Made by a program: the position numbers and the translations under genes. A stretch of 63,651 bases of DNA, counting the filler, from Lentisphaeria bacterium (lineage in GTDB: Bacteria; Verrucomicrobiota; Lentisphaeria; JABSQK01; JAWLHB01): the NCBI GenBank assembly GCA_041690595.1. It is 7 parts of 7 records of this genome, joined end to end, with 100 filler letters (N's around TTAATTAATTAA, not from the genome) between each part and the next. Parts side by side here need not be neighbours in the genome. Positions count along the whole stretch, not along the records: positions 23,578 to 33,598 come from JAWLHB010000082.1; 6 more parts are not named here. One strand, 5' to 3'. The first letter of the stretch is position 1. Every line of letters begins with the position of its first letter. Below, one piece after another: positions 1-63,651 of this stretch. The notes under the pieces were generated by a model. That model was given only the letters and a program-made list of their open reading frames with translations, made no database searches and was not told the DNA's origin.

Positions 1-96
1 CTCGGCCTCACCTCCGGCCCCCAGCGCCCATGAGCAAGCCATCGAAATCCGGGCGACCAACTTTACAGACGCCTGAGCCTATCCCACTGAGGTCTG

Positions 97-402
97 GTGG
101 ATACTGAAAAAGGTGATCACGTTTCGGCCGATGACCTCAGCCTCGCCGCCGTTCAGAGTTTGTCCTCTGGTGGTGCGCCTCTCTGGAAGAAAGAGGACGC
201 GGAATGGCCGACTCTCGACGGCAGGCCAATGGTGTTCGTGGCCCAGTTTGACCTGCCTGAGACTGACATCACCAGGAAGCACCTCACATGGGCCGAACGG
301 GTGTTCCTGTTCTGGCAGCGTCACGGCAAGGGTTCCTGCTTCAAGATCACCACCCAGGACATGGACTTCCAATCCGCATCCGATCACTACGCAATGGAGT
401 GA
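97..402 (+). CDS. Hypothetical protein or fragment, weakly YwqG/DUF1963-like
   Basis: 101-aa ORF with GGAPLW...EWP...GRPMVFVAQFDL pattern; start uncertain. Confidence 0.3.
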   Translation: MDTEKGDHVSADDLSLAAVQSLSSGGAPLWKKEDAEWPTLDGRPMVFVAQFDLPETDITRKHLTWAERVFLFWQRHGKGSCFKITTQDMDFQSASDHYAME

Positions 403-616
403 TCGGCCGCGGCACTCGCGGCAATGACGGCGCGTGGCTCGGGCCGCTGAAGCCGATTCCGCCGACCTCGTGGCTTTTCGCATTGCGCCTGGGCCAGGAA
501 CACTGGAACGCGGACGCCGCTGACAATCGCGTTGGTTTTGCTTTTCCACGGGTGCGCCCGTATATTTGGGCCGCCTCCGAACCGTAGATACGAGCCGTCG
601 CCGGATATGCAAAACG

Positions 617-3600
617 ATGCTCACCTCCTGCCCCGCGTGCGATACATCCTTTGAACTGCCGGACCAGCTTCGCGGCAGCAATCAGCAGTGTCCGAAATGC
701 CGGCGAACCTTCATGGCCTTGGCGGTGGCACCTGCCGCTGAGCAGGAGGCATGGGTCGTCGCCTGCCCGGCCTGCGGAGCGGAGTATGAGGTGGATTCCT
801 CCTACCTCGGCGACCGCGTGGGATGCGACAGCTGCAACAGCGACTTTGTCGTCACGGCGCCCCTGCCGCGGCAGGACGATGCGCCGCTGATGATGCCCGG
901 AGCGACCATCCTCGGACGGTATCAGATCAAGCAGTCGTGGCCGGGAAGCATCGGCCCGATCTATCGCGTCAGTCATCAGCAGTGGCATCTGGACCTGATC
1001 GTGAAGACGGTGCGCCCGGGCTACTTGCGCCAACCGGAGGATCACGAGGCGTACATGACGGCAGTGTCGGACTGGCTGAATCTGGGCCAGTACCCGCATC
1101 TGGCTTCCTGCTTCGACCTGCGTCTGGTCGACGGCGATCCGTGGCTCTTCATCGAGTATGTCAATGGGGGACGGCTGGTTGACTGGATTTCCTCGGGCAA
1201 GCTTTACCATGCTTCGCGCGAAGAGGTTCTGGTGCAACTGCTTGAGCTTGCCTATCAGGTGGCCGCGGCCCTCGCCTACGCTCACGAAAAGGGCATCCTG
1301 CATGGAAGCGTGAGCAGCCACAATGTCATGATGACCAAAGGTGGGCTGGCGAAGCTGACCGACTTTGGGCTCTGCCACGCCCGGGGGCTCGTGGAAGGAG
1401 CGAAAGGCGATCCCATGGCGCTGCCGCCCCTTGCCGCCAATCCCGGCAGCTCCATCGCCTACTGCTCCATCGAGCAGTTCGAGAACGAGACGGTAACACC
1501 ACAGACCGATGTCTGGAGTTGGGCGCTGGTCGTCCTGGAGTTGTTCCTGGGTCGTCGAACCTGGGAGGTGGGAGCGGCAGGCGATGAAGCCTGTCTCGAC
1601 TATGTGCACTCCCCTGAAGCGATCAATGGCGTGCGGCTGCCGCGGGATCGCGAAGTCCTCATCCCCCCGATGCCACAGGAACTCGGCGATCTGCTCACCC
1701 AGTGCTTCAACCGCATGCCCGACGATCGCCCGGCCGGCATGGCCGAGGTGGCTCGGCGCATCGGAACCATTCTCCAGGCCTTTACCGGCCACCCACCGCT
1801 CTCCTTCACCCAGGAGAACGACCTGCTCCTGGCAAACACCCTCAACAACCGCGCCGTCTCCTGCCTCGATTGGGGGGAAGAGCAGCAAGCCATGAGCATC
1901 TGGGAACAGGCGCTCGAAGTCTACCCCGGACATCCCGAGGCCAGCTACAACCTTCTGACCCATCGCTGGCGACAGGGAAAACTGACCGATCACAACGTCC
2001 TGGATCTGATCGGCAAGGACAACCCCCGCGAAGCGGAGCAGTACCGGCTGCAGGTCATGCGCAGCCTGATCCACATGGAGCGTGGCGATGCCCGGACCGC
2101 CGCGGAAATCCTCGACGAGTTGACCGCCAATCGCATTTCGACCCGGGGCCTGCGTGCCGCCTTGCGCCGCGCCAGACTCCAGTTGGAGGAAACCGCCGCC
2201 GCGCGTGCCGACCTGATGGGCCACAAGGCCCCAGTGAACATGGTGATGGTCTCGCCCGATGGACGCCGCGTGCTGACCGGAAGCGATGACCTCGCGGTGC
2301 GTATGTTCGATGCCGGCACCGGCCGCTGCGTCCAAACCCTGTCGGGCCATCGCACGGCAATCGATGCGCTCGCCTGGGTACCGGGCGGCCGCCTGGCCAT
2401 CTCCGGCAGCAGTCGAGTGGATGTGGAGATGCGCACGCCAACCCTGCGGCTATGGGACGTCACCACGGGAAACTGCCTCGGAACCTTCGGCGACTTCAAC
2501 GAAGCTGTCTACGACCTGCAGGTCTCCGCCGATGGCCGCCACCTCTTCTGCCTGGCGGGTGACTGGCAGGTGCATGCATGGAATCTCCAGGCCGGAGCCT
2601 GGACCGGGCATTTCCGCGTCCACACCGGCCCCGGCTATCGGATCGCTATCTCCCCCGACGGGAGGCACCTCTACGCCTCGGGCCAGGAAGCGGGCGGCGA
2701 GCTGCCGGATCTCGCCAAATGGGACCTCGAAACCACCTCCTGCGTGACTCGCTATGTGGCGGAAGAGCCCACAGGCGGTCCATGCATTCTCGCCAACGAC
2801 GGCCAACTCCTGGTCAGCGCCCGAGCCGGCGGAGCAGGAAGGACAAAGATCCACCTATGGGATACCGAAAGCGGACAACTGGTGGGAACATTCCTAGGCC
2901 ACCCCGCCCCTATCCGCCACTTTTCACTCTCCGCCGACAGCGTCATGCTCATCTCCATCGATGTCAACGGGCTGATGCGGCAATGGGAGATGAGCAGCGG
3001 CAAGTGCATGCGTTCCTTCCATGAGACGACCACCTATTCGTGCAGCTTCATCTCACGTACCGGCCGCTTGCCCTTGGCGGCAGTAGCGAACAACGAGATG
3101 CTGATCGTCCAGCTCCTCGGCCAGCCTCACCAACAGCCCCCTGCCCTGAGCCTCACCGACTATACCCTGACGAATCGTCCGGCAGTCGATCGCCTGGCCG
3201 CCTATCTCTCCGAGATCGAGGAGGCGCTGGAGCTTGGCCGCTGCGAAGAGGCATGCGACATGGCGGAGCAGGTGCTGGCGATGGAAGAGTACGCGGGCGA
3301 TTACCGCTTCCGAAGCGCCAAGCGGCGCGCCGGACTGCGCGGACGCAAGACAAAGTTGCAGGGAACTCGGCAGGTCTGCTCCTTCCCGATCGAGTGCGGC
3401 GGAGTCTTCGGCATACATTTTTCGGAAAACGAGGAGTGGGTGCTGGCTGCCACCAGCGATGGGATCCTGAGCGCCTGGGACATCCAGACGGCTGAGCAGC
3501 AGGCCGAGTGGCGCGCCCCCCACGACCGGCTGCAATTCATCGTCTTCAGCGCCAATGGCCGCCACGCCCTCTCCAGTCACGCCCGGGGGCCCGTCGTGCT

Positions 3601-4534
3601 CTGGGATCTGGTCGAGGGGACGGCCCTCCCGCGCATGCAGAACCTGCCTAGCCCCGGCACCGCCATTGCCATTTCCCCGGATGGCCGCATCGGCGTCGCC
3701 GGCAGCAGCGAAACCGCCATCCTCATCTGGGACCTCCTGGAGGATCGCAAATGCAACCTCCTCCACGCCCACAACGAACGCGTGACGACTCTGGACATCT
3801 CCCCCGACAGCCTCTATGCACTGAGCGGCAGCCTCGATGGAAGAATCAAGGTCTGGGAGCTGGAGAGCGGCCGCTGCATACGCATCAGCGATCCCCTCGG
3901 CGGCCCCGTGCGTCTGGCGCGCTTCTCGGCGGATGGGCGCAGCGCCGTCGTCGGCATCGATTTCAGCCCACTCCTCATATGGGACTTCGTTCACAACCGC
4001 AGGGCCGACAAGATCGGGACGAAGAAAACCCGACCCGAATCGGTGTCACTGGCGGCTGACGACCAGTGGCTCGTGGCGGCCGAGCGCGGCACCCAATCCA
4101 CCCGCGATCAGCAGCTGCATATCTGGCAACGCTCCTCCGAAAAACCGCTGGCAGACCTGGAGGGACTGGAGGGACTCCCCATGTTTACCGCCATCTCCGC
4201 CGACGGCAGCCGCGTTCTTGCCTGCGGGTCCAGCAAAACCGTCGCGGTTTGGGAACTGGACTGGCAGTACGACTTTGCCGAAGAACCCGGCTGGGACGAT
4301 GGCGCCTGGGCCGTCCTGCGCAGTTTCCTGGCGCGGCATACGCCCCGCGCTGAGGATACGCCCGAAGGGGTGCTTGCCCGGCGAGGACAACCCGTGTGGA
4401 CCGACAACGACTTCGCCCAGTTGATGTGGCGGCTCGGCTGCAGCGGTCACGGCAAGCTGGAAAAGGACGACGTTCAGCAGCGCCTCACCAATCTCGCAAG
4501 CATCTGGAACCGGCCGAAATCATCCCTCGGATGA
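617..4534 (+). CDS. Zinc-ribbon + Ser/Thr kinase-like (probable pseudokinase) + TPR + WD40 repeat protein
   Basis: CPAC/CPKC and CPAC/CDSC pairs; kinase motifs LIVKT, LTDFG, TDVWSW; many GH...WD repeats; ATG at 617 chosen. Confidence 0.85.
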   Translation: MLTSCPACDTSFELPDQLRGSNQQCPKCRRTFMALAVAPAAEQEAWVVACPACGAEYEVDSSYLGDRVGCDSCNSDFVVTAPLPRQDDAPLMMPGATILGRYQIKQSWPGSIGPIYRVSHQQWHLDLIVKTVRPGYLRQPEDHEAYMTAVSDWLNLGQYPHLASCFDLRLVDGDPWLFIEYVNGGRLVDWISSGKLYHASREEVLVQLLELAYQVAAALAYAHEKGILHGSVSSHNVMMTKGGLAKLTDFGLCHARGLVEGAKGDPMALPPLAANPGSSIAYCSIEQFENETVTPQTDVWSWALVVLELFLGRRTWEVGAAGDEACLDYVHSPEAINGVRLPRDREVLIPPMPQELGDLLTQCFNRMPDDRPAGMAEVARRIGTILQAFTGHPPLSFTQENDLLLANTLNNRAVSCLDWGEEQQAMSIWEQALEVYPGHPEASYNLLTHRWRQGKLTDHNVLDLIGKDNPREAEQYRLQVMRSLIHMERGDARTAAEILDELTANRISTRGLRAALRRARLQLEETAAARADLMGHKAPVNMVMVSPDGRRVLTGSDDLAVRMFDAGTGRCVQTLSGHRTAIDALAWVPGGRLAISGSSRVDVEMRTPTLRLWDVTTGNCLGTFGDFNEAVYDLQVSADGRHLFCLAGDWQVHAWNLQAGAWTGHFRVHTGPGYRIAISPDGRHLYASGQEAGGELPDLAKWDLETTSCVTRYVAEEPTGGPCILANDGQLLVSARAGGAGRTKIHLWDTESGQLVGTFLGHPAPIRHFSLSADSVMLISIDVNGLMRQWEMSSGKCMRSFHETTTYSCSFISRTGRLPLAAVANNEMLIVQLLGQPHQQPPALSLTDYTLTNRPAVDRLAAYLSEIEEALELGRCEEACDMAEQVLAMEEYAGDYRFRSAKRRAGLRGRKTKLQGTRQVCSFPIECGGVFGIHFSENEEWVLAATSDGILSAWDIQTAEQQAEWRAPHDRLQFIVFSANGRHALSSHARGPVVLWDLVEGTALPRMQNLPSPGTAIAISPDGRIGVAGSSETAILIWDLLEDRKCNLLHAHNERVTTLDISPDSLYALSGSLDGRIKVWELESGRCIRISDPLGGPVRLARFSADGRSAVVGIDFSPLLIWDFVHNRRADKIGTKKTRPESVSLAADDQWLVAAERGTQSTRDQQLHIWQRSSEKPLADLEGLEGLPMFTAISADGSRVLACGSSKTVAVWELDWQYDFAEEPGWDDGAWAVLRSFLARHTPRAEDTPEGVLARRGQPVWTDNDFAQLMWRLGCSGHGKLEKDDVQQRLTNLASIWNRPKSSLG

Positions 4535-4669
4535 GCCCCGGGTGTTTCATTTTGTTACTGATGCGACCCACTTCGATACCCTTCGGCTTTCAAATGCGCG
4601 CCGCGGCGTTACATTAGCCTCATCACATTACACATGGCGCGCGATGCCCACCCTACCAAGGAGTCTCGC

Positions 4670-5365
4670 ATGATAACTCGCACTCTCGGCATATTGATTG
4701 TCGCTTTGGCGACGGTGCAGGGTTCTGCTTTCGCTTTCACCCCAAAACCAACCCGCTTTGGCGCCATCCAGGATTTTCTGCTGCAGGAAGAGGTTGCGTT
4801 GCAGTGGGAAGAGGAAAGTTTCGGTCCAACGCCCGCGCTTCAAGACGGCCAGAAGTTTGCCGTCGTCCAGGTAAAGGTTGATGCCGGCAAGAGCATCGGC
4901 AAGTACGACTACACGTTGAGCGGCGCGAAGTGCCTCGCCCTCTCTACCGGTGATTCACCCTTCGACCCGGCGAAATGGGAGCAGGTGCAGGAACAGATTC
5001 CCGGCGAAGCGCGCCTGCTGTACGTCGTATCGGAAGCGGATGCCCCCTTCTATTTTGCCCTCACCTATCAAGTACCTTCGCTCGATGAGCAGGGCGCCGT
5101 GCTCGGCGTGGTCGAAGAGGTGGCAGCCGAAGAGCCGGAAGCCGAACCGGCCGCCGCAGAACCGGCCGCCGTCGAAGAACCAGTCGCGGAAGAGGCGCCG
5201 GCCGCTCCCCCGGCGGAGCAGGCGATAGCCGAACCTGCCCCCCCTCAGGAGGAAGAGAAGGTGGCGCCAGAGCCGGAGAAGAAGCCCGAACCTGCGCCGA
5301 AACCAGAGCCGAAGCCCGCGCCGAAAGAAGAGAAGAAGCCGGTACAAGACGAAGTGATCTGGTGA
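4670..5365 (+). CDS. Secreted hypothetical protein with Pro/Glu/Ala/Lys-rich C-terminal tail
   Basis: AAGGAG RBS before ATG 4670; signal peptide ending AFA; low-complexity tail. Confidence 0.7.
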   Translation: MITRTLGILIVALATVQGSAFAFTPKPTRFGAIQDFLLQEEVALQWEEESFGPTPALQDGQKFAVVQVKVDAGKSIGKYDYTLSGAKCLALSTGDSPFDPAKWEQVQEQIPGEARLLYVVSEADAPFYFALTYQVPSLDEQGAVLGVVEEVAAEEPEAEPAAAEPAAVEEPVAEEAPAAPPAEQAIAEPAPPQEEEKVAPEPEKKPEPAPKPEPKPAPKEEKKPVQDEVIW

Positions 5366-5372
5366 ACGCGGC

Positions 5373-6272
5373 ATGCGATTCCTGACCAAGTCGCTGGTGG
5401 GATGCTTCCTCCTTCTTCCACAAGGAGTGGCCATACAGCTTGGACGCCTCATCGGCTGGCTGCTCCGCAACATTCTCCATTTTCGCCACCAGGTGGTGGA
5501 GGGACAGATGAAAATGGTCTATGGGCACCGCAAATCACCAGAAGAAATCAGCCGACTCGTGCGCTTGCAGTACCAGCACCTGGGCCTGCTCCTGATGGAG
5601 ATGCTTCGGCTACCGGGCATCAGCCGCCGCAAGCACCCCCTGCCCCTGCGGCTGTCAGGCATGGAGAATGTCGACGCAGCCCTTGCCAAAGGTAAAGGAG
5701 TGATCATCGTCAGCGGTCACATCGGCAACTGGGAGCTGGGGGGGATCACCCTCGCCAACTCTGGCTACAAGGTCTATGCCATCGGCAAGGAGATGAAAAG
5801 TGAGGCCGGCGAGATTATGAAGCAGATGATTCGTGACGACAATGGTCTCCTCACCATTGCCCGCCGCAACTCCCTGCGCCAGATTCTGCGCGCCCTCAAG
5901 GATAACAGCGTCCTCATCATCGTTATCGATCAGAACATGACCGTTCGCGACGGCATCTTCGTTGACTTCTTCGGCCAGGCAGCCTGTACGATGACCGCCG
6001 CCGCCGTCCTTGCCGAACGCACCGGCGCTGCCGTCTTGACCGGCTCCACCTGGCGGACGGACGACCTGCTGCACCATGAAGGGATGATTCTGCCGGAGTT
6101 GCGAATCACCGATGCACCCGAGCAACATGAAGCAAAGATCCACCACCTGACTCAGGCCTATTCGAAAGCGCTCGAATCCTTGATCGACCAGCATCCGGAA
6201 CAATGGCTCTGGCTGCACAAACGCTGGAAAACCCGCCCGCCCGACGAGACGGAACCGCCCATACGGTACTGA
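5373..6272 (+). CDS. Lipid A biosynthesis acyltransferase (LpxL/HtrB family)
   Basis: GHIGNWE, DQN, VDFFG and PEQWLWLHKRWK motifs. Confidence 0.9.
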   Translation: MRFLTKSLVGCFLLLPQGVAIQLGRLIGWLLRNILHFRHQVVEGQMKMVYGHRKSPEEISRLVRLQYQHLGLLLMEMLRLPGISRRKHPLPLRLSGMENVDAALAKGKGVIIVSGHIGNWELGGITLANSGYKVYAIGKEMKSEAGEIMKQMIRDDNGLLTIARRNSLRQILRALKDNSVLIIVIDQNMTVRDGIFVDFFGQAACTMTAAAVLAERTGAAVLTGSTWRTDDLLHHEGMILPELRITDAPEQHEAKIHHLTQAYSKALESLIDQHPEQWLWLHKRWKTRPPDETEPPIRY

Positions 6273-6279
6273 TTGCGTC

Positions 6280-7404
6280 ATGACACCCGCCGACCCACAT
6301 TCTGCCGTCCATACCGCGCCCACAGAGAGAGACGCCCCTCTGTGTAACCCGATTTTTGCGGTAAACGAACGCGCGTATACGTGGCGGGAAGTGCTCTCCG
6401 CCTGGGAGTTCCTCGGCATGCTCGAGCCGCACGTCGAGCGCTTGACCGAAGGTGAGGCCCTTCGTCTGGCACCCCCGCCCGTTGACGACGAGGCACTCCA
6501 GGAAGCACTCACCGAGCTTCGCTATGAGCTCAACCTGATCACGGCGGAAGAGACCGAGGCATGGCTGGCGGAACGGGATCTTTCGCTGGATGATCTCCAG
6601 GAATACCTTCTGCGCCATGTACAACTGGAAACTCTCGCCTCGACAGCGCCCTCCCATGCCAGAACCTGTCGCTTCGACGCGGAATGTCTTGCCCAAACCC
6701 TCTGGCGCGATCTTCATCTGGCCAATAGCTGGCCCGAGCTGCTGCCGCCCGTCATGCGGCGCTGCCTGGTGCAGCAGCTCAACCTCAACGAACAGAGCTT
6801 TGACGAGCAGTGGCTGGAGGCGGCAAGAGAGAGCCTCCTGCGGCGACATCAGCTTGATCCGGCAGAGCTGCGGAAATGGCTTGACCGCTCATACTTCCTC
6901 CGCGAAACGTTTCAGCGCGAACTCGAGCGTGAGGCGCTCTATCGGCAGTACTGCCAGCAGATCGCGGCGGCCGACGCCTGCCGACGCCACCTTTCCGCCA
7001 TGCGCCCCCAGCTCTACCGCGTCGAATACGAAGCTGCCAGCTTTCATGATTACGACATTGCCCGAGAAGCCTATCTCTGCGTGACAATGGACGCGGATAC
7101 GCTGGCGGAGGTGACGGTGCGGGCTGGGGGGAGTCACGTCGAGGGAGAGGCCTTCATCGAGGACCTTCCCGTGGATGTAGGGCAGTACCTCCTTTCAGCC
7201 CAGCCCGGAGAACTGATGCGGCCCATCGCCTTGGCGGACGAAGGGACCTTCGTCCTGCTGCTGCTGCGGCACAAGCATGAACCGGCCATGAACGATGAAG
7301 CCGTCGCCGAGCGGGTGCGGGCCAGCATCATCGAAAAGAGTTTCGAGTATTATCTGCAACGTGATATCCGGTGGCCTCGATGGCAGTTGATCAACAAACA
7401 CTGA
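6280..7404 (+). CDS. PpiC/parvulin-like protein of the type found beside peptidase-containing ABC transporters
   Basis: Helical N-terminus (LITAEETEAWLAERDLSLDD); degenerate parvulin-like C-terminus; overlaps the transporter start. Confidence 0.55.
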   Translation: MTPADPHSAVHTAPTERDAPLCNPIFAVNERAYTWREVLSAWEFLGMLEPHVERLTEGEALRLAPPPVDDEALQEALTELRYELNLITAEETEAWLAERDLSLDDLQEYLLRHVQLETLASTAPSHARTCRFDAECLAQTLWRDLHLANSWPELLPPVMRRCLVQQLNLNEQSFDEQWLEAARESLLRRHQLDPAELRKWLDRSYFLRETFQRELEREALYRQYCQQIAAADACRRHLSAMRPQLYRVEYEAASFHDYDIAREAYLCVTMDADTLAEVTVRAGGSHVEGEAFIEDLPVDVGQYLLSAQPGELMRPIALADEGTFVLLLLRHKHEPAMNDEAVAERVRASIIEKSFEYYLQRDIRWPRWQLINKH

Positions 7405-10400
7405 GCGATCGCGCGGAGCTTCTGGAAGGCTCACCCTTTCTGCGCCTCCTCCCGGCTGCGACTCGACTGGAAGTTTCCCGCCATTTCACCGAAGAAAGCT
7501 ATGCGTTCGGAAAAGTCATCGTGCGCGAAGGGGACACCTCGGATGCCTACTATCTCCTCACCTCCGGACGCGTGCGGGTCATCAAAGCCGACCGCAATGG
7601 GCGCGAGATCGTCCTGCATTCTCTGCAGACCGGCGACAGCTTTGGCGAGATCGGCCTGCTCAACGGCGGAATCCGCACCGCGACCGTGCGCGCCAGCACT
7701 CAGGTGACGGTGCTGCGCCTGGGCCGCCAGACCTTCGAGAACATCCTTGCGGAAAACCCGCCGTTGCGCCGTTACCTCAACCTGCAACTGCAGCACCGCA
7801 CCCTCTTTGCCTTTCTGAAGGAATTCACCAGCTTCGGCCAGGCCTCGCTGCCCGCCCTGCAGGCCATGCTCGAGGCCATGCGGCCCGTCCAATTCCGCAA
7901 GGGAGACAAGATCGTCCGCCAAGGCGATCCGGCAGGCCCCATGTACTTCATCGAGCAGGGTCAGGTACATGTCTACTGCGAACGCAACGATCATCGCCGC
8001 GAGCTCGCCTACCTGCGCCCGGGTGATTACTTCGGCGAGCTGAGCTTCCTCAAGAACAGCGCCCGGTTCGCCACCGTCGAGGCCCATACCGACTGCCATC
8101 TGCTCATGCTCGAACAGGAGCCCTTCCAGCGCATCCTCGCCACACACCCAGATCTGCGCCAGATCGTCACCCGGCGTATCAGCCAGTACAGCGAAAGCCA
8201 GGAGGCCCTCCTCCCGCTGGATTTTGTCGACACCACCGCCACCGGCGAGAGCTGTTCCGCGGCAGGGACCGCCATGAAGACCATTACCCTCTCCAGAAAT
8301 CAGGCATTTCTGACTGACCTCCGCGACGCCCCCGCCCATGACCGGGACGAGGGTGCCCCACCAACGACAGGAAAACGCCGGACCAGGCGCATCGAGTACA
8401 TTCCGCAAATCGATGAGACCGATTGCGGAGCCGCGGCCCTCGGCATGGTCTGCAGCTATTTCGGCCGCCTCGTCAGCCTGGCGCACATACGTGAGCTGTC
8501 CAATACCGCCATATCCGGCACCGGCCTGAACGATCTTTGTCGGGCTGCCAATGAGCTTGGCCTGACCGCACAGGCAGTCAAGAAGCCACCCCACCTCGCC
8601 GCCGACCTCCCCCTGCCAGCAATTCTACATTGGCACAACGATCACTGGGTGGTCCTTTCCGAGGTGCGCGGCAGCAAGGCGAAGATCGCCGATCCCGCCA
8701 GCGGCATCTCATGGCAGCCACTCTCCAGAGTCGAAGCCAACTGGAGCGGTTACGCCGCCGTCTTTGCCTATACCGAAGCCTTTGACAAAGCACCGGAACG
8801 ACGCCCCCTCCTCGCCTGGCTCCTCCCCTTCGTCAGACCAGCGGCGCAGAGCCTCGTTCAGGTCGTCCTGCTCACTTTCCTGATCAGCGGCTTGCAGCTG
8901 ATCATCCCCAAGCTCACCCAGGTCACCGTCGATACCGTCATCAAGCACCGTGACATCGACGCACTCAACCTTATCGTCTTCGGCCTCGGCGCCGCCCTCA
9001 TCGGCACCCTCCTGCTCACGGTACTGCAACGCTATCTGCTCGGACAGGCCGCCCTGACCCTCGACGGAAAACTCATGAGCAATGTGATGGACAAGCTGCT
9101 CTCGCTCCCCATGCGCTATTTCAACAACCGGCGCCAGAGCGATATTCAGCGGCGCCTCGACAGTGTACGGGCCGCCCGCTACTTCCTCGTCCACAACAGC
9201 GTCACCGGCTTGCTTGCCGCCGTCCAGATCATCAGCTTCCTCGTCCTCATGACCCTCTTCAGCGTGCCGATGACCGTCCTCTTCGTCGTCATCATGACCC
9301 CGATATACGTGGGTTTGCTCTACTTTTCAGGCAAGGTCCTGCGCCCCGCCTTTCAGGACCTGCAGAGCAGCGAAGCTCGCTTTCAGCAGCTCCAGAGCGA
9401 AGTCATCAAAGGAATCGAGATTGTCAAGGCAAGTGGCACCGAGAAGCGTTTTCATCAACGTACCATCGATGACTTCTGCGGCTTGCTCCGTGCGCAGAGC
9501 GCCAGCAAGTTCAACATCTTCTGCTACGAGGGTACCGTCCAGGCCGTCTGGTTCATGTCGCTGATCCTCTTTATCTGGGTGGGTGCGCGTCTGGTCATGC
9601 AGGACGCCCTCACCATCGGCGCCTTCATCGGCTTCCAGATGCTGCTGGCCATGGTCTATTCTCCCATTCAGACACTGGTCAACCTCTGGGAAGACCTGCA
9701 ATCCTCCTCCGGCTTCATCGCCACGCTGCGCGACATTATCGAGGCGACCCCCGAACAGAGTGCCAGCAATCAGCAGTTGCTGCCCGTCCCCACCCTCGCC
9801 GGCAAGATCACCGCCCGCGACCTGGGCTTCTCCTATGGTGGACCCGACGCGCCCCGCATCCTCCGCGACATCACCTTCAGCGCAAACCCCGGCCAGAAGA
9901 TCGCCATTGTCGGCCGCAGCGGTTCCGGCAAGACCACTCTGGTCAAGTGCCTGGCCGCTCTCATTCAACCAGACCAGGGCAATCTGCTCTATGACGATGT
10001 CGACTCCCGCGGCCTGCGCCACAGCGACCTGCGTTCCCACGTCGGTCTCGTCCTCCAGGAGAACTACTTCTTCTCCGGCTCCGTCATCGAGAATATCGCC
10101 TTCGGCGATGACAAGCCGGATCAGGACCGGGTTTACTGGGCTGCAAGGATTGCCGCCGCCCACGACTTCATCATGCAACTCGCCAATGGCTACGAGACCC
10201 AGCTCGGCGAGAGCAGTGGCGTTCTTCTCTCCCATGGTCAACGCCAGAGCCTGGCCATAGCCAGAGCCATCTATCGCGATCCCGCCATCCTCTTTCTTGA
10301 CGAAGCCACCAATTCCCTGGACATCGAAACAGAACGCACCATCTACGAACAGCTGGCCCAGCTCTTCTCCAAGCGCACCGTCTTTCTCGTGACACACCGC

Positions 10401-10532
10401 CTGAACATGATCGCCGATGCGGACCAGATTCTGGTGCTCGATCGGGGACGGCTCATCGAGCAGGGAAAACACCACGACCTGCTGACCCGCAGGGGTCTAT
10501 ACTACCATCTCATTCGCCGACAAGTGGAGTAA
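7380..10532 (+). CDS. Peptidase-containing ABC transporter (2x cNMP-binding, C39 peptidase, TMD, NBD)
   Basis: GDSFGEIGLL..RTATV and GDYFGELSFL..RFATV; QIDETDCGAA, HWVVL, ADPA; GRSGSGKTT, LSHGQRQ, FLDEAT. Confidence 0.92.
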   Translation: MAVDQQTLSDRAELLEGSPFLRLLPAATRLEVSRHFTEESYAFGKVIVREGDTSDAYYLLTSGRVRVIKADRNGREIVLHSLQTGDSFGEIGLLNGGIRTATVRASTQVTVLRLGRQTFENILAENPPLRRYLNLQLQHRTLFAFLKEFTSFGQASLPALQAMLEAMRPVQFRKGDKIVRQGDPAGPMYFIEQGQVHVYCERNDHRRELAYLRPGDYFGELSFLKNSARFATVEAHTDCHLLMLEQEPFQRILATHPDLRQIVTRRISQYSESQEALLPLDFVDTTATGESCSAAGTAMKTITLSRNQAFLTDLRDAPAHDRDEGAPPTTGKRRTRRIEYIPQIDETDCGAAALGMVCSYFGRLVSLAHIRELSNTAISGTGLNDLCRAANELGLTAQAVKKPPHLAADLPLPAILHWHNDHWVVLSEVRGSKAKIADPASGISWQPLSRVEANWSGYAAVFAYTEAFDKAPERRPLLAWLLPFVRPAAQSLVQVVLLTFLISGLQLIIPKLTQVTVDTVIKHRDIDALNLIVFGLGAALIGTLLLTVLQRYLLGQAALTLDGKLMSNVMDKLLSLPMRYFNNRRQSDIQRRLDSVRAARYFLVHNSVTGLLAAVQIISFLVLMTLFSVPMTVLFVVIMTPIYVGLLYFSGKVLRPAFQDLQSSEARFQQLQSEVIKGIEIVKASGTEKRFHQRTIDDFCGLLRAQSASKFNIFCYEGTVQAVWFMSLILFIWVGARLVMQDALTIGAFIGFQMLLAMVYSPIQTLVNLWEDLQSSSGFIATLRDIIEATPEQSASNQQLLPVPTLAGKITARDLGFSYGGPDAPRILRDITFSANPGQKIAIVGRSGSGKTTLVKCLAALIQPDQGNLLYDDVDSRGLRHSDLRSHVGLVLQENYFFSGSVIENIAFGDDKPDQDRVYWAARIAAAHDFIMQLANGYETQLGESSGVLLSHGQRQSLAIARAIYRDPAILFLDEATNSLDIETERTIYEQLAQLFSKRTVFLVTHRLNMIADADQILVLDRGRLIEQGKHHDLLTRRGLYYHLIRRQVE

Positions 10533-10533
10533 C

Positions 10534-11658
10534 ATGGCCACCTCCAGTCCCAACACGCAGACTCTCAGCTTTCACCTGGACGACCTCATCAGCGAGAACA
10601 GCGCGATGAAGCGATGCCTTGCCCTCGCCCGCGAAGGTGCCAAGAGCGACCTGCCCATTCTCCTCCAGGGGGAAACCGGTACCGGCAAAACACTCCTGGC
10701 CCAGGCCATTCACAACAGCTCACCACGCAGCGGCAACGCCTTCCTCTCCTTCAACGCCTCCGCCATGAGCGACACCTTGCTCGAAAGCCAGCTCTTCGGC
10801 CACGAAAAAGGAGCCTTCACCGGCGCCACCGCCCGCATGCGCGGCAAATTCGAAGCCGCCCACGACGGCACCCTATTCTTCGACGAAATTGCCGATATGA
10901 GCCCCCTCGCCCAGGCCAAGATCCTGCGCGCCGTCGAGTACGGGGAGTACGAACGACTCGGCTCCGAGGTCATGCACTACGCCAATGTGCGCATCATCTC
11001 CGCCACCAATCGCAATGTCCGCACCCTCTCCCGCCAGGGCCACTTCCGCGAGGACCTCTACCACCGCCTCAACGGACTCACCCTGACCATACCGTCGCTT
11101 CGCGAACGGCGGGAGGATCTTCCCGCACTGATCGCCACCGAACTGCAGCTCTGCGCCGGTCATGCCGGCAAGAACATCGTCGCCATCGATCCGGATGCCT
11201 TCACCAAGCTGCTCACCTACTCATGGCCGGGAAATCTCCGCGAGCTGCACCGCGTCATCCAGGCGATCGTCCTCTTCTCCGAGAGCGATACCATCACCTC
11301 CGAAGACGTTGTCCTCGACGAAGAAGTCGATACCTGGGATGCGCCGGCGCCCTACCCCCAATCCCATCCGCGGCAGCCCTACTATCCCTCGGCCCAGGGA
11401 GGCCACTCCATGGCGGCGCCTCCCGGCTACCAGGCACCCAACCAGCCCATGACACACCTGCCGCAGCCCCCGCCCCCGGAAGCAGGCGGATCCACCTCCG
11501 ATCTCTCCCTGGAGACGGCCCTCCTCAAACACGTGCAGTTCGTCTACCAGATCAGCGGCCTCAACAAGCGTCGCACCGCCAAGCTCTTGGGCATCTCCCG
11601 CTCAACCCTCGACCGCAAACTCGAGGCCCTCGGTCAGGAAAGCAACGGCGGAGAGTAA
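10534..11658 (+). CDS. Sigma54-dependent transcriptional activator (AAA+ and Fis HTH, no sensor domain)
   Basis: GETGTGKT, ESQLFGHEKGAFTGA, FFDEI, WPGNLREL, LGISRSTLDRKL. Confidence 0.92.
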   Translation: MATSSPNTQTLSFHLDDLISENSAMKRCLALAREGAKSDLPILLQGETGTGKTLLAQAIHNSSPRSGNAFLSFNASAMSDTLLESQLFGHEKGAFTGATARMRGKFEAAHDGTLFFDEIADMSPLAQAKILRAVEYGEYERLGSEVMHYANVRIISATNRNVRTLSRQGHFREDLYHRLNGLTLTIPSLRERREDLPALIATELQLCAGHAGKNIVAIDPDAFTKLLTYSWPGNLRELHRVIQAIVLFSESDTITSEDVVLDEEVDTWDAPAPYPQSHPRQPYYPSAQGGHSMAAPPGYQAPNQPMTHLPQPPPPEAGGSTSDLSLETALLKHVQFVYQISGLNKRRTAKLLGISRSTLDRKLEALGQESNGGE

Positions 11659-11697
11659 CCACCTCCACGTGATGATGCCTCCGCGCACCATGCCACC

Positions 11698-12579
11698 TCA
11701 GCTCCAGTTCTCATCCGTGGATTGCTTTCCCAGATAAACGGCATGCTCACGGGCAGCCTTACGCAATCCCATCAGCAGCGACTTGTCGCTGTCATAGCGA
11801 TATTCCGGGCGATAAGCCAGGCAGCGCCGAATGAACATCTGCACGGGCGGCGTGGCCCGGTTCTCGTTGCCCGCGGCAAACTGCACCTCCTGGTTAGGAG
11901 CACGCATCAGCTCGTGCGCCGATTGCACGAAAGGCATATGCCCCGTGAAGAGGTAATACGTCATGACACCGAAAGCAAAAACATCCGTCCCGATCGAGAT
12001 CTCCTTGCTCGCCAGAAACTCCGGCGGCTCATACAGCACCGACCCGCCGAACCTCCGTGATACCTTCTTCACCGAAACCGGCTGGCTGAAATCAAAGTCC
12101 GTCAGCTTGGCACGGCATCCCTCGCCCACATACTCGATAAGCACATTTTCAGGCTTCACATCAAGGTGCAGAAAACCCTTGCGATGCATGTGCGCCAGCG
12201 CTTCGGCGATCTGCTCGAGAATGCCAAATGGCTGCTCACGCACGAGCCGATGCTTGTCCAGAATCAGGGTCTTCAGGCTCTCCCCCGGCACATATTCGAT
12301 AACCTCCGCCGGCTGAAGTCCACCCTGCTGAGCCCGATACTGCACGACATTCTGATGCCGCCCAAGCTTCCGACGTACCTTGATCCCATGCACGAAACGC
12401 CGTCTCAGCCCAAGACTGAAACGGTGCTCCGGCCGCAGTCGACGTAGAATAACCTGCTCTCCCGCAGAATCGAAAGCCAGATAGATCTCAGACAAACCAC
12501 CCTTGGCCCGCAACGAAATGATGTTGACCGCGGCCGAGCGGTTGATCATCACCGTTTTATCAAACGGATCCTCATCCAT
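11698..12579 (-). CDS. Ser/Thr protein kinase
   Basis: HLDVKPENV, LTDFD, YEPPE, DVFAFG; GGAGG RBS before ATG 12579. Confidence 0.85.
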   Translation of the reverse strand: MDEDPFDKTVMINRSAAVNIISLRAKGGLSEIYLAFDSAGEQVILRRLRPEHRFSLGLRRRFVHGIKVRRKLGRHQNVVQYRAQQGGLQPAEVIEYVPGESLKTLILDKHRLVREQPFGILEQIAEALAHMHRKGFLHLDVKPENVLIEYVGEGCRAKLTDFDFSQPVSVKKVSRRFGGSVLYEPPEFLASKEISIGTDVFAFGVMTYYLFTGHMPFVQSAHELMRAPNQEVQFAAGNENRATPPVQMFIRRCLAYRPEYRYDSDKSLLMGLRKAAREHAVYLGKQSTDENWS

Positions 12580-12892
12580 GTCGCCTCCCTTTCCCCGCTG
12601 CCTATATGTGAACTCGATAACAAGGAATAGTATATCCAGGCAATACAGCAGAAGCAAGCCAGATCCTGTCGTATTCATCACTTTCCTGCTGCTGAAGACT
12701 ACCACCAGCATCTTTGCAATCCATTCGCATTCGCCGACGCAATGCAATCATTGGCCGACACCTACGCCCCACCCGCCAACCCCGTCGGGCGCTCTGGCAT
12801 CTGGAAAAACTCCAGAAAAGGACACTTCTGCTTGGACCGGTCATCTCCGCTTCGCCGTCCAGACCGTCCATACCGCGAACTTTATCGTGGGC

Positions 12893-12932
12893 AAAAAAAA
12901 GAGCCCCTGCGCGTAGAGGTGCGCAGGGGCTC
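12893..12932 (-). terminator. Rho-independent terminator
   Basis: 12-bp stem GAGCCCCTGCGC/GCGCAGGGGCTC followed by T8 on the minus strand. Confidence 0.85.
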
Positions 12933-12992
12933 AGTAGAAAAAGGCTGGCAACGTGCTACTCTCCCGTCGTTAGACAGTACCATCGCCGCTGA

Positions 12993-13092
12993 NNNNNNNN
13001 NNNNNNNNNNNNNNNNNNNNNNNNNNNNNNNNNNNNTTAATTAATTAANNNNNNNNNNNNNNNNNNNNNNNNNNNNNNNNNNNNNNNNNNNN
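12993..13092. other. Artificial contig spacer
   Basis: N-run + TTAATTAATTAA + N-run, 100 bp. Confidence 0.99.
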
Positions 13093-13320
13093 TCAGTCAC
13101 TATTTCGCCAGAAATGAAACCGATTGAGCCTGTGGTCCGCACAAAAGGCTCAAAAATCGCCATTTCAGCCGTCACTTATGCTGAAGTTGGGTTAACCTCT
13201 GAACGGCTGCATGGCAGGGCCTCGGCATCCGTGCAAATCGCTATCGAGGTCCTGCTTGAAAGCTATGTGAACAAGAAGCCGGTGATGTTCTACACCAACG
13301 TGGAAGTCGCGGCGGAGTGA
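13093..13320 (+). CDS. 3' part of a hypothetical protein (truncated at contig edge)
   Basis: Open frame from the contig start to TGA 13320, converging on the next gene. Confidence 0.4.
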   Translation, partial: SVTISPEMKPIEPVVRTKGSKIAISAVTYAEVGLTSERLHGRASASVQIAIEVLLESYVNKKPVMFYTNVEVAAE

Positions 13321-13322
13321 CC

Positions 13323-16262
13323 TCAGAAGCGCTCCAGTTGCCGGTAGGGCAGGGGGGTGATGTCATGGCTGGCGAGCCAGTCGCGCCAGGCAAATGGATC
13401 ATCGCCGATATCGCTTCCGGCGATGGCCTGGAGTTCATCCCGGGCATGTGCTGAGAGTACCATGCGGACGTCGTCGAGATACGCCGCAAGCACGATGGCA
13501 CCGGCCTTTCCGCCGCAGCGGGCCAGGGTCCGGGCCACCGCCACCTCGAGGTAGGCGCTGGGATAGGCCCGATCCGCGTCTGCGCGATCGGTGTTGAGAT
13601 GACCGCGGATTCCAGGTCGGTTGAGCAGCCGCTCCAAGGCAGGCACGGCCGCGGGCGCGGCGAAGCGTTCGAGCGCCAGGCAGAGGCAGACGATGCGGTC
13701 GTAGTTGGGCACACGGCGCCAGTGCAGGCGGGGATTCTCGTTGGTCTCTCCACCCGCGTCGGTTTCACTGGCGATCTCGATGAGGAGGGGCAGGGCAGCA
13801 AGGTCGCCGGCAATGCCGAGGAGGACGATCAGCTGATTGACGCGCCAGTAGGTGCTTGGAGTACCCGTAAAGCCGCCGGTCGGACGCTGGTGGTGATCCC
13901 AGTCGCTGCTCTGCGGCTGGATACGGAGCTCGTTCAGCGCCGCGATCAGCAGGTGGCACCCGCGGGGATCGCCGAACCAGGCGAGGGCCATGGCGAGCAG
14001 GCGCCTCGCCTCGCCCTCCGCGCGGGCGTAATGCTGCTGAAGCCGCGGCAGCTGGCTGCCGTCGCCCAGCAGGACCTCGGGTAGCGCGCTTTCGTCGCCA
14101 ATCGACAAGCGGGCGATGGCGCCGGCCTCATCGTGCAGGCAGGCATCGTCTTCCGCCATGTCGTCGGCTTGGATGGTGCCGAGGGCGAGCAGCCGCTCCT
14201 GCAGCGCGCGTGTGTCGATCGACCGCGGCGGTCGCTTGCCGGCAATGCTGAGGGCGGCGGCGACACCGGTGGCGGCCCCCAGATTCTGCAGGTCGGGTTG
14301 CATGCGCAGGAAGGAGAAGCCATCCTGAGTGGCCGAGACCGCCTTGGCCGTGACCAGCATGCCCTCCACGTTCCGGGGAAGCGCAATGCGGTAGGGGACT
14401 CGCGCCGTGTAGTCGACGGTATGGTAGGGGAGGTAGCCGAGGCGGGCGAAAAGCGATCCCTGCAGCCCATGCTGATCGAAGTCGGTCTTGATGCGGCTGA
14501 TGGTATCCTTGCAGGTCTGCGGCAGGAAGACGTCCCGCAGGGAGAAGGTGGCGTCCCCATGCACGTGACGCGACTCGCGGACAACGGGCATTGGGGAAAA
14601 GTCGAAGGGGTCCGCGTGCCAATGGGCGCTGACGACGCCGCGGGTCGTATCGATGAAGTCGCGGTTGTCGATCACGCCCAGATCGTTGTTGTAGCCGTTG
14701 CGGTTGGGCTGCCAGACCCAGCGGCACTGGTTGAAGGTCTGGACATTGCCGCCGCGCGGATCCGCCATGGTGACGCTGGCACCCGCGCGAACCGCCAGGT
14801 CGCCATCGCCGGTGGCATCGATGATGACCTCGGCGCGGACGGTGGCGAGGCCCTCGTCGGTGAGCACAAGAGCGCCGATGGCCTGGTTGCCGCGGCAGAT
14901 TGGGTGAAGAGCCTGGCAGTGAAACATGGCCTGGCCGCCATGTGCGCGCAGCATGGTGAGCAGGGCCAGCTCCTTGACGCTGATGTTCCAGCGGTTCGGA
15001 TCGGGCGGATTGCCGGGTGAGATGGCTGCGGAAAGCGCCTGAACCTGGCTGTCGATCCGGGCGGTCATGGCATCGCGACAACCGTGATAGTAGCAGTTGA
15101 TGCCGCCGGCACAGCCGGTGCCCCCGAGGGCCGCGCTGCTCTCCGTGACAATGACCCTGGCCCCTTCCATGGCGGCGGCAATGCCGGCCGGCGCCCCCGC
15201 CGTTCCCCCGCCGGCCACCAGCACCTCCGTCTCCGCCAGCAGCGGGAGCTGATCGGCGGCCGGCATGTCGAGTTGGAAGTAGTGCAGACGCAGATAGTTG
15301 CGGGAGCTTGCGGCCCGCGGGTTGAGGCCTTCCCATGGGATGCGGCAGGAGCCAAAGCCGATTTGCCGCGGAGCGATTGTGTCGACCGGCGAAGCGGCAC
15401 TGGCGCTGGCTCCCACCTCGCGGGCCGTTTCGGCGACCGCATCCAGATCGAATGGCCAACACGAAGGCGGAAAGGCCAGAATGCCGTCGGGAACGTTGCT
15501 GACCGCCGGGGGAGGCAGGCTCATGCGCAAGGCAAGTCGGCCCAGCATGGCGTGGGCAAAAGCAGGATGGCTGCCAATGAGCTGGCGGCCTGCCGCGATA
15601 ACGCGTTCGCGCGCCTCCAGTTCCGCCTGATTGCGTGCCGCGTATCCGTCCCGCGAGAGGTCGACGGCCAAACGATGGCGCACGGCAACCAGTCCCTCGG
15701 TGCCGGGTATGGCATGGAACTCGACCGCATCGTTGCCGGGAACTGGCTCCATCGGCAGGAGAACGCCGGCATATTCAGCGGCGAACGATGCCTCCGTACG
15801 ACCTCTGGCAGCCACCGATCCGCCGGCCATGAGCAGAACCGACTGCTGCTCGGTTGCATCGATAACGGCACGGCCGAGAATACCCTGCAAGCCGCTCTTG
15901 TTGCCGATGACGACCCCGACCGTCCGCGCATCCTGCTGGATAACCCCGGCTATCCGCGAGGCAAAAAGCACGCTTACCCCCGCCTCGTGGAGCATGGCGA
16001 GGAGATTCTTCTTGAGGGAGCCGAGGCAGAATGCCTGCTCGCCGTCGGTCAGCCTGCTCAACTCTCCGAAAAGAGCCGCCAGCGGTGACGGCGAATCCGT
16101 CTCGGGCATCCACGGTGAGAGGGTGGCGGTGATCTCCGCGCCCAGAAAGGTCTCGGGCGATATCAGCAGAACCCGACGTCGCCGTCCAGCCGCTTCACAT
16201 GCTGCCAGGCAAGCGCCCAACCCTCCGCCGGCGATGATGACGTCATAAATCTCCGTACTCAT
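13323..16262 (-). CDS. FAD-dependent oxidoreductase with two tandem FAD-binding modules and HEAT-like C-terminus
   Basis: IAGGGLGA and VAGGGTAG Rossmann motifs; IDATE and IDATGDGD; VPYRIALP; R-M-Q-P. Confidence 0.85.
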   Translation of the reverse strand: MSTEIYDVIIAGGGLGACLAACEAAGRRRRVLLISPETFLGAEITATLSPWMPETDSPSPLAALFGELSRLTDGEQAFCLGSLKKNLLAMLHEAGVSVLFASRIAGVIQQDARTVGVVIGNKSGLQGILGRAVIDATEQQSVLLMAGGSVAARGRTEASFAAEYAGVLLPMEPVPGNDAVEFHAIPGTEGLVAVRHRLAVDLSRDGYAARNQAELEARERVIAAGRQLIGSHPAFAHAMLGRLALRMSLPPPAVSNVPDGILAFPPSCWPFDLDAVAETAREVGASASAASPVDTIAPRQIGFGSCRIPWEGLNPRAASSRNYLRLHYFQLDMPAADQLPLLAETEVLVAGGGTAGAPAGIAAAMEGARVIVTESSAALGGTGCAGGINCYYHGCRDAMTARIDSQVQALSAAISPGNPPDPNRWNISVKELALLTMLRAHGGQAMFHCQALHPICRGNQAIGALVLTDEGLATVRAEVIIDATGDGDLAVRAGASVTMADPRGGNVQTFNQCRWVWQPNRNGYNNDLGVIDNRDFIDTTRGVVSAHWHADPFDFSPMPVVRESRHVHGDATFSLRDVFLPQTCKDTISRIKTDFDQHGLQGSLFARLGYLPYHTVDYTARVPYRIALPRNVEGMLVTAKAVSATQDGFSFLRMQPDLQNLGAATGVAAALSIAGKRPPRSIDTRALQERLLALGTIQADDMAEDDACLHDEAGAIARLSIGDESALPEVLLGDGSQLPRLQQHYARAEGEARRLLAMALAWFGDPRGCHLLIAALNELRIQPQSSDWDHHQRPTGGFTGTPSTYWRVNQLIVLLGIAGDLAALPLLIEIASETDAGGETNENPRLHWRRVPNYDRIVCLCLALERFAAPAAVPALERLLNRPGIRGHLNTDRADADRAYPSAYLEVAVARTLARCGGKAGAIVLAAYLDDVRMVLSAHARDELQAIAGSDIGDDPFAWRDWLASHDITPLPYRQLERF

Positions 16263-17608
16263 GCTCTGCTCCCTTCGCTGGCCGGTTCCTTGCCGCGCGA
16301 GATCTCATAGCGGCGACGATAGTCCGCAATCATCTGGACATGATCCTGCACAGGCAGCGTGCCGAATGAGGTCGGGTCCTTCTGCTCGGCCAACCAGTCG
16401 TGCAGGCGCGCCTGCATGTCGGCGAGAATCCCCGCATAGGCGGGTTCGGCGTGCACGTCCGTAAGCTCCAGCGGATCGAGTTGGAGGTCATAGAGTTCGT
16501 AGGCAGGCGATTTCCGGCCGGTGCTGTCGAGCGGCACCAGGTTGTGGATGAGCTTGTGGCGTTCGGTGCGGGCGGAGAAATTCAGGCCGTCCACCCAGTT
16601 GCCGAAGGTGGTCTGCCGCGGAGATGGCTGGTCGGCGACGTCCGCGCGGCAGGCTGCCGCAAAGCTGATCCCCTGCAGGTCATCCGGCGCCGCAAGCCCG
16701 AGAAGCTCATACAGGGTAGGCAGAAAGTCGACGTTGCTCAGCAGCCAGGGGCAGCGCCGTCCGCCGCCGATGCCGCCGCTCGGCCAGCGCATGATGAAGG
16801 CGATGCCCAGGCCACGATCGTACATGGTCCATTTGGCCCCGGGCAGTTCTGGACCATGATCGGTGTTGAAAAGGACGAGCGTGTCGTCGGCAAGCCCCGC
16901 CCGGTCGAGCGCATCCAGAATGATGCCGACCCCCTGATCCGCCTGCTTGATGGCCCCCTGCAATTCGGCGAGATGCTGCCTGGCAAAAGCCGGATCGCTG
17001 CCGAAGCGATTGAGGAGCTTCGCCCAGCCTGGCCAGTCATGGGTCTTTGCGTACGGCGGCATCCAGACTCCAGCCGCATCGTCCGGCTGGCAGTCGCCGA
17101 AGCTGTAGGGCGTGTGAGTCTCGAAGAAGCCCACCTGGGCATAGAAGGGCTGGTCGCCGTCGTACTCCCGCAGAAAGCCAGCCACGTCGCGGGCGACGAC
17201 GGGGGCGGGGCGCTGGTGCGGGGCGCGGTTCGGCCCGCCGTGGGCACTCGTATCGTCAAACCCCAAGCTCTCGATCGATTCCGTTTCGTGCTGCAGGCCG
17301 AACATGCGGGTGTGGAAGCCCTGACGACGCAGCCGGTGCGAGAGATGGGTGGCGCTGTCGTGCAATTCCCAGTTCCAGGAGCCGCCCGCCAGGCCAACCA
17401 GACCATTGGTCAGCGGATATTGCCCCGTCAGCAAGCCCCCCCGCGAGGGGCTGCAGATCGCCGATACCGCGTTCATCTGCTCGAAAAGAACCCCCTCCGC
17501 GGCAAGCCGGTCGATGGCCGGTGACGTGACGGTGGGTAGCCCATAGCAGCCGAAGTGGCGACCCGAATCGTGCGTGGTGATGACGATGATATTTGGCAGC
17601 TTGGACAT
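16259..17608 (-). CDS. Sulfatase (formylglycine type)
   Basis: PNIIVITTHD, CSPSR, TDHG, ELYDLQLDPLE. Confidence 0.92.
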   Translation of the reverse strand: MSKLPNIIVITTHDSGRHFGCYGLPTVTSPAIDRLAAEGVLFEQMNAVSAICSPSRGGLLTGQYPLTNGLVGLAGGSWNWELHDSATHLSHRLRRQGFHTRMFGLQHETESIESLGFDDTSAHGGPNRAPHQRPAPVVARDVAGFLREYDGDQPFYAQVGFFETHTPYSFGDCQPDDAAGVWMPPYAKTHDWPGWAKLLNRFGSDPAFARQHLAELQGAIKQADQGVGIILDALDRAGLADDTLVLFNTDHGPELPGAKWTMYDRGLGIAFIMRWPSGGIGGGRRCPWLLSNVDFLPTLYELLGLAAPDDLQGISFAAACRADVADQPSPRQTTFGNWVDGLNFSARTERHKLIHNLVPLDSTGRKSPAYELYDLQLDPLELTDVHAEPAYAGILADMQARLHDWLAEQKDPTSFGTLPVQDHVQMIADYRRRYEISRGKEPASEGSRA

Positions 17609-17827
17609 GGTGCGTCAGTCTCGATGCTGAAGGGTTGAACAGATGATGACCGTTCCACCATAGTGGGTCAGGCAGCCTCCGTCAACCGCCGGAGCAGCTG
17701 CTGAAGGCGCGGCTATTTTCGCCGGTCGGATTGAAAGGAAAGCTTTGACCGGTATTCTAGCTCCGTCGTGCACGCAATGGATGCAGGAAGGCTGGAATCG
17801 CGATCGTGGAGGAAGGACGTTCGACGC

Positions 17828-18805
17828 ATGAAGAATCAAGTATTTGTGACCGGTGCCGGTGGATTCATTGGCAGCCACCTGGTGGATCTGCTGCTTGCCC
17901 GTGACCATCACGTCAAGGCCCTCGTGCGCTATACCTCTTCCGCCGGATGGGGCCATCTGGAGCGCTATCGCGAGAATCCTCCCAGCAACCTGCGGGTCGT
18001 CCTCGGCGATGTTACCGACGAGGGTTTCATCGACGAGCAGGTGCGCGACTGTCGCGCGGTGCTCCACCTTGCCGCCCTCATCGGCATCCCCTATTCCTAT
18101 ACCGCTCCGGGCGCCTATGTCGCCACCAACATCGGTGGCACGCTCAACCTTCTCCAGGCTGCCAGGCGCCATGGCCTGACCCGCTTCGTCCATACCTCGA
18201 CCAGCGAAGTCTACGGCAGCGCCCTTTATACCCCCATTGACGAAGCGCATCCGTTGCAGGGGCAGTCCCCCTATTCTGCCACCAAGATCGGCGCCGACAA
18301 GCTGGTGGAGAGCTATTGCCTCTCCTTCGAGCTGCCGGCGATCACCATCCGTCCCTTCAATACCTTTGGTCCACGCCAGTCCACTCGCGCCGTGATCCCC
18401 ACGATCATCTCGCAGGCGCTCCAGGGAAACGAAATCAAGCTTGGCGCCCTCGACACCGTCCGCGACCTCACCTTCTGCACCGATACCGCGGCGGGCTTCC
18501 TGGCCGCCCTGGATGCTCCTGAAGCCGCCTTGGGCGCCACCATCAACCTCGGCACCGGCAAGGCCTCCACCGTCGGCGACGTCGCGCGCATGGTCATCGA
18601 GCTGCTCGGCGGGAATCACCGGATCGTCCTCGACCCCCAGCGCATCCGCCCCGCCCAGAGTGAGGTCCGCGAGCTGCTCAGCAACAACCAGTTGGCCGCC
18701 CGCCTCATCGGCTGGGAACCCCGGATCTCCCTTCGCGATGGACTTCAGCAGACGATCGATTACCTTCGCCAGCATCCGCCCCGCACTCTCGCCTATACGG
18801 TTTAG
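17828..18805 (+). CDS. legB: NDP-GlcNAc 4,6-dehydratase, LegB-like
   Basis: GAGGFIG, HLAALIGIPYSY, TSTSEVYG, YSATK, RPFNTFGPRQS. Confidence 0.8.
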   Translation: MKNQVFVTGAGGFIGSHLVDLLLARDHHVKALVRYTSSAGWGHLERYRENPPSNLRVVLGDVTDEGFIDEQVRDCRAVLHLAALIGIPYSYTAPGAYVATNIGGTLNLLQAARRHGLTRFVHTSTSEVYGSALYTPIDEAHPLQGQSPYSATKIGADKLVESYCLSFELPAITIRPFNTFGPRQSTRAVIPTIISQALQGNEIKLGALDTVRDLTFCTDTAAGFLAALDAPEAALGATINLGTGKASTVGDVARMVIELLGGNHRIVLDPQRIRPAQSEVRELLSNNQLAARLIGWEPRISLRDGLQQTIDYLRQHPPRTLAYTV

Positions 18806-18887
18806 CCCAGGGTCGGCACTGGCCGGATCTCCTGACCTCCCGCACCAGATGACTTGAACAGGTATCCTTATTTCGACTCCCACCACC

Positions 18888-20705
18888 ATGGCCGAAGAGC
18901 AACTCCCACCGCCGACGCGGCAGCGCCTGATCACCGCCACCACCATCTGGCTGGCACTCTGCCTCTTCCTCGCTCCCGTCAAGCTGGGCGTCACCGTCAA
19001 TGTCTCCAATGTCGGTTTCTTTCCGCTCGATGTATTAGGCTGGTTATTCGAGATCTGGCCACCGATGATCGCGCCGGTGATCGCCGGGGTCGGCCTGATC
19101 CTCGCGGTTCTGGCGCACCCGCCGTCGGGCCACCTGCTGCGCCGCAACCTGCACCTTTGGCTCCCGTCGGCACTATTGGTACTCGTCTGTCTAATCGGCT
19201 TCATTCGCACCACCGAGTGGGAGATTGCCGTTACCTACGTGTGGATGCTCCTGGCCCTGCCCCTCTTCACCATCGCCCTCATCCTTCATCTGTCGCACCG
19301 TCCCGTTGACCGTTACTGGCTCTTCGCCGGCCTTGTCGCCGGCCTTGTCATTGTCGGTATCTATGGCTGGTTCCAACATCTCTACAGTTTCGAGGAGACC
19401 CTCCGGCAACTTCAGGATCAGCAGGCGAAGGGGTTGGTGGTCAACGAAGGCATCATCGCCCGTCTTCGCGAAGGGCGCATCATGTCTACCTTCACCTATC
19501 CCAACAACCTCGCCGCCCACCTGCTGCTGGTCACCCCCCTCGCCCTCTACCTCACCTGGCGCTGGGCCGCTCGCGTCGATCCGCCACGGCCCAGTCAGTG
19601 GACCCTCACCCTCATCCTCGCGACACTCTTCCTGGGTGCCTTCTTCCTGAGCGGGAGCCGCGCCGCCATTGTCGCGCTCATCCTCGGCTTTCTCGCCACC
19701 CTCCTCCTGCTCGGCGTTCAGCGCCGCCAGTGGCTGCGCCACCATCTCGGCATCGTGATCGGCGTCGGCATGCTGCTTGCCATCGGTGCCATCGGCGGCT
19801 ACCTCGTTATCGATGGTGGGCGCGGCCTTGGCTCCTTCCAGGCGCGCCTCGACTACTGGCGCTCCGCCTGGCTCATGTTTCTCGACCAACCCCTGACCGG
19901 CGTCGGCCTCGGTGAATTCTACACCTGGCACCTGCGTCTCAAGCCCGCAAATGCCGAGGTGACCCGCGTCGCCCACAATGCCCTGCTCAGCTTCCTCTCC
20001 CAGACCGGCATTGCCGGCGGACTTGCTCTCCTCTACTTCCTGATCGCCCCACTTCTTGCCTGGTGGCGCATCTGGCGCGACGGCAACCAGCGGCATATCG
20101 ACTGGCTCTGGCTTGCCGCCTTCGCCGGCTGGGCCTCCTGGTCTGCCCATTCCTTCGCCGACTTCAACTTCCAGATTCCGGGCACCCTGCTCACCGCCGT
20201 CGCCTTGCCCATTCTCTGCCTCGATCTGGGAACCGCCCCCGCGATCGCGCGCCCCAGCCGTATTCTGCGTCCGATGCTCATCCTCATTGCCCTGTTCGGC
20301 ATCGCCAACCTCTGGCAGGCCCGCGGCGAGTACCTCTATCAGCGCTTCTACTATCGCATCCAGGATACCACCCGGCCGCCCCTCACCGTTCATGCCACCC
20401 GCCAACAGGTCGAAACCATTGCCCGCTGGAAGCCCTTTTCTCCCTATCCATGGGAGAGTCTTGGACTCATCGCCATGCGCCAGGAGCAGTATGCCGTCGC
20501 TGCCGAAGCCTTTGCCGAAGCCGTCGCGCGCGCCCCCCACCGCCCCGCCTTCCATGCCCGCCTTGCCGAAGCCCATCTCGCCATGGGCGATCTTCAGGCT
20601 GCCCGACAGCACATCCGCAACGCCCTTCTCTGGTATCCCCTCGATCCCAAGTACCAACAGCTCGACGCCATCATTCAGGACGCCGACCGTCTGTCCGCGC
20701 CGTGA
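18888..20705 (+). CDS. O-antigen ligase / O-oligosaccharyltransferase family protein with C-terminal TPR
   Basis: Many TM helices; STFTYPNNLA, SGSRAA, ARLDYW, PLTGVG, AHNALL; TPR-like tail. Confidence 0.8.
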   Translation: MAEEQLPPPTRQRLITATTIWLALCLFLAPVKLGVTVNVSNVGFFPLDVLGWLFEIWPPMIAPVIAGVGLILAVLAHPPSGHLLRRNLHLWLPSALLVLVCLIGFIRTTEWEIAVTYVWMLLALPLFTIALILHLSHRPVDRYWLFAGLVAGLVIVGIYGWFQHLYSFEETLRQLQDQQAKGLVVNEGIIARLREGRIMSTFTYPNNLAAHLLLVTPLALYLTWRWAARVDPPRPSQWTLTLILATLFLGAFFLSGSRAAIVALILGFLATLLLLGVQRRQWLRHHLGIVIGVGMLLAIGAIGGYLVIDGGRGLGSFQARLDYWRSAWLMFLDQPLTGVGLGEFYTWHLRLKPANAEVTRVAHNALLSFLSQTGIAGGLALLYFLIAPLLAWWRIWRDGNQRHIDWLWLAAFAGWASWSAHSFADFNFQIPGTLLTAVALPILCLDLGTAPAIARPSRILRPMLILIALFGIANLWQARGEYLYQRFYYRIQDTTRPPLTVHATRQQVETIARWKPFSPYPWESLGLIAMRQEQYAVAAEAFAEAVARAPHRPAFHARLAEAHLAMGDLQAARQHIRNALLWYPLDPKYQQLDAIIQDADRLSAP

Positions 20706-20748
20706 TGACTCCTTCTCCGGCAATCTATTACACCAGGACTTCAGCCCC

Positions 20749-21597
20749 ATGCCCCTCCCCACACCTTCCGTTCGCGCTGCACTCGACCTCACTGGCCGCG
20801 TCGCCGTCATCACCGGTGGCGCCGGACTCCTCGGCCGCCAGCACGCCGCCGCCATCGCCGAAATGGGCGGCACCCCCATCCTCCTCGACCTCAATGGCGA
20901 CCATGCCGCCGCCGCCGCCGAAGACATTCGTGCCACCTGGGACTGTGCCGCTGCCGGCCTTGCCTGCGATATCACCAACGAAGCCAGCATCCAGGATGCC
21001 GCCAGTCGCATCGAAGCCTCCCATGGCCACGTGCACATCCTCATCAACAACGCCGCCAACAATCCCAAGGTCGAGGATACCGGCAACGGTGGCGCCCACT
21101 GGTCCCACCTCGAGCAATTCCCCCTCCATGCCTGGCAGAGCGACCTTCAGGTCGGCCTTACCGGTGCCTTCCTCTGCGCCCGTGTCTTTGGCCCTCCCAT
21201 GGCCGCACGCGGCTCGGGCGTCATCCTCAATATCGCCTCCGATCTCGCCCTCATCGGCCCCGATCAGCGCATCTACCGCCAGCCCGGGCTCCCCGACGAG
21301 CAGCAGATGGTCAAGCCCGTCACCTATTCCGTCGTCAAGGCAGGCCTCATCGGCCTCACCCGCTACCTTGCCACCTACTGGGCCGACGCCAACGTCCGCT
21401 GCAACGCCATCTGCCCCGGCGGCGTCGCCAACCATCAGGATCCCGACTTCGTTCACCGCCTCGCCAATCTCATTCCCCTCGGCCGTATGGCCCGCCCCGA
21501 CGAGTATCGAGCCGCCATCGCCTTCCTCGTCTCCGACGCCTCCTCCTACATGACCGGCGCCATCATCTCCGTCGACGGCGGCCGGACCGCCTGGTAG
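20749..21597 (+). CDS. SDR oxidoreductase, PtmA-like (nonulosonic acid pathway)
   Basis: TGGAGLLG, INNAANNP, YSVVK; true start 20749 (upstream extension overlaps the ligase gene). Confidence 0.8.
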   Translation: MPLPTPSVRAALDLTGRVAVITGGAGLLGRQHAAAIAEMGGTPILLDLNGDHAAAAAEDIRATWDCAAAGLACDITNEASIQDAASRIEASHGHVHILINNAANNPKVEDTGNGGAHWSHLEQFPLHAWQSDLQVGLTGAFLCARVFGPPMAARGSGVILNIASDLALIGPDQRIYRQPGLPDEQQMVKPVTYSVVKAGLIGLTRYLATYWADANVRCNAICPGGVANHQDPDFVHRLANLIPLGRMARPDEYRAAIAFLVSDASSYMTGAIISVDGGRTAW

Positions 21598-21793
21598 GCG
21601 TCCCCACGAACTCCAATACCCTCCCCAAACGGCACCAGACTTTTTTTCCGCCCTCAATTGAAACACGCCCGCACCTTCTATACTATGTGACAGGAATCCC
21701 GGCAGCCCACCTGCCCCTCTTCCTCGAACGCGACTGCCCACAATCCCCAAGCGACCGGCATCGCCGACACCTTGCCAAAGAAGAACTCCCTGC

Positions 21794-22948
21794 ATGAGCC
21801 AACCCGCCTACATCCCTCTCTCCGTCCCCTGCCTTCAGGGGAATGAAGAACGCTACGTCACCGACTGCATCCGCACCAACTGGATCTCCTCCGTGGGCAG
21901 TTACGTCGACCGTTTCGAAGCCGCCTTCGCCGAGTATGTGGGCGCTCCCCATGCCGTCGCCGTGGTCAATGGCACCGCCGCTCTTCACCTCTCGCTCCTC
22001 ACTGCCGGCGTCGAGCGGGGCGACCTCGTCGCCGTCCCCGCCGTGACCTTCATTGCCCCCGTCAACGCCATCCGCTATGTCGGCGCCGACCCCCTCTTCG
22101 TCGATCTGGATCCGGTCACCCTCGGTTTCGATCCCGCCTCCTTCGAGAGCTGGCTGACTGCCGAATGCGAGCTGCGGGATGGCTGCTGCCGCCATCGCGC
22201 CACTGGCCGTTGCCTGCGCGCCATCATCCCCGTTCACCTCTATGGCCACAGTTGCGCCATGGACGATCTTCAGGCCCTCGCCGAGCGCTGGCGCCTCATC
22301 CTTATCGAAGATGCCGCCGAAGGGATCGGTTGCCGCTACCGCGACCGCCACGTCGGTACCTTCGGCCGCACCGGCTGCTTCAGCTTCAATGGCAACAAGA
22401 TCCTCACTACCGGTGGCGGCGGCATGATCGTCACCAGCGATGAAGCCCTCGCCCGACGCGTCCGCCACCTGTCGACCCAGGCAAAGTCCGACCCCGTCCT
22501 CTATGTCCACGACGAAGTCGGCTACAACTACCGCCTCACCAACATTCTCGCCGCCGTCGGGGTCGCCCAACTCGAACAGCTTCCCACCATGCTCGCTCGC
22601 AAAGCCCAGATCCACCATCGCTATGAGGCCGCCTTTGCCGCTCTGCCCGGCGCCCGTCTCATCACCCCCCTGCCCACCGCCACCTGCAACTACTGGATGG
22701 CCCTCCTCCAAGTACCACCCTCCCGCCTCCAGCCCCTCGCCGATCACATCGCCGCCGCCCGCATCCAGGCCCGCCCCATCTGGGGCCTCAACCACCTCCA
22801 TCCCATGTACGCCGACTGCCTCACCACCACCCTGACGAACTCCCAGCGCTTTGTCGACGAAACCCTCTGTCTCCCATGCCACCAAGGCATGAGCGACGAC
22901 GACGTGCAGCGCGTCATCGACGCCGTCACCCGATTCTTCGCCCCATAA
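21794..22948 (+). CDS. legC: DegT/DnrJ PLP aminotransferase, LegC-like
   Basis: NGTAALH, EDAAE, SFNGNKILTTGGGG, GYNYRL. Confidence 0.8.
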   Translation: MSQPAYIPLSVPCLQGNEERYVTDCIRTNWISSVGSYVDRFEAAFAEYVGAPHAVAVVNGTAALHLSLLTAGVERGDLVAVPAVTFIAPVNAIRYVGADPLFVDLDPVTLGFDPASFESWLTAECELRDGCCRHRATGRCLRAIIPVHLYGHSCAMDDLQALAERWRLILIEDAAEGIGCRYRDRHVGTFGRTGCFSFNGNKILTTGGGGMIVTSDEALARRVRHLSTQAKSDPVLYVHDEVGYNYRLTNILAAVGVAQLEQLPTMLARKAQIHHRYEAAFAALPGARLITPLPTATCNYWMALLQVPPSRLQPLADHIAAARIQARPIWGLNHLHPMYADCLTTTLTNSQRFVDETLCLPCHQGMSDDDVQRVIDAVTRFFAP

Positions 22949-22985
22949 TCCCATCGTTGCACCCTCCATCACCTTCCCCTCCCAG

Positions 22986-23477
22986 AAAACCTCGGTCGAA
23001 AGCTCGGTCCAGAAGTTCCCCCTCCTGGGCACGCCACTCGCCTGAGTGGCACTTTTGCGCTTCGCTCCACCCCAAAACCTCGATCGAAAGCTCGGTCCAA
23101 AAGCTCTCCTCGCTCCCCCTGGGCACGCCACTCGCCTGAGTGGCACTCTTGCGCTTCGCTCCACCCCAAAACCTCGGTCGAAAGCTCGGTCCATAAGTCG
23201 CCCCTTCCCAAACTCCATCACTCCTCCCGCGCCCCCTGGGCACGCCACTCGCCTGAGTGGCACTCTTGCGCTTCGCTCCACCCCAAAACCTCGGTCGAAA
23301 GCTCGGTCCAAAAGTTCCCCCTCCTGGGCACGCCACTCGCCTGAGTGGCACCGGCGTTGGACGTCGCCCCTCCCCAATCTCCATCACTCCTCCCGCGCCC
23401 CCTGGGCACGCCACTCGCCTGAGTGGCACCGGCGTTGGACGTTGCTCCTTCCCAAACTCCATCACTCCTCCCGCGCC
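22986..23477. repeat. Mosaic REP-like palindromic repeat cluster
   Basis: Five copies of CCTGGGCACGCCACTCGCCTGAGTGGCAC (23024, 23118, 23235, 23323, 23401) interleaved with four near-identical AAAACCTCGGTCGAAAGCTCGGTCC. Confidence 0.9.
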
Positions 23478-23577
23478 NNNNNNNNNNNNNNNNNNNNNNN
23501 NNNNNNNNNNNNNNNNNNNNNTTAATTAATTAANNNNNNNNNNNNNNNNNNNNNNNNNNNNNNNNNNNNNNNNNNNN
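23478..23577. other. Artificial contig spacer
   Basis: N-run + TTAATTAATTAA. Confidence 0.99.
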
Positions 23578-23932
23578 GGGCGCCAACGACGGCCTGCGCG
23601 GCCTGCCGCTCGACCGGGTGGAGGCCAACCTGCAGCGGCTGATCGACCTGGCCTGCGAAGACGGCGCGCGGGTGGTACTGCTCGGCATCATGCTGCCCAC
23701 CAACTACGGCCCGGCCTATGCCGAGCCCTTCCGCGAAATGTTCACCCGCCTGGCCGAGGCGAACGATCTGCCCGCCCTGCCGTTCCTCCTCGAGGGCGTC
23801 GCCACCGAGCGCGAGCTGATGATGGACGACGGCTTGCACCCGAATGCCGAGGGACAGAAGCGGGTGCTGGAGAATGTCTGGAGCGTGGTGGCGCCGTTGT
23901 GGGGGCTGGATGATGCGGAGAGATCCGAGTGA
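23578..23932 (+). CDS. tesA: Arylesterase / acyl-CoA thioesterase I (SGNH hydrolase), 5' truncated
   Basis: GANDGLRG, LPTNYG, DGLHPN. Confidence 0.85.
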
Positions 23933-24094
23933 GCGCACTTCACGGACCGCATATTTGTTCCCCTGCCAGCCTATACGGCGGGGCCTTATGCGGCCCATCC
24001 GCCGCTTAAGGCATTATCCTGCGGATGCGCCGCATAACACACCTGAAGGGAGTCTTGATAGCGGGCTCAACAGGTTGGTTTGTAGTCATAAGCA

Positions 24095-24157
24095 GGCCGA
24101 GCCCACGTTGGTCACAGGATCTTATGCGACGCTTAGGGCGCCCATTTGTAGTTAGAA
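24095..24157 (+). other. Probable attI-like site at the start of a cassette array
   Basis: GTTAGAA at 24151-24157 is complementary to TTCTAAC of the next attC; no attC hairpin directly upstream; left boundary approximate. Confidence 0.45.
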
Positions 24158-24174
24158 ATTAAAAGGAGGTATCC

Positions 24175-24402
24175 ATGTCATTTGAAAAACGTATTACCGC
24201 AGACTTAGTTAGAATCGCAGCCGCTGGTGGTGGCTTCCGATTGGAGTCGGGCTCTCGTACAACTGCCGATCTGGTTCGGGTTGCTGCAGCAGCAGCGACC
24301 AGTGGTGCGAGATTGACTTTCTCCGGTTTGGGAACTCGCACTACGGCTGACCTTGTCAGGATTGGTGCTGCTGGCAAGGGGGCCGTTGTTATGGAAGATT
24401 AA
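24175..24402 (+). CDS. 75-aa cassette protein with three R-x-TADLVR repeats
   Basis: AAGGAGG RBS; fills the space between the core site and attC. Confidence 0.85.
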   Translation: MSFEKRITADLVRIAAAGGGFRLESGSRTTADLVRVAAAAATSGARLTFSGLGTRTTADLVRIGAAGKGAVVMED

Positions 24403-24406
24403 TGCT

Positions 24407-24467
24407 TTCTAACAATCGCATGCAGTTGGACGCAGCAAAACCGCGCCGCTGATGCGAGGCGTTATGT
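24407..24467 (+). mobile_element. Integron attC site
   Basis: TTCTAAC...GCATGCAG...CTGATGC...GTTATGT, 61 bp, with an extrahelical base in the L box. Confidence 0.85.
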
Positions 24468-24521
24468 GCAAAGGCGTACCACCCCGCCTTGCTGTAATCC
24501 AAGAATAAATGAAGGGCTTTA

Positions 24522-26306
24522 ATGCATCGCCTCAGTCACCTGCGGATCAAGAATTTTCGCGCTTGCAAAGATGTTTCGTTGCCGCTGGAGGGCTATACCC
24601 CCTTGGTTGGGCAGAACAACACCGGCAAATCTTCCATTCTTCAAGCCATCAGTTGGGTCCTGAAGCCCGCAGCGCTTTCGGTAAAGGATTTCCATGATCC
24701 GGACCAGCCGGTGGAAGTGGTTGCGTGCATTGATGGCATTGCCGATGAGGTTCTTGGCCGAATTCCGGAACAGAAACATCGCAAGGCGATAACACCCTTT
24801 TGCCGTGATGGTCGCCTTTGGATTCGTGTCTCAGCAACGGGAACTACTGCCAAGACACTGAGCAAGGAAGTGTGGGATATCGAGCAATGTCCGGAGAATG
24901 GTGAGCCGGAACATTGGCGCGATTACCCAACCGGTCTCCCGCAAGCCGTTTCGGTTCTGCTGCCCGAGCCATTGCTTGTCCAGGCCATGCACGACATCGG
25001 TGAGGATTTGGGCAAGGCCAAGGCCGGAACCACGATCAAGAGCCTGCTAGATGAGATCATGGGACCGTTGCTCGAGGCCCATGCGGAGCTGAACACCGCT
25101 CTTGACACCATCCGTCACGTCCTGACGGCTGATGGCGATCACCGCTCTGACCACCTGCAGCAGTTTGATACCGATGCCAGTGGTGCGCTGGAGCACTTCT
25201 TTCCGGGGCTGGCGTTGGACCTGGATTTGCAGGTCGTTGATGTCAAGGAGTTCTTCAAGGCCGGTGACCTGCATGTCACGGACAAGACCACGGGCGACCG
25301 GCGCCGATTTGATCAGATGGGCACAGGCGCCCAGCGGTCCATCCAGATGGCTTTGATTCGCTATTTGGCGGAAACGCGTCGCGGCGAAGACGACAGCCCT
25401 TCACGCCGGTTGTTGTTGATTGACGAACCGGAATTGTACCTGCACCCGCAAGGGGTGCGGCGGTTGCGGCAGGCGCTGGCCAGCCTAGCTCAGGCAGGGT
25501 TTCAAGTAGTCTTTTCCACTCATTCGCCGCTGATGCTCAGCCGGGACAATGCCGCCGATACGGTGATTGTGGGCAAAAGCGCGGAAGAAGGCGTCACCGC
25601 CCGGAAACCCCTGCGCCAAGCTGTGGACGACGCCATTGACGGGGCCGAAAGCCAGTCCCGCGCCCTTTTCGAACTGAGCAACCTCGCCGAGATCTATTTC
25701 GCCGAGCGGGTGGTGCTCTGCGAGGGTAAAACGGATCGCCGCCTGCTGCCACTGGCCTACGATCGGCTTTACGGGCAGCCACCGGAGCTGGACCATATCG
25801 CCTTTGTGTCGCTGGGTTCTTGCGCGGACATTCCCAAGGCCCTACCGGTGCTGGCGGCCATGGGCATTCGCGCCTGCGCGGTTGCCGATCTGGACTTTGC
25901 CTACACCCACGCCCGCAAGGGCGGATTGCTGGACCGGGAGGCCGCGGACATGGCCGAGGCCAAGCGTGTACTGGCACGCTTGCAGCCCGACCACGGCTTC
26001 ACCCTCAACGGAAACGGTCTGCCCCAGAACAACCAACAGACTGGTTGGCTGGCCGCCGATGCCTGGGCCTGCTTCGCAACGGACGGAGAAGGCAAGGCAG
26101 TGGCCGAGGGTAGCCACGAAGCGCTGAGACAGGCCGGCGTCTGGGTTTGGCCGCAAGGCTGCATCGAGCAGGTGACCGGTGCCGACGACAAGGGCGAAGA
26201 CGCCATTATCGAACAGGAACAGCGGTTGCGTGACATGAGCGCGGCCGAAATCGAACAAGAGATGCCCGCCTTCAAGGCGTGCTTTGACTGGATCAGGAGT
26301 ATTTAA
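24522..26306 (+). CDS. OLD-family ATP-dependent nuclease (ABC ATPase + TOPRIM)
   Basis: GQNNTGKS, LLIDEPELYLHP, STHSP, LCEGKTD, ADLD. Confidence 0.9.
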   Translation: MHRLSHLRIKNFRACKDVSLPLEGYTPLVGQNNTGKSSILQAISWVLKPAALSVKDFHDPDQPVEVVACIDGIADEVLGRIPEQKHRKAITPFCRDGRLWIRVSATGTTAKTLSKEVWDIEQCPENGEPEHWRDYPTGLPQAVSVLLPEPLLVQAMHDIGEDLGKAKAGTTIKSLLDEIMGPLLEAHAELNTALDTIRHVLTADGDHRSDHLQQFDTDASGALEHFFPGLALDLDLQVVDVKEFFKAGDLHVTDKTTGDRRRFDQMGTGAQRSIQMALIRYLAETRRGEDDSPSRRLLLIDEPELYLHPQGVRRLRQALASLAQAGFQVVFSTHSPLMLSRDNAADTVIVGKSAEEGVTARKPLRQAVDDAIDGAESQSRALFELSNLAEIYFAERVVLCEGKTDRRLLPLAYDRLYGQPPELDHIAFVSLGSCADIPKALPVLAAMGIRACAVADLDFAYTHARKGGLLDREAADMAEAKRVLARLQPDHGFTLNGNGLPQNNQQTGWLAADAWACFATDGEGKAVAEGSHEALRQAGVWVWPQGCIEQVTGADDKGEDAIIEQEQRLRDMSAAEIEQEMPAFKACFDWIRSI

Positions 26307-28138
26307 TGCCGACGCTGGAGTTCAAGGGCAAGCAGTTTGTCTATTCCCACCACCTCGGGGTGCCATTTCGCGAATTGCAGGTGGTGCCGGACAAGTCCCT
26401 GCCCGCCAAGGGGCGGAAGCCTACGCTGGACGACAACCTGATTATCCACGGCGATAACCTGGAAGCCCTCAAGGCGCTTCTGCCCACCCACGCCGGTAAA
26501 GTGGACTGCATCTTTATCGACCCGCCCTACAACACAGGCAACGAGGGCTGGTGCTACAACGACAATGTGCGCTCGCCGCTGATGAAAGAATGGCTAAAGA
26601 AATCGGCCAACCCAGTGGACAAGGAAGACCTGGAACGGCATGACAAGTGGTTATGCATGATGTGGCCGCGCATCAACTTATTGAGAGAGTTGTTATCTGA
26701 GGATGGCAGCATTTGGATGACGTTGGATGATAATGAAATCCACAGAGCACGCGCACTTTTTGACGAGATTTTCGGAGAGGAGCACTTTATATGCTGCGCC
26801 GCGTGGGAGAAAACCTACACACCGAAGAGTAATGGAAGGGTAATAAGCACGGATCATGACTATGTTCTTGCGTATTGTAAGACAGAGGCATTCATCGACC
26901 ACGGATGGAACTACTTGGACCGAAATGAGGAACAAAAAAGTAGATTTAAAAATACTGACAATGATCCTAACGGGCCTTGGCGCACATATCCTCTTGACGT
27001 TCGAACTGAGAACAACGAAAGACGTGAAAAATATCGCTACCCGGTGACGCTCCCGTCAGGCCGGGTTGTTCGTCCTGCAAAGGGACGGCATTGGGCGTTG
27101 CCTGAACAAGAATTTGAGAAGCAACGAAAACGGGGGGAGATTTACTTCGGAAAAACTGGCGATGCGATGCCGACAAAAAAAGTCTATCTCGATAAGGACG
27201 AGGATAAAGGTGTTATAGCGCGCACATGGTGGGAATATCAGCAAGTCAAGGGTAATCAAGATGCTAAAAAACAACTCCTTGCGATAATGGGGGATGGCAG
27301 TGACTTCATTACACCGAAGCCATACCAGCTTGTTGAAAGAGTGCTTGAGATTGCAGCGGATCCAGATTCTTTGATCTTAGATTCATTTGCTGGGTCTGGG
27401 ACAACTGCCCATGCTGTGCTAGAAGCCAATAAAAAAGACAACGGCAACCGTCGCTTCATCTTGGTTGAGTGCGAGGACTACGCCGAAACCCTCACCGCTG
27501 AGCGAGTGCGCCGGGTCATCAAGGGCTACCCCTACACCGGCACCCAGCGTGAGGAGCTGCACCGGGAAAACATCACCTGGAGCGCCTTCGAGAAAAAGCA
27601 GGCCAAGATTCTGGAACATATCGCCTCTATCGAAAACCTGCACGGTCACGAATACGACAAGATCAAGAAGCAGATCAAGGATGGCGTGCTCACCGTGACC
27701 GGTGAGCGCAAGGTGGAGAAAACCGCGCCGGGGCTGGGGGGCAGTTTCACCTACTGCACCCTGGGCGATCCCATCGACATTGAAAGCCTGCTGACCGGCA
27801 AGGGGCTGCCGAGCTTTGAGGCGCTGGCCCGCTATGTGTTCTACACCGCCACCGGACAGTCGCTGGAGAAGGTCGGCAAGCCCGCACCTGATGGCTTTAT
27901 CGGCGAGACCGAGTTGTTCCGGGTACACCTGTTCTACCAGCCGGAAAAGGAATGGTTGCGCTCCAATGACGCCGCGCTGAATGCAGAGCGGGTGGCGGCC
28001 ATTGAAAAGGGCAACCAGAGCAGCAAGCGCGCCATTGTCTTTGCTGTCGCCAAGTTCATGAGCCAGAAGGAGTTGACCGCTCGGCGCATCGAGTTCTGCC
28101 AGTTGCCTTATGCCGTCCACCGGATTCTGGGGGATTGA
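26306..28138 (+). CDS. mod: Type III R-M DNA methyltransferase
   Basis: HGDNLEALK, DPPY, TPKP, LDSFAGSGTT (beta-class order); TAATG coupling to the OLD gene. Confidence 0.92.
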   Translation: MPTLEFKGKQFVYSHHLGVPFRELQVVPDKSLPAKGRKPTLDDNLIIHGDNLEALKALLPTHAGKVDCIFIDPPYNTGNEGWCYNDNVRSPLMKEWLKKSANPVDKEDLERHDKWLCMMWPRINLLRELLSEDGSIWMTLDDNEIHRARALFDEIFGEEHFICCAAWEKTYTPKSNGRVISTDHDYVLAYCKTEAFIDHGWNYLDRNEEQKSRFKNTDNDPNGPWRTYPLDVRTENNERREKYRYPVTLPSGRVVRPAKGRHWALPEQEFEKQRKRGEIYFGKTGDAMPTKKVYLDKDEDKGVIARTWWEYQQVKGNQDAKKQLLAIMGDGSDFITPKPYQLVERVLEIAADPDSLILDSFAGSGTTAHAVLEANKKDNGNRRFILVECEDYAETLTAERVRRVIKGYPYTGTQREELHRENITWSAFEKKQAKILEHIASIENLHGHEYDKIKKQIKDGVLTVTGERKVEKTAPGLGGSFTYCTLGDPIDIESLLTGKGLPSFEALARYVFYTATGQSLEKVGKPAPDGFIGETELFRVHLFYQPEKEWLRSNDAALNAERVAAIEKGNQSSKRAIVFAVAKFMSQKELTARRIEFCQLPYAVHRILGD

Positions 28139-28140
28139 GC

Positions 28141-30795
28141 ATGGAGCTGAAGGAATACCAGCAAGGCGTGCTGAGCAAGCTGGACCGCTACCTCACTGTG
28201 CTGGCCGAGCAGCGCGAGCGTGCGGGACGCATTTTGGCCTTCCTCAAAGAGGAAGGTGATGATAAAGCCACGCTGAGTGACTACTGCCGGGAAGCCTGGG
28301 ATCAGCTCAACACAGAGCGGCTGCTGCCGTACCTGTACCAGAACGGCAATCCCGTGATCGCGCCTCACTTGTCGCGCCAAGATGGCCTGGGGCAGTCGAT
28401 CCCCAATATCTGCTTCAAGGTGCCCACCGGCGGCGGCAAGACGTTGCTGGCCACGGCAGCGCTGGAGCGGGTGCAGACGGATTATTTCAAGCGCCAGACT
28501 GGGCTGGTGCTGTGGGTGGTGCCCTCCGAGGCGATCTACCGGCAAACCTGGAAACAACTGGCCAACCGCGAACACCCCTATCGGCAGATGCTGGAGCGCG
28601 CCTCTGGCGGGCGGGTGAAACTGCTGGAAAAGGGCGATGCCTTTACCCGCCGGGATGTGGAAGACCAGTTGTGTGTGATGCTACTGATGCTGCCCTCGGC
28701 GGCGCGCAGGTCCAAGGAAACACTGCGCCTGTTTCGCGACAGTGGCCGCTTTACCTCCTTCTTCCCGGTGGAAGACGACAGCGAGGCCAATCGGGGATTG
28801 CTCGATCAAGTACCGAACCTGGATCAGAACGATCTGGCGGATATGGGCTTTGCCGAGGGCATTGTGCCAAATTCGATTTCCGTCAAGCAGAGCCTGGGCA
28901 ATGTGCTGCGGCTGGTGCGCCCCGTGGTGGTGATCGATGAGGGCCACAAGGCTTATTCGGACACCGCCCGGGATACCCTGGCCGGGTTCAACCCGCGATT
29001 CATCCTGGAATTGTCCGCGACGCCCAACACCAACAACAAACACCAGTCCAATGTGCTGGTGAATGTGCCCGGGGCGGACCTCAAGGACGAGGAGATGATC
29101 AAGCTGCCCATCAATGTGGTCAACGAGGGCAAGGGCGGCTGGAAGCACACCCTGACGCTGGCACATGCCAAGCAACAGGATCTGGAGCAGGCGGCGCTGG
29201 CGTTCCAGAACGAGACCGGGCGGTATATCCGCCCCATCGTTCTGATTCGTGTGGAGCGTACCGGCAAGGAGCAGCGCGACGCCGGGCTGGTGCATGCCGA
29301 AGACGCCAGGGAGTATCTGCGCGATCAGTTGGGCGTGAAGGAAGAGCATATCCGCCTGAAGACCTCCAGTGACGACGAGCTGGCCGACGAAGACCTGTTA
29401 TCTTCCACCTCGCCGGTGCGCTTTATCATCACCAAGGACGCCCTGCGCGAAGGCTGGGATTGCCCCTTCGCCTATGCCCTGGCGGTGCTGTCACGCACCA
29501 CAGCCACAACGGCGCTGACACAGATGATTGGCCGGGTATTGCGCCAGCCCTATGCCCAGACAACTGGCGTGGCCGCGCTGGACGAGTGCTATGTGTTCAC
29601 TTTTGATCAGGATGTGACCGCGGCGGTCAATGGGGTGCGAAAGGGGCTGGAGGATGAAGGCATGGCCGATCTGGCCTCCAGTGTGAAATCCGTGGACCCG
29701 GGCAGCGGTCAGGCACAGAACATGCGCCGCGAGACTATTCACCGGCGGGATAAATTCGCCGGCTTGCCTCCTGTCTTCCTGCCGCGTGTATTGCACCGGG
29801 ATCCCAATGCGTCTGAGGGCTATCGCCCATTGGATTACGACCGTGATGTGCTGGGCGCATTGGACTGGGAGGCATTGCAGTTTCTGGGGGCGGACAAGGC
29901 CGCCATGGACGACGACAAGCTGCAACGCACCGTGGCGCGCGTCACCCTGGACCGCAAGGCCAAGGAGACCGGCCAGACGGTGATCGAACTCGAGCAAGAG
30001 GCCGTCGATGCCTTGCCCGAGGAAGGGCTGGACGCGCCTTATCTGGTGCGCCAGTTACTCGATGTGGTGCCCAACCCCTGGCAAGGGATGCGCCTGTTGG
30101 ACGAAACCCTGGCCGCCCTGCGGGGCAAAGGCGTGACCGATGAGCAGATTTATGTGAACCGGCTGGATCTGGTGCAGACCATGAAGGCCGACCTGCGCGA
30201 GCAGGTCAACGCCATGGCTGAAAGCCTGTTTCGAGAAAAGCTCGATAGTGGGGAAATCGCCCTGCGGCTGGTGGCCTCCAATGACCCGGCATTGAACTGG
30301 AAAATTGCCGAGACCCTGGAAATCGATGTATCCGATGTGGACCCCCTGCTTTACCGCAAGAACGGCGAGCCGCTGGAGAAAAGCCTGTTCGAGAAGGTGT
30401 ACCAAAAGGAATTCAACGACCTGGAGAAGAATACCGCTTGGTATCTGGATGAAAGTCAGTGTGTCTATTGGTGGCACCGAATTGCTGTCAATCAGCGCTC
30501 TTACGGCTTGCAGGGCTGGCAGCGCCACCGTGTGTATCCTGACCTGCTAGCTTGCGTGCATGGTGTCGAGGAAGACAAGTTCCGTTTCTCGGTACTGGAA
30601 ACCAAGGGCGACCACCTCAAAGGCAACGACGATACCGAGTACAAGCGCAAGCTGTTCGAACTGTTTACCCGCTACGCCGATGTGACGGCCTCCATTGGCC
30701 AACTCGCGCTTGAGGACCAGGACGAACCCATGCGGTTCCGAATGGTGATGGAAAAGGATTGGAAGCAGGCGCTGGTGGATGAAGGTATCCGGTAA
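28141..30795 (+). CDS. res: Type III R-M restriction subunit (SF2 helicase + PD-(D/E)xK nuclease)
   Basis: VPTGGGKT, IDEGH, LSAT, EGWDCP, QMIGRVLR, YPD...LETKG. Confidence 0.9.
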   Translation: MELKEYQQGVLSKLDRYLTVLAEQRERAGRILAFLKEEGDDKATLSDYCREAWDQLNTERLLPYLYQNGNPVIAPHLSRQDGLGQSIPNICFKVPTGGGKTLLATAALERVQTDYFKRQTGLVLWVVPSEAIYRQTWKQLANREHPYRQMLERASGGRVKLLEKGDAFTRRDVEDQLCVMLLMLPSAARRSKETLRLFRDSGRFTSFFPVEDDSEANRGLLDQVPNLDQNDLADMGFAEGIVPNSISVKQSLGNVLRLVRPVVVIDEGHKAYSDTARDTLAGFNPRFILELSATPNTNNKHQSNVLVNVPGADLKDEEMIKLPINVVNEGKGGWKHTLTLAHAKQQDLEQAALAFQNETGRYIRPIVLIRVERTGKEQRDAGLVHAEDAREYLRDQLGVKEEHIRLKTSSDDELADEDLLSSTSPVRFIITKDALREGWDCPFAYALAVLSRTTATTALTQMIGRVLRQPYAQTTGVAALDECYVFTFDQDVTAAVNGVRKGLEDEGMADLASSVKSVDPGSGQAQNMRRETIHRRDKFAGLPPVFLPRVLHRDPNASEGYRPLDYDRDVLGALDWEALQFLGADKAAMDDDKLQRTVARVTLDRKAKETGQTVIELEQEAVDALPEEGLDAPYLVRQLLDVVPNPWQGMRLLDETLAALRGKGVTDEQIYVNRLDLVQTMKADLREQVNAMAESLFREKLDSGEIALRLVASNDPALNWKIAETLEIDVSDVDPLLYRKNGEPLEKSLFEKVYQKEFNDLEKNTAWYLDESQCVYWWHRIAVNQRSYGLQGWQRHRVYPDLLACVHGVEEDKFRFSVLETKGDHLKGNDDTEYKRKLFELFTRYADVTASIGQLALEDQDEPMRFRMVMEKDWKQALVDEGIR

Positions 30796-30811
30796 GCAGG
30801 GAGCAATATGT

Positions 30812-30887
30812 ACATAACAACAGCGTCAACGCGGATTGGCTTTTCCGCTGGCGCTCCAAAGCCGGCCGGCTACGACGGCCGTGACGC
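30812..30887 (+). mobile_element. Terminal attC site with degenerate right core
   Basis: ACATAAC (complement of GTTATGT at 24461); arms CGTCAAC.CGGATTGGCTTT / AAAGCCGGCCGGCTACG; ends GTGACGC. Confidence 0.7.
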
Positions 30888-32474
30888 ATGAGCATCTGGA
30901 AGAGCAGTGCGGCCTTTGGCGGGATGACCATGATCTCGCGCGTGCTGGGGTTCGTGCGCGACGTGCTGCTCGCGCGGGTGTTCGGGGCCAGCGCGGCGAC
31001 CGATGCCTTCTTCGTCGTCTTTAAGATTCCCAACTTCCTGCGCCGCCTGTTCGCCGAGGGGGCGTTCCAGCAGGCCTTCGTGCCGGTGCTCTCGGAATAC
31101 CGCGAGACGCGGACCCGCGCCGAGCTCAGGGATTACGTCGATCACATGTTCGGCACGCTCGCCGCGGTGCTGGTGGTGGTCGTCTCGCTGGGGCTGGCGG
31201 GTGCACCGCTGCTGGTCATGCTGTTCGCGCCGGGCTTCACCGACGACCCGGGGCAGCGGGAGCTGGCCGAGACGATGCTGCTGATTACCTTCCCGTATCT
31301 GCTGTTCATCTCGCTGACCGCCTTCACGGCGAGCACGCTCAACGCATTCGGCCGCTTCGCCATGCCGGCACTCGCGCCCATCTGGCTGAACATCAGCCTG
31401 ATCGCCGCCACGCTCGTGGCCGCGCCGTTCTTCGCCGAGCCGGTGATGGCCTTGGCCTGGGGGGTCTTCGTCGCCGGCATCCTGCAGCTGTTCTTCCTGC
31501 TGCCGTTCCTTGCCCGGCTGGGGCTGTTGCCGCGGCCTCGGTTCGGCCGGCACGCGGGGGTGCGCAAGACGCTGCGCCTGATGCTGCCGGCGATGTTCGG
31601 CGCGTCGGTCACGCAGATCAACCTGCTGGTCGACACGATCCTCGCCTCGCTGCTGGTGGCCGGCTCGGTGAGCTGGCTGTACTACTCCGACCGGCTGGTG
31701 GAGCTGCCGCTGGGGGTGTTCGGCGTGGCAATCGGCACGGTGATCCTGCCGGCCCTGTCGCGCGCCTTCGCCCGCGGCAGCGACGAGGATTACAATCGCA
31801 CCGTCAACGGCGCCCTGAAACTGACGCTGCTGATCGGCGTGCCGGCCATGGCGGGGCTGATCGGCCTGGCGGTGCCGATACTCGCCACGCTGTTCCAGTA
31901 TGATGCCTTCACCGCCATGGACACGCAGATGGTGGCGCTGGCGATGACCGCCTACGCGCTGGGGCTGCCGGCGTTCCTGCTGATCAAGATCTTCGCGCCG
32001 GGGTTCTTCGCCCGGCAGGACACCACCACGCCGGTGCGCATCGCCGTGATCTCGGTGCTCGCCAACCTGGGCTTCAAGGCAGTGCTGGTGCTCCCCTGGG
32101 TGTTCCTGCTCGGCGGGCATCTGGCCCACGTCGGCCTGGCGCTGACCACGGTGATGGCCGCCTGGGTCAACGCCCTGCTGCTCGGCTGGACGTTGCGCCA
32201 GCGCGGCGCGTGGCGGGTCGAGCCGGGCACGCGGCGTTTCATCGGCCGGATCACGCTGGCCGCCGTGGTGATGGCCGGGGTGCTGCTGTGGGCCAGCCCG
32301 CCGGTCGAGGTGTGGACCGCCTGGGGGGCGGGCACGCGGCTGGCGGCCGTGGCCGGGCTGATCGGCCTCGGCGTGCTGATCTTCGTGGTCGCGGCCGCCG
32401 GCCTCGGCCAGACGCCGCGACGGTTGTGGAACGTGGTCACCTTCGACCGCGACGTGCCGCCCGAGCGTAGCTGA
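30888..32474 (+). CDS. murJ: Lipid II flippase MurJ (MviN)
   Basis: SRVLGFVRD, PNFLRRLFAEGAF, DRLVELPLG; upstream of ribF. Confidence 0.95.
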   Translation: MSIWKSSAAFGGMTMISRVLGFVRDVLLARVFGASAATDAFFVVFKIPNFLRRLFAEGAFQQAFVPVLSEYRETRTRAELRDYVDHMFGTLAAVLVVVVSLGLAGAPLLVMLFAPGFTDDPGQRELAETMLLITFPYLLFISLTAFTASTLNAFGRFAMPALAPIWLNISLIAATLVAAPFFAEPVMALAWGVFVAGILQLFFLLPFLARLGLLPRPRFGRHAGVRKTLRLMLPAMFGASVTQINLLVDTILASLLVAGSVSWLYYSDRLVELPLGVFGVAIGTVILPALSRAFARGSDEDYNRTVNGALKLTLLIGVPAMAGLIGLAVPILATLFQYDAFTAMDTQMVALAMTAYALGLPAFLLIKIFAPGFFARQDTTTPVRIAVISVLANLGFKAVLVLPWVFLLGGHLAHVGLALTTVMAAWVNALLLGWTLRQRGAWRVEPGTRRFIGRITLAAVVMAGVLLWASPPVEVWTAWGAGTRLAAVAGLIGLGVLIFVVAAAGLGQTPRRLWNVVTFDRDVPPERS

Positions 32475-32485
32475 CGGAATCTTGC

Positions 32486-33493
32486 ATGAAACTGACACGC
32501 CTTCACGTCGCCGATACCCTGCCCGCCGCCGGTCTCGCCCCCGCTGGCGCGGTGGTCACCATCGGCAACTTCGACGGGGTGCACCGCGGCCACCGGGCGG
32601 TGATCCGTCAGGCCGCCGAGCGCGCCCGCGAGCTCGGCCTGCCGCTGTTCGTGGTGATCTTCGAGCCCCTGCCGCGCGAGTATTTCGCCGAGGTGAGGGG
32701 CATAACGCCCGTCGCCCGCCTGACGCGGCTGCGCGAACGCTTCGTCGCCTTCGAGCGGCTGGGCGTGGTGGACCGCCTGGTGCTGCTGCCCTTCAATCGC
32801 CGGCTGGCCGAGCTGCCCGCGGAGGCCTTCGTCACCCGCCTGCTCGTCGGGGCGATGGGGGCGCGCCACGTGGTGATCGGCGACGACTTCCGCTTCGGCG
32901 CCAAGAGGCAGGGGGACTTCGTCCTGCTCGAATCGCTGGCCGCCGAGCACGGCTTCGGGGTCGAGCGCGCGCGCACGGTGTCGCTGGACGCGGAAAGGGT
33001 CTCCTCGACGCGTGTTCGCGCGGCGCTGGAGGCCCGCGACGTGGTCGAGGCCGCGCGCCTGCTGGGGCATCCGTTCTTTCTCTGCGGGCGGGTGATGCAC
33101 GGCGACAAGCGTGGGCGGCAGCTGGGCTTTCCCACCGCCAACATCGCCCTGCGACGCCGGTTGTCGCCGTTGCGTGGTGTCTTTCTGGTGCGGGTCTCCG
33201 GCATCGGGGAAGCGCCGCGTTACGGGGTGGCCAACATCGGCACCCGCCCGACCGTCGACGGCGTCGAGGCCCGGCTGGAGGTGTTCCTGCTGGATTTCGA
33301 AGGCGATCTCTATGGCCGGCTGGTGGAGGTGGACTTTCTCGCCGGCATCCGCGACGAGCGGCGGTTCGAGTCGCTGGACGCGCTGGTCGAGCAGATCGAC
33401 CGGGACGTGGCCGAGGCGCGCGGACTGATCGAGGCACATGAAGGCGCGGGTCGCCATTGGGCGGTCGACCGAACCGAGAGAGAGGAATCGTGA
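32486..33493 (+). CDS. ribF: Bifunctional riboflavin kinase / FAD synthetase
   Basis: IGNFDGVHRGH, GDDFRFG, SSTRVR, GFPTAN, GTRPT. Confidence 0.95.
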   Translation: MKLTRLHVADTLPAAGLAPAGAVVTIGNFDGVHRGHRAVIRQAAERARELGLPLFVVIFEPLPREYFAEVRGITPVARLTRLRERFVAFERLGVVDRLVLLPFNRRLAELPAEAFVTRLLVGAMGARHVVIGDDFRFGAKRQGDFVLLESLAAEHGFGVERARTVSLDAERVSSTRVRAALEARDVVEAARLLGHPFFLCGRVMHGDKRGRQLGFPTANIALRRRLSPLRGVFLVRVSGIGEAPRYGVANIGTRPTVDGVEARLEVFLLDFEGDLYGRLVEVDFLAGIRDERRFESLDALVEQIDRDVAEARGLIEAHEGAGRHWAVDRTEREES

Positions 33494-33598
33494 ACGAATT
33501 CAATGCCCTGATGAACAACCCGTTTGCCTGGGGACTGACCGGGCTGGTCGTGCTGCTCGCTATCGCGCTGGCCTGGCTGGCCGGACGCCTGCGCAGCG
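33490..33598 (+). CDS. 5' end of a membrane-anchored protein (truncated)
   Basis: GTGA overlap with the ribF stop; N-terminal TM helix. Confidence 0.5.
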
Positions 33599-33698
33599 NN
33601 NNNNNNNNNNNNNNNNNNNNNNNNNNNNNNNNNNNNNNNNNNTTAATTAATTAANNNNNNNNNNNNNNNNNNNNNNNNNNNNNNNNNNNNNNNNNNNN
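33599..33698. other. Artificial contig spacer
   Basis: N-run + TTAATTAATTAA. Confidence 0.99.
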
Positions 33699-33794
33699 CA
33701 CTTGCCTCCGGATTGCCTGGTCGCCATTATCTCATGGACACCCTGCGGAGGCACTCGATGGGGCGCTGGGGAGCGAAATTAAATCAGCGTTTCC
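33699..33794 (-). mobile_element. End of an IS5-family-like element inserted in hsdS
   Basis: Minus strand reads CTAA|GGAAACGCTGATTTA, resembling an IS5-group terminal IR after a CTAR target; GGAGG + GTG at the contig edge. Confidence 0.6.
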
Positions 33795-34552
33795 TTAGGC
33801 TTCGAGACATCGAGAAAACCCTCACGAACATTCTCGCTAGTAACAAACAGGACCCCATCATCTTGATATTCAAACCCCTGCCATTTCGGTGATTGGCCCT
33901 TGGTAATCCTTGTCGCCTTTTCTCCCAGCAGACAGACCTTCCACCCCATCGGATTGGCGACGGGGTCGCCGAACATGTCGAGGAATGTGGATTGCAGGAG
34001 CGTGTCGAGGTGGGCGAGAGCCTCGCGGCGTTTGGCCCGCAAGGCGTCCGCCGCATCCAGAATCCCCGCAATCCGCTTCTGCTCGGACAGCGGTGGGAGG
34101 GGCATCTGAAGCTCGTTGAGATCCTCGTTCCGTAGGTTATTGATGTTCGCACCCGCCGCGAGACAGGAAACCCTACGGCGGTAATGAGGCGTCTTGAAGA
34201 AGTGAGAGAAATACGCTGCGTCCACCTGTTTACAAGGTCGCAGCACTTTACAAAATGCCCCAAACCCTCCTTGAAAGTCTTCGAGTGCGCGCGCAGCTTT
34301 CCCGACAACGTCGATGCTTCCACTTGATGCAGCAATCACGATATCGTTCTTCCTCACCATTTGCTTCGGCGAGATTTTGGAAGACGGGACGTAGACCAAG
34401 TCGTCATACGTCAATCCGAATTCAGCGATGTTGCCGGCACGAAGAACAGGTAAATACCCATCGCGTTTGCTGGTGGATGCATCCTGTTTTTGATAGGTGA
34501 CACCACGGATCTGGTCCGCGATGTCGCCAACCCGGTAGAGCGTTGCCGTCAT
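33779..34552 (-). pseudogene. hsdS: Type I R-M specificity subunit, truncated in TRD2
   Basis: TRD1, LPPLSEQKRIA spacer, FLDMFGDP, then an abrupt stop at 257 aa inside the IS end. Confidence 0.85.
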
Positions 34553-36051
34553 CCCAACAACCCCTCCAGTTCCCTCCGCCCCTCGGCGATCTCCTGCTCC
34601 AACTTCGCCAGCCGCTGAACAATTTCATGCGGGGAGGCATGCTCGACCGCCTCGTATTCCACTTCCTTGTAGCGGTTGATGGAGAGGTCGTAGTCGTTGC
34701 CCGCGATCTCGGCCTTGGGCACGAGGAAGCTGCGGTCGGTGCGTTTGCGGGTAGTTTCGGCCTCGCGGTTCTGCCAGCGGGCGAGGATGTCGGGCAGGTC
34801 GCTCTTGTCGGGCTGCGGGCTGCGTTTGTCGTCCAGCGAGAAGCCGTCGGACTGCATGTCGTAGAACCAGACGTGATCGGTGCCGCCGGCTCCGGGCTTT
34901 CCCAACGGGTTGCTCTTGGTGAAGAACAGGATCGCGGTGGAGACCCCGGCGTAGGGCTTGAACACGCCCGACGGCATCGAGATGATCGCGTCGAGCCTCT
35001 GGTGCTCGACCAGGATTTGCCGCAGCGCTTTGTGGGCCTTGGATGAGCCGAACAGCACGCCGTCCGGTACGATGACCGCCGCGCGCCCACCGGTCTGCAG
35101 CAGGCGCAGGAAAAGGGCCAGGAACAGAAGCTCGGTCTTCTTCGTCTTGACGATCTGCTGCAGGTCCTTCGCGGTCGACTCGTAGTCCAGGCTTCCGGCG
35201 AAGGGCGGATTCGCGAGGACCAGCGAGAAGCGTTCGGCGTCGTCCTGATCCGACTGGGCGAGCGAATCGCGGTAGCGGATATCGGGGTTCTCCACGCCGT
35301 GCAGCAGCATGTTCATGCTGCCGATGCGGAGCATGGTGCTGTCGAAGTCGTAGCCGTGGAAGGTGCCCGAGTTGAATTTGCGGCGGCTGGCCTCGGTCTT
35401 GTAGATCGCGTCGCCATGATGCTCGCGCAGGAACTCCGAAGCGGCGATCAGGAAACCGGCGGTGCCGCAGGCCGGGTCGCAGATCACGTCCTTGGGCGCC
35501 GGGGCGGTCATGTCCACCATCAGCTTGATGATGTGGCGCGGCGTGCGAAACTGGCCGTTCTGCCCGGCGCTGGCGATCTTGCCGAGCATGTACTCGTACA
35601 GGTCGCCCTTGGTGTCGGCATCCGCCATGCCGATGCCGTCGAGCTGGTCCACCACATTCGCCAGCACGCGCGGCGTCGGCATCATGAAGATCGCGTCCTT
35701 CATGTGGTGGGAGTACGTCGAATCGCCCTCCTCCTCCGTCCCGCCATTGCTGCCGAGCGTCTTGATGAAAGGGAACACCTCGTCCTTCACCGTGGCGAAC
35801 ATCCGCTCCGGAGCGGTCTCCTTGAAACGCGACCAGCGCAGGTGGTCCTCGTCCGGTGCGAAGATCGGCTCCTCGACCGCCATGCCGGTGCGCGCCGCCT
35901 GGTACTCGCGCAGCGTCTGCAACTCGTCCAGCCGCTTGATGAACAGCAGATACGTCAACTGCTCGATGACCGACAGCGGGTTCGAGATGCCGCCCGACCA
36001 CATCGTGTCCCAGATGCGGTCGACCTTGGATTTGAGTTCACCGGTGATCAC
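34549..36051 (-). CDS. hsdM: Type I R-M methyltransferase
   Basis: IEQLTYLLF, GQFRTPRH, DPACGTAGF, NPPF, VPDGVLFG. Confidence 0.95.
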   Translation of the reverse strand: MITGELKSKVDRIWDTMWSGGISNPLSVIEQLTYLLFIKRLDELQTLREYQAARTGMAVEEPIFAPDEDHLRWSRFKETAPERMFATVKDEVFPFIKTLGSNGGTEEEGDSTYSHHMKDAIFMMPTPRVLANVVDQLDGIGMADADTKGDLYEYMLGKIASAGQNGQFRTPRHIIKLMVDMTAPAPKDVICDPACGTAGFLIAASEFLREHHGDAIYKTEASRRKFNSGTFHGYDFDSTMLRIGSMNMLLHGVENPDIRYRDSLAQSDQDDAERFSLVLANPPFAGSLDYESTAKDLQQIVKTKKTELLFLALFLRLLQTGGRAAVIVPDGVLFGSSKAHKALRQILVEHQRLDAIISMPSGVFKPYAGVSTAILFFTKSNPLGKPGAGGTDHVWFYDMQSDGFSLDDKRSPQPDKSDLPDILARWQNREAETTRKRTDRSFLVPKAEIAGNDYDLSINRYKEVEYEAVEHASPHEIVQRLAKLEQEIAEGRRELEGLLG

Positions 36052-36107
36052 GAATCACTGTTCCGATTCTTGCTTGCGCTACTAGGCAGAATGGACTGCA
36101 CGAGCAT

Positions 36108-36167
<60 letters not shown>

Positions 36168-36238
36168 AATATCGTCACGTGCCTCATCGTCTCAGTTGAA
36201 GATTCATCTTGGCCAACCGTTTGTCAGCTCAATCAAAC

Positions 36239-37144
36239 CTATAGATTCAGGTCCCGCAAGGCGACGAAAGCCCGGTTCGTTTCGGCAGCTCGGCGTTCCT
36301 TGGCTTCCAGAACCGTGATCAGCGAGACCTTGCGCGAGAGAACCTCATAAAGGTCGAGCCCGTCAGCACATATGAGGTTAGTCTGTCGTCCACGCGAGAA
36401 CGCCTCCAGCCCGTCGTCCGTGAATCCGGAATTGCTAACGAACAGGCCGCGCGACCAGGACGCCTTCCCACCGACCTTGCCCGAAAAGGTCATCAGGTCA
36501 GCAAAGCCGATTTGAGGTCCTTGCCACTTCGCTTCGACCAGGTAGGTCTGACCGTGCAGTTTGAAACTGCCGTCGATCTGCTCGCCGACGAGCCGAAAAG
36601 AGCCACGCGGAGCCAGCCCGAAGCCGGCGAACAGCTCGTTGAGAAAGCCTTCGAAACGTAGACCTCGCGCCTGGGGATCGAGCTTGGTGATCTCGATGAG
36701 GAGGGTGGCGAGCTCCTGCGCCTTCTCCGCACCTAGCGTCGCGGACTTTTGCGACGCAGGCTCTGTCGCCTTAGGCGAGCCGAAGCTGCCGAGGAAGCTC
36801 GGATCGAGTAGCTCAGGGATTTTGAATTGCACAGCGGGAAGAAGGCTGTTGAGCCGATCAATCTCTTCACGACTGAGGGGATTGCCCTTCCCCCGCCGGT
36901 AGGTCATCGCTTGGCGAACGATCGCCACGATCAACTTCGTAAAGCACGACCTGCGGTGTTCCAGCGTCGCGGTCAGGAGTTGAACAATGGCTGGTCGCTT
37001 GCTGCCCGGGACCCATAGGTCGCCGACACCAGCCTGCGCAGCAGCAAGTGGAAATGCGGTCCTGTTGTTTCCGCTTCCGGGAAGGAAATCGTAGAGGAGG
37101 TCTGCAAGGTCTTCGACCGCCTGAGCTTCTCGAAATGACATCAT
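36239..37144 (-). CDS. Mrr-like PD-(D/E)xK restriction endonuclease with an uncharacterised N-terminal domain
   Basis: [29 protein letters not shown]. Confidence 0.8.
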
Positions 37145-37147
37145 AGA

Positions 37148-38965
37148 CTACTCGCCCTCGGCCTCCCCCATTCGCGCTTCAAGTTCATCCAAGAATGGTG
37201 AGCGCCCCCAATGCATCCGGCCGCGGCCCGTATCGACATAGCCGGAATAGAGCATATAGATTTCGTCGCGGGCGCGTGTGAGGCCGACGTAGAAGAGCCG
37301 CCGGCTCTCGCGGCGAGCCGCGGGCAACTCATTGCGCCAGGGCAAACTCCCGAGATCGAGACCGACCATGATCACAACGTCGTACTCGCACCCCTTTGCG
37401 GAGTGCAGCGTCAGCAAGTTCAGATGCAGCGGAGACCCATTGCGGCCACCAAGGCTCGCAAGATCGAGATCGGCGAGCGTTCCACCGACCGCCAGAGCCG
37501 CCGACATGCGATCGACCTGCTCACGCTGATCAGCGAGACCCGGCTCAGCCGTGATCAGCGCATCAAGCATTCCTGCGCGGACTGCCGTGACGAAATCCCG
37601 AGCGAGTCCCTCATCGACGCGAAGCGACCATAGAAGCTGCGTCAGGCGCTGGGATTCATCTCGGGCATGCGCTTCTGAAAACCGGGTGCGACAAAAGCCG
37701 AGCCAACGATCGAGCAATCCACGCAACTGTGGCCGGGCCTCGCGCCAGCCACCGGAACACCACGCCGCGCAATCCTCGATCCAGCTCGTGAGCGCGACCT
37801 TGCGGTAAGGTGCCGCGGTGTCGACGCGGACAAAATCGATGCCTGCGGCAGCGGCGGCTTCCGCCACGACGTCGCCGGCTCGGTAGTCGCGGTAGAGGAT
37901 GGCGATGTCACCCAACGCGCGTCCGCGCTTGGCCGCGAGAGCAGCTGGAATGATTTCGGCGACCGCATGCGCGGCTTGCCCTTCCAGGCCATCGGCGCAC
38001 TGAACGAATTCTATGATCGCCTGGCGGTCCGGGTCGTTGGACTGATAGCCACGGACCTCGCCTAGTGCCATCTCGGATGCGCTGACGATGCGCGACGCCG
38101 AACGATAGTTAAGCTGCAACTGAACCTGCTCGACATCGTCCCGCTCGGCAAGCTCCTGCAGCAGCGCTCCGTCGGCGCCGGTAAAGCCGTAGATCGACTG
38201 GTCGGGGTCTCCGACCGCGAAGAGCCGCACGCCGCCATCGAAGGCGACGCGCTTGACGATCCGATGCAAGGCGACGCCGAGATCCTGATATTCATCGACC
38301 GCGAGCATCGGAAATTTCGCCTGAAGCAGCGGGAGCACCCAGTCGTGCTCCGAAACCAGACGCTGCCCGAAAATCACGAGATCATCGAAGTCGATCAGAC
38401 CCAGCCGTCGCAGCTCGGCCTCATATCCCTCTGCCCACGCCGCGAGTTCCCCCTCGCTGGTCCAAGCGACCGATGTTCGGTCGAGGACGGACCGTCGATG
38501 CCGTCCAAGGTCCATGGGCTTGTTGGGATGGCCGACGCCGAACAGCCGATCGCCGATGCGCTTCATTGCCTGGTCGCTCTGACGCTGCGTGGCGACGGTG
38601 AGCGGGAAGGGCACCGGGAGGTCCGCAAGCCGACCATAGGGCATGAGAAGATGCCTCAGGCAGAACCCATGCACCGTGCCGATAAAAAGATTGGGCGCCT
38701 CGCGCAGGCCCAGCCGCTCCAGTCGACGTGTCAGTTCGCGTGCGCATTCTTGGCTATAGGTGATGCATGCCGCGCCTCGGGGTACGCGCACATCCTCTGC
38801 CATAATCCGGGCGAGCTTGAGCACCAGCGTCTTCGTTTTGCCGCTGCCGGGCCCGGCCAGCACCACGCAGTTGCCCGTGGAATCGTAGGCTGCCTGCTGA
38901 CCCGGATTGCCTGCAAGATCGGCCGCTTGGGCGAGATACGCCGCGCTGACACTACGCAATGGCAT
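37148..38965 (-). CDS. gajB: UvrD-like helicase, Gabija GajB
   Basis: AGPGSGKT, VDEYQD, GDPDQSIY, NYRS, TLHSAKG, RLFYVGLTRA; ATG 38965 overlaps the gajA end. Confidence 0.8.
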   Translation of the reverse strand: MPLRSVSAAYLAQAADLAGNPGQQAAYDSTGNCVVLAGPGSGKTKTLVLKLARIMAEDVRVPRGAACITYSQECARELTRRLERLGLREAPNLFIGTVHGFCLRHLLMPYGRLADLPVPFPLTVATQRQSDQAMKRIGDRLFGVGHPNKPMDLGRHRRSVLDRTSVAWTSEGELAAWAEGYEAELRRLGLIDFDDLVIFGQRLVSEHDWVLPLLQAKFPMLAVDEYQDLGVALHRIVKRVAFDGGVRLFAVGDPDQSIYGFTGADGALLQELAERDDVEQVQLQLNYRSASRIVSASEMALGEVRGYQSNDPDRQAIIEFVQCADGLEGQAAHAVAEIIPAALAAKRGRALGDIAILYRDYRAGDVVAEAAAAAGIDFVRVDTAAPYRKVALTSWIEDCAAWCSGGWREARPQLRGLLDRWLGFCRTRFSEAHARDESQRLTQLLWSLRVDEGLARDFVTAVRAGMLDALITAEPGLADQREQVDRMSAALAVGGTLADLDLASLGGRNGSPLHLNLLTLHSAKGCEYDVVIMVGLDLGSLPWRNELPAARRESRRLFYVGLTRARDEIYMLYSGYVDTGRGRMHWGRSPFLDELEARMGEAEGE

Positions 38966-40736
38966 CGCGGATATGCTCCAGCGCCTGCCGGATATAGTCC
39001 GGACACGTATCCTCATCGACGTGCGGCGCCAGCGCCTGCGCGAAACGCCCTTTGCCAATCCGCTCAATGAGCTTGATCAGTCGCGCCTCGTCGAGGGTCT
39101 CGGTGTCATCAACCCATCCTTGGATCAGGTCGCGCGTCGCTTGACCGACCGACAGTTCCTGTTCTATGACCTCCTGCATCGCCTTAGCAAGCCCGCCGTC
39201 GAACAACTCCGGCTCAAGAGTGTTGCTGTTCACGAAATATCCTAACGCCTCCGCGCGCGCGATGACGGCGTCGGCATCCAGAGGCGTGTAATTCACGCCG
39301 TGTTCGACCAAGCGCAGGACATTAATCAGGCGACGTCGGACCAGTGGAGGCTTCGTTCCGTTAGGGTCGCGATCGGTCAGAATGACATGCGGGATGTTGA
39401 GGCCCTCGGGACCCAGCAGCTTGACGTACGGCGTGAAGTTCGTGCCGCTGGCCGAGCATACGGTGATGCCCAGCATGTCGAGTGGAATGTTCAGCGCCTC
39501 GGCGAAGGCAGGCACGAGAAACCGCTCCGCGTCGCCCTCGACCAGGATGACCCCGCGAGCGAAGAAGATTTCACCACGACTTACGTCGATGTAGCGCTGA
39601 AGGTCCGCCTCGTCGCGCTCGTCGAGCGGCGCCTTGGCAGTCGAAACGGCGATCGTCGCATTCGTTGCCGCGTCATGGCGAAGCAGCACGATCGACCGGA
39701 TCGGGGTGACGCTCGCGATGTGCGGCGAATGTGTGGTCAGGATGGTTGTGAGTGGCGGTGTTTGCTCCTCGCCATCCCCGCTGCTGCCAAGGAAATAGCG
39801 GTAAACCAGACGCTGTACGTGCGGGTGAAGGTGAGCTTCCGGCTCCTCGACCACGAAAAAGGTGTGGTCGCGCTCGCCATCTGTCACGAGCCGATCGAGT
39901 TCCAGGCTCTTGAGTGCCAGGAAAATCAGGTTCGCCGTCCCAAGGCTGGCATCTGGAATGCCGCGCGCACCATTGTCGATCAGCAGACGCAGGCTGCGCA
40001 GCAGCGCATCGACCCGCGTCGGCGCCAAGCCAAGTGTCAACGGCACCGCATGCTGCTCGCCGGCGATCGCGATCAGCCGCTCGCCGATTCGCTCGGCGGT
40101 CGCGACCACTCCTTCATGGCTGACCAGCTCGGCCTGCGCCTCGGTGACTTGCTCCTGGATTTCGGCCCGCGCGTCTTCATCGAGGGAGGTCGCCAGCTCC
40201 TCAATCAACGGCCTTAACGGCGAATTGCGCCAACTCGACAGATCCTTCTCGGCATCCCGCAGCGCGACCTGCGCGTCTAGCGGAAGCATCCGCCGCAGCG
40301 ACGGCCCAATTGACATCTCGGGATCGTCGCCGCCGAAAACGATGTACTCATAGTCGACGAGGCTCTCCGGGTCCCGCCCGAGATTGGCCTTCGGTTGGAA
40401 ACGGTAGGTGAGACGCGCAACCATCGGCGGACCCGGATCGACGATGCAGTCGTTGAGGTGCGCCATCAACCGCGGATCGCCCGTGAAGTTGGTCAGCTCC
40501 ACCGCGACCTCGATTGTTTCGCCTAGCTTGTCTTCTCCCAAGCCATCCCAGAAATGCTCAAGCCCGAGCTGCCGATCACGCTCGGAAAGTCCAGGGTCGA
40601 GGATCAGTTGCAGGGCGCGAACGAAGTTGCTCTTGCCGACCTTGTTTTCACCGACAATGACTATGCTTTCCCCGGTCTCGACGTCGATCTCCGAAAAGTT
40701 TGCGAAGTTGCTGATTCTTACCCGCGAGATTCGCAC
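38952..40736 (-). CDS. gajA: OLD-family ATPase-TOPRIM nuclease, Gabija GajA
   Basis: GENKVGKS, EEPEAHLHP, TTHSP, LVEGDAE, LTDRD; adjacent to UvrD. Confidence 0.82.
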   Translation of the reverse strand: MRISRVRISNFANFSEIDVETGESIVIVGENKVGKSNFVRALQLILDPGLSERDRQLGLEHFWDGLGEDKLGETIEVAVELTNFTGDPRLMAHLNDCIVDPGPPMVARLTYRFQPKANLGRDPESLVDYEYIVFGGDDPEMSIGPSLRRMLPLDAQVALRDAEKDLSSWRNSPLRPLIEELATSLDEDARAEIQEQVTEAQAELVSHEGVVATAERIGERLIAIAGEQHAVPLTLGLAPTRVDALLRSLRLLIDNGARGIPDASLGTANLIFLALKSLELDRLVTDGERDHTFFVVEEPEAHLHPHVQRLVYRYFLGSSGDGEEQTPPLTTILTTHSPHIASVTPIRSIVLLRHDAATNATIAVSTAKAPLDERDEADLQRYIDVSRGEIFFARGVILVEGDAERFLVPAFAEALNIPLDMLGITVCSASGTNFTPYVKLLGPEGLNIPHVILTDRDPNGTKPPLVRRRLINVLRLVEHGVNYTPLDADAVIARAEALGYFVNSNTLEPELFDGGLAKAMQEVIEQELSVGQATRDLIQGWVDDTETLDEARLIKLIERIGKGRFAQALAPHVDEDTCPDYIRQALEHIRDAIA

Positions 40737-40774
40737 ACGCCTCTCCCTCGATTGGGTCTCGGTTCATTCTTGTT

Positions 40775-40835
40775 GCCTAACAGTGTATTGGACAGAATCT
40801 GGAATATCGGTGATAGCCAGATTCTATATAGTATG
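40775..40835 (-). other. Probable attI site
   Basis: GTTAGGCAA core (40781 down to 40773) matches TTGCCTAAC of attC at 36161-36169; lies between the first cassette and a divergent intI-like start. Confidence 0.6.
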
Positions 40836-40914
40836 GTCCGACGCTTGCGTGGTTCGCGCCCCGTGCGGCAGGATCGAGCGGCACTTTGCCCATCGGCTTA
40901 CAGGAGGTTGGCTC

Positions 40915-41025
40915 ATGGCGACAGGAAGTCGCGGCGACGCGGAGCGTCGTTTCTGGGATCGCTACCGAAATCTGCTTATCAATCCAGGCGTTAAGCACAT
41001 GGTAGTACGCTGGTACGTACAACGT
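40915..41025 (+). pseudogene. intI: N-terminal 37 codons of an integron integrase-like gene
   Basis: AGGAGG RBS; RFWDRY...GVK..VVRWYV resembles the N-terminal extension of long IntI proteins (from memory); divergent from attI; ends at an IR element. Confidence 0.55.
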
Positions 41026-41133
41026 GGGGATTCCGGGGACAGTATACTTATATCGCCTTCTCCCTTTGGTTGGCGCACGGGGCGTCTCAGCCATTGCTCA
41101 CGCAATCAATGGGTGTACTGTCCCCGAAAATCC
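41026..41133. repeat. Inverted-repeat element A
   Basis: GGATTCCGGGGACAGTATACTTAT ... ATGGGTGTACTGTCCCCGAAAATCC. Confidence 0.85.
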
Positions 41134-41134
41134 A

Positions 41135-41383
41135 TCAACTGGCATTCGCAGCAGAACGATCAAGCTCACGTCGAAGCGCCGCAAAGTCCGGCAGATCCTC
41201 TCGAGCCTGCCAGATATCCCGTGCCTGCTGCAGTAGTGCCCGCCGGTCCGGCTTCTCGGACTTCGCGATGAGTTGATCCACGGCCTCGCGGATCAACTCG
41301 CTCTGGGAGCGCCCGGTGCGCCGGGACAGCACACGCAGCGACTGCTGCTCAACCTCGGTCAGGTAGATCTGCGTGCGAACCAT
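41135..41383 (-). CDS. CopG/ribbon-helix-helix antitoxin-like protein (no toxin partner)
   Basis: MVRTQIYLTE...SQSELIREAVD; GGAGG RBS. Confidence 0.8.
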   Translation of the reverse strand: MVRTQIYLTEVEQQSLRVLSRRTGRSQSELIREAVDQLIAKSEKPDRRALLQQARDIWQAREDLPDFAALRRELDRSAANAS

Positions 41384-41464
41384 CTGCACACCTCCGACTT
41401 CACCATGATGTACAGATGCAATGTATACGGAGCCGCCTTGCCAGGCAAGCGCATCTCCCATAAC

Positions 41465-41594
41465 GGATTCCGGGGACAGTACACCTATAGCGCGCGCTCT
41501 CCCGGACTGATGCGCTCCGGCACCGATAATGCGAGCAGCCTCGACTGAACACTCGTCCCGGCCATCGCACACGCATTCGCACTGTCCCCGGAAC
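41465..41594. repeat. Inverted-repeat element B
   Basis: GGATTCCGGGGACAGTACACCTAT ... GCACTGTCCCCGGAAC. Confidence 0.85.
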
Positions 41595-41598
41595 GGCG

Positions 41599-41973
41599 CT
41601 ACGGCCGCTGCAGCGGGATGCCGTACTCACTCCATCGTCCATCCGATGAGACCGCCACCAGCCCCTCGATGAGCGCCTGCGCGATGATCAGCCGGTCGAA
41701 CGGATCTGAATGAATACCAGGAAGCCTTGCCGTCTCGATAACATGAGCGTCATTGATCGCGAGCAGTGTTGCGCCTGCGGCAAGGCTCTCGTCGCGAAAG
41801 CTGGCTGGTTCGACACTGAGCTTCCCCAGTCGGTGTTTGATCGCCACTTCCCAAATGCTTGCCACCGAAACCACGCAGGCGCTTGTCCCCATGAGGTCGC
41901 GCGTCTCCTGCCGCAGGCGTGAATCGCCCAGCAGCCACCACAGCATGATCTGGGTGTCCAGAAGCAGCTTCAC
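41599..41973 (-). CDS. vapC: PIN-domain (VapC-like) toxin
   Basis: LLLDT, SIWEVAIK, HSDPFDRLIIAQA; GTGA overlap with the antitoxin. Confidence 0.9.
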   Translation of the reverse strand: MKLLLDTQIMLWWLLGDSRLRQETRDLMGTSACVVSVASIWEVAIKHRLGKLSVEPASFRDESLAAGATLLAINDAHVIETARLPGIHSDPFDRLIIAQALIEGLVAVSSDGRWSEYGIPLQRP

Positions 41974-42206
41974 GGGATACCGAAGAGCCTGGCGACCTCT
42001 TCGTCGACCTGCTCGCCAAAGGCGGCATCGACATCGACAGGGCGGTCTGCCCAGACCCCCCAACCCTGTAAGCCCGGGCTCGCCGCGCAGGGAACCAGCC
42101 GCACCTGGGCCTCACCATGGCTGGCGATGATGACCTCCTCACCCGCGACAGCCGCCTTCACCAACTTCGAGAGCTGGTTCTTCGCTTCAAGCATATTGAC
42201 TTGCAT
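41970..42206 (-). CDS. Phd/YefM-family antitoxin
   Basis: VNMLEAKNQLSKLV...GEEVIIA. Confidence 0.9.
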   Translation of the reverse strand: MQVNMLEAKNQLSKLVKAAVAGEEVIIASHGEAQVRLVPCAASPGLQGWGVWADRPVDVDAAFGEQVDEEVARLFGIP

Positions 42207-42407
42207 GACCAGCCTCCGGATAAAGCCTTGCCAGACTTGACATCATAACCAGGCTGGCCAGGTTGGCCAAGTCCTCCCCGTTCCGAGGACGGGCCACCGA
42301 TGTCATTGCCTGTGGCGACTGCCGCGCTGCGCGACATGATGCGGGGACCACGAGGAACCCGCGCCATCCTGCCGCGGCAACACGGTGGGTGCGCCATAAT
42401 GTGCGAC

Positions 42408-42827
42408 ATGACGCGATCGCGATCACAAGCTCCCGATTCCAGCTGGATCACCTTCCTCGCCCACCTGCTTTTCGTGCTGGCCGCTTGGTCGGTATTCATC
42501 AAGTACGTCTTTCCGATCACGTTCGCGCTGTTCACGGACGAGGCCTGGAATACGCACATCTTCTGGGACCTGTGGCCGGTCGCGCACGTCTGGCTGGGCT
42601 GGGCGCTGTTGACCCAGCCCTGGTACACGCGCTGGCTGGCCGCGAGCATGTCGGTCATCGAGATCGTCATCATCCTGACCCTGTTCACCCTCTTTCTGGC
42701 CGGGCCGGACTGGTCCATCTGGAGGACCAACTGGTTCGTCAACAAGGTCTTCGTGCTTTCCGCCTTCGCACTGATTCTGGCTACGGTGGTCGTAAGACCT
42801 GAGCTTTTCCGAACGAGGTCGTCTTGA
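42408..42827 (+). CDS. Hypothetical four-TM membrane protein
   Basis: Hydrophobic helices; TGATG coupling to the next gene. Confidence 0.7.
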   Translation: MTRSRSQAPDSSWITFLAHLLFVLAAWSVFIKYVFPITFALFTDEAWNTHIFWDLWPVAHVWLGWALLTQPWYTRWLAASMSVIEIVIILTLFTLFLAGPDWSIWRTNWFVNKVFVLSAFALILATVVVRPELFRTRSS

Positions 42828-43396
42828 TGGATCATCGCCACTCGCGCCGAAGCGCCCTGAAGCTGCTCGGTGCCGGCATCGCCGCTGCCTGGTGGATGCC
42901 GCATCTGTCTTTGGCCAGCTCCGGTGCCCTGCTCCGCAAGCCCATCCCCGGTGGCGGGCAGCTGCCGGTGATCGGCCTGGGTACCTGGCAGACGTTCAAT
43001 GTCGGCCGCGATCCGCAACTGCTCGACGCACGGACCGAGGTGGTGCGGGCCTTTTTCGAACACGGCGGCGGCCTGGTCGATTCTTCGCCGATGTACGGCT
43101 CCGCACCCGACGTGATGGGCTACGCACTCGACAGGCTGGGCAAGCCGGACTCGCTCTACACGGCCGAGAAGGTCTGGAGCCCGGCCGGCGGCAGCACGCG
43201 CGAGCAGATTGCCGACTTGTCCGAGCGCTGGGGCGTCGACCGCTTCGACCTGGTCCAGGTCCACAACCTCACCGACTGGCGCGAGCACCTGGACGCTCTC
43301 CAGCAGATGAAGGCCGACGGCGAGATCGCTCACGTCGGCATCACCACCTCGCACGGTCGCCGGCATGACGAGATCGAGCGCGTCATGCGCGAACAC
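42827..43396 (+). CDS. Aldo/keto reductase with Tat signal (3' truncated)
   Basis: SRRSALK; IGLGTW, DSSPMYG, DLVQVHN. Confidence 0.9.
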
Positions 43397-43496
43397 NNNN
43401 NNNNNNNNNNNNNNNNNNNNNNNNNNNNNNNNNNNNNNNNTTAATTAATTAANNNNNNNNNNNNNNNNNNNNNNNNNNNNNNNNNNNNNNNNNNNN
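43397..43496. other. Artificial contig spacer
   Basis: N-run + TTAATTAATTAA. Confidence 0.99.
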
Positions 43497-45128
43497 CACT
43501 GCCTGCCAGCGGGCGTCGGACATGCGATAACCGCTGCCGGGCCCCTGATAATCGTTGGGGTCGTTGAGCGCGCTCACCACCTTGCCGTCACGCAAAATGG
43601 CAGAGGTTTGAAGGTAGTCGCCCGAGATGCGCTGGCGCAGCATTAGTAGCAGGTTCTCCGCCTCTTCCTTAAAGCCGCGTCGGGCAAGGGCGCGAACCAT
43701 GTCGACCGCCGTCAAGCCACGGTTCCGGATCGCCTCGCTGATCCGGGTAACTTCGCCAGTCGTAAAGCTTTCCGTCTCTCGGGAGCCGGAGGCGGCGGCA
43801 ACAGACAGGATCCACTCTTCAGGCACCGTGGCCAGATCCAGCTCATCGAACACGGCGGCAATGGCGCGGATCGCGCGCAATCTAAGTTTGCCCGCCTCCT
43901 CTTCCGCCAACGGGGTCAGCCCGCCATCCGCTTCAAAGTCGCGCTGGAGAACCAGATAGTCCTCGATCTCCGCGCCGTTGAAGAGGGAGGGGTTGAAGCT
44001 GTTGTCATAGTTGTGGATGGACCCGAAGCCGGAGCAAATCAGGTCTGAGCCAGCCAGCAGGTAGGGGGTGATCTTGGCCCCCACGCGGATCTCGGATTCG
44101 CTGATCCGTGTGTCGTTGCCCGAGGCGCATTCCAGTCCGAGCCAGGCCGCGATCAGGTTCTCCGCCATGAGTTCGCGCAGCCCCCCCGCCATGGAAGCTG
44201 TGAGCGGGGCGCCGTCGATACCGCCGTTCTGGGTACCTTGTACCCCCATGGCCCGTTGCAGGCACAAACAGCGAGCTTCCAAATAGAGCACCGACTGGCT
44301 GTCGTGAAAGCCCATCAACAGCTCGGCCGAAGCGCCAGACGTGCAGCGTGCCTTTATTCCGCGCGAGGCATAGGCTGCGGTCAGGAAGGCCTTGGACCAG
44401 GGCGTATCGTCGCCGTCGACGAACGCGCCCTCCGTGCCATAGACGGAGACGGTTTCCGCGTAGGAAGTGAAACCGGCCATGCCGAGCTGCAGCTCCTCCG
44501 CCTCTTCGATCGAACACTGGAAGAGCACACCTCCACGGCCCACCGCCGCGCCGACCGCGCAAGCCATGGCGTTGGCCCAGGAGTTCGAGGCGACGCGCAT
44601 CGTCGTCTCGATCTCGTCAAAGCCGAGCGCGACAGCCGTCGCGCTGTCTGCTGCGAGCTGGAGGGGATCGTCCTTCGCGTTGGTGACATGCGCCTGGTTG
44701 CCTGGAGTTCGGCGCTGGCGCATCTTGGAATAGGCAAAGGTGATCTCCAGCGAGGACATGGTGGCGACGACGGAGGCCAGCTTGGCCGGAGTCATGCCAC
44801 GGGCCAGCCGCTCAAGCTGATCGCGCGGGACGTTGATGTCGACAAGCATCCGTGCCACGTCCACCGGATCCATCGCCATTGCCTCTTCAACCACCGCCGG
44901 GTCGAGGTGATGAGCCGCGATAAAGGCGTCGAGAATATCGAACTCGGCTTCCGGTTTGCCGTCCAACTCCACCACACGGCCGTCCTCCACACGAGCGGAG
45001 GGGGCGGGATCCCAAGGGCTGTGGAATGTGGAGAAACCTGCCTCGGGATCGTCCTCGGCGAATTGATCGTGGCGCAACGGACGGGCATCCCATTCGTCGA
45101 AGCGACGCCAGCGGGGAGCGGAAGTCAT
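43497..45128 (-). CDS. B12-dependent diol/glycerol dehydratase large-subunit homologue (3' truncated)
   Basis: NQAHVTN, GFDEIETT, YAETVSVYGT, DGDDTPWSK, YLEARC, ECASGND, GDYLQTSAI. Confidence 0.9.
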
Positions 45129-45184
45129 AAGTTTCCTCCTTCCTTATCTGGCTTTGCACCTGAAGGTTGCATCGTCACGACCGA

Positions 45185-45346
45185 TCAGAACCAGCGTAGC
45201 CAGACAAGCTGCGCGATGATCAGGATAATCGCATCCCAGAAAATCACTTCTCCGATGGTAAACCAGTTGCGCCTCTTGTTTATGCGCCACAGAAAACCCC
45301 ACAGGGCGGCGGCGATGACGACAGGGGCAATACCGACCAATGTCAT
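45185..45346 (-). CDS. 53-aa two-TM membrane protein (below the ORF-track cutoff)
   Basis: MTLVGIAPVVIAAALWGFLWRINKRRNWFTIGEVIFWDAIILIIAQLVWLRWF; ATGA overlap with the ATPase stop. Confidence 0.7.
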   Translation of the reverse strand: MTLVGIAPVVIAAALWGFLWRINKRRNWFTIGEVIFWDAIILIIAQLVWLRWF

Positions 45347-46395
45347 GCCAGTCTTTCCCCGGTCTTATGATCAAAGAAGTGAAGCGCCTCTTTGGGGAAT
45401 CGGATATTGACGAGCGTGCCGCTTGAGTATTCGGCGGAATCTCCCTGCGTCCTTATGGTGAGAGCCTTCCCCTGAATCTGAAAGATCAGAAGCGTATCGG
45501 GCTCGATCAGTTCCTTCACATCGAGGGGGAGCACGACGACGTCCTCGCCTGCCCTATCGACGAGCTGAATTTGCTCGGGGCGGATTCCGAGCGTGACGGG
45601 ACCCTCAGGGCGCGCGACCGGAAGGGCGATATTGCCGGAGCGGAACACCCCATTCTCGACCACCCCGTCGATGGTATTCATGGCCGGACGCCCCATGAAC
45701 TCCGCCACGAACCTGTTCGCCGGTTGGCGATAGATCGTGCGCGGCTTGTCGCATTGCATGAGCTTGCCGTCCTTCAGCACGGCAACGCGCGTGGCGAGCG
45801 TCATCGCTTCCTCCTGGTCATGGGTGACGAAGACGAAGGTCTTTTGCAGATCCCGATGCAATCGGTTGAGCTCGGTGCGCATATGCAGACGGAGCAGCGC
45901 ATCCAGGTTGGACAGCGGCTCGTCCATCAAACAGATCTTCGGCTGCCAGACCAGTGCGCGCGCCACCGCCACGCGCTGCGCCTGCCCGCCCGAAAGCTGA
46001 GAGGGTTTACGGTGCAGATAGCTTCCGATCTGCAGGAGCTGCGCCATTTCCTTGACGCGCCGGTCGATCTCGGCGGCGCCGGCCTTACGGATGCGCAGTG
46101 GATAGGCGATGTTCTCGTAGACGGTCTTGTGGCTGTAAAGCGCGTAGTTCTGGAAGACCATTCCGATGTCGCGATGTCGCGGCGGCAAATTCGTGATGTC
46201 TTTGCCGTCGACCTCGATGCGTCCTTCTGTGGGCGTCTCGAGGCCGGCAAGAAGACGGCAGGCCGTGGTCTTGCCGGAGCCGGAGGGCCCCAACAGCACG
46301 ATGAACTCGCCGAGTTCGAACTCGAGGTCGAGCGCATCCAGCGCCAGCGTTCCGTCGGCGAACTTTTTCGTCACTTTGCTGAACAACACAGGCAT
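45343..46395 (-). CDS. ABC importer ATPase (MalK/UgpC type)
   Basis: GPSGSGKT, VFQNYALY, LSGGQ, MDEPLSNLD. Confidence 0.93.
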   Translation of the reverse strand: MPVLFSKVTKKFADGTLALDALDLEFELGEFIVLLGPSGSGKTTACRLLAGLETPTEGRIEVDGKDITNLPPRHRDIGMVFQNYALYSHKTVYENIAYPLRIRKAGAAEIDRRVKEMAQLLQIGSYLHRKPSQLSGGQAQRVAVARALVWQPKICLMDEPLSNLDALLRLHMRTELNRLHRDLQKTFVFVTHDQEEAMTLATRVAVLKDGKLMQCDKPRTIYRQPANRFVAEFMGRPAMNTIDGVVENGVFRSGNIALPVARPEGPVTLGIRPEQIQLVDRAGEDVVVLPLDVKELIEPDTLLIFQIQGKALTIRTQGDSAEYSSGTLVNIRFPKEALHFFDHKTGERLA

Positions 46396-46423
46396 GAAGG
46401 GGGCTCCCCAACGTCTTTTCGCC

Positions 46424-47242
46424 TCAACCCTTGACGGCACCGAATGTGAGGCCGCGGACGAGATGCTTCTGGACCAGAAATGTGAAGATGAGGATGGGCA
46501 ATGTGGCGACGACCGCGACGGCCGCGACCTGCCCCCACAGCGTCCCATGCGGCGTGACGAGCCCCGGAATGCCGACGGTCAGCGGCCGTCCCTCGAATGC
46601 CACGAGAATGAAGGCATAGAGGAACTCGTTCCACGACAGGAGGAAGCACAGCACGGCGGTGGCAGCGACGCCGGGCGCCGCCAACGGAACGATCACGCGC
46701 AGGAAGGCGCCGAGTTTGGAGCGGCCATCCATCATTGCCGCTTCATCGATTTCGCGTGGAATCTCGGCAAAGAAACCGCGCATCATCCATACGACGAGTG
46801 ACAGGTTGAAGCTCGTATGGGCGATGACGACCGCAAAGATCGTGTCCGTCAGACCAATCAATGTGAAGAACAGGAACAGGGGCACGGCGATGGAGATCGG
46901 CGGCGCCATGCGGGTGGTGAGAAAGAAGAAGAACAAGTCCTCTTTGCCGGGAAAATCGCTGCGGGCAAACACATAAGCCGCGGGCGCCCCAACGATGAGC
47001 GACAACGCGGTCGATGACAGCGAGATCAGCAGCGAATTGACAACGAGCGGCAAATAGTCCTTGTCGAGAAAGACCTCGGGATAGTTCGCCAGCGTCGGCG
47101 TGAAGAACCACTGCGGCTCCGCCGACAGGACATCGAGACGTCCTTTGAAGGATGTCAGCAGCATCCACAGATAGGGCGTCAGCGCGATCACCAGCACCGT
47201 GACCAGAACGCCGATCGCGAGGATCCGCCAGCTTCTGCTCAT
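46424..47242 (-). CDS. Carbohydrate ABC permease (MalG-like)
   Basis: EIDEAAMMDG EAA loop; TM pattern. Confidence 0.92.
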   Translation of the reverse strand: MSRSWRILAIGVLVTVLVIALTPYLWMLLTSFKGRLDVLSAEPQWFFTPTLANYPEVFLDKDYLPLVVNSLLISLSSTALSLIVGAPAAYVFARSDFPGKEDLFFFFLTTRMAPPISIAVPLFLFFTLIGLTDTIFAVVIAHTSFNLSLVVWMMRGFFAEIPREIDEAAMMDGRSKLGAFLRVIVPLAAPGVAATAVLCFLLSWNEFLYAFILVAFEGRPLTVGIPGLVTPHGTLWGQVAAVAVVATLPILIFTFLVQKHLVRGLTFGAVKG

Positions 47243-47252
47243 CGCTCCGCCC

Positions 47253-48212
47253 TCACACTTTGGCTGCGGTGTCAGCCGATTTCCAGTACACGGCCTTGTA
47301 GAGGATCGAACACAGGATGAGGACGACGAGATACACCATGAAGGCGACTGCCGCGCCGTAACCGAGATTCCAGCTCTTGAAGTTCACGCGATAGGCATAG
47401 ATCGACAGCAGTTCCGATATTGTGCCGGGCCCGCCGCCGGTCATGATGAAGACCTTGTCGAACTCCTTGAAGGCGTCGATGCCGCGCAGCAACAGGACAA
47501 GCGCGATGATCGGCCGCAACAACGGCAGCATGACATCGGTGAATTGCCGCCATGGACCTGCGCCATCCATGGTCGCGGCCTCGAAGGGCGCTTTCGGCAG
47601 GCTCATCAGCGCGGCGAGCATTATCAGTGTCACGAACGGGGTCCATTGCCATACGTCGATGGCAATGATCGCGGGCATCACGAGTTCGGGCGTGGAGAAT
47701 ACGGCGCTTGCTTTCTGCAGTAGGCCGAACTTGTGCAGATAGTAGGTGACCATGCCGAAATCGCCCTGCAGCAGCAGGCGCCAGATCAGGCCGACGGCGA
47801 CCGGCGCGATCATCATGGGCACCAGCAGGAGCGTGACCAGCAGGCGCTGGCGTTCGATAAAGCGCCAGATCATCCAGGCAAGAGCGAAACCGAGCACGAA
47901 CTCGATCGTGACGGTCGCGGCGACGAAACGTATCGTCAGCCAGAACGAATCCCAGAAGATTCCGTCATTGCGAATCAAGTGGCGGAAGTTGTCGAATCCG
48001 ATGAACGCGCCGTTCTGGTCCGGATTGGAGTAGCTGAGATCGGTCAGCGCCGTATAGGTCATGTAGCCGAACGGGCCGACCAGGAAGATCAGGACGAGCA
48101 AGGTCGCCGGCAGGATCAGCGGCAAGGATGCGCCATGATCCAAAAGGAATCGTCCCCGTGATGAACGGGTTGTGATGCTCCGCGAAGAAGCAGTCGTGAA
48201 ACTCATGGACAT
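47253..48212 (-). CDS. Carbohydrate ABC permease (MalF-like)
   Basis: DVWQWTPF, EAATMDGA, MTGGGPG. Confidence 0.92.
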   Translation of the reverse strand: MSMSFTTASSRSITTRSSRGRFLLDHGASLPLILPATLLVLIFLVGPFGYMTYTALTDLSYSNPDQNGAFIGFDNFRHLIRNDGIFWDSFWLTIRFVAATVTIEFVLGFALAWMIWRFIERQRLLVTLLLVPMMIAPVAVGLIWRLLLQGDFGMVTYYLHKFGLLQKASAVFSTPELVMPAIIAIDVWQWTPFVTLIMLAALMSLPKAPFEAATMDGAGPWRQFTDVMLPLLRPIIALVLLLRGIDAFKEFDKVFIMTGGGPGTISELLSIYAYRVNFKSWNLGYGAAVAFMVYLVVLILCSILYKAVYWKSADTAAKV

Positions 48213-48256
48213 CGCAATTATCTCGCCGCGGCAGGCTGAAGTACGCTCCTGGCAGG

Positions 48257-48288
48257 AAAAGGGGGAGCCGCGATCCGTGCGGCTCCCC
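48257..48288 (-). terminator. Intercistronic hairpin after the substrate-binding gene
   Basis: GGGGAGCCGC/GCGGCTCCCC stem followed by a short T-run on the minus strand. Confidence 0.6.
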
Positions 48289-48294
48289 TGAGCC

Positions 48295-49704
48295 TCACTT
48301 GGGAGGGAACTTCAACGGCGCGCACGAGCCGAGCAGCGCCGAGATTTCCTGGGCCGCCGTATCGAGTGCCGCCTGGGCTGACTTCTCGTCCGCGAGGTAG
48401 GAGGAAAGTTCCCGCGTCAGAATGTCGGTCATCTGCGGGGACTGAGGTAATGTCGGCTTGGGCTTCGCCACTTCGTTGGAGGCCATGGACGCCTTGGAAT
48501 ACGGAAGCTCTTGTACATCGGCAGAGGCATAGACGTCCGGGCGCGCCGTCGCACCGCCATTGAGGTGCTGATTCAACTGCTGCTCGTAATCCATCATCCA
48601 CTGAATGAAGAGGTAGGCTGCTTCCTTGCTCTTCGAAGAGGCCGGGATGAGATATGTCCACCCTTCGACCTGGGCGACCTTGCCGCCTTCGCCTTGAGGC
48701 ACGATGTCGAAGCCCATCTTGCCGACGACGGTGGAGGCGGATTCGTCGACGGCAACGGCGTAGGTCGCATCGTTCCACATGATCAGCTGGGCGACCTTGC
48801 CCTGCTGCATCAGCGCCATCACGTCGTCCCAGAAATAGTTGAGCGTGTCAGGCGGAGAGAATTCCATCAGGCTCTTGTAATACTCGGTGGCCGCGACCGC
48901 CTGCGGGCTGTTGACGATGACGGGGCCGCATTCAGAGCCCGTCTTCGCCTCAAGCATGTCGCCGCCAAAGGAATACAGGAAGTTCAGCCACTCATACCAC
49001 AGCGCCTCGTGACGTTTGCCCTGAAGAGCGGTGCCATAGAGTCTCTGATCGGGACGCGTGAACCATTCGGCGATATCGCGGTACTGCTGCCAGTCCGTCG
49101 CCGGCGCAAGATCGTATCCGTACTTGGCCTTGAACCCCTGCGCTTCCTTTTCGTCCGACAGGAGATCGGAACGATACCACATGTACATGCTGAGGGCAGT
49201 GAAGGGAAAACCGTAGACTTCGCCGTCATACCAGGAGATTTCCTTCCAGAGCCCCTGGTAAAGTTGCTCGTCGGGCTTGAACTCCGGGTCGCGCAGCTCT
49301 TCGTCGTTCATGAAGACGTCGAGCGGCTCGACATGGCCATTGGTGACGAACCTTCCGAGTTCCCGGTGCGGTTGAATGATGAAATCGTAGCGTCCGCGCC
49401 TGGAGTTGAGATCGAGCATCACCTTGTTCACGGCTTCGGAATGCTCGTACATCTCGATCTCGATCGTAATTCCGGTTCTCTTTTCGAACTCCGGCGCAAG
49501 TTCCTTCATGGCCTCAAGCGGCGGAAGCGCCTCGCCGATCGTTCGTATCGTTGTGCCCTTGTAAGGAGCCGCGGCCTCCTCCAGCGACCAGGCCTTGGCC
49601 TGGGGGGCGTGCCAAATGGCTGCCAAAGCGTTCAACGCGGCAGCGCCAGCCAGCAACAGAAGGCCGCGCCGCATCAAGCCATGTGTAAACATGTTCGTAT
49701 CCAC
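48295..49704 (-). CDS. ABC substrate-binding protein (CUT1 sugar/polyol family)
   Basis: Signal peptide; EFEKRTGI, YGFPF, MWYRSDL, QGKVAQ. Confidence 0.88.
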   Translation of the reverse strand: MDTNMFTHGLMRRGLLLLAGAAALNALAAIWHAPQAKAWSLEEAAAPYKGTTIRTIGEALPPLEAMKELAPEFEKRTGITIEIEMYEHSEAVNKVMLDLNSRRGRYDFIIQPHRELGRFVTNGHVEPLDVFMNDEELRDPEFKPDEQLYQGLWKEISWYDGEVYGFPFTALSMYMWYRSDLLSDEKEAQGFKAKYGYDLAPATDWQQYRDIAEWFTRPDQRLYGTALQGKRHEALWYEWLNFLYSFGGDMLEAKTGSECGPVIVNSPQAVAATEYYKSLMEFSPPDTLNYFWDDVMALMQQGKVAQLIMWNDATYAVAVDESASTVVGKMGFDIVPQGEGGKVAQVEGWTYLIPASSKSKEAAYLFIQWMMDYEQQLNQHLNGGATARPDVYASADVQELPYSKASMASNEVAKPKPTLPQSPQMTDILTRELSSYLADEKSAQAALDTAAQEISALLGSCAPLKFPPK

Positions 49705-50080
49705 TTCGTTATGAGTTTCAGCCTCTATGAACCGACTTCACCCAACCGATGCGTTCATGGCGACAGGTCCGTTCCGGTTTCTTCGCAGTGAATTCTTGGT
49801 CTGCCCAACCTTTGGATCGGGACACGCCGCCTAGTGAGGCATTCCGCTGGGCCCTTCTCATGTCGAGGAAGCACGCCTGGAACGCGGCACGGTGATTTCC
49901 GAGGAAACGATCCGGCGCTGACGGCTCTTCAGCGAATTCTTCCTGTGCCCGAGACCGCCTGCGCGAGGGTTTTCATAACCGCCATTGTCTTCCTCCCCTT
50001 TTGTGTTGCGGAATTCGTCAGGACACTGCCGGAGCTCGAGGCTCTCTAATTGCAGTCCTGGCGATGGTACGGCTCCGCCA

Positions 50081-50180
50081 GCATATCCCTTGCTGTGCTC
50101 CCAGATGCACAAACTACCTGTACAAGGCATATCCCTTGTTTTAAGCAAAACTTACATCGAATGCTTATGTATGGGATATT
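50081..50180. promoter_or_regulatory. Candidate operator half-sites in the divergent promoter
   Basis: GCATATCCCTTG at 50081 and 50127; inverted GGGATAT near 50173. Confidence 0.35.
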
Positions 50181-50201
50181 CCCCATTCAGTATAAGCCGG
50201 A

Positions 50202-51077
50202 ATGCATATTATCTTTGAGATAGGGCAAGACATGCTGAAGGACATGGATGGGCAAGGCGCTTTGGGCAGAAATCTCCTTTCCCAGCCGGGATGGTATACA
50301 CTACTTGGAGATCTGGTTTCGCAGATAGGTGAACCGGACTTTCCGGACGCACTGTCCCGGGCGCTGAGCCACTTGACGCAGTTCGCCTACACGGTGACCT
50401 TCGCCTACAATGGACCGGACGTTCCGCTTTGCCTGCACCACACCTTCCCACCAAAACAATATGCCATCCACGTCAGCCAGTACGAGATCGGGCCGTATTT
50501 GCTCGATCCGCTCTACAAGGCTTCCACGGACGGGGTGAGGTCTGGTGTCTTCCGCCTCGGCGACGTAGCGCCCGACCAGTTCTACAAGAGTGAGTACTAC
50601 CGCACCTACTATGTGCAGACCGGCCCGGTGGACGAGATTGCAATGTTTATTCCGGGCAACGGAAGCTGGACGATCGTGACCTCACTGATGCGGCCTCATA
50701 GCCATCCGGCGTTTTCGGCTCGCGAGCTGCGCACTCTTCGCTGCGTCGAGCCCCTGCTCGGAAGAATCGCACAGGTTCATTGGCGTACAGATCAGCGGCT
50801 GGAGGCGGTGAATCCCGTACAGGATAAGGAAATGCTGCGGTGCATCGTGCAGGAGGCGCTGACGCGTCATGGCATGCCACTGCTGACACCGAGGGAAACC
50901 GAAGTGGTTGGGCTGGTGCTGCAGGGACACTCGTCGGAATCAATTGCCAACATCCTCGGCATATCTGCTGGCACGGTGCGCATCCACCGCAAAAACATCT
51001 ACGCCAAGATGCGAATCTCCTCGCAGCGCGAACTCTTCTCGATCTTCATGCAGTCGCCCGTTTATAGAGGTAGCTGA
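50202..51077 (+). CDS. LuxR-family transcriptional regulator
   Basis: LTPRETEVV...GTVRIHRKNIYAK HTH; PYLLDP sensor region. Confidence 0.9.
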   Translation: MHIIFEIGQDMLKDMDGQGALGRNLLSQPGWYTLLGDLVSQIGEPDFPDALSRALSHLTQFAYTVTFAYNGPDVPLCLHHTFPPKQYAIHVSQYEIGPYLLDPLYKASTDGVRSGVFRLGDVAPDQFYKSEYYRTYYVQTGPVDEIAMFIPGNGSWTIVTSLMRPHSHPAFSARELRTLRCVEPLLGRIAQVHWRTDQRLEAVNPVQDKEMLRCIVQEALTRHGMPLLTPRETEVVGLVLQGHSSESIANILGISAGTVRIHRKNIYAKMRISSQRELFSIFMQSPVYRGS

Positions 51078-51219
51078 TGGTCCGACATACTGCTGAACAT
51101 CGATAATCGGGCTTTCGATGGTCGTGTACGCCGCCGGCCATACCTTTCGAATGGTGCCTATCGGTTGCGGTCCCGCCGTCAGAGCGGCACTATGAGCGGA
51201 CTTTGCAGGGGGGGGGATC

Positions 51220-51864
51220 ATGACCGCCAAAGTTATCAGCATCACGCAGCAGAAGGGCGGCGTCGGCAAGACGACGCTCACGGCGCATCTCGCCGTCCTC
51301 TGGGCAAAACGGGGTCGCACCGTCGCCGCGCTCGACGTCGATCCGCAAGGCAGCCTCACCGATTGGTACGAGGCGCGGACAAGGACCCTCGGGCCGGATG
51401 GGACGCCGGGGCTGACAGTGCGTCCACCTTCCGCCGCGCGGGTTGCGACGGACGTGGACCGGCTTGCCCGCGATCACGATATCGTTCTGGTCGACTGCCC
51501 GCCGCATGCCGCAACGGAGGCGCGCTCTGCCATCCGTCGCGCCTCTCTCGTGATCGTCCCGGTGCAGCCGAGCCCGCTCGACCTGTGGGCAACGCGGCCC
51601 ACGCTGGAGCTCGCGACGAAGGAGGACCGGCCGGTCCTGATGGTCCTCAACAGGGCCTCGCTCCGCACGCATCTGGCGGCGACCATGATCACCCGCCTTG
51701 GTGAGTTCCGGGTTCGGGTCGCCCGGACGGCGCTCGGCAACCGAGTTCTCTTTGCCGAGAGCATGGAGCGCGGCCTGACGGCGCACGAGGTACGGCCCCA
51801 CAGCCTGGCCGCGGAGGAGATGCGTAAGCTTGGAAACGAGATCCTGAGGCGCGTCCCGAGCTGA
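51220..51864 (+). CDS. Orphan ParA-family ATPase
   Basis: KGGVGKTT, DVDPQGS, DCPP, PVQPSPLD. Confidence 0.88.
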   Translation: MTAKVISITQQKGGVGKTTLTAHLAVLWAKRGRTVAALDVDPQGSLTDWYEARTRTLGPDGTPGLTVRPPSAARVATDVDRLARDHDIVLVDCPPHAATEARSAIRRASLVIVPVQPSPLDLWATRPTLELATKEDRPVLMVLNRASLRTHLAATMITRLGEFRVRVARTALGNRVLFAESMERGLTAHEVRPHSLAAEEMRKLGNEILRRVPS

Positions 51865-52070
51865 CGCAAGGGAACGCCGATCCGCCGATTCGAATTACGG
51901 GCGCTCCCCAAGAATCAATTCCCCGCGCCAGCATGGCGGCATCATACACATCGGAGGTGGGCGCCTCGCCCACCATCAATGCCTCTTCCGGATTCTCGTG
52001 GTTGGTCATACAGAACCTCAGACTATGCGACCTACGATCCGGAGTCGCACCGGCAGTTCGACAGCCAGCC

Positions 52071-52758
52071 CTAGCTCCGCCAGTTCAGCCCGGCAGTTTG
52101 GCGCAGACGCTCTGTCGCGAAATCTATGAACGCACGGATTTTCGGTGAGGCCCGGCGCCCCTCGATATGGACCAGATGGATCGGTAGCGGTTCGGGCTCC
52201 CAGTCTTCAAGAATCGTCCGCAGCGTTCCGGCTTCCAGATCGGGGCCGATTTGGTAGGAAAGCGCCTGGCTGATACCCCAGCCACGCCGCGCGATCTCGA
52301 TGGCGGCGGCCACGCTGCTGACGCTGAGCCGCGGATCTACCCTGACCGTCTGTTCGCCACCTGGCCCGAAGCGCCATTGCCGGCCGGAATTGAGTGGCGC
52401 AACCGACAGGACACGGTAGGAAGCCAGCTCGGCCGGATCCTGCGGGTAGCCCCGCTCAGCGAAATAGCCTGGGGCACCGCAGACGACGCGCCGGACCTGC
52501 CCGACCCGGATGGCGGCAAGGCCGGACGAAGGCAGCGAGCCGATGCGCACAGCGATATCGAAGCCTTCCTCGACGATGTTCACGACCCTGTCGATCATCA
52601 GCACGTCAGCGCTCACGCCAGGATGGCGGTCGAGAAACTCCGTCAGGATGGGAGAAACATAGATCCGCCCGAATTCCTGCGGGCATGTGATTCGAAGCTG
52701 CCCTACGGGCGTCTGGGCCGCGCCGGAGGCCGCTTCGTCAGCAGCCTGGAGATTGGCC
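52071..52758 (-). CDS. LysR-family regulator (5' truncated)
   Basis: EEGFDIAVRIG, SPKIRAFIDF; frame open to the contig edge. Confidence 0.88.
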
Positions 52759-52858
52759 NNNNNNNNNNNNNNNNNNNNNNNNNNNNNNNNNNNNNNNNNN
52801 NNTTAATTAATTAANNNNNNNNNNNNNNNNNNNNNNNNNNNNNNNNNNNNNNNNNNNN
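52759..52858. other. Artificial contig spacer
   Basis: N-run + TTAATTAATTAA. Confidence 0.99.
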
Positions 52859-52954
52859 TCCCGTCCACCACTTGCCGGTTCACCACACCCGCAAGCCGTA
52901 GAAACGGTGGCCTCGTCAACCAAACTCTGCAAGTCAATGGGCATACATTGCCGT

Positions 52955-53707
52955 CACTTTGAGAGGGCCTGTCGAGGCTGAGGCCGGTGGGATTGCGAAT
53001 ACGTGGGGGATGGCGAAGGACCAGTCGCCGTTCGGAGAACGCCTCCCACTTTGAGAGGGCCTGTCGAGGCTGAGGCCGGTGGGATTGCGAATACGTGGGG
53101 GATGGCGATGGACCNNNNNNNNNNNNNNNNNNNNNNNNNNNNNNNNNNNNNNNNNNNNNNNNNNNNNNNNNNNNNNNNNNNNNNNNNNNNNNNNNNNNNN
53201 NNNNNNNNNNNNNNAGTCGCCGTTCGGAGAACGCCTCCCACTTTGAGGGGGCCTGTCGAGGCTGAGGCCGGTGGGATTGCGAAGACGTGGGGGATGGCGA
53301 TGGACCAGTCGCCGTTCGGAGAACGCCTCCCATATCGGGGGCATGGTGAGGCTGAGGCCGGTGGGATTGCGACTACGTGGGGGATGGCGATGGACCAGTC
53401 GCCATTCGGAGAACGCCTCCCATATCGGGGGCATGGTGAGGCTGAGGCCGGTGGGATTGCGAAGACGTGGGGGATGGCGATGGACCAGTCGCCGTTCGGA
53501 GAACGCCTCCCACTTTGAGGGGGCCTGTCGAGGCTGAGGCCGGTGGGATTGCGAAGACGTGGGGGATGGCGATGGACCAGTCGCCATTCGGAGAACGCCT
53601 CCCATATCGGGGGCATGGTGAGGCTGAGGCCGGTGGGATTGCGAATACGTGGGGGATGGCGATGGACCAGTCGCCGTTCGGAGAGCGGCTCCCCACTTTG
53701 AGGGGGC
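52955..53707. repeat. Tandem array of 90/92-bp REP-like units (at least 7; scaffold gap 53115-53214)
   Basis: About 73-bp core GAGGCTGAGGCCGGTGGGATTGCG...TCGCCRTTCGGAGAACGCCTCCCA with two recurring linker variants. Confidence 0.92.
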
Positions 53708-53810
53708 GGCCACATTTCTTCTGAAGAAGCTTTTGCCACTTATCCTCCTGACCACTATCTTCATGGTCATCATTTGTCGGGGTGAACATGCTACCTGGGG
53801 AGATCCGTTG

Positions 53811-55118
53811 ATGTACGATATATGCCCACCAGCCGTCTATGCGCATGAAAGCGTCATGGCTCACGCCCGCTACCGGGAACGGGTCGAGCGCGTTGTCGCC
53901 GCTCTGCGCGAACCTCGCGACATCATCACGTATACCGATGACGATCTCGCCGACATGGTTCATCAGCATGGCCTCCTGGCGAATCGACGGCCGATGGGCA
54001 CGATCGCCGATGTCCAGGATCCGATCCTGCTCTTCAACACCTTCCGCTTCGAGTCCGCCGAGGACGAAGCGGCGCGCCGTCAGCGCCTGACCAATGCGGG
54101 ACTCGACCACTACACGAATGGCATGCTTGGCACCGGCGCCTTTGTCTGGTTCGACTCGAATCTCGAGACGGACAAGCACCGCCACGACAAAGTCTGCCGC
54201 CCCTGCTGGCGCATTCACCTGCAGGAAGGCTGCCTCCACAAGTGCAGCTATTGCGGTTTCGGGGGACTTCTCGCCGTCATGGTCAATGTGGATGAATACT
54301 GCACGCATCTGGGCAGCATCATCGAGCGCCACCCCTGGCAGACAACCTATCTCCTTGACGACGATGCCGATCCGCCCGGCCTCGAACCTGAACTGGGCAC
54401 CCTCCCTGAGCTGATCGAGTACTTCGGCACCCTCGAGGATCGCTACCTCATCGTCCACACCAAGAGCTATAACACCGACTGGCTGCGCGGCCTGCGGCAC
54501 AATGGCAAGACCATCTTTGTCTGGAGCATCTCCGGCCCAACGCAAAGCCGCATCATCGAGCCCGGCACCGGCACCACCGAAGCGCGCATTGCCGCCGCCC
54601 GCGTCGCCCAGGAAGCCGGCTATCCCATCCGTTACAAGTTCAAACCCATCATCCCCGTCAAGGGCTGGCGCGAGGATGCCGCACAGACCATTGAGTTGCT
54701 CTTCCGCGAGACGAATCCGGATGTCATCAGCCTCTGCGTCTACATGTGGAACGACTTCGACCAGATGGCGGAACGGCTCCCGCTCGACCTCCTCGAGCCC
54801 GCCTTTGTCGATGCCGCCGCCACGCGTCAGGTCACCCTCGCCGAAACGCGAACCGCCCCCTTCCCACCCGCTGTTCGGCAGGAGATCTACGAACACCATC
54901 TCCGCGAGATCCGCCGCCACAACGCTACCATCCCCGTCTCTCTTTCGACCGAGAGCTTTGCCATGTGGGGCGAGATGAAGGGGCAGCTTGGTTGCACCGC
55001 CACCAATTACGTCTGCGGCTGCGGCCCCCAAAGCAATCCCAACTGTACCACCCTCGCCTGCCATCCCTTCCAGGTCGCCACCCGAAACGACGCCAACACC
55101 ATTCCCGGCGTCACCTGA
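53811..55118 (+). CDS. Radical SAM protein, spore photoproduct lyase-like
   Basis: CLHKCSYC; HTKS, WSIS, AGYPIRYKFKPIIP; GGGGAG RBS. Confidence 0.7.
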   Translation: MYDICPPAVYAHESVMAHARYRERVERVVAALREPRDIITYTDDDLADMVHQHGLLANRRPMGTIADVQDPILLFNTFRFESAEDEAARRQRLTNAGLDHYTNGMLGTGAFVWFDSNLETDKHRHDKVCRPCWRIHLQEGCLHKCSYCGFGGLLAVMVNVDEYCTHLGSIIERHPWQTTYLLDDDADPPGLEPELGTLPELIEYFGTLEDRYLIVHTKSYNTDWLRGLRHNGKTIFVWSISGPTQSRIIEPGTGTTEARIAAARVAQEAGYPIRYKFKPIIPVKGWREDAAQTIELLFRETNPDVISLCVYMWNDFDQMAERLPLDLLEPAFVDAAATRQVTLAETRTAPFPPAVRQEIYEHHLREIRRHNATIPVSLSTESFAMWGEMKGQLGCTATNYVCGCGPQSNPNCTTLACHPFQVATRNDANTIPGVT

Positions 55119-55139
55119 TCCCCCAACTTGCAAGCGCGT

Positions 55140-55175
55140 CCTCATGCCCGCGGCCCATGTGCCACGGGCATGAGG
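55140..55175. terminator. Hairpin between convergent genes
   Basis: CCTCATGCCCG/CGGGCATGAGG stem. Confidence 0.5.
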
Positions 55176-55182
55176 CGACGAC

Positions 55183-55731
55183 CTAGTGGGGATTGGCGAT
55201 GCCGATGACACCGCAGGCGAGACGATCGCCGGCGTTGCCGGTGGGCTGGCCCCCATCGTCGGGCTTGGCGTGAACGATGACAGCACGGCCAAGCACCGGG
55301 TTGCGGTTGCCCGAGATGGTGATGTTCGAGACGGTGATCTCGAAGTTGGCCTGACCCTTGGCATCGGTCGCGACATTACCAAGGTCGCCGGCATGGCGCG
55401 GCCGATCATCGGGCATGGCGTGAGGATGCCCTTCGGGATTGTAGTGACCTCCGGCGCTGGTAGCATCGGGTGCGCTGCAATCGCCGTACTCGTGGATGTG
55501 GAAGCCATGCCGCGCATTGGGCTGCAAGCCGCGGAGCTGCGCGGTGATGCGCACCTGATTGCCGGACTGCACGAAATGCACGACGCCGCTCGCCGTTCCT
55601 TTGGAGGTCGGGTGCAGAACGGCGACGGCACGGTTGATGCCGGCCTGCGTCGCGGCTTCCTTCTCCTCATTCATCGTCTTGCAACCAGTGAGCAGAATGG
55701 TCAAGGTCAGGGCCATGGCGAGGTACTTCAT
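55183..55731 (-). CDS. sodC: Cu/Zn superoxide dismutase, lipoprotein
   Basis: LTGC lipobox; HGFHIH, GGHYNP, HAGDLGN, GNAGDRLACG. Confidence 0.95.
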   Translation of the reverse strand: MKYLAMALTLTILLTGCKTMNEEKEAATQAGINRAVAVLHPTSKGTASGVVHFVQSGNQVRITAQLRGLQPNARHGFHIHEYGDCSAPDATSAGGHYNPEGHPHAMPDDRPRHAGDLGNVATDAKGQANFEITVSNITISGNRNPVLGRAVIVHAKPDDGGQPTGNAGDRLACGVIGIANPH

Positions 55732-55909
55732 GATCGTATCACTCCTTCTTGCGGATCTTCGTGAAGCTGGGGGGGCGGGGGTATCTATTACGTTACCGGA
55801 AGGCAGGTTGCGGAAGCAAGCCGTCAAGAAGGAGCGGAAGCGAGGGACGCAGGCAGCAAGGAGAACTCGACTGAACTCGGGTGGACTATCCTCCAGCGGC
55901 CCCGCCCGA

Positions 55910-56581
55910 CTACTCAAGTTCTATCTCTATCGGAACCGTCTCCAGATTGCCAAAGCCTTTCTCGATCAAAAGCTCATAGGCAGGGAGGAGGATGCATGGA
56001 TAGTAACAACCGTACAGGTGAAAAATGCTTGTACCATCCCAGCTGGATCGGTCCAACGACAGCTTGCCGCCCTCAGCGATTATCGCATCGAGGGCATCCA
56101 ACAACGTGCCATCACCGAGTTGGCAGCAACCACAGCTTTCACAATAGTTTGGTCGGCTTCCGTTGATGCTGTTGACCAGCGTGCATCGTCCCGTAACAAG
56201 GGCGTACTTCAGGGACGGATGCGAGGCGAAAACCAGCCTACTGCCAACATGCACTGTGCTGGTGCGTGCCCGTTGGGAGACAGGCACATCGTCAAAATAA
56301 ACAGGCATGGCGAATGAGCCAGTCAAGATTGGGCCCAGAACCTGCCAATCCTCCTCCAGAAAGGTCAGATCAAATGAATCATCGCCATAGATAAAGCCCA
56401 ACTTTTCTGATACGGACCAATACTTGCTGTCGTTGGCAATGATCTTGAGGGGTGTGTCGAAAAGAAATGAACCGCAAGCAGAACAGAAAATTGGGTCATG
56501 GGTCAAATCGGGACTATATCGAGTAAAAACATCATGCCCCGAACGTCGTCGATCCACCCCTTGTATCAGCACGGCCTTCAT
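55910..56581 (-). CDS. Hypothetical protein, possible toxin immunity protein (Imm11/DUF1629-like) with two CxxCG
   Basis: CSACG, CESCG, DRSSWDGTSIF; AT-richer than flanks. Confidence 0.5.
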   Translation of the reverse strand: MKAVLIQGVDRRRSGHDVFTRYSPDLTHDPIFCSACGSFLFDTPLKIIANDSKYWSVSEKLGFIYGDDSFDLTFLEEDWQVLGPILTGSFAMPVYFDDVPVSQRARTSTVHVGSRLVFASHPSLKYALVTGRCTLVNSINGSRPNYCESCGCCQLGDGTLLDALDAIIAEGGKLSLDRSSWDGTSIFHLYGCYYPCILLPAYELLIEKGFGNLETVPIEIELE

Positions 56582-56618
56582 ATGAGCGTCATCCCATGGT
56601 AGATTTTAGAAGATTATC

Positions 56619-57251
56619 TCAACACACGTCGCGAAATCGCTTGATGGCCTGGCCATCCGGTAGCAGCATATTCTTGCGGGTCAGTTGGCTAAGCGTCCCC
56701 ATGTGCAGGTCGATTCCTTCGGCCACGGCATTCCTCGCATCATAGTCGCCACCGGCAATGAGGGGCAGCTCAAAACCGATATGCCGGCCCTTGCGCAGAA
56801 AGGGCCCAAGAGAAGCAAGTGCCCTGAACATTGGCCAATCGAACCCAAACCTGTCGTCGCAACTCAGCCACCCAGCCAGCAGTTCATCAAGGGTGGAGAT
56901 GCCGAGAAACCGGATCTCGCCACCCTCGCACATGAATTTGAAGATCCCCCGCGAATTGTCCCCGCAGGTGCGATAGCCATATTGGTTGCCAAAGGCATCC
57001 TGCGCAGCGAAGAGCAATCCATGAGTCAGATTACCGTAATCCTTCTTCCACTCCGAAGCGTTGGCGTCGATCAGCTCCGCGACACCATACACCTGGAGAG
57101 AGTCGTCGCCAGTCATCATCCCATTGGTCTTGCGGAGGAAGCGCACATAGTCTGGAGGGAGCTTACTCAATGCATCAGAATCCTCGGGGGAGCCGAAACT
57201 CAGCAATGCGCCCATGTCTCGATGCCGAAAGATAGCCTCTTGCAGGTCCAC
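56619..57251 (-). CDS. SMI1/KNR4 (SUKH) family immunity protein
   Basis: LPPDYVRFLRKTNG, AQDAFGNQY, PLIAGG. Confidence 0.7.
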   Translation of the reverse strand: MDLQEAIFRHRDMGALLSFGSPEDSDALSKLPPDYVRFLRKTNGMMTGDDSLQVYGVAELIDANASEWKKDYGNLTHGLLFAAQDAFGNQYGYRTCGDNSRGIFKFMCEGGEIRFLGISTLDELLAGWLSCDDRFGFDWPMFRALASLGPFLRKGRHIGFELPLIAGGDYDARNAVAEGIDLHMGTLSQLTRKNMLLPDGQAIKRFRDVC

Positions 57252-57334
57252 GATCCGTTCTCCTCAGCGATAGAGATGAATGTATCACCATAGGGGGGAA
57301 TATCTTGCCTCCGAATCAGGGAGTGACTGATTTT

Positions 57335-58146
57335 ACCACGAAGTGCGCTAAGGGCCTGGCGCGACCGCAGGCCGCAACCAATTGTAATCTCGGTATCGGA
57401 GGGAGAAAGATCATAAACTTCAACGTCTGACGCTAATAAGATAACCACGAAGCATAGGAAGAGCTTAGCGCGGCCGTCGGCTGCAACCAAAGGTTTTCCG
57501 TCGCGGGTGACAGTTCACATGCTTTAACATCTGACGCGATGAATATTACCACGAAGGACACGAAGAACACGAAGATTGCGAAAAGTAACTTAAGCTTATT
57601 GTTATGACGTTTCTAATGACTTAACGTAATGTTCTATAGTCTATCAACCCGTCCTTTGTGCTATTCGTGCACTTCGTGGTTTATCCGTTCGCTTCGGATC
57701 CCCTTCTGGGTGACCGCATTTTCTGATCCTTCTCCACGAAGCACGCGGAAAGGTGGACCATAAAGGAGATGAAGATTGGGGACGGGGTGGAGGCAGGAAC
57801 ACGGGGACTGGCATGAACCACGGAGGCACGGAGATGGGGCGTGGAGGCCGGCAGCTTATGAAGAGCTCGGCGGTTTAACCGCAGAGAGCGCAACGATAGG
57901 TATTCTGGCGCATGAGGTTCACCACGAAGAGCTCGAAGGGACACGAAGAAGGAGCTCAAAGGATTAACCACAAAGAACGCAGAGAGCGCAAAGGTTCGCC
58001 GCTCGGGGAGGCGGGGGGCGGAGATGTGGAGCATGAAGGAGATGAAGAACATGAAGATTGAGGGCGGTGTAGAGGCAGGAACATGAGTATGAACCACGGA
58101 GGCACGGAGGCACGGAGATGGGGCAGTGGACGCAGTGGACGCGGAG
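57335..58146. repeat. Cluster of short 8-9-bp periodic repeat elements (ACCACGAAG type)
   Basis: About 11 doublets/triplets, e.g. ACCACGAAG-GACACGAAG-AACACGAAG at 57548 and an inverted copy at 57654-57680. Confidence 0.8.
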
Positions 58147-58274
58147 GGAATACGGATGCTTGCAAAGACTTTTTTGCGCAATCAGGATGATTGCGGCCAC
58201 CTCGGCAAGCTGGGATGATTGACGTGGGGAGGTATGAAGGAATGTCTGCCACGCTTTACGCGGCGGCGATTCGA

Positions 58275-60368
58275 TCAGTTGGTGGGGGAGAGGTCGGCGG
58301 CTATGATGACGAGTTGGTTGCGGAAATCGCGGGTGGCCTCTGCTTCGAGGACGGTCATGGGGACAGTTGGGCTGATCGTGGGATCTTTGCGGACCCAGTG
58401 CTGTTCGGCAACGCGCAGGGGCGGGCCGCTGAGGAGGTTCAGGGCTAGCATCGCCATGGCGAGGAGCGGGACGATAGTTCGTGCGGTAGAACCATAGTAT
58501 AATCTGTGCTCTGTTGACGTGCAGAATCGGGTGACGATGACCCCGCCTGTCAGGAGGATAATCAGGGCTGTGCCGAAGGCGAGCAGCGGCAGGCCTATGT
58601 AGCCTGGTGCGTCGGGGGGCCATGGGAAGAAACCGGCCATGATGAGGAGGATGCCCAGAGTCAGGGCGGCCAGGCGCCAGCCCCGCCGGAGCGATTCAGG
58701 CGTCGGGATGTCGAGTTGGGCACAGCGGCGCCGCGTCCAGCTCGTGCTGTAATGGGCAAGGAGGATGCCAATCCACCACAAGAGGCAGGCCACCTGAGCG
58801 AGCAACTGGGGCCAACCGATGGCAATCGACCAGCGCCGAACGTCCGTTGGCAGCAGGCGGGTAAGAAGGGCATACAGTAGGACCGGCAGGACCAGGGCCA
58901 GCAGCAGAATGCGGACGAAGTCGCGTGGTTTGGGGAGCAGGAGGATGGGGACGCTGCTGCCGCCGCGGGCCCATCGCCACCGCAACGCAATGGCGACGGC
59001 CAAGATGATGGCAGCCAGAAGGATGCCATTCGCGGCCATCATGAAGAGGCGTTCGAGCAGAATGTACTCGGTTCGCCGTAGCGGGCGTAGCTCGGCTTCG
59101 GTGGGGGATCGGTCGAGAGCTGGTATGAGGACGCGGTGCAGAAGCCCGGCGTGTTTCGCCATGCGGCCCCCGTCAGTTTGCTGTTTCTCTTTTCGCTGCT
59201 GACGCAGCGTCTGGATCCGGTCAGCCACGTGAGCAGCCTTCTCGGCTCTGTCGCTGAAGCCATGCTGCCGCCAGAGTTCGGCGGAAGCTGTGGCGCCGTA
59301 CTTGCCGATCCCCATCGCGCCAAGGGCGTCGATGTAGACGGCGATATCGGCAGAGAGGTGGCGGAGCATGGGCTGCCAACCATCGGCAAAGGCGAGAGCC
59401 TCTTCGACCTGCCCATTCTTGAGCATCAGATCGGCGTGTTGGATGGTGGCATGGGCGAGATCTCTCATGATTGCAAGGTCCGGAAGCATAAGTGCGCTAC
59501 CGCGGGCAATGGAAGCTGTTTTCGCGGCGAAGGTGGTTGGCCGTTCGACCAGCGCCTCCCGTTCGCGGTACATCGGCAAGATATAGCGTTCATAGCGTGG
59601 CATAGCCTGCGCCCGACGGAGGGTTGCCATGGCAGCGTCGTAAAGCTTCTGATCGTGGATCTCGATGGCATAGTCGAGGGCGGATGCCTGCTTTCGCGGA
59701 TACGTGACGGTACGACTCTGCTTCAGCAGTTCCGCGGCCTGCAGATAGGCGTAGCGGGCGTTATCGGGATCGATCTCTTCCGCTTGACGCAAAATGGCGA
59801 GGTAAGCGTGGCGGGCTTCAGCGGGGGTCTGGGCCAACTCCCGATGGTTGCTGATCAGGTGCGTGATGTAGTTACCAAGATAGACACGGTTGTCCGGTTC
59901 GCTCTGCCAGAGGGAACGGGGTTCGCCCACGAGCACCAGCTTGTCGTCCTCGCTCAGTCGAGCGAGTTCTCGTCGGCTGAGTTTTGGCCAGTCGTAGAGC
60001 AAGCCGTAGATCTTGTCGTGGTCTGAGAAACCGGTCGCGAAGGTCACGAGCGCATCCTCGGGCAAGGCAAAGAGGAGGGCCGCGACCACCGCGAGCGGCA
60101 CCAGTATTGCTTGAAGCAGCAGTCGGGCGCGGGCGCGCCAGCGCATGCGGCGGCGGTTACCCTCCTGCAGTGGGCCAGCGAGATCCGCGAGGGCTCCCAG
60201 GCGCTTCTGCGCTTCTGCTTCGGCTGCCTGGTGGTGCATGCCTCGGGCCAGCAACTCGCTCACCGTATCCTCAAGGTGACTGGTCAGTTCGGCGCGCACG
60301 TCGAGCTGGAGTTCAGGATCGTCGCGGAGGCCAGCGGTAGCCTCGTTCAGGTAGTGTTCGCGCTCCAT
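58275..60368 (-). CDS. Membrane protein with N-terminal permease-prefix domain
   Basis: VRAELTSHLED...AEAEAQKRLG; large soluble region then several TMs; downstream of PadR. Confidence 0.75.
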   Translation of the reverse strand: MEREHYLNEATAGLRDDPELQLDVRAELTSHLEDTVSELLARGMHHQAAEAEAQKRLGALADLAGPLQEGNRRRMRWRARARLLLQAILVPLAVVAALLFALPEDALVTFATGFSDHDKIYGLLYDWPKLSRRELARLSEDDKLVLVGEPRSLWQSEPDNRVYLGNYITHLISNHRELAQTPAEARHAYLAILRQAEEIDPDNARYAYLQAAELLKQSRTVTYPRKQASALDYAIEIHDQKLYDAAMATLRRAQAMPRYERYILPMYREREALVERPTTFAAKTASIARGSALMLPDLAIMRDLAHATIQHADLMLKNGQVEEALAFADGWQPMLRHLSADIAVYIDALGAMGIGKYGATASAELWRQHGFSDRAEKAAHVADRIQTLRQQRKEKQQTDGGRMAKHAGLLHRVLIPALDRSPTEAELRPLRRTEYILLERLFMMAANGILLAAIILAVAIALRWRWARGGSSVPILLLPKPRDFVRILLLALVLPVLLYALLTRLLPTDVRRWSIAIGWPQLLAQVACLLWWIGILLAHYSTSWTRRRCAQLDIPTPESLRRGWRLAALTLGILLIMAGFFPWPPDAPGYIGLPLLAFGTALIILLTGGVIVTRFCTSTEHRLYYGSTARTIVPLLAMAMLALNLLSGPPLRVAEQHWVRKDPTISPTVPMTVLEAEATRDFRNQLVIIAADLSPTN

Positions 60369-60378
60369 GATGTTCTCC

Positions 60379-60717
60379 TCAGGCCGACGCCGGACCCGCC
60401 AGCAGCAGGTTGACCGACTCGCTGAAGGTGCGCCACTCCTGTGTACGTTGGGCGAGCTGGCGCTGGCCCTGTCGTGTCAGGTGATAGACCTTGCGGCGGC
60501 GGCCGTCGACGGGTGCCTGCCATTCGCTGGTGATAAGGCCGTCCGCTTCGAGGCGGTGCAGCCAGGGATAGATGGTGCCCTCTTTCCATTCGAGTGCGCC
60601 GCTGGTGCGTGCGTTGACGAGTTTGATCATCTCGTAGCCATGCATCGCCCGCTCGTTCAGGAGACTGAGGAGTATGGGCTCGATGCTTCCTCTGAGAAGT
60701 TCACTTGGAATGGCCAT
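60379..60717 (-). CDS. PadR-family transcriptional regulator
   Basis: HGYEM, EGTIYPWLHRLE, RRRKVYHLT. Confidence 0.93.
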   Translation of the reverse strand: MAIPSELLRGSIEPILLSLLNERAMHGYEMIKLVNARTSGALEWKEGTIYPWLHRLEADGLITSEWQAPVDGRRRKVYHLTRQGQRQLAQRTQEWRTFSESVNLLLAGPASA

Positions 60718-60742
60718 GGCAGGTCTCTTGGTCTGATGTTGG

Positions 60743-60786
60743 TACCTCGGGTGGCTATGTATCATTGTATATCGGGTTTCGATGCA
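60743..60786. promoter_or_regulatory. Two candidate PadR operator palindromes
   Basis: TACCTCG-N5-CTATGTA (60743-60761) and TATATCG-N5-CGATGCA (60768-60786) just upstream of padR. Confidence 0.45.
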
Positions 60787-60879
60787 TTGCAAGACGAGGT
60801 AAGTTTTTTTTTGAGGGGGGGATATTGGGTTGCGCGCAGCATAAGGCGAGGTATGAAGGCAGAGAGGAATGTGGAGGAA

Positions 60880-60977
60880 GTAGACGCAGTGGACGCAGTG
60901 GACGCAGTGGACGCAGTGGACGCAGTGGACGCAGTGGACGCAGTGGACGCAGTGGACGCAGTGGACGCAGTGGACGC
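60880..60977. repeat. 9-bp tandem repeat (GTGGACGCA)n
   Basis: About 11 copies running into the contig end. Confidence 0.95.
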
Positions 60978-61077
60978 NNNNNNNNNNNNNNNNNNNNNNN
61001 NNNNNNNNNNNNNNNNNNNNNTTAATTAATTAANNNNNNNNNNNNNNNNNNNNNNNNNNNNNNNNNNNNNNNNNNNN
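60978..61077. other. Artificial contig spacer
   Basis: N-run + TTAATTAATTAA. Confidence 0.99.
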
Positions 61078-61114
61078 CGTTAGGCACAGAAACAGATGCA
61101 ACGGAGGTTCACTG

Positions 61115-61513
61115 ATGATCTCATACGCCATTACCAAAACCATCTCGATTGACGCACCGCAGGACCGTGTCTTCGCGTTTCTCGCGGATGCCGCCAACTG
61201 GCCCACGTGGGCCATTGTCAATGTGAAGTCCGTCAAACCCGCGGATGGCCAGTGGTGGGATATGGAGACGCCGGCTGGTATGGCCAAACTGCGTATCCAT
61301 GCCAACGCAGAGTTCGGCATTCTGGATCATGACTTCAGCGCTCCTGACGCAAGCTGGACGGTTCCCGCGCGCCTGGTTCCCAACGGCAACGGCTGCGTGT
61401 TCATGATGACATTCTTTCAGCCACCATCATTCACAAAGCAGTTCTTTGAGGAGCAAGCCGCTCTTGTAGACAGGGAGCTTGACCAGTTGAAGTCGCTGAT
61501 GGAGTCGGCGTGA
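61115..61513 (+). CDS. SRPBCC/START-fold cassette protein
   Basis: ISIDAPQDRVFAFLADAANWPTW; GGAGG RBS; GTTAGGC core at 61079. Confidence 0.8.
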   Translation: MISYAITKTISIDAPQDRVFAFLADAANWPTWAIVNVKSVKPADGQWWDMETPAGMAKLRIHANAEFGILDHDFSAPDASWTVPARLVPNGNGCVFMMTFFQPPSFTKQFFEEQAALVDRELDQLKSLMESA

Positions 61514-61517
61514 AGCG

Positions 61518-61578
61518 GCCTAACAATTCACTCCAGGCGACGCCGCTTCGGCGGCGCGGCTGAGTTCAGGCGTTAGGC
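61518..61578 (+). mobile_element. Integron attC site
   Basis: GCCTAAC...ACTCCAG...CTGAGT...GTTAGGC, 61 bp. Confidence 0.92.
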
Positions 61579-61609
61579 GGACAGGCCAGCACCGTAGGCG
61601 GAGGATACA

Positions 61610-61990
61610 ATGAGGATAGAGTGCGCGGAAGATTGCGGAAACGCACCACGAAAGGCGCAATTGAAAGAGTTGATCATTTCTCTGGCCAAAAGTCCGATTG
61701 ACGCGGGCCAAGATCTGATGGCTGATGATATCGTCTGGGACATCGTTGGCAAACAGCGCATCGTAGGACCAGAGGGAGTTCTAGCGGCATTTGCGGTTTC
61801 TGCCGACGGGAAACCAGCTGCTCTAAGAATCCACAATATCATCACACACGGTAACACCGCAGCAGCCAACTATTCGATTACGATGGATGATGGAATTCAG
61901 ATCGAATATTGCGATGTGTATGTATTCAGGGGTTTTGGCAAGAATGGAAAGTTAAAGGAAGTCAGGTCATACCGTATTCAATTGACCTAG
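61610..61990 (+). CDS. SnoaL/NTF2-like cassette protein
   Basis: ADDIVWDIVG, IITHG, YCDVYVF; GGAGG RBS. Confidence 0.75.
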   Translation: MRIECAEDCGNAPRKAQLKELIISLAKSPIDAGQDLMADDIVWDIVGKQRIVGPEGVLAAFAVSADGKPAALRIHNIITHGNTAAANYSITMDDGIQIEYCDVYVFRGFGKNGKLKEVRSYRIQLT

Positions 61991-62009
61991 TAATCGCGTT
62001 GGAGTTTAT

Positions 62010-62112
62010 GTTGAACTATCGCGCTGAGAGCGCATCCGCGTATGGCGAAGGGCGGCCTGCTCGTTTTGATAACCCCCTGGTTCGCCGCCGCTTATACGCA
62101 AGGAGTTTAGGC
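62010..62112 (+). mobile_element. Degenerate attC-like site
   Basis: Imperfect hairpin ending CGCCGCTTATACGCAAGGAGTTTAGGC; left core unclear. Confidence 0.35.
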
Positions 62113-62191
62113 TGCGGTAGCTCTGCGACAGAACGAAAGAATTGACGGTGGCTGCTCGATGCAGCCCCTGAGGACAATATAAAGGTGCAGC

Positions 62192-62569
62192 ATGTCGACG
62201 ACCAAACCACGGACAGTCAGCGAGTACATTGAAGCCGCTCCTCAACAAGCCAGGAGTCACTTGCTCGAGATCCGATCGATTTTAAAGAACGTAGCTCCAC
62301 ATGCAACGGAGGCTCTGAAGTGGGGTAAGCCAGTCCTGGAGGAGGGGCGTATACTTTTCTCGTATGCGGCATACAAGGCACACCTCAACTTCATGCCGAC
62401 CGGCCCGGCGATCGAACCCTTCAGAGAAGAGCTCTGGGACTATAAGACTGGCAAAGATACGATTCAATTCCCCTACGATAAACCACTTCCAGCGGCGCTT
62501 ATCCGGAAGATCGCTGCGTATCGAGTCAGGCAGGTGACGGAGAATGACGCACGATGGATGTACCGATAG
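62192..62569 (+). CDS. DUF1801 (YdhG-like) protein
   Basis: TVSEYI, EALKWGKP, GKDTIQFPYDKPLP. Confidence 0.85.
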   Translation: MSTTKPRTVSEYIEAAPQQARSHLLEIRSILKNVAPHATEALKWGKPVLEEGRILFSYAAYKAHLNFMPTGPAIEPFREELWDYKTGKDTIQFPYDKPLPAALIRKIAAYRVRQVTENDARWMYR

Positions 62570-62722
62570 ACCTATCCATGCGAGACCGATCATGATAATG
62601 CCCTACCACAGCACCCCCTACGCAATCTACGGGAAAGGTTCACCCGTGCCATATTTCGAAGCGTGTTGCGCGCTTGCAAGAGAACGCAATTACAAGCAGA
62701 GGTGCGGGGCGGGAGTCGCGGC

Positions 62723-62800
62723 GCCTAACAAGGGGCTGCAGCGGACCGCGTTTCCGGCGCGGTGCGCCTCCAGATCGGCCGCTGAACCCAGGCGTTAGGC
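62723..62800 (+). mobile_element. Integron attC site
   Basis: GCCTAAC...CTGCAGCGG...CCGCTGAA...GTTAGGC, 78 bp. Confidence 0.9.
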
Positions 62801-62815
62801 GCGTTCACTACGGGT

Positions 62816-63256
62816 ATGCGTTCGAAAGAAGTCGCGATCGCACGGGTGGCCTTCGGGGAGATCCAGGCCGCGTTTCCAGAGCTGACCATGATTCTCGATC
62901 TCGAGCCGGAGCACGTGGATGTCGCGATGGAGATCCCGGCTCAGCCAGGGCTTAGCTTCCCTCTGCACCTCAACCTCCAGAATAGAGACGAGCTCCATCT
63001 CTCGGCGTCGGCCCTCTGGGTCGAATGGTTCCCCTGCACGGACCCCTCGAAGGTCAGCCAGTACGTTGAAGCGGTGAGCGGACTCATCTCGGGTAGATTC
63101 CGGATTCTCGAGCACAGGCGAGGCACTCGAACCATCAGGGCGGAACTCCAGCGACCAGGGGGAACGCAGTGGGAAACGCTCGCCACGTGGTCTACGTTTT
63201 CGCTCCCCTGGCCGGCGAAGACGGTTCACGTGGTGCGGAACGTGGCCGCGGCGTAA
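62816..63256 (+). CDS. Hypothetical cassette protein
   Basis: Fills the interval between two attC sites. Confidence 0.7.
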   Translation: MRSKEVAIARVAFGEIQAAFPELTMILDLEPEHVDVAMEIPAQPGLSFPLHLNLQNRDELHLSASALWVEWFPCTDPSKVSQYVEAVSGLISGRFRILEHRRGTRTIRAELQRPGGTQWETLATWSTFSLPWPAKTVHVVRNVAAA

Positions 63257-63281
63257 CCGGCGTCGCGCGCCCTCGTCCGGC

Positions 63282-63369
63282 GGCTGACAGGGCGTTGGAG
63301 CGGCCCGCCAGGATTCCGCTCGAAACCTCGGCGCCGCGCCCGGGGCCGCTCGAAGCCAGGACGTCAGGC
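63282..63369 (+). mobile_element. Non-canonical attC-like site (GAC/GTC cores)
   Basis: GGCTGAC...TTGGAGCGGCCC...GGGCCGCTCGAA...GTCAGGC. Confidence 0.65.
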
Positions 63370-63400
63370 GCGGCAGACCGAAGGAGCACGGACGATTCCC

Positions 63401-63651
63401 ATGGCCGACAACAAGACCGGACCCACCGACGCCAGCGTCGAGGACTACATCGCCTCGAGGGCGAACGAGCAGCAGCGTGCCGACTGCCAGGAGCTGATGG
63501 CCTTGCTCCAGAAGGTCACCCGGCAGCCGCCGACGATGTGGGGGCCCAGCATCGTCGGCTACGGCGTCTATCGGTACACCTACGAGAGCGGGCGCACCGG
63601 GGAGGCCCCGGTCGTGGGCTTTGCCATCCGCGGTTCGAAACTGGTCGTGTA
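63401..63651 (+). CDS. DUF1801 protein (3' truncated at window end)
   Basis: MADNKTGPTDASVEDYI...MWGPSIVGYG.Y.Y.YESG; AAGGAG RBS. Confidence 0.85.
   Translation, partial: MADNKTGPTDASVEDYIASRANEQQRADCQELMALLQKVTRQPPTMWGPSIVGYGVYRYTYESGRTGEAPVVGFAIRGSKLVV

Follow-up and report, generated by a model that had tools for sequence, protein, structure and literature searches.

A 6.4-kb unit of old, mod and res genes with the ends of a single integron gene cassette

Can a complete, multi-gene defence operon be a single integron gene cassette? The view of cassettes as small units rests partly on a tool that, by default, leaves attC sites unjoined beyond a distance of 4 kb: the IntegronFinder clustering limit of 4 kb is given, in the available text of Cury et al. 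2016 (PMC4889954), as double the size of the biggest cassette known (about 2 kb). The published assays, to the extent that their text is available, describe long cassettes as recombining less well, with tested sizes of up to about 3 kb. The accessible part of a survey of integron anti-phage cassettes (Darracq et al., bioRxiv 10.1101/2024.07.02.601686) describes systems that are small, never have more than two components and are shorter than their copies elsewhere; by the same partial text, the claim of streamlining in integron defence rests on default options. Here, we analyse a window of 63,651 nucleotides (the whole stretch, consisting of seven joined parts of the Lentisphaeria bacterium assembly GCA_041690595.1). 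One contig in it (positions 23,578 to 33,598, JAWLHB010000082.1) contains three genes that a sequence-only reading had interpreted as one cassette moved whole by an integrase. The features of this locus are:

23578..23932, + strand: tesA-like GDSL thioesterase gene, 3′ part (Pfam Lipase_GDSL_2; NCBIfam PRK10528 below cut-off; cut at 23578 by the contig start)
23983..24157, + strand: attI region without intI (hairpin at about 23990-24037; core G/TTAGAA at 24151)
24152..24461, + strand: cassette 1, 310 bp (GTTAGAA/TTCTAAC pair plus attC1)
24175..24402, + strand: putative ORF of cassette 1, 75 aa, with three RTTADLVR-like repeats
24407..24467, + strand (folds on the bottom strand): attC1, intact (45.7 bits, model R1)
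24462..30881, + strand: candidate cassette 2, old-mod-res plus attC2, 6420 bp (ends as in loci L054, L056, L058 and L076)
24522..26306, + strand: old, 594 aa, predicted nuclease of the OLD family with ABC ATPase and TOPRIM domains (full-length PADLOC Old match, E 1.7e-217; Pfam OLD-like_TOPRIM)
26306..28138, + strand: mod, predicted type III methyltransferase, 610 aa (PADLOC MTase_III E 9.9e-249; DPPY at 72, motif I at 359)
26678..27311, + strand: exchangeable part of mod for target recognition (residues 125-335, approximately)
28135/28141..30795, + strand: res, 884-886 aa, predicted type III restriction subunit (full-length PADLOC REase_III match, 1270 bits)
30812..30887, + strand: attC2, decayed (13.1 bits; cassette end G30881; core GTGACGC)
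30888..32474, + strand: murJ, host gene (Pfam MurJ; start 6 bases past the cassette end)

The sequence bears out the basic layout proposed for this locus. All four heptamers are exact (GTTAGAA at 24151, TTCTAAC at 24407, GTTATGT at 24461 and ACATAAC at 30812), and both core/inverse-core pairs (24151/24407 and 24461/30812) are exact complements. The lengths of 310 bp (24152-24461) and 6420 bp (24462-30881) are correct, as is the coupling of old (24522-26306), mod (26306-28138) and res (to 30795), in which the old stop and mod start overlap as TAATG, and the placement of the array, with the tesA-like gene before it and murJ after it. Cassette 2 opens at the TT of a G/TTRRRY core, to which the inverse core of its attC is complementary, and the ORF map leaves no intergenic room within old-mod-res. 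An internal attC, named beforehand as evidence against a single cassette, was found in cassette 2 neither by a strict finder nor by our covariance model R1 with filters off. Loose scans gave a candidate at 27010-27071, which lies in the variable coding part of mod and is absent by the strict finder and the model. Cassette 2 is about three times the size of the largest cassette formerly cited.

At the left end, the heptamer at 24151 had been read as an attC core; it is an attI core instead, as the region can be aligned to an attI that adjoins an intact intI (G033:C92, locus L049). It also aligns with four integrase-less copies (L011, L054, L109 and L110), and homology to L011 and L020 ends at 24154, where another cassette continues. 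The tesA-like gene ends 51 bases before the attI hairpin. The contig indeed lacks intI: it has no match to the integron integrase model TIGR02249, and none of the seven matches across the bin passes the cut-off. Of the parts of a complete integron, attI is thus present and an intI beside it absent. Positions 23950-23975 were considered as the remnant of an intI start carrying a LexA box and rejected, since this stretch is common to L027, which has no attI, and differs from the intI upstream region of L049. The 75-aa ORF of cassette 1 has no Pfam, PADLOC or NCBIfam match and falls only in unnamed Atlas clusters; of 194 candidates, 105 are homologues at E<=0.001. A promoter and terminator scan gave no + strand sigma-70 site, and fewer sites than in shuffled sequences, so that Pc and the transcription of murJ were not located. 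The Rfam scan of the contig returned just two weak matches, both below gathering scores, and no RNA record carrying the locus occurs among the matches listed.

The flanking host genes point to the origin of the contig. The window MurJ shares 85-95% identity with its counterparts in Guyparkeria and related records, and tesA-like matches (55-80% identical) precede murJ in 16 of the 23 relatives' loci examined; the contig is a Guyparkeria-like stray within its bin. Because it is foreign to the bin, the relatives of the bin genome (G000) itself are useless for finding an empty site. The empty tesA-murJ site that had been proposed as a check in relatives did not turn up: none of the 16 loci with both genes contains an exact empty attI. 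Loss of the murJ ribosome-binding site was considered as well; a Shine-Dalgarno-like word is absent in the window and L054, but also in 4 of 14 relatives, making this a weak candidate.

The right end required a closer comparison. R1, which was built here from 44 attC sites of other arrays and is not the IntegronFinder model, gave 12 matches with E up to 10 on the 10-kb contig. The scan ranked 24407-24467 first at 45.7 bits and 30812-30887 second at 13.1 bits (E 0.058), which speaks for more than a chance pairing. The lowest-energy fold of attC1 is an attC-type hairpin (z -1.64), whereas attC2 has GTG instead of GTT at its core position and a lowest-energy fold that is not an attC hairpin; its inverse core, ACATAAC, occurs in 1 of the 44 model sites. 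The attC sites following res in homologous loci score 45.3 bits in L058, 37.6 bits in L076 and 33.6 bits in L056, and the intact copies have textbook attC folds (z -3.6 and -4.2), with the R/L hairpin and extrahelical bases seen in L056 and L058, not in the window copy or L054. Compared with L058, attC2 is identical at 66 of 73 bases, and five of the seven substitutions fall within the last 17 positions; L054 is altered at the same seven places. A 30812 site that does not fold as an attC had been named beforehand as evidence against the cassette, and the window copy literally answers to this; judged by the intact homologues, it is a decayed attC, and its decay probably leaves cassette 2 immobile, locked in place in this genome. 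The weak model score and the stray contig could suggest a chance heptamer or a chimeric assembly, yet such an artefact is scarcely credible and is refuted by the locus comparisons: attC2 matches the intact attC that follows res in L058, and the entire locus recurs at 91% DNA identity in L054 and partly in public run X3, where an independent contig covers 24106-26667 and 27366-29680 and has a different recognition domain.

These comparisons carry the main argument. Differing boundaries in relatives had been named as evidence against one cassette; the boundaries are the same in L056, L058 and L076, where ends identical to those of cassette 2 lie beside other neighbours on both sides. The same-ended copies measure 6417 bp (L054), 6403 bp (L056) and 6415 bp (L058); a fourth, of 4794 bp, lies behind intI in L076 with most of old deleted. 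In 10 further loci, the left end TTATGT likewise precedes the start of old, by 48-73 bases, an arrangement that none of the 12 other old loci tested shares. The upstream neighbour is attC1 in the window, other attC sites in L055, L058, L060, L064 and L067, and attI-like ends in L056 and L076. Among the 14 loci showing the end of res, four contain the same attC after it, followed by differing cores, and ten carry the operon without attC. The L056/L058/L076 pattern is the comparative signature of one cassette. Given these equal boundaries beside different neighbours and the lack of an internal attC, old, mod and res very probably constitute one integron gene cassette of 6.4 kb. The second half of the original claim, transport by IntI, is more indirect: from cassette ends that are identical in unrelated places, we infer insertion by an integron integrase and movement of a 6.4-kb circle. 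No circle or excision joint was found among the 15 of 50 joints listed from four public runs, whose contigs drop rare forms, and no expression was observed.

Alternatively, the unit may have spread by homologous recombination or on other mobile elements, with the attC and core as passengers. The operon is indeed carried on AlpA-type islands and relaxase/TrbL elements, long cassettes excise poorly, and intI is absent at the window, L056 and L058 loci. Insertion places other than tesA-murJ with both ends number only three, all on metagenome contigs, and L076, with old mostly deleted, is the only one adjoining intI. Against this, homology in L056 and L058 both starts and stops within a few bases of the G/TT crossover, as it does at the left end in L055 and L060, the unrelated flanks offer no homology arms, and the ORF lists contain no transposase or repeats at the cassette ends. 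We therefore regard spread by these other routes as improbable. Searches for Old elsewhere gave no hit in 400 scored genomes of the class, in 401 genomes of another order, in plasmids at E 1e-60 or among the viral contigs searched.

A composite origin deserves more weight, while still being the less likely account: an old cassette and an adjacent mod-res pair could have been joined by loss of an attC, or mod-res could have entered an old cassette by homologous recombination with an island copy, the product later perhaps moving as one. Consistent with this, locus L115 is a 1925-bp old-only cassette that shares the 5′ end and has a different attC body, the attC lying one base past the stop; mod-res occurs without old in L053 and L037, and in L058 Old is only 78% identical, while Res is 94% identical. 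Old trees mix cassette and island copies, and those borne on cassettes fail to form a single clade (AU p 1.3e-6), so that some copies may have gained genes by recombination into an existing cassette. However, in 15 of 27 loci, among them islands and loci with Old identities as low as 68%, mod comes directly after old (old stands alone in three), no attC remnant separates the overlapping old and mod, and the Old tree tentatively places L115 within the full cassettes (support 92), which fits loss of mod-res equally well.

The cargo of cassette 2 comprises two recognisable predicted systems, an OLD nuclease and a type III restriction-modification (R-M) system. Old combines an N-terminal ABC ATPase (Walker A/B, H-loop) with a C-terminal TOPRIM domain containing the catalytic Glu and DxD, has 6p74 as its nearest solved structure, and resembles class 1 OLD proteins (P2 Old and Thermus scotoductus OLD 6p74) as described in the available parts of PMC10568477 and PMC12445682, also in lacking a UvrD or reverse transcriptase partner. 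Gabija (class 2 OLD) was rejected, as the cassette has no UvrD/GajB gene and GajA models score 93 bits on Old, far below the 722 bits of the Old model. In the same partial texts, class 1 OLD by definition consists of one gene that lies apart from other defence genes; here, by contrast, old does not stand alone, and its translation is coupled to that of mod in the majority of informative loci. Mod and Res are encoded in one operon, with the motif order of a beta-class methyltransferase (motif IV, target-recognition domain (TRD), motif I) and, in Res, SF2 helicase motifs and a C-terminal PD-(D/E)xK; the NCBIfam equivalog PRK15483 was matched only far below its cut-off. The cassette genes are under purifying selection (dN/dS of 0.07 for old and 0.07 for res, window versus L054).

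Within this conserved frame, one domain varies. Across six cassette copies, the Mod recognition domain is different in each (27-49% identical), while the N-terminal part is 95-100% and the C-terminal part 83-93% identical; the window region is 79% identical to that of island copy L053. As a pattern, this shows a recognition domain apparently swapped with related loci, for which homologous recombination would be the likely route. The available text on type III R-M systems with mobile TRDs (Furuta and Kobayashi, PMC3467074) describes the same mod-res order, beta-class motif order and variable central domain common to loci with different flanks. Unlike those systems, as described there, ours has an integron-cassette chassis coupled to old, and its mod contains no simple-sequence (phase-variable) repeat.

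Set against the cassettes of Darracq et al., as far as the accessible text describes them, cassette 2 likewise carries defence genes flanked by a core site and an attC, within a chromosomal array, but has three full-length genes over 6.4 kb; counted their way, as two systems of one and two components, it is at odds with the size pattern more than with the rule on components. With two attC sites and no nearby intI, the array resembles the CALIN of PMC4889954 and the related integrase-less arrays at other Guyparkeria loci; unlike CALIN as presented in the part of that paper available, it retains a recognisable attI. Its attC sites are 6.3 kb apart, past the 4-kb limit, so default runs would not join them.

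The history that these features suggest would start with a circular form whose single attC had ACATAAC as inverse core and GTTATGT as core; an integron integrase would have inserted this form, by G/TT crossover, into attI sites or arrays in several bacteria. In a Guyparkeria-like lineage, cassette 2 would have entered the attI between tesA and murJ, and the 310-bp cassette would then have been added in front of it. The intI may have been lost or supplied from elsewhere, the DNA between array and murJ would have been removed, and decay of the last attC would have fixed cassette 2. By family knowledge, Mod would methylate one strand of a short asymmetric site, Res-Mod would cut unmethylated phage or plasmid DNA, and OLD would provide a second, abortive line of defence, with specificity changing through recognition-domain exchange with related loci.

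Three genes over 6.4 kb, bounded by base-exact cassette ends in several places, indicate that whole operons can be cassettes, and offer a ready test of the upper cassette size limit. One gene family occurring as an island operon, a full cassette and a single-gene cassette with another attC provides a before-and-after set for cassette genesis, which the literature, in the parts available, states to be unknown. Its natural size series runs from 6.4 kb (full) through 4.8 kb (old deleted) to 1.9 kb (old only, with a new attC), and the decayed attC beside murJ illustrates one way for such a cassette to become a permanent host locus. More tentatively, with the chances somewhat short of even, multi-kb, multi-gene defence cassettes would be a regular class that surveys miss by joining attC sites only within 4 kb. 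Cassette 2, whose OLD and type III parts may work together as a single two-layer system, would then be a specificity-switching chassis, with constant old, mod ends, res and attC around an exchangeable recognition domain, that trades parts with genomic islands, and the size series would record operons becoming cassettes and then being streamlined.

The window consists of seven contigs separated by N runs. On contig C82, an integron array between tesA and murJ carries two cassettes, the second of which encodes an OLD nuclease (old) and a type III restriction–modification pair (mod, res). These features, and those of contig C83 in the same bin, are as follows.

23578–33598: contig C82 (10,021 bp), carrying cassettes 1 and 2
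23983–24157: attI region, crossover core G|TT at 24151
24152–24461: cassette 1, 310 bp
24175–24402: 75-aa three-repeat protein, first cassette of the array, no family match
24407–24467: attC1
24462–30881: cassette 2, 6420 bp, old, mod and res
30812–30887: attC2, after res
33699–43396: contig C83
34549–36051, minus strand: type I hsdM, then hsdS truncated at the contig end
36108–36167: strong attC (43.5 bits), the only one found on C83
37148–39067 and 38952–40736, minus strand: Gabija pair, GajB and GajA
C83, minus strand: 301-aa ORF

The sequence-only reading had defined the two cassettes by paired heptamers (GTTAGAA at 24151 with TTCTAAC at 24407, and GTTATGT at 24461 with ACATAAC at 30812); all four are in place on C82, and both lengths are correct. 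We scanned C82 with a covariance model of attC (R1), trained on 44 sites that a strict finder of ours had picked: 42 in integron loci of Halothiobacillales and two at L055 and L067, none of them a copy of cassette 2's attC. With filters off, R1 returned 12 matches up to E 10, its E-values being rough: attC1 at 45.7 bits, attC2 at 13.1 bits and the remainder at ≤9.4 bits, within coding sequence or partial. The strict finder reported 24407–24467 as its sole site.

The proposal that the three genes form a single defence cassette is borne out by base-exact ends that recur beside other neighbours at L056, L058 and L076. At L056, the unit (6403 bp) follows a gene end that we take to be guaA and is followed by a Sir2-domain cassette; at L058 (6415 bp) it is preceded by another cassette; and at L076 (4794 bp, most of old deleted) it comes immediately after an attI-like end and a 5′ portion of intI. 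Counting the window once with L054, the same locus (6417 bp, 91% DNA identity), both ends are visible in four places. A public contig from run X3 spanning 24106–26667 and 27366–29680 may represent the same population as L054 and is left out of this tally. The old–mod–res unit is thus a genuine defence cassette of three genes and unusually large size, which IntI appears to have moved.

The 6420-bp unit exceeds the 4-kb limit that Cury et al. 2016 (PMC4889954) set by doubling the ~2 kb of the largest cassettes known; they also state that how cassettes are created is unknown. Darracq et al. (10.1101/2024.07.02.601686), using IntegronFinder defaults, report 783 systems in cassettes with at most two components each; type III systems may figure in their Figure 1D and Table S4. 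In the assays of Loot et al. 2017 (PMC5371416), inserts reached 3,060 bp and their length had an effect for some site pairs; in a 2026 preprint (10.64898/2026.03.17.712381), a cassette that an IS had lengthened to 4 kb yielded zero reads. Restriction–modification systems in integrons have long been known (PMC4176335; for further related literature, see PMC10568477, PMC12901181 and 10.1101/2022.02.28.482270). Searches of the open-access literature listed no paper describing a type III cassette or one of >6 kb.

The 30812 site had been expected to fold as an attC: the homologous sites at L056 (z −4.2) and L058 (z −3.6) do form an attC hairpin, whereas the window and L054 copies misfold, as does the circular form of the window's attC2. 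Compared with L058, attC2 differs at 7 of 73 positions, one change being GTT to GTG; five lie within the final 17 (Fisher p 0.006). L054 is altered at the same seven positions, so the decay is older than the window/L054 split. Judging from these sites, cassette 2 is probably locked in place and immobile in its present host. Since murJ starts only 6 bases past the crossover G of cassette 2, the array–murJ sequence of relatives has been lost here, either through IntI acting at a secondary site or through deletion; the altered arm of attC2 may be partly host-derived.

C82 itself is most likely a Guyparkeria-like stray in bin G000, because its MurJ matches that of Guyparkeria and related records at 85–95% identity but does not pass 40% against any of 30 kin genomes of G000, whose own murJ and ribF lie on other contigs. 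None of seven TIGR02249 matches in the whole bin exceeds the cut-off for intI, and none lies on C82; with C82 a probable stray, this says nothing about the genome of its true host. Homology identifies the array's left end as attI: DNA homology to L011/L020 (one element) runs from tesA through 24154 and breaks at G|TT, beyond which that element continues into a GAF-GGDEF cassette, and 23983–24157 aligns with the region adjoining an intact intI in G033:C92, as well as with the integrase-less arrays of two further Guyparkeria-like loci (L109 and L110). Four different loci of Guyparkeria-like genomes (L049, L109, L110 and L011/L020) share one attI family, which has a hairpin upstream; intI adjoins it at L049 only, and homology to this intI-bearing copy stops just before the hairpin. 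Across the order, 16 of 54 genomes have an intI above the family cut-off. Supply of the integrase in trans, put forward for CALINs (10.1101/2025.06.18.660453), is possible, since G033 holds both an intI-bearing integron and an integrase-less tesA–murJ array.

Of 16 relatives' loci that have both tesA and murJ, 14 have a gap of 20–1160 bases between them and two a gap of 4152 (6959 in the window); no exact empty attI was found at these loci. Across relatives, this interval forms a hot spot of insertions and repeats; at L011 (5849–10001) it holds the GAF-GGDEF cassette, a DUF3024 cassette interrupted by an IS-like transposase, and a toxin–antitoxin pair upstream of murJ. The 75-aa protein has 105 homologues, some named 'DNA replication protein' by one source; encoded in the first cassette of a defence-rich array, it is a candidate small defence gene. 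The defence genes of C83 are possibly further multi-gene defence cassettes. Contig C98 (61078–63651, 2.6 kb) looks like a fragment of a cassette array, with attC sites at 61518–61578 (57.2 bits) and 62723–62800 (53 bits) interspersed with short ORFs without good family matches; G000:C90 also has one attC.

The Old query recovered at least 23 loci in a metagenome scan and four more among 342 genomes from G484's family. At these 27 loci, mod directly follows old in 15 (L068 and L069 being one element), mod is preceded by an old remnant in three, a further remnant sits at the end of a contig, old is on its own in three, and the contig stops within old in five. TTATGT lies 48–73 bases upstream of the old start at L054, L055, L056, L058, L060, L064, L065, L067, L072 and L115, and is absent from all 12 other old loci tested. 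R1 places an attC ending at this point at L054, L055, L060, L064 and L067 (that of L067 being one of R1's training sites); L058 and L115 have an attC-like site by eye without an R1 report, and L072, with no attC after res, is ambiguous. Where the end of res is visible (14 loci), the same attC follows in four (L054, L056, L058 and L076) and none in ten.

The operon is also found on AlpA-type islands (L057, L059) and on elements that carry ParE, relaxase or TrbL genes (L069, L071, L116–L118). At L059 (11785–12050), an in-frame-looking deletion fuses the start of mod to the end of res, leaving old intact. The bin's main genome has a related mod–res pair at L037 (11119–15513, G000:C40, contig end; 61% and 67% identity), without old or attC. 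Cassette and island copies are intermixed in Old trees, and a single clade of seven cassette rows against 11 others was rejected (AU p 1.3e-6) on a quick tree that omitted L054, the duplicate L068 and partial L061, L062, L065 and L067, the hypothesis having been set after viewing the first tree. Recombination between copies is evident, and we therefore claim neither donor nor order of events. At L115 (G623), a 1925-bp cassette at 86% DNA identity contains old alone. Its 5′ end is the same, and its attC, a different one of weak fold (z 0.5, 23.8 bits), begins one base past the old stop. The same array (3010–12460) includes an operon of four genes, among them a 1245-aa DUF3584 protein and DUF7281, bounded by a decayed attC on one side and an attI-like stretch on the other; it is not clearly a cassette and has no PADLOC match.

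PADLOC assigns the three genes to Old (E 1.7e-217), MTase_III (E 9.9e-249) and REase_III (1270 bits); their families and motifs are intact, their stops and starts overlap or nearly touch, and a search of mod for a repeat tract for phase variation found none. Res–Mod complexes of type III systems act in restriction, and that of cassette 2 would restrict DNA likewise. By likeness to P2 Old, which cuts tRNA (PMC12445682), OLD would be an abortive nuclease. Given the conserved stop–start overlap of old and mod, a functional link between OLD and the restriction–modification pair, beyond mere co-carriage, is possible though slightly less likely than not; a strict need of OLD for this partner is less likely, because old stands alone at three loci. 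The cassette genes would be expressed from a promoter near attI, where a promoter scan of C82 located none.

The presumed specificity domain of Mod has been exchanged between loci. In six cassette copies (13 Mod sequences compared), the N-terminal 120 residues are 95–100% and the C-terminal part 83–93% identical, while residues ~125–335 share 27–49% identity. Versions of this domain are shared across contexts: that of the window matches the Proteus island L053 (79%), L054 the island L057 (87%), L055 L066 (70%) and L076 L072 (66%), and runs X2 and X3 contain further replacements of this stretch. The pattern is the one reported in Helicobacter for mod genes of type III systems (PMC3467074). Relative to L054, dS is 0.13–0.27 for the cassette genes and 0.36 for the compared part of murJ. 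With dN/dS of 0.07 for old, 0.07 for res and 0.13 for the C-terminal part of mod, these sequences have been held by purifying selection since the window and L054 split.

Follow-up and report, generated by a model that had tools for sequence, protein, structure and literature searches.

The stretch of DNA analysed here (63,651 nucleotides; the window) encodes, at 45128..43497 on the minus strand, the large subunit of a diol/glycerol dehydratase. Its residue pattern suggests that the gene belongs to a distinct alphaproteobacterial clade with a shared, rebuilt substrate pocket. We give about even chances to a reading in which it is part of an import-coupled catabolic operon, of which the window shows a regulator, an importer and codons 1-544 of the clade's fused B12 dehydratase, with a pocket for a nitrogen-bearing diol. 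The features concerned are as follows:

43397..43496, no strand: artificial contig junction N44-TTAATTAATTAA-N44; the DNA to its left is another contig
43497..45128, minus strand: AdoCbl-dependent diol/glycerol dehydratase, codons 1-544 (alpha part); no stop codon, the gene being cut by the contig end
45343..46395, minus strand: ABC transporter ATPase of the MalK/UgpC type (ABC_tran 122 bits, OB_MalK 30 bits), starting at the Met of MPVLFSKV
46424..47242, minus strand: ABC permease 2 (BPD_transp_1, 61.6 bits)
47253..48212, minus strand: ABC permease 1 (BPD_transp_1, 57.1 bits)
48295..49704, minus strand: periplasmic solute-binding protein of 469 aa (SBP_bac_1, 120 bits), the ligand-defining part of the importer
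50083..50182, no strand: candidate operator, with motif copies just upstream of the regulator gene
50202..51077, plus strand: LuxR-family regulator, divergently transcribed, with a C-terminal GerE helix-turn-helix (59.4 bits)

The window is a chain of contigs with six such linkers at the joints, and contig C84 spans 43497..52758, the dehydratase being placed at bases 4-1617 of it. Position 43497 was rejected as a gene end, as it is the first base of this contig, right after the linker. An aldo/keto reductase fragment to the left was rejected as a neighbour because it belongs to another contig.

The identity of the enzyme was confirmed by family models, which were matched above their curated cut-offs: Pfam Dehydratase_LU (PF02286) scored 708.8 bits (cut-off 25), covering profile positions 2-540 of 552, and NCBIfam NF011979 scored 802 bits (cut-off 788). 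The best solved match is the glycerol dehydratase alpha subunit 1iwp_A (E 6e-165), and the diol dehydratase alpha subunit 1dio_A matches with an E value of 5.9e-157. The 544 codons are free of stop codons and frameshifts, and in Pfam the translation matches Dehydratase_LU alone. The full gene in relatives has about 755 codons and is an alpha-beta fusion; fused relatives of 750-780 aa carry Dehydratase_LU plus Dehydratase_MU, the latter scoring 87.4 bits.

The window protein was aligned to Salmonella PduC (L083) and K. oxytoca DhaB1 (L084), and PduC numbering is used throughout. Residues Q141, H143, E170, E221, T222, Q296, D335, S362 and F374 are unchanged from PduC. These include the metal ligands Q141, E170, E221, Q296 and S362 (as given in the excerpted text of PMC7674605) and the catalytic H143 and D335, all invariant in 77 clade members, and such conservation shows that the catalytic machinery is in place. 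Likewise, every motif named in an earlier note on this DNA is present in the translation (as NQAHV, DEIETT, YAETV, QNGGIDG, GNDTR and CSGFG).

The residues changed from PduC are S299G, V300I, S301D, C302G, I303A, Q336T, T337R, Y364F, S365G, M373S and A375N. The loop 299-304 is rebuilt from SVSCIG in PduC to GIDGAP, and positions 336/337, QT in PduC, are T/A/C plus R/K in the clade. The alignment bears out the motifs given for PduC in the earlier note, QNGSVSC and NDQ, and shows that the pocket residues are changed and not unchanged (S301D and Q336T): in place of the PduC-type pocket with Ser301/Gln336, the window protein has D301, G302 and T336. It also has the complete clade signature (G299, D301, G302, A303, P304, R/K337, G365 and N375). 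According to the excerpt of PMC7674605, S301 and Q336 of diol dehydratase face the C3 substituent, and S301A and Q336A alter glycerol inactivation and chain-length range (Yamanishi 2012, cited through that review). These mutant data agree with the earlier statement that Ser301 and Gln336 shape the substrate range, and both positions differ here. Since Asp301 is always accompanied by Arg or Lys at position 337 (73 Arg and 4 Lys among 77 proteins), it may be charge-paired with that residue and not free for amine binding; mutual neutralisation of the two side chains is possible.

A search covering one genome per species found 504 loci, 80 of which were examined. All 80 relatives (70-93% identity) are from Alphaproteobacteria and read QNGG[I/V]DG and ND[T/A/C]; the pocket changes in the window are not due to chance, because the same pocket recurs in every one of them. 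G299, D301, G302, A303, G365 and N375 are invariant in the 77 full-length members, and 35 positions are diagnostic of the clade, which forms 78 tree rows on a long branch (support 99), separated from both PduC/DhaB and a second group of fused enzymes. The window falls in the type-A group (18 rows, support 96), which lies within the type-B operons. The window itself pairs with locus L002 (support 88, below the starred level), whose protein has 754 aa and 93% identity to that of the window. Nearly all relatives (77/80) exceed 700 aa, as alpha-beta fusions of about 755 aa; a gamma subunit gene (Dehydratase_SU) then follows in 76 loci and a short-chain dehydrogenase gene in 67. The shared rebuilt pocket makes it probable that the enzymes of this clade, whose hosts are soil and water bacteria, use a substrate different from plain propanediol or glycerol. 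Our literature search found no assayed member of the QNGGIDG clade.

The classical enzymes PduCDE/PddABC (Salmonella; K. oxytoca, PDB 1dio) are of the same fold family, and Salmonella pduC is 46.7% identical to the window protein, but the latter differs at loop 299-304 and at positions 336, 337, 365 and 375, and in its relatives the beta subunit is fused. DhaB123 (Klebsiella, PDB 1iwp) is 50.9% identical, with the same pocket differences as PduC. The genomic context of PduCDE was rejected for the window, as the PduGH reactivase, the shell proteins and PduF, all shown by control record L083, are missing; that of DhaB was rejected as well, since dhaT, dhaR and the reactivase are not on the contig and the genome has no DDR (reference layout, L084). 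The second fused group (P0005, 726 aa; P0006, 749 aa) resembles the clade in its long single chain and in the replacement of Gln336 by a small residue (NDA). Unlike the clade, it keeps Ser301 and Cys302 (QNGSISC) and branches with the classical enzymes; we assume that it is linked to mycobacteria.

The importer is of the sugar type, with a family-1 binding protein, two BPD_transp_1 permeases and a MalK-like ATPase bearing a C-terminal OB/TOBE domain, which we take to be CUT1 in transporter classification. Together with the GerE-containing protein, these genes (SBP_bac_1, two BPD_transp_1, ABC_tran with the MalK OB fold) correspond to the upstream importer and divergent LuxR gene described in the earlier note. 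Orthologues of the binding protein (at least 40% identity) occur in 15 of the 80 related loci and those of the regulator in 16. Among solved structures, the closest to the binding protein, all weakly similar, are the sugar ABC binder 5iai (3.5e-33), the trehalose/maltose binder 1eu8 and the sorbitol binder 4rya; that they bind neutral sugars or polyols is an observation running against the main reading.

The N-terminal residues of the regulator (about 220) matched no Pfam family, even at E values up to 1. A quorum-sensing receptor of the LuxR type was considered and rejected, as the autoinducer-binding domain was not found at that threshold and only GerE matches. By its domain content, the protein is best described as a LuxR-family DNA-binding protein, and nothing marks it as an acyl-homoserine-lactone receptor. 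Two copies of GCATATCCCTTG lie 46 bp apart (50083-50089 and 50129-50135), and a near-palindrome, GGGATATTCCC, occupies 50173-50182, a short distance upstream of the regulator gene. Four of the window's 13 matches to GG[GA]ATAT/ATAT[CT]CC fall within this 100-bp stretch, and the motif columns are kept in at least 13 of 14 aligned intergenic regions between regulator and binding-protein genes. These repeats suggest that 50083..50182 may serve as an operator.

The combination of a LuxR gene and a sugar-type ABC importer is one of at least three layouts. In sister layouts, the additional genes encode either a kinase with an amino-alcohol phospho-lyase or an amidohydrolase with a binding protein of the polyamine type. 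Among the 80 loci, a class-III aminotransferase of the phospho-lyase type was found in 20, an APH-family kinase in 33, a PotD-like binding protein in 19 and an isochorismatase-type amidohydrolase in 23. The solved matches of the phospho-lyase homologue are the phospholyase 5g4i (2e-110) and the human ethanolamine-phosphate phospho-lyase 6tor (5e-107), followed by a GABA transaminase (5e-57). The kinase and the lyase match opposite ends of the single-chain NCBIfam families PRK06148 and PRK06149, and on a Shinella plasmid successive genes of the kinase/lyase-type operon lie only -4 to 35 bp apart. In five Ancylobacter-type loci, the genes adjoin glpK and a glycerol-type ABC system, the GlpK next to gamma scoring 666.7 bits (cut-off 590); this observation, too, runs against the main reading.

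The nitrogen-handling genes of the sister operons lend indirect support to a nitrogen-bearing substrate. Orthologues of the kinase, the phospho-lyase, the amidohydrolase and the acylating aldehyde dehydrogenase were not found in the window genome, and the window's own type of operon likewise has neither kinase nor phospho-lyase; for this reason the nitrogen link comes from homologous operons only. A comparable arrangement is described for the mycobacterial RMM2 loci, where, in the excerpted text of PMC4207490, diol dehydratase homologues occur with an amino-alcohol gene set that type-B operons contain too. Its products are a dehydrogenase, a phosphotransferase, a class-III aminotransferase and a GntR regulator.

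No reactivase (DDR) was found in the window genome, in any of five clade genomes or at any of the 80 loci; the same search detected it in both of the pdu/dha records used as positive controls. Nor did the 97%-complete genome contain a microcompartment shell gene (PF00936, BMC domain), which extends to the genome the earlier remark that the upstream neighbours are not microcompartment genes. The genome does encode a PduO-type adenosyltransferase (163.8 bits) and two cobalamin riboswitches. A CbiC gene was not found in it, so that enzyme activity would depend on cobalamin from outside.

In the operon that we propose, the LuxR-type protein would control expression, and the sugar-type ABC system would take up a scarce polar compound carrying a vicinal diol. 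The active-site metal would hold both hydroxyls through Q141, E170, E221, Q296 and S362, and H143, E170 and D335 would carry out a radical 1,2-hydroxyl shift, known from the chemistry of the family, to give an aldehyde or ketone. The co-conserved dehydrogenase may then reduce or oxidise a neighbouring group. The rebuilt pocket would fit a substrate with a larger, polar or charged C3 side, for which a nitrogen-bearing diol or aminopolyol seems a better candidate than a plain polyol; we consider plain 1,2-propanediol unlikely. The enzyme would work with neither reactivase nor microcompartment, AdoCbl probably being supplied by salvage and the PduO-type adenosyltransferase.

A broader proposal, which we advance only tentatively, is that the QNGGIDG clade constitutes a new functional class, binding a charged nitrogen-bearing vicinal diol through Asp301/Arg337, reactivase-free in aerobes and feeding an amino-alcohol kinase/phospho-lyase route that takes apart one amino-polyol. 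The layout in the window would then represent a variant suited to a related compound taken up by the cell.

On the other hand, the enzyme might be an ordinary glycerol/1,2-propanediol dehydratase, in which the substitutions at positions 301 and 336, together with the alpha-beta fusion, slow mechanism-based and oxygen inactivation in reactivase-free aerobes. We consider this possible, though on the whole doubtful. In K. oxytoca diol dehydratase, the glycerol inactivation rate of 1.15 per min falls to 0.22 per min with S301A and to 0.081 per min with Q336A, and an engineered alpha-beta fusion was inactivated more slowly (excerpt of PMC7674605). Reactivase genes are also missing in Mesorhizobium, Mycobacterium and Hyphomicrobium (excerpt of PMC4777399), as they are from the clade genomes and loci in our DDR search. 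As mutations at 301 and 336 lower glycerol inactivation and the reactivase is missing, the pocket change can be read as robustness and not as new specificity; the GlpK adjoining gamma in the Ancylobacter group and the NCBI family name for such proteins, propanediol/glycerol dehydratase, point the same way. However, the natural residue at 301 is Asp, not a small neutral one, and comes with a rebuilt six-residue loop and Arg337. Moreover, this pocket occurs together with three unrelated importers that rely on high-affinity binding proteins, and importers of that kind would seem needless for small, freely diffusing diols; the kinase and phospho-lyase, or the amidohydrolase, are co-operonic in many loci. 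Fused homologues of a different group in M. smegmatis were not induced by glycerol (excerpt of PMC4881515).

The suggestion in the earlier note of a different substrate, perhaps an amino alcohol, has thus held in part. The clade-wide pocket and the nitrogen genes of sister operons favour it, whereas the Arg/Lys337 pairing, the missing kinase and phospho-lyase in the organism's own genome, the robustness reading and the glpK loci detract from it. A functional analogy for the amino-alcohol idea is ethanolamine ammonia-lyase, EutBC, which uses AdoCbl radical chemistry on a vicinal amino alcohol and belongs to a different protein family from the window protein.

It is also conceivable, but rather unlikely, that dehydration comes late in the pathway and that the dehydratase receives a small neutral diol formed in the cell. 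In that case, the cell would import an amino-diol or a hydroxy-ketone, deaminate it (with the kinase and phospho-lyase where present), reduce it to a vicinal diol by means of the dehydrogenase and then dehydrate it, the window importer bringing in the hydroxy-ketone or the diol as such. In the known chemistry of its family, the phospho-lyase reaction yields a carbonyl compound. The dehydratase, gamma and dehydrogenase genes form the constant core of the loci, the kinase and lyase being optional, and the dehydrogenase resembles acetoin/2,3-butanediol reductases (BudC model, 193.9 bits, below the cut-off; PDB 1geg and 6xex). However, this order of events leaves the conserved Asp301, Arg337 and the rebuilt loop unexplained, and reaction order is not readable from gene order.

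That the gene is a truncated remnant, functionless in this organism for want of partner subunits, is highly improbable: its frame stops at the contig edge, the partner genes are missing and the family is carried by 0/40 related genomes, but the 544 codons are intact, neither repeats nor insertion elements occur at the contig ends, which are unique, the nearest locus, L002, matches the operon collinearly (87% nucleotide identity) right up to the cut, and contigs from three other runs extend 320 to 3882 bp past it. The earlier plan of recovering downstream beta, gamma and reactivase genes yielded none from the window or the assembly; beta, gamma and the partner dehydrogenase were not found anywhere in the 8.1-Mb, 97%-complete assembly, and for beta and gamma the reason is that the contig ends at codon 544. 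Of the other-run contigs, X1 (4530 bp) reaches 3882 bp beyond 43497, X3 (13 differences in 1904 bases) 387 bp and X8 320 bp, and one of the three showed 0 differences over 103 bases. We infer from these contigs an intact operon in the window organism.

Enzymes of this kind have been noticed before. The excerpts of PMC7674605 and PMC4777399 cite Liu et al. (2010) for naturally occurring alpha-beta fusions, called 'glycerol dehydratases', in Mesorhizobium loti, M. opportunistum and Hyphomicrobium, and by the account in PMC4777399 the fusion, the "slightly different" active site and the missing reactivase are already published. As described there, these proteins are like the clade: alphaproteobacterial, with fused large and medium subunits followed by the small subunit, and lacking reactivase genes. 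The published interest in them is biotechnological, as glycerol dehydratases, and the excerpts name no substrate test, partner dehydrogenase, importer layout or link to amino-alcohol genes. Eight Mesorhizobium loci are among our 80, all with the QNGGIDG pocket.

The window contributes a single truncated copy, so its own weight is modest. The clade is large (504 loci), confined to Alphaproteobacteria in the 80 loci examined, reactivase-free and fixed in its pocket, with a constant dehydrogenase partner. To our knowledge, the substrates established for B12 diol dehydratases do not go beyond glycerol, 1,2-propanediol and some close analogues of these, and nearly all study of such enzymes has been on fermenting enteric bacteria. 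If the substrate is new, a reaction would be added to B12 enzymology and a function found for genes of many rhizobia now labelled propanediol/glycerol dehydratase, and the presence of diol dehydratase homologues beside amino-alcohol genes in mycobacterial RMM2 loci could be explained. If, instead, the pocket confers resistance to inactivation, the clade would offer engineers, who have sought to make robust glycerol dehydratases, a template from nature.

The dehydratase gene lies at one end of contig C84 of the source assembly, an 8.1-Mb draft genome that comprises 99 contigs and is 97% complete. Six N44-TTAATTAATTAA-N44 linkers split the 63,651-base window, in which small contigs are chained and the DNA is discontinuous. 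As the aldo/keto reductase fragment left of 43497 belongs to another contig, it is not a neighbor of the dehydratase. The features of this contig are as follows:

43497..52758: contig C84, 9262 bases, carrying the dehydratase gene; 43497 is its first base
45128..43497, minus strand: alpha part of the dehydratase, 544 codons, no stop
Upstream of the dehydratase: family-1 binding protein (48295..49704), two permeases and MalK-type ATPase, with a divergent LuxR-family regulator
51220..51864, plus strand: ParA/MipZ-type ATPase gene
52071..52616, minus strand: LysR regulator, substrate-binding half, truncated at the other end of C84

The 544-codon product matched Dehydratase_LU with 708.8 bits and NCBIfam NF011979 with 802 bits (cut-off 788). 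Its best structure matches were the alpha subunits of glycerol dehydratase (1iwp_A, E 6e-165) and diol dehydratase (1dio_A, E 5.9e-157). The protein was aligned with Salmonella PduC, whose residue numbering is used throughout, and with K. oxytoca DhaB1; the two reference sequences came from annotated plasmid records. The five metal ligands, the catalytic His143 and Asp335, Thr222 and Phe374 are all kept, QNGSVSC of PduC is replaced by QNGGIDG, and NDQT by NDTR. An earlier note had read QNGGIDG and NDT, which are indeed present in the 544-codon translation, and had given QNGSVSC and NDQ for PduC, which the alignment with the Salmonella protein proved right. The window enzyme also differs from PduC at both pocket positions in question, 301 and 336, and the ABC importer genes and divergent LuxR-family regulator are located upstream as claimed. 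The observation of the dehydratase and its neighbors is thus real and accurate.

The window gene is a cut copy from a known clade. When one genome per species was scanned, 504 loci with relatives emerged, and the best 80 of these (70-93% identity) were kept. All 80 are alphaproteobacterial and all carry QNGG[I/V]DG, followed by NDT (41), NDA (34) or NDC (5) as the second motif. The reading frame exceeds 700 residues in 77 of the 80. At one of these loci, L004, the 755-residue protein contains both Dehydratase_LU and Dehydratase_MU, i.e. alpha and beta form one chain; a gene for a 139-residue Dehydratase_SU protein (gamma) overlaps the dehydratase stop codon, and a short-chain dehydrogenase gene comes next. 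Since the GC3-filtered gene set lacked some ATPases and 11 of the dehydratase ORFs at the 80 loci, the final neighbor counts were taken from tblastn, which found gamma at 76 and the dehydrogenase at 67 of the best 80 loci. The reactivase alpha subunit was found by tblastn at none of these 80, and the reactivase domain was absent from the source genome and from all five clade genomes searched whole; the control search matched in both pdu/dha records. At locus L030 (10001..12022) the dehydratase frame has only 673 aa even though the locus continues, which may reflect a frameshift or an unfused form.

Across the 77 full-length members the substitutions S299G, S301D, C302G, I303A, S365G and A375N are invariant, and G304P is found in at least 77 of 78 rows, the window counted. 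Position 336 is occupied by Thr, Ala or Cys and position 337 by Arg (73) or Lys (4); 35 positions are diagnostic of the clade. Among the cluster representatives of the whole family, QNG[S/A][V/I]SC and NDQ are the motifs of the classical enzymes, and QNGSISC and NDA those of a second group of long, fused proteins; only this clade has Asp in the pocket motif. A quick maximum-likelihood tree placed the clade (78 rows) on a long branch with support of 99, apart from the classical and the second fused groups. The fusion in Mesorhizobium, Mycobacterium and Hyphomicrobium, as well as the "slightly different" active site and the absent reactivase genes of the fused enzymes, have already been published (Liu et al. 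2010, as cited in PMC7674605 and PMC4777399). In the literature searched we found no assay of any clade member and no mention of the locus tags mll6721, mll6722 and mll6723.

The break in the dehydratase gene stems from the assembly and is not biological. Collinearity with the nearest locus, L002, extends all the way to 43497 at 87% nucleotide identity, and both ends of C84 are unique in the assembly, without a repeat. Public sequencing runs X1, X3, X4 and X8 were compared with C84 for a continuation. The sequence extends past 43497 by 3882 bases in a 4530-bp contig of X1, by 387 bases in a 16,931-bp contig of X3 (13 differences over 1904 bases) and by 320 bases in X8. Coverage of the region in X8 is thin, in pieces of 150 to 600 bases, which would explain the contig break. 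Runs holding at least half of the sampled words were labeled as plant, rhizosphere, soil and manure metagenomes. The earlier note had proposed recovering the downstream beta, gamma and reactivase genes. A Pfam profile search of the source genome gave no match for beta and gamma, but neither did its controls, and the search was therefore repeated by tblastn with the beta part, gamma and dehydrogenase of L004. No orthologue of beta, gamma or the partner dehydrogenase was found in the assembly, only distant SDR paralogues with at most 39% identity.

The dehydratase family was absent from all 40 related genomes examined, of which 14 belong to the same order and 26 to the same class, and horizontal gain of the locus is likely. 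The composition of C84 is typical of the genome, with no sign of a mis-binned or foreign contig: its tetranucleotide correlation with the large contigs, 0.958, is close to the median of 0.957 and ranks 52nd of 99. The ParA-like gene hints that the contig may be plasmid- or island-borne. The source genome encodes a PduO-type adenosyltransferase and has two cobalamin riboswitches located elsewhere than C84, on which no riboswitch or other Rfam match was found at E up to 0.1. CbiC was not found in this genome, and hence cobalamin is probably salvaged. Between the regulator and the binding-protein gene, at 50083..50182, there are two copies of GCATATCCCTTG and a near-palindrome, GGGATATTCCC, conserved in at least 13 of 14 aligned intergenic regions of loci with the same gene layout. 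These elements constitute a candidate operator of the LuxR-type protein, whose N-terminal part matched no family.

The window contains several other features, located on contigs C83 and C85:

34549..36051: type I methyltransferase (636 bits), near the Gabija pair
37148..40736, minus strand: complete Gabija-type defense pair, contig C83
41135..42063, minus strand: two adjacent small ORFs of 145 and 154 aa, contig C83
53215..53707: tandem array of a 90-bp unit, 5.3 copies, 91% match, contig C85

With PADLOC models GajA (594 aa) scored 770 bits and GajB (a 639-aa ORF) 784 bits; a 301-aa gene is situated between the methyltransferase and this pair. Judged by eye, the two small ORFs look like a ribbon-helix-helix antitoxin and PIN-domain toxin pair. 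The tandem array, for which a 182-bp unit scores as well, borders on an internal assembly gap (N100 at 53115..53214), and the long ORFs found there on both strands are repeat artefacts.

The clade's operons share a constant core of dehydratase, gamma and dehydrogenase genes, and their surroundings vary. Type A, the layout of the window, starts with the LuxR gene, followed by those for a roughly 476-aa binding protein, two permeases, ATPase, dehydratase, gamma and dehydrogenase, and was found at 15 loci, mostly those of Phyllobacteriaceae together with L002. In type B (18 loci by the binding-protein criterion) the dehydratase genes are interspersed with those for permeases and for another binding protein, of 433 aa; next come the dehydrogenase, a kinase of the APH family, a homologue of class-III aminotransferases and GntR; on an annotated Shinella plasmid the spacing of these genes is -4 to 35 bases. 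The class-III homologue is a protein of the phospho-lyase type (5g4i, 2e-110; human ethanolamine-phosphate phospho-lyase, 5e-107; the next match, GABA transaminase, 5e-57). The kinase corresponds to the N-terminal and the lyase to the C-terminal part of the single-chain NCBIfam families PRK06148 and PRK06149, which argues that they work jointly. Type C, found at 11 loci by a strict criterion and at more by parts, features an amidohydrolase of the isochorismatase type, a PotD-like binding protein that comes with ABC genes of its own, a FabG-like dehydrogenase and a second kind of APH kinase, often with an acylating aldehyde dehydrogenase. The latter (EutE/PduP kind; AdhE N-terminal model 418.8 bits) has an N-terminal extension of about 137 residues at L057, L059, L061, L070 and other type-C loci. 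For the APH kinase no relative of solved structure was found at E up to 0.001, and it could not be linked to the solved mycobacterial aminopropanol kinase. The 18 rows of the type-A group (support 96) fall within the type-B operons in the tree, and their sister is a Bradyrhizobium locus with kinase and lyase.

In a small Ancylobacter group, glpK and a glycerol-type ABC system are convergent on gamma. At five loci of Ancylobacter and a Xanthobacteraceae genome (L019, L024, L025, L026, L028; at about 12.7-16.2 kb) the dehydratase genes converge on glpK, followed by a 596-aa binding-protein-like gene with a weak SBP_bac_8 match (E 2.4e-4) and two ABC ATPases. This arrangement looks like a glycerol uptake operon.

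As the catalytic apparatus is intact, the window enzyme would almost certainly catalyze the radical 1,2-hydroxyl shift typical of its family, with a vicinal diol bound to the metal. In glycerol, the C3 hydroxyl is contacted by Ser301 and Gln336, and alanine at these positions reduces inactivation by glycerol and admits longer diols (Yamanishi 2012, as presented in the review PMC7674605). A loop rebuilt with Asp, together with a smaller residue 336 and Arg337, points to a larger, polar or charged C3 side. The idea of the earlier note, that the substrate is a different one, is plausible and partly supported by the comparative context, and we put the chances that the clade enzymes act on another substrate at about even. 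This reading is kept at that level because Asp301 may pair simply with Arg337, orthologues of the kinase and the lyase are missing from the source genome, the nearest solved relatives of the binding protein bind neutral sugars and polyols, and inactivation resistance is an alternative logic already in print. According to this alternative, which we regard as less likely, the clade represents inactivation-resistant glycerol/propanediol dehydratases and not a new specificity; the two pocket positions and the fusion are just what a longer-lived, reactivase-free enzyme would need altered. As a third option, the dehydratase may act after deamination, on a small neutral diol supplied by the partner dehydrogenase. 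Glycerophosphoethanolamine, glyceryl ethers, dihydroxypropanesulfonate and S-glycerylcysteine were considered as substrates and set aside.

Within the reading of another substrate, its amine version is tentative. Genes for handling nitrogen are repeatedly found in sister operons whose enzymes share the pocket, and the RMM2 loci of mycobacteria are an independent case in which homologues of diol dehydratase are linked with the same set of amino-alcohol genes, as described in PMC4207490. Taken together, these two lines of comparison single out an aminated diol as the most attractive substrate candidate.
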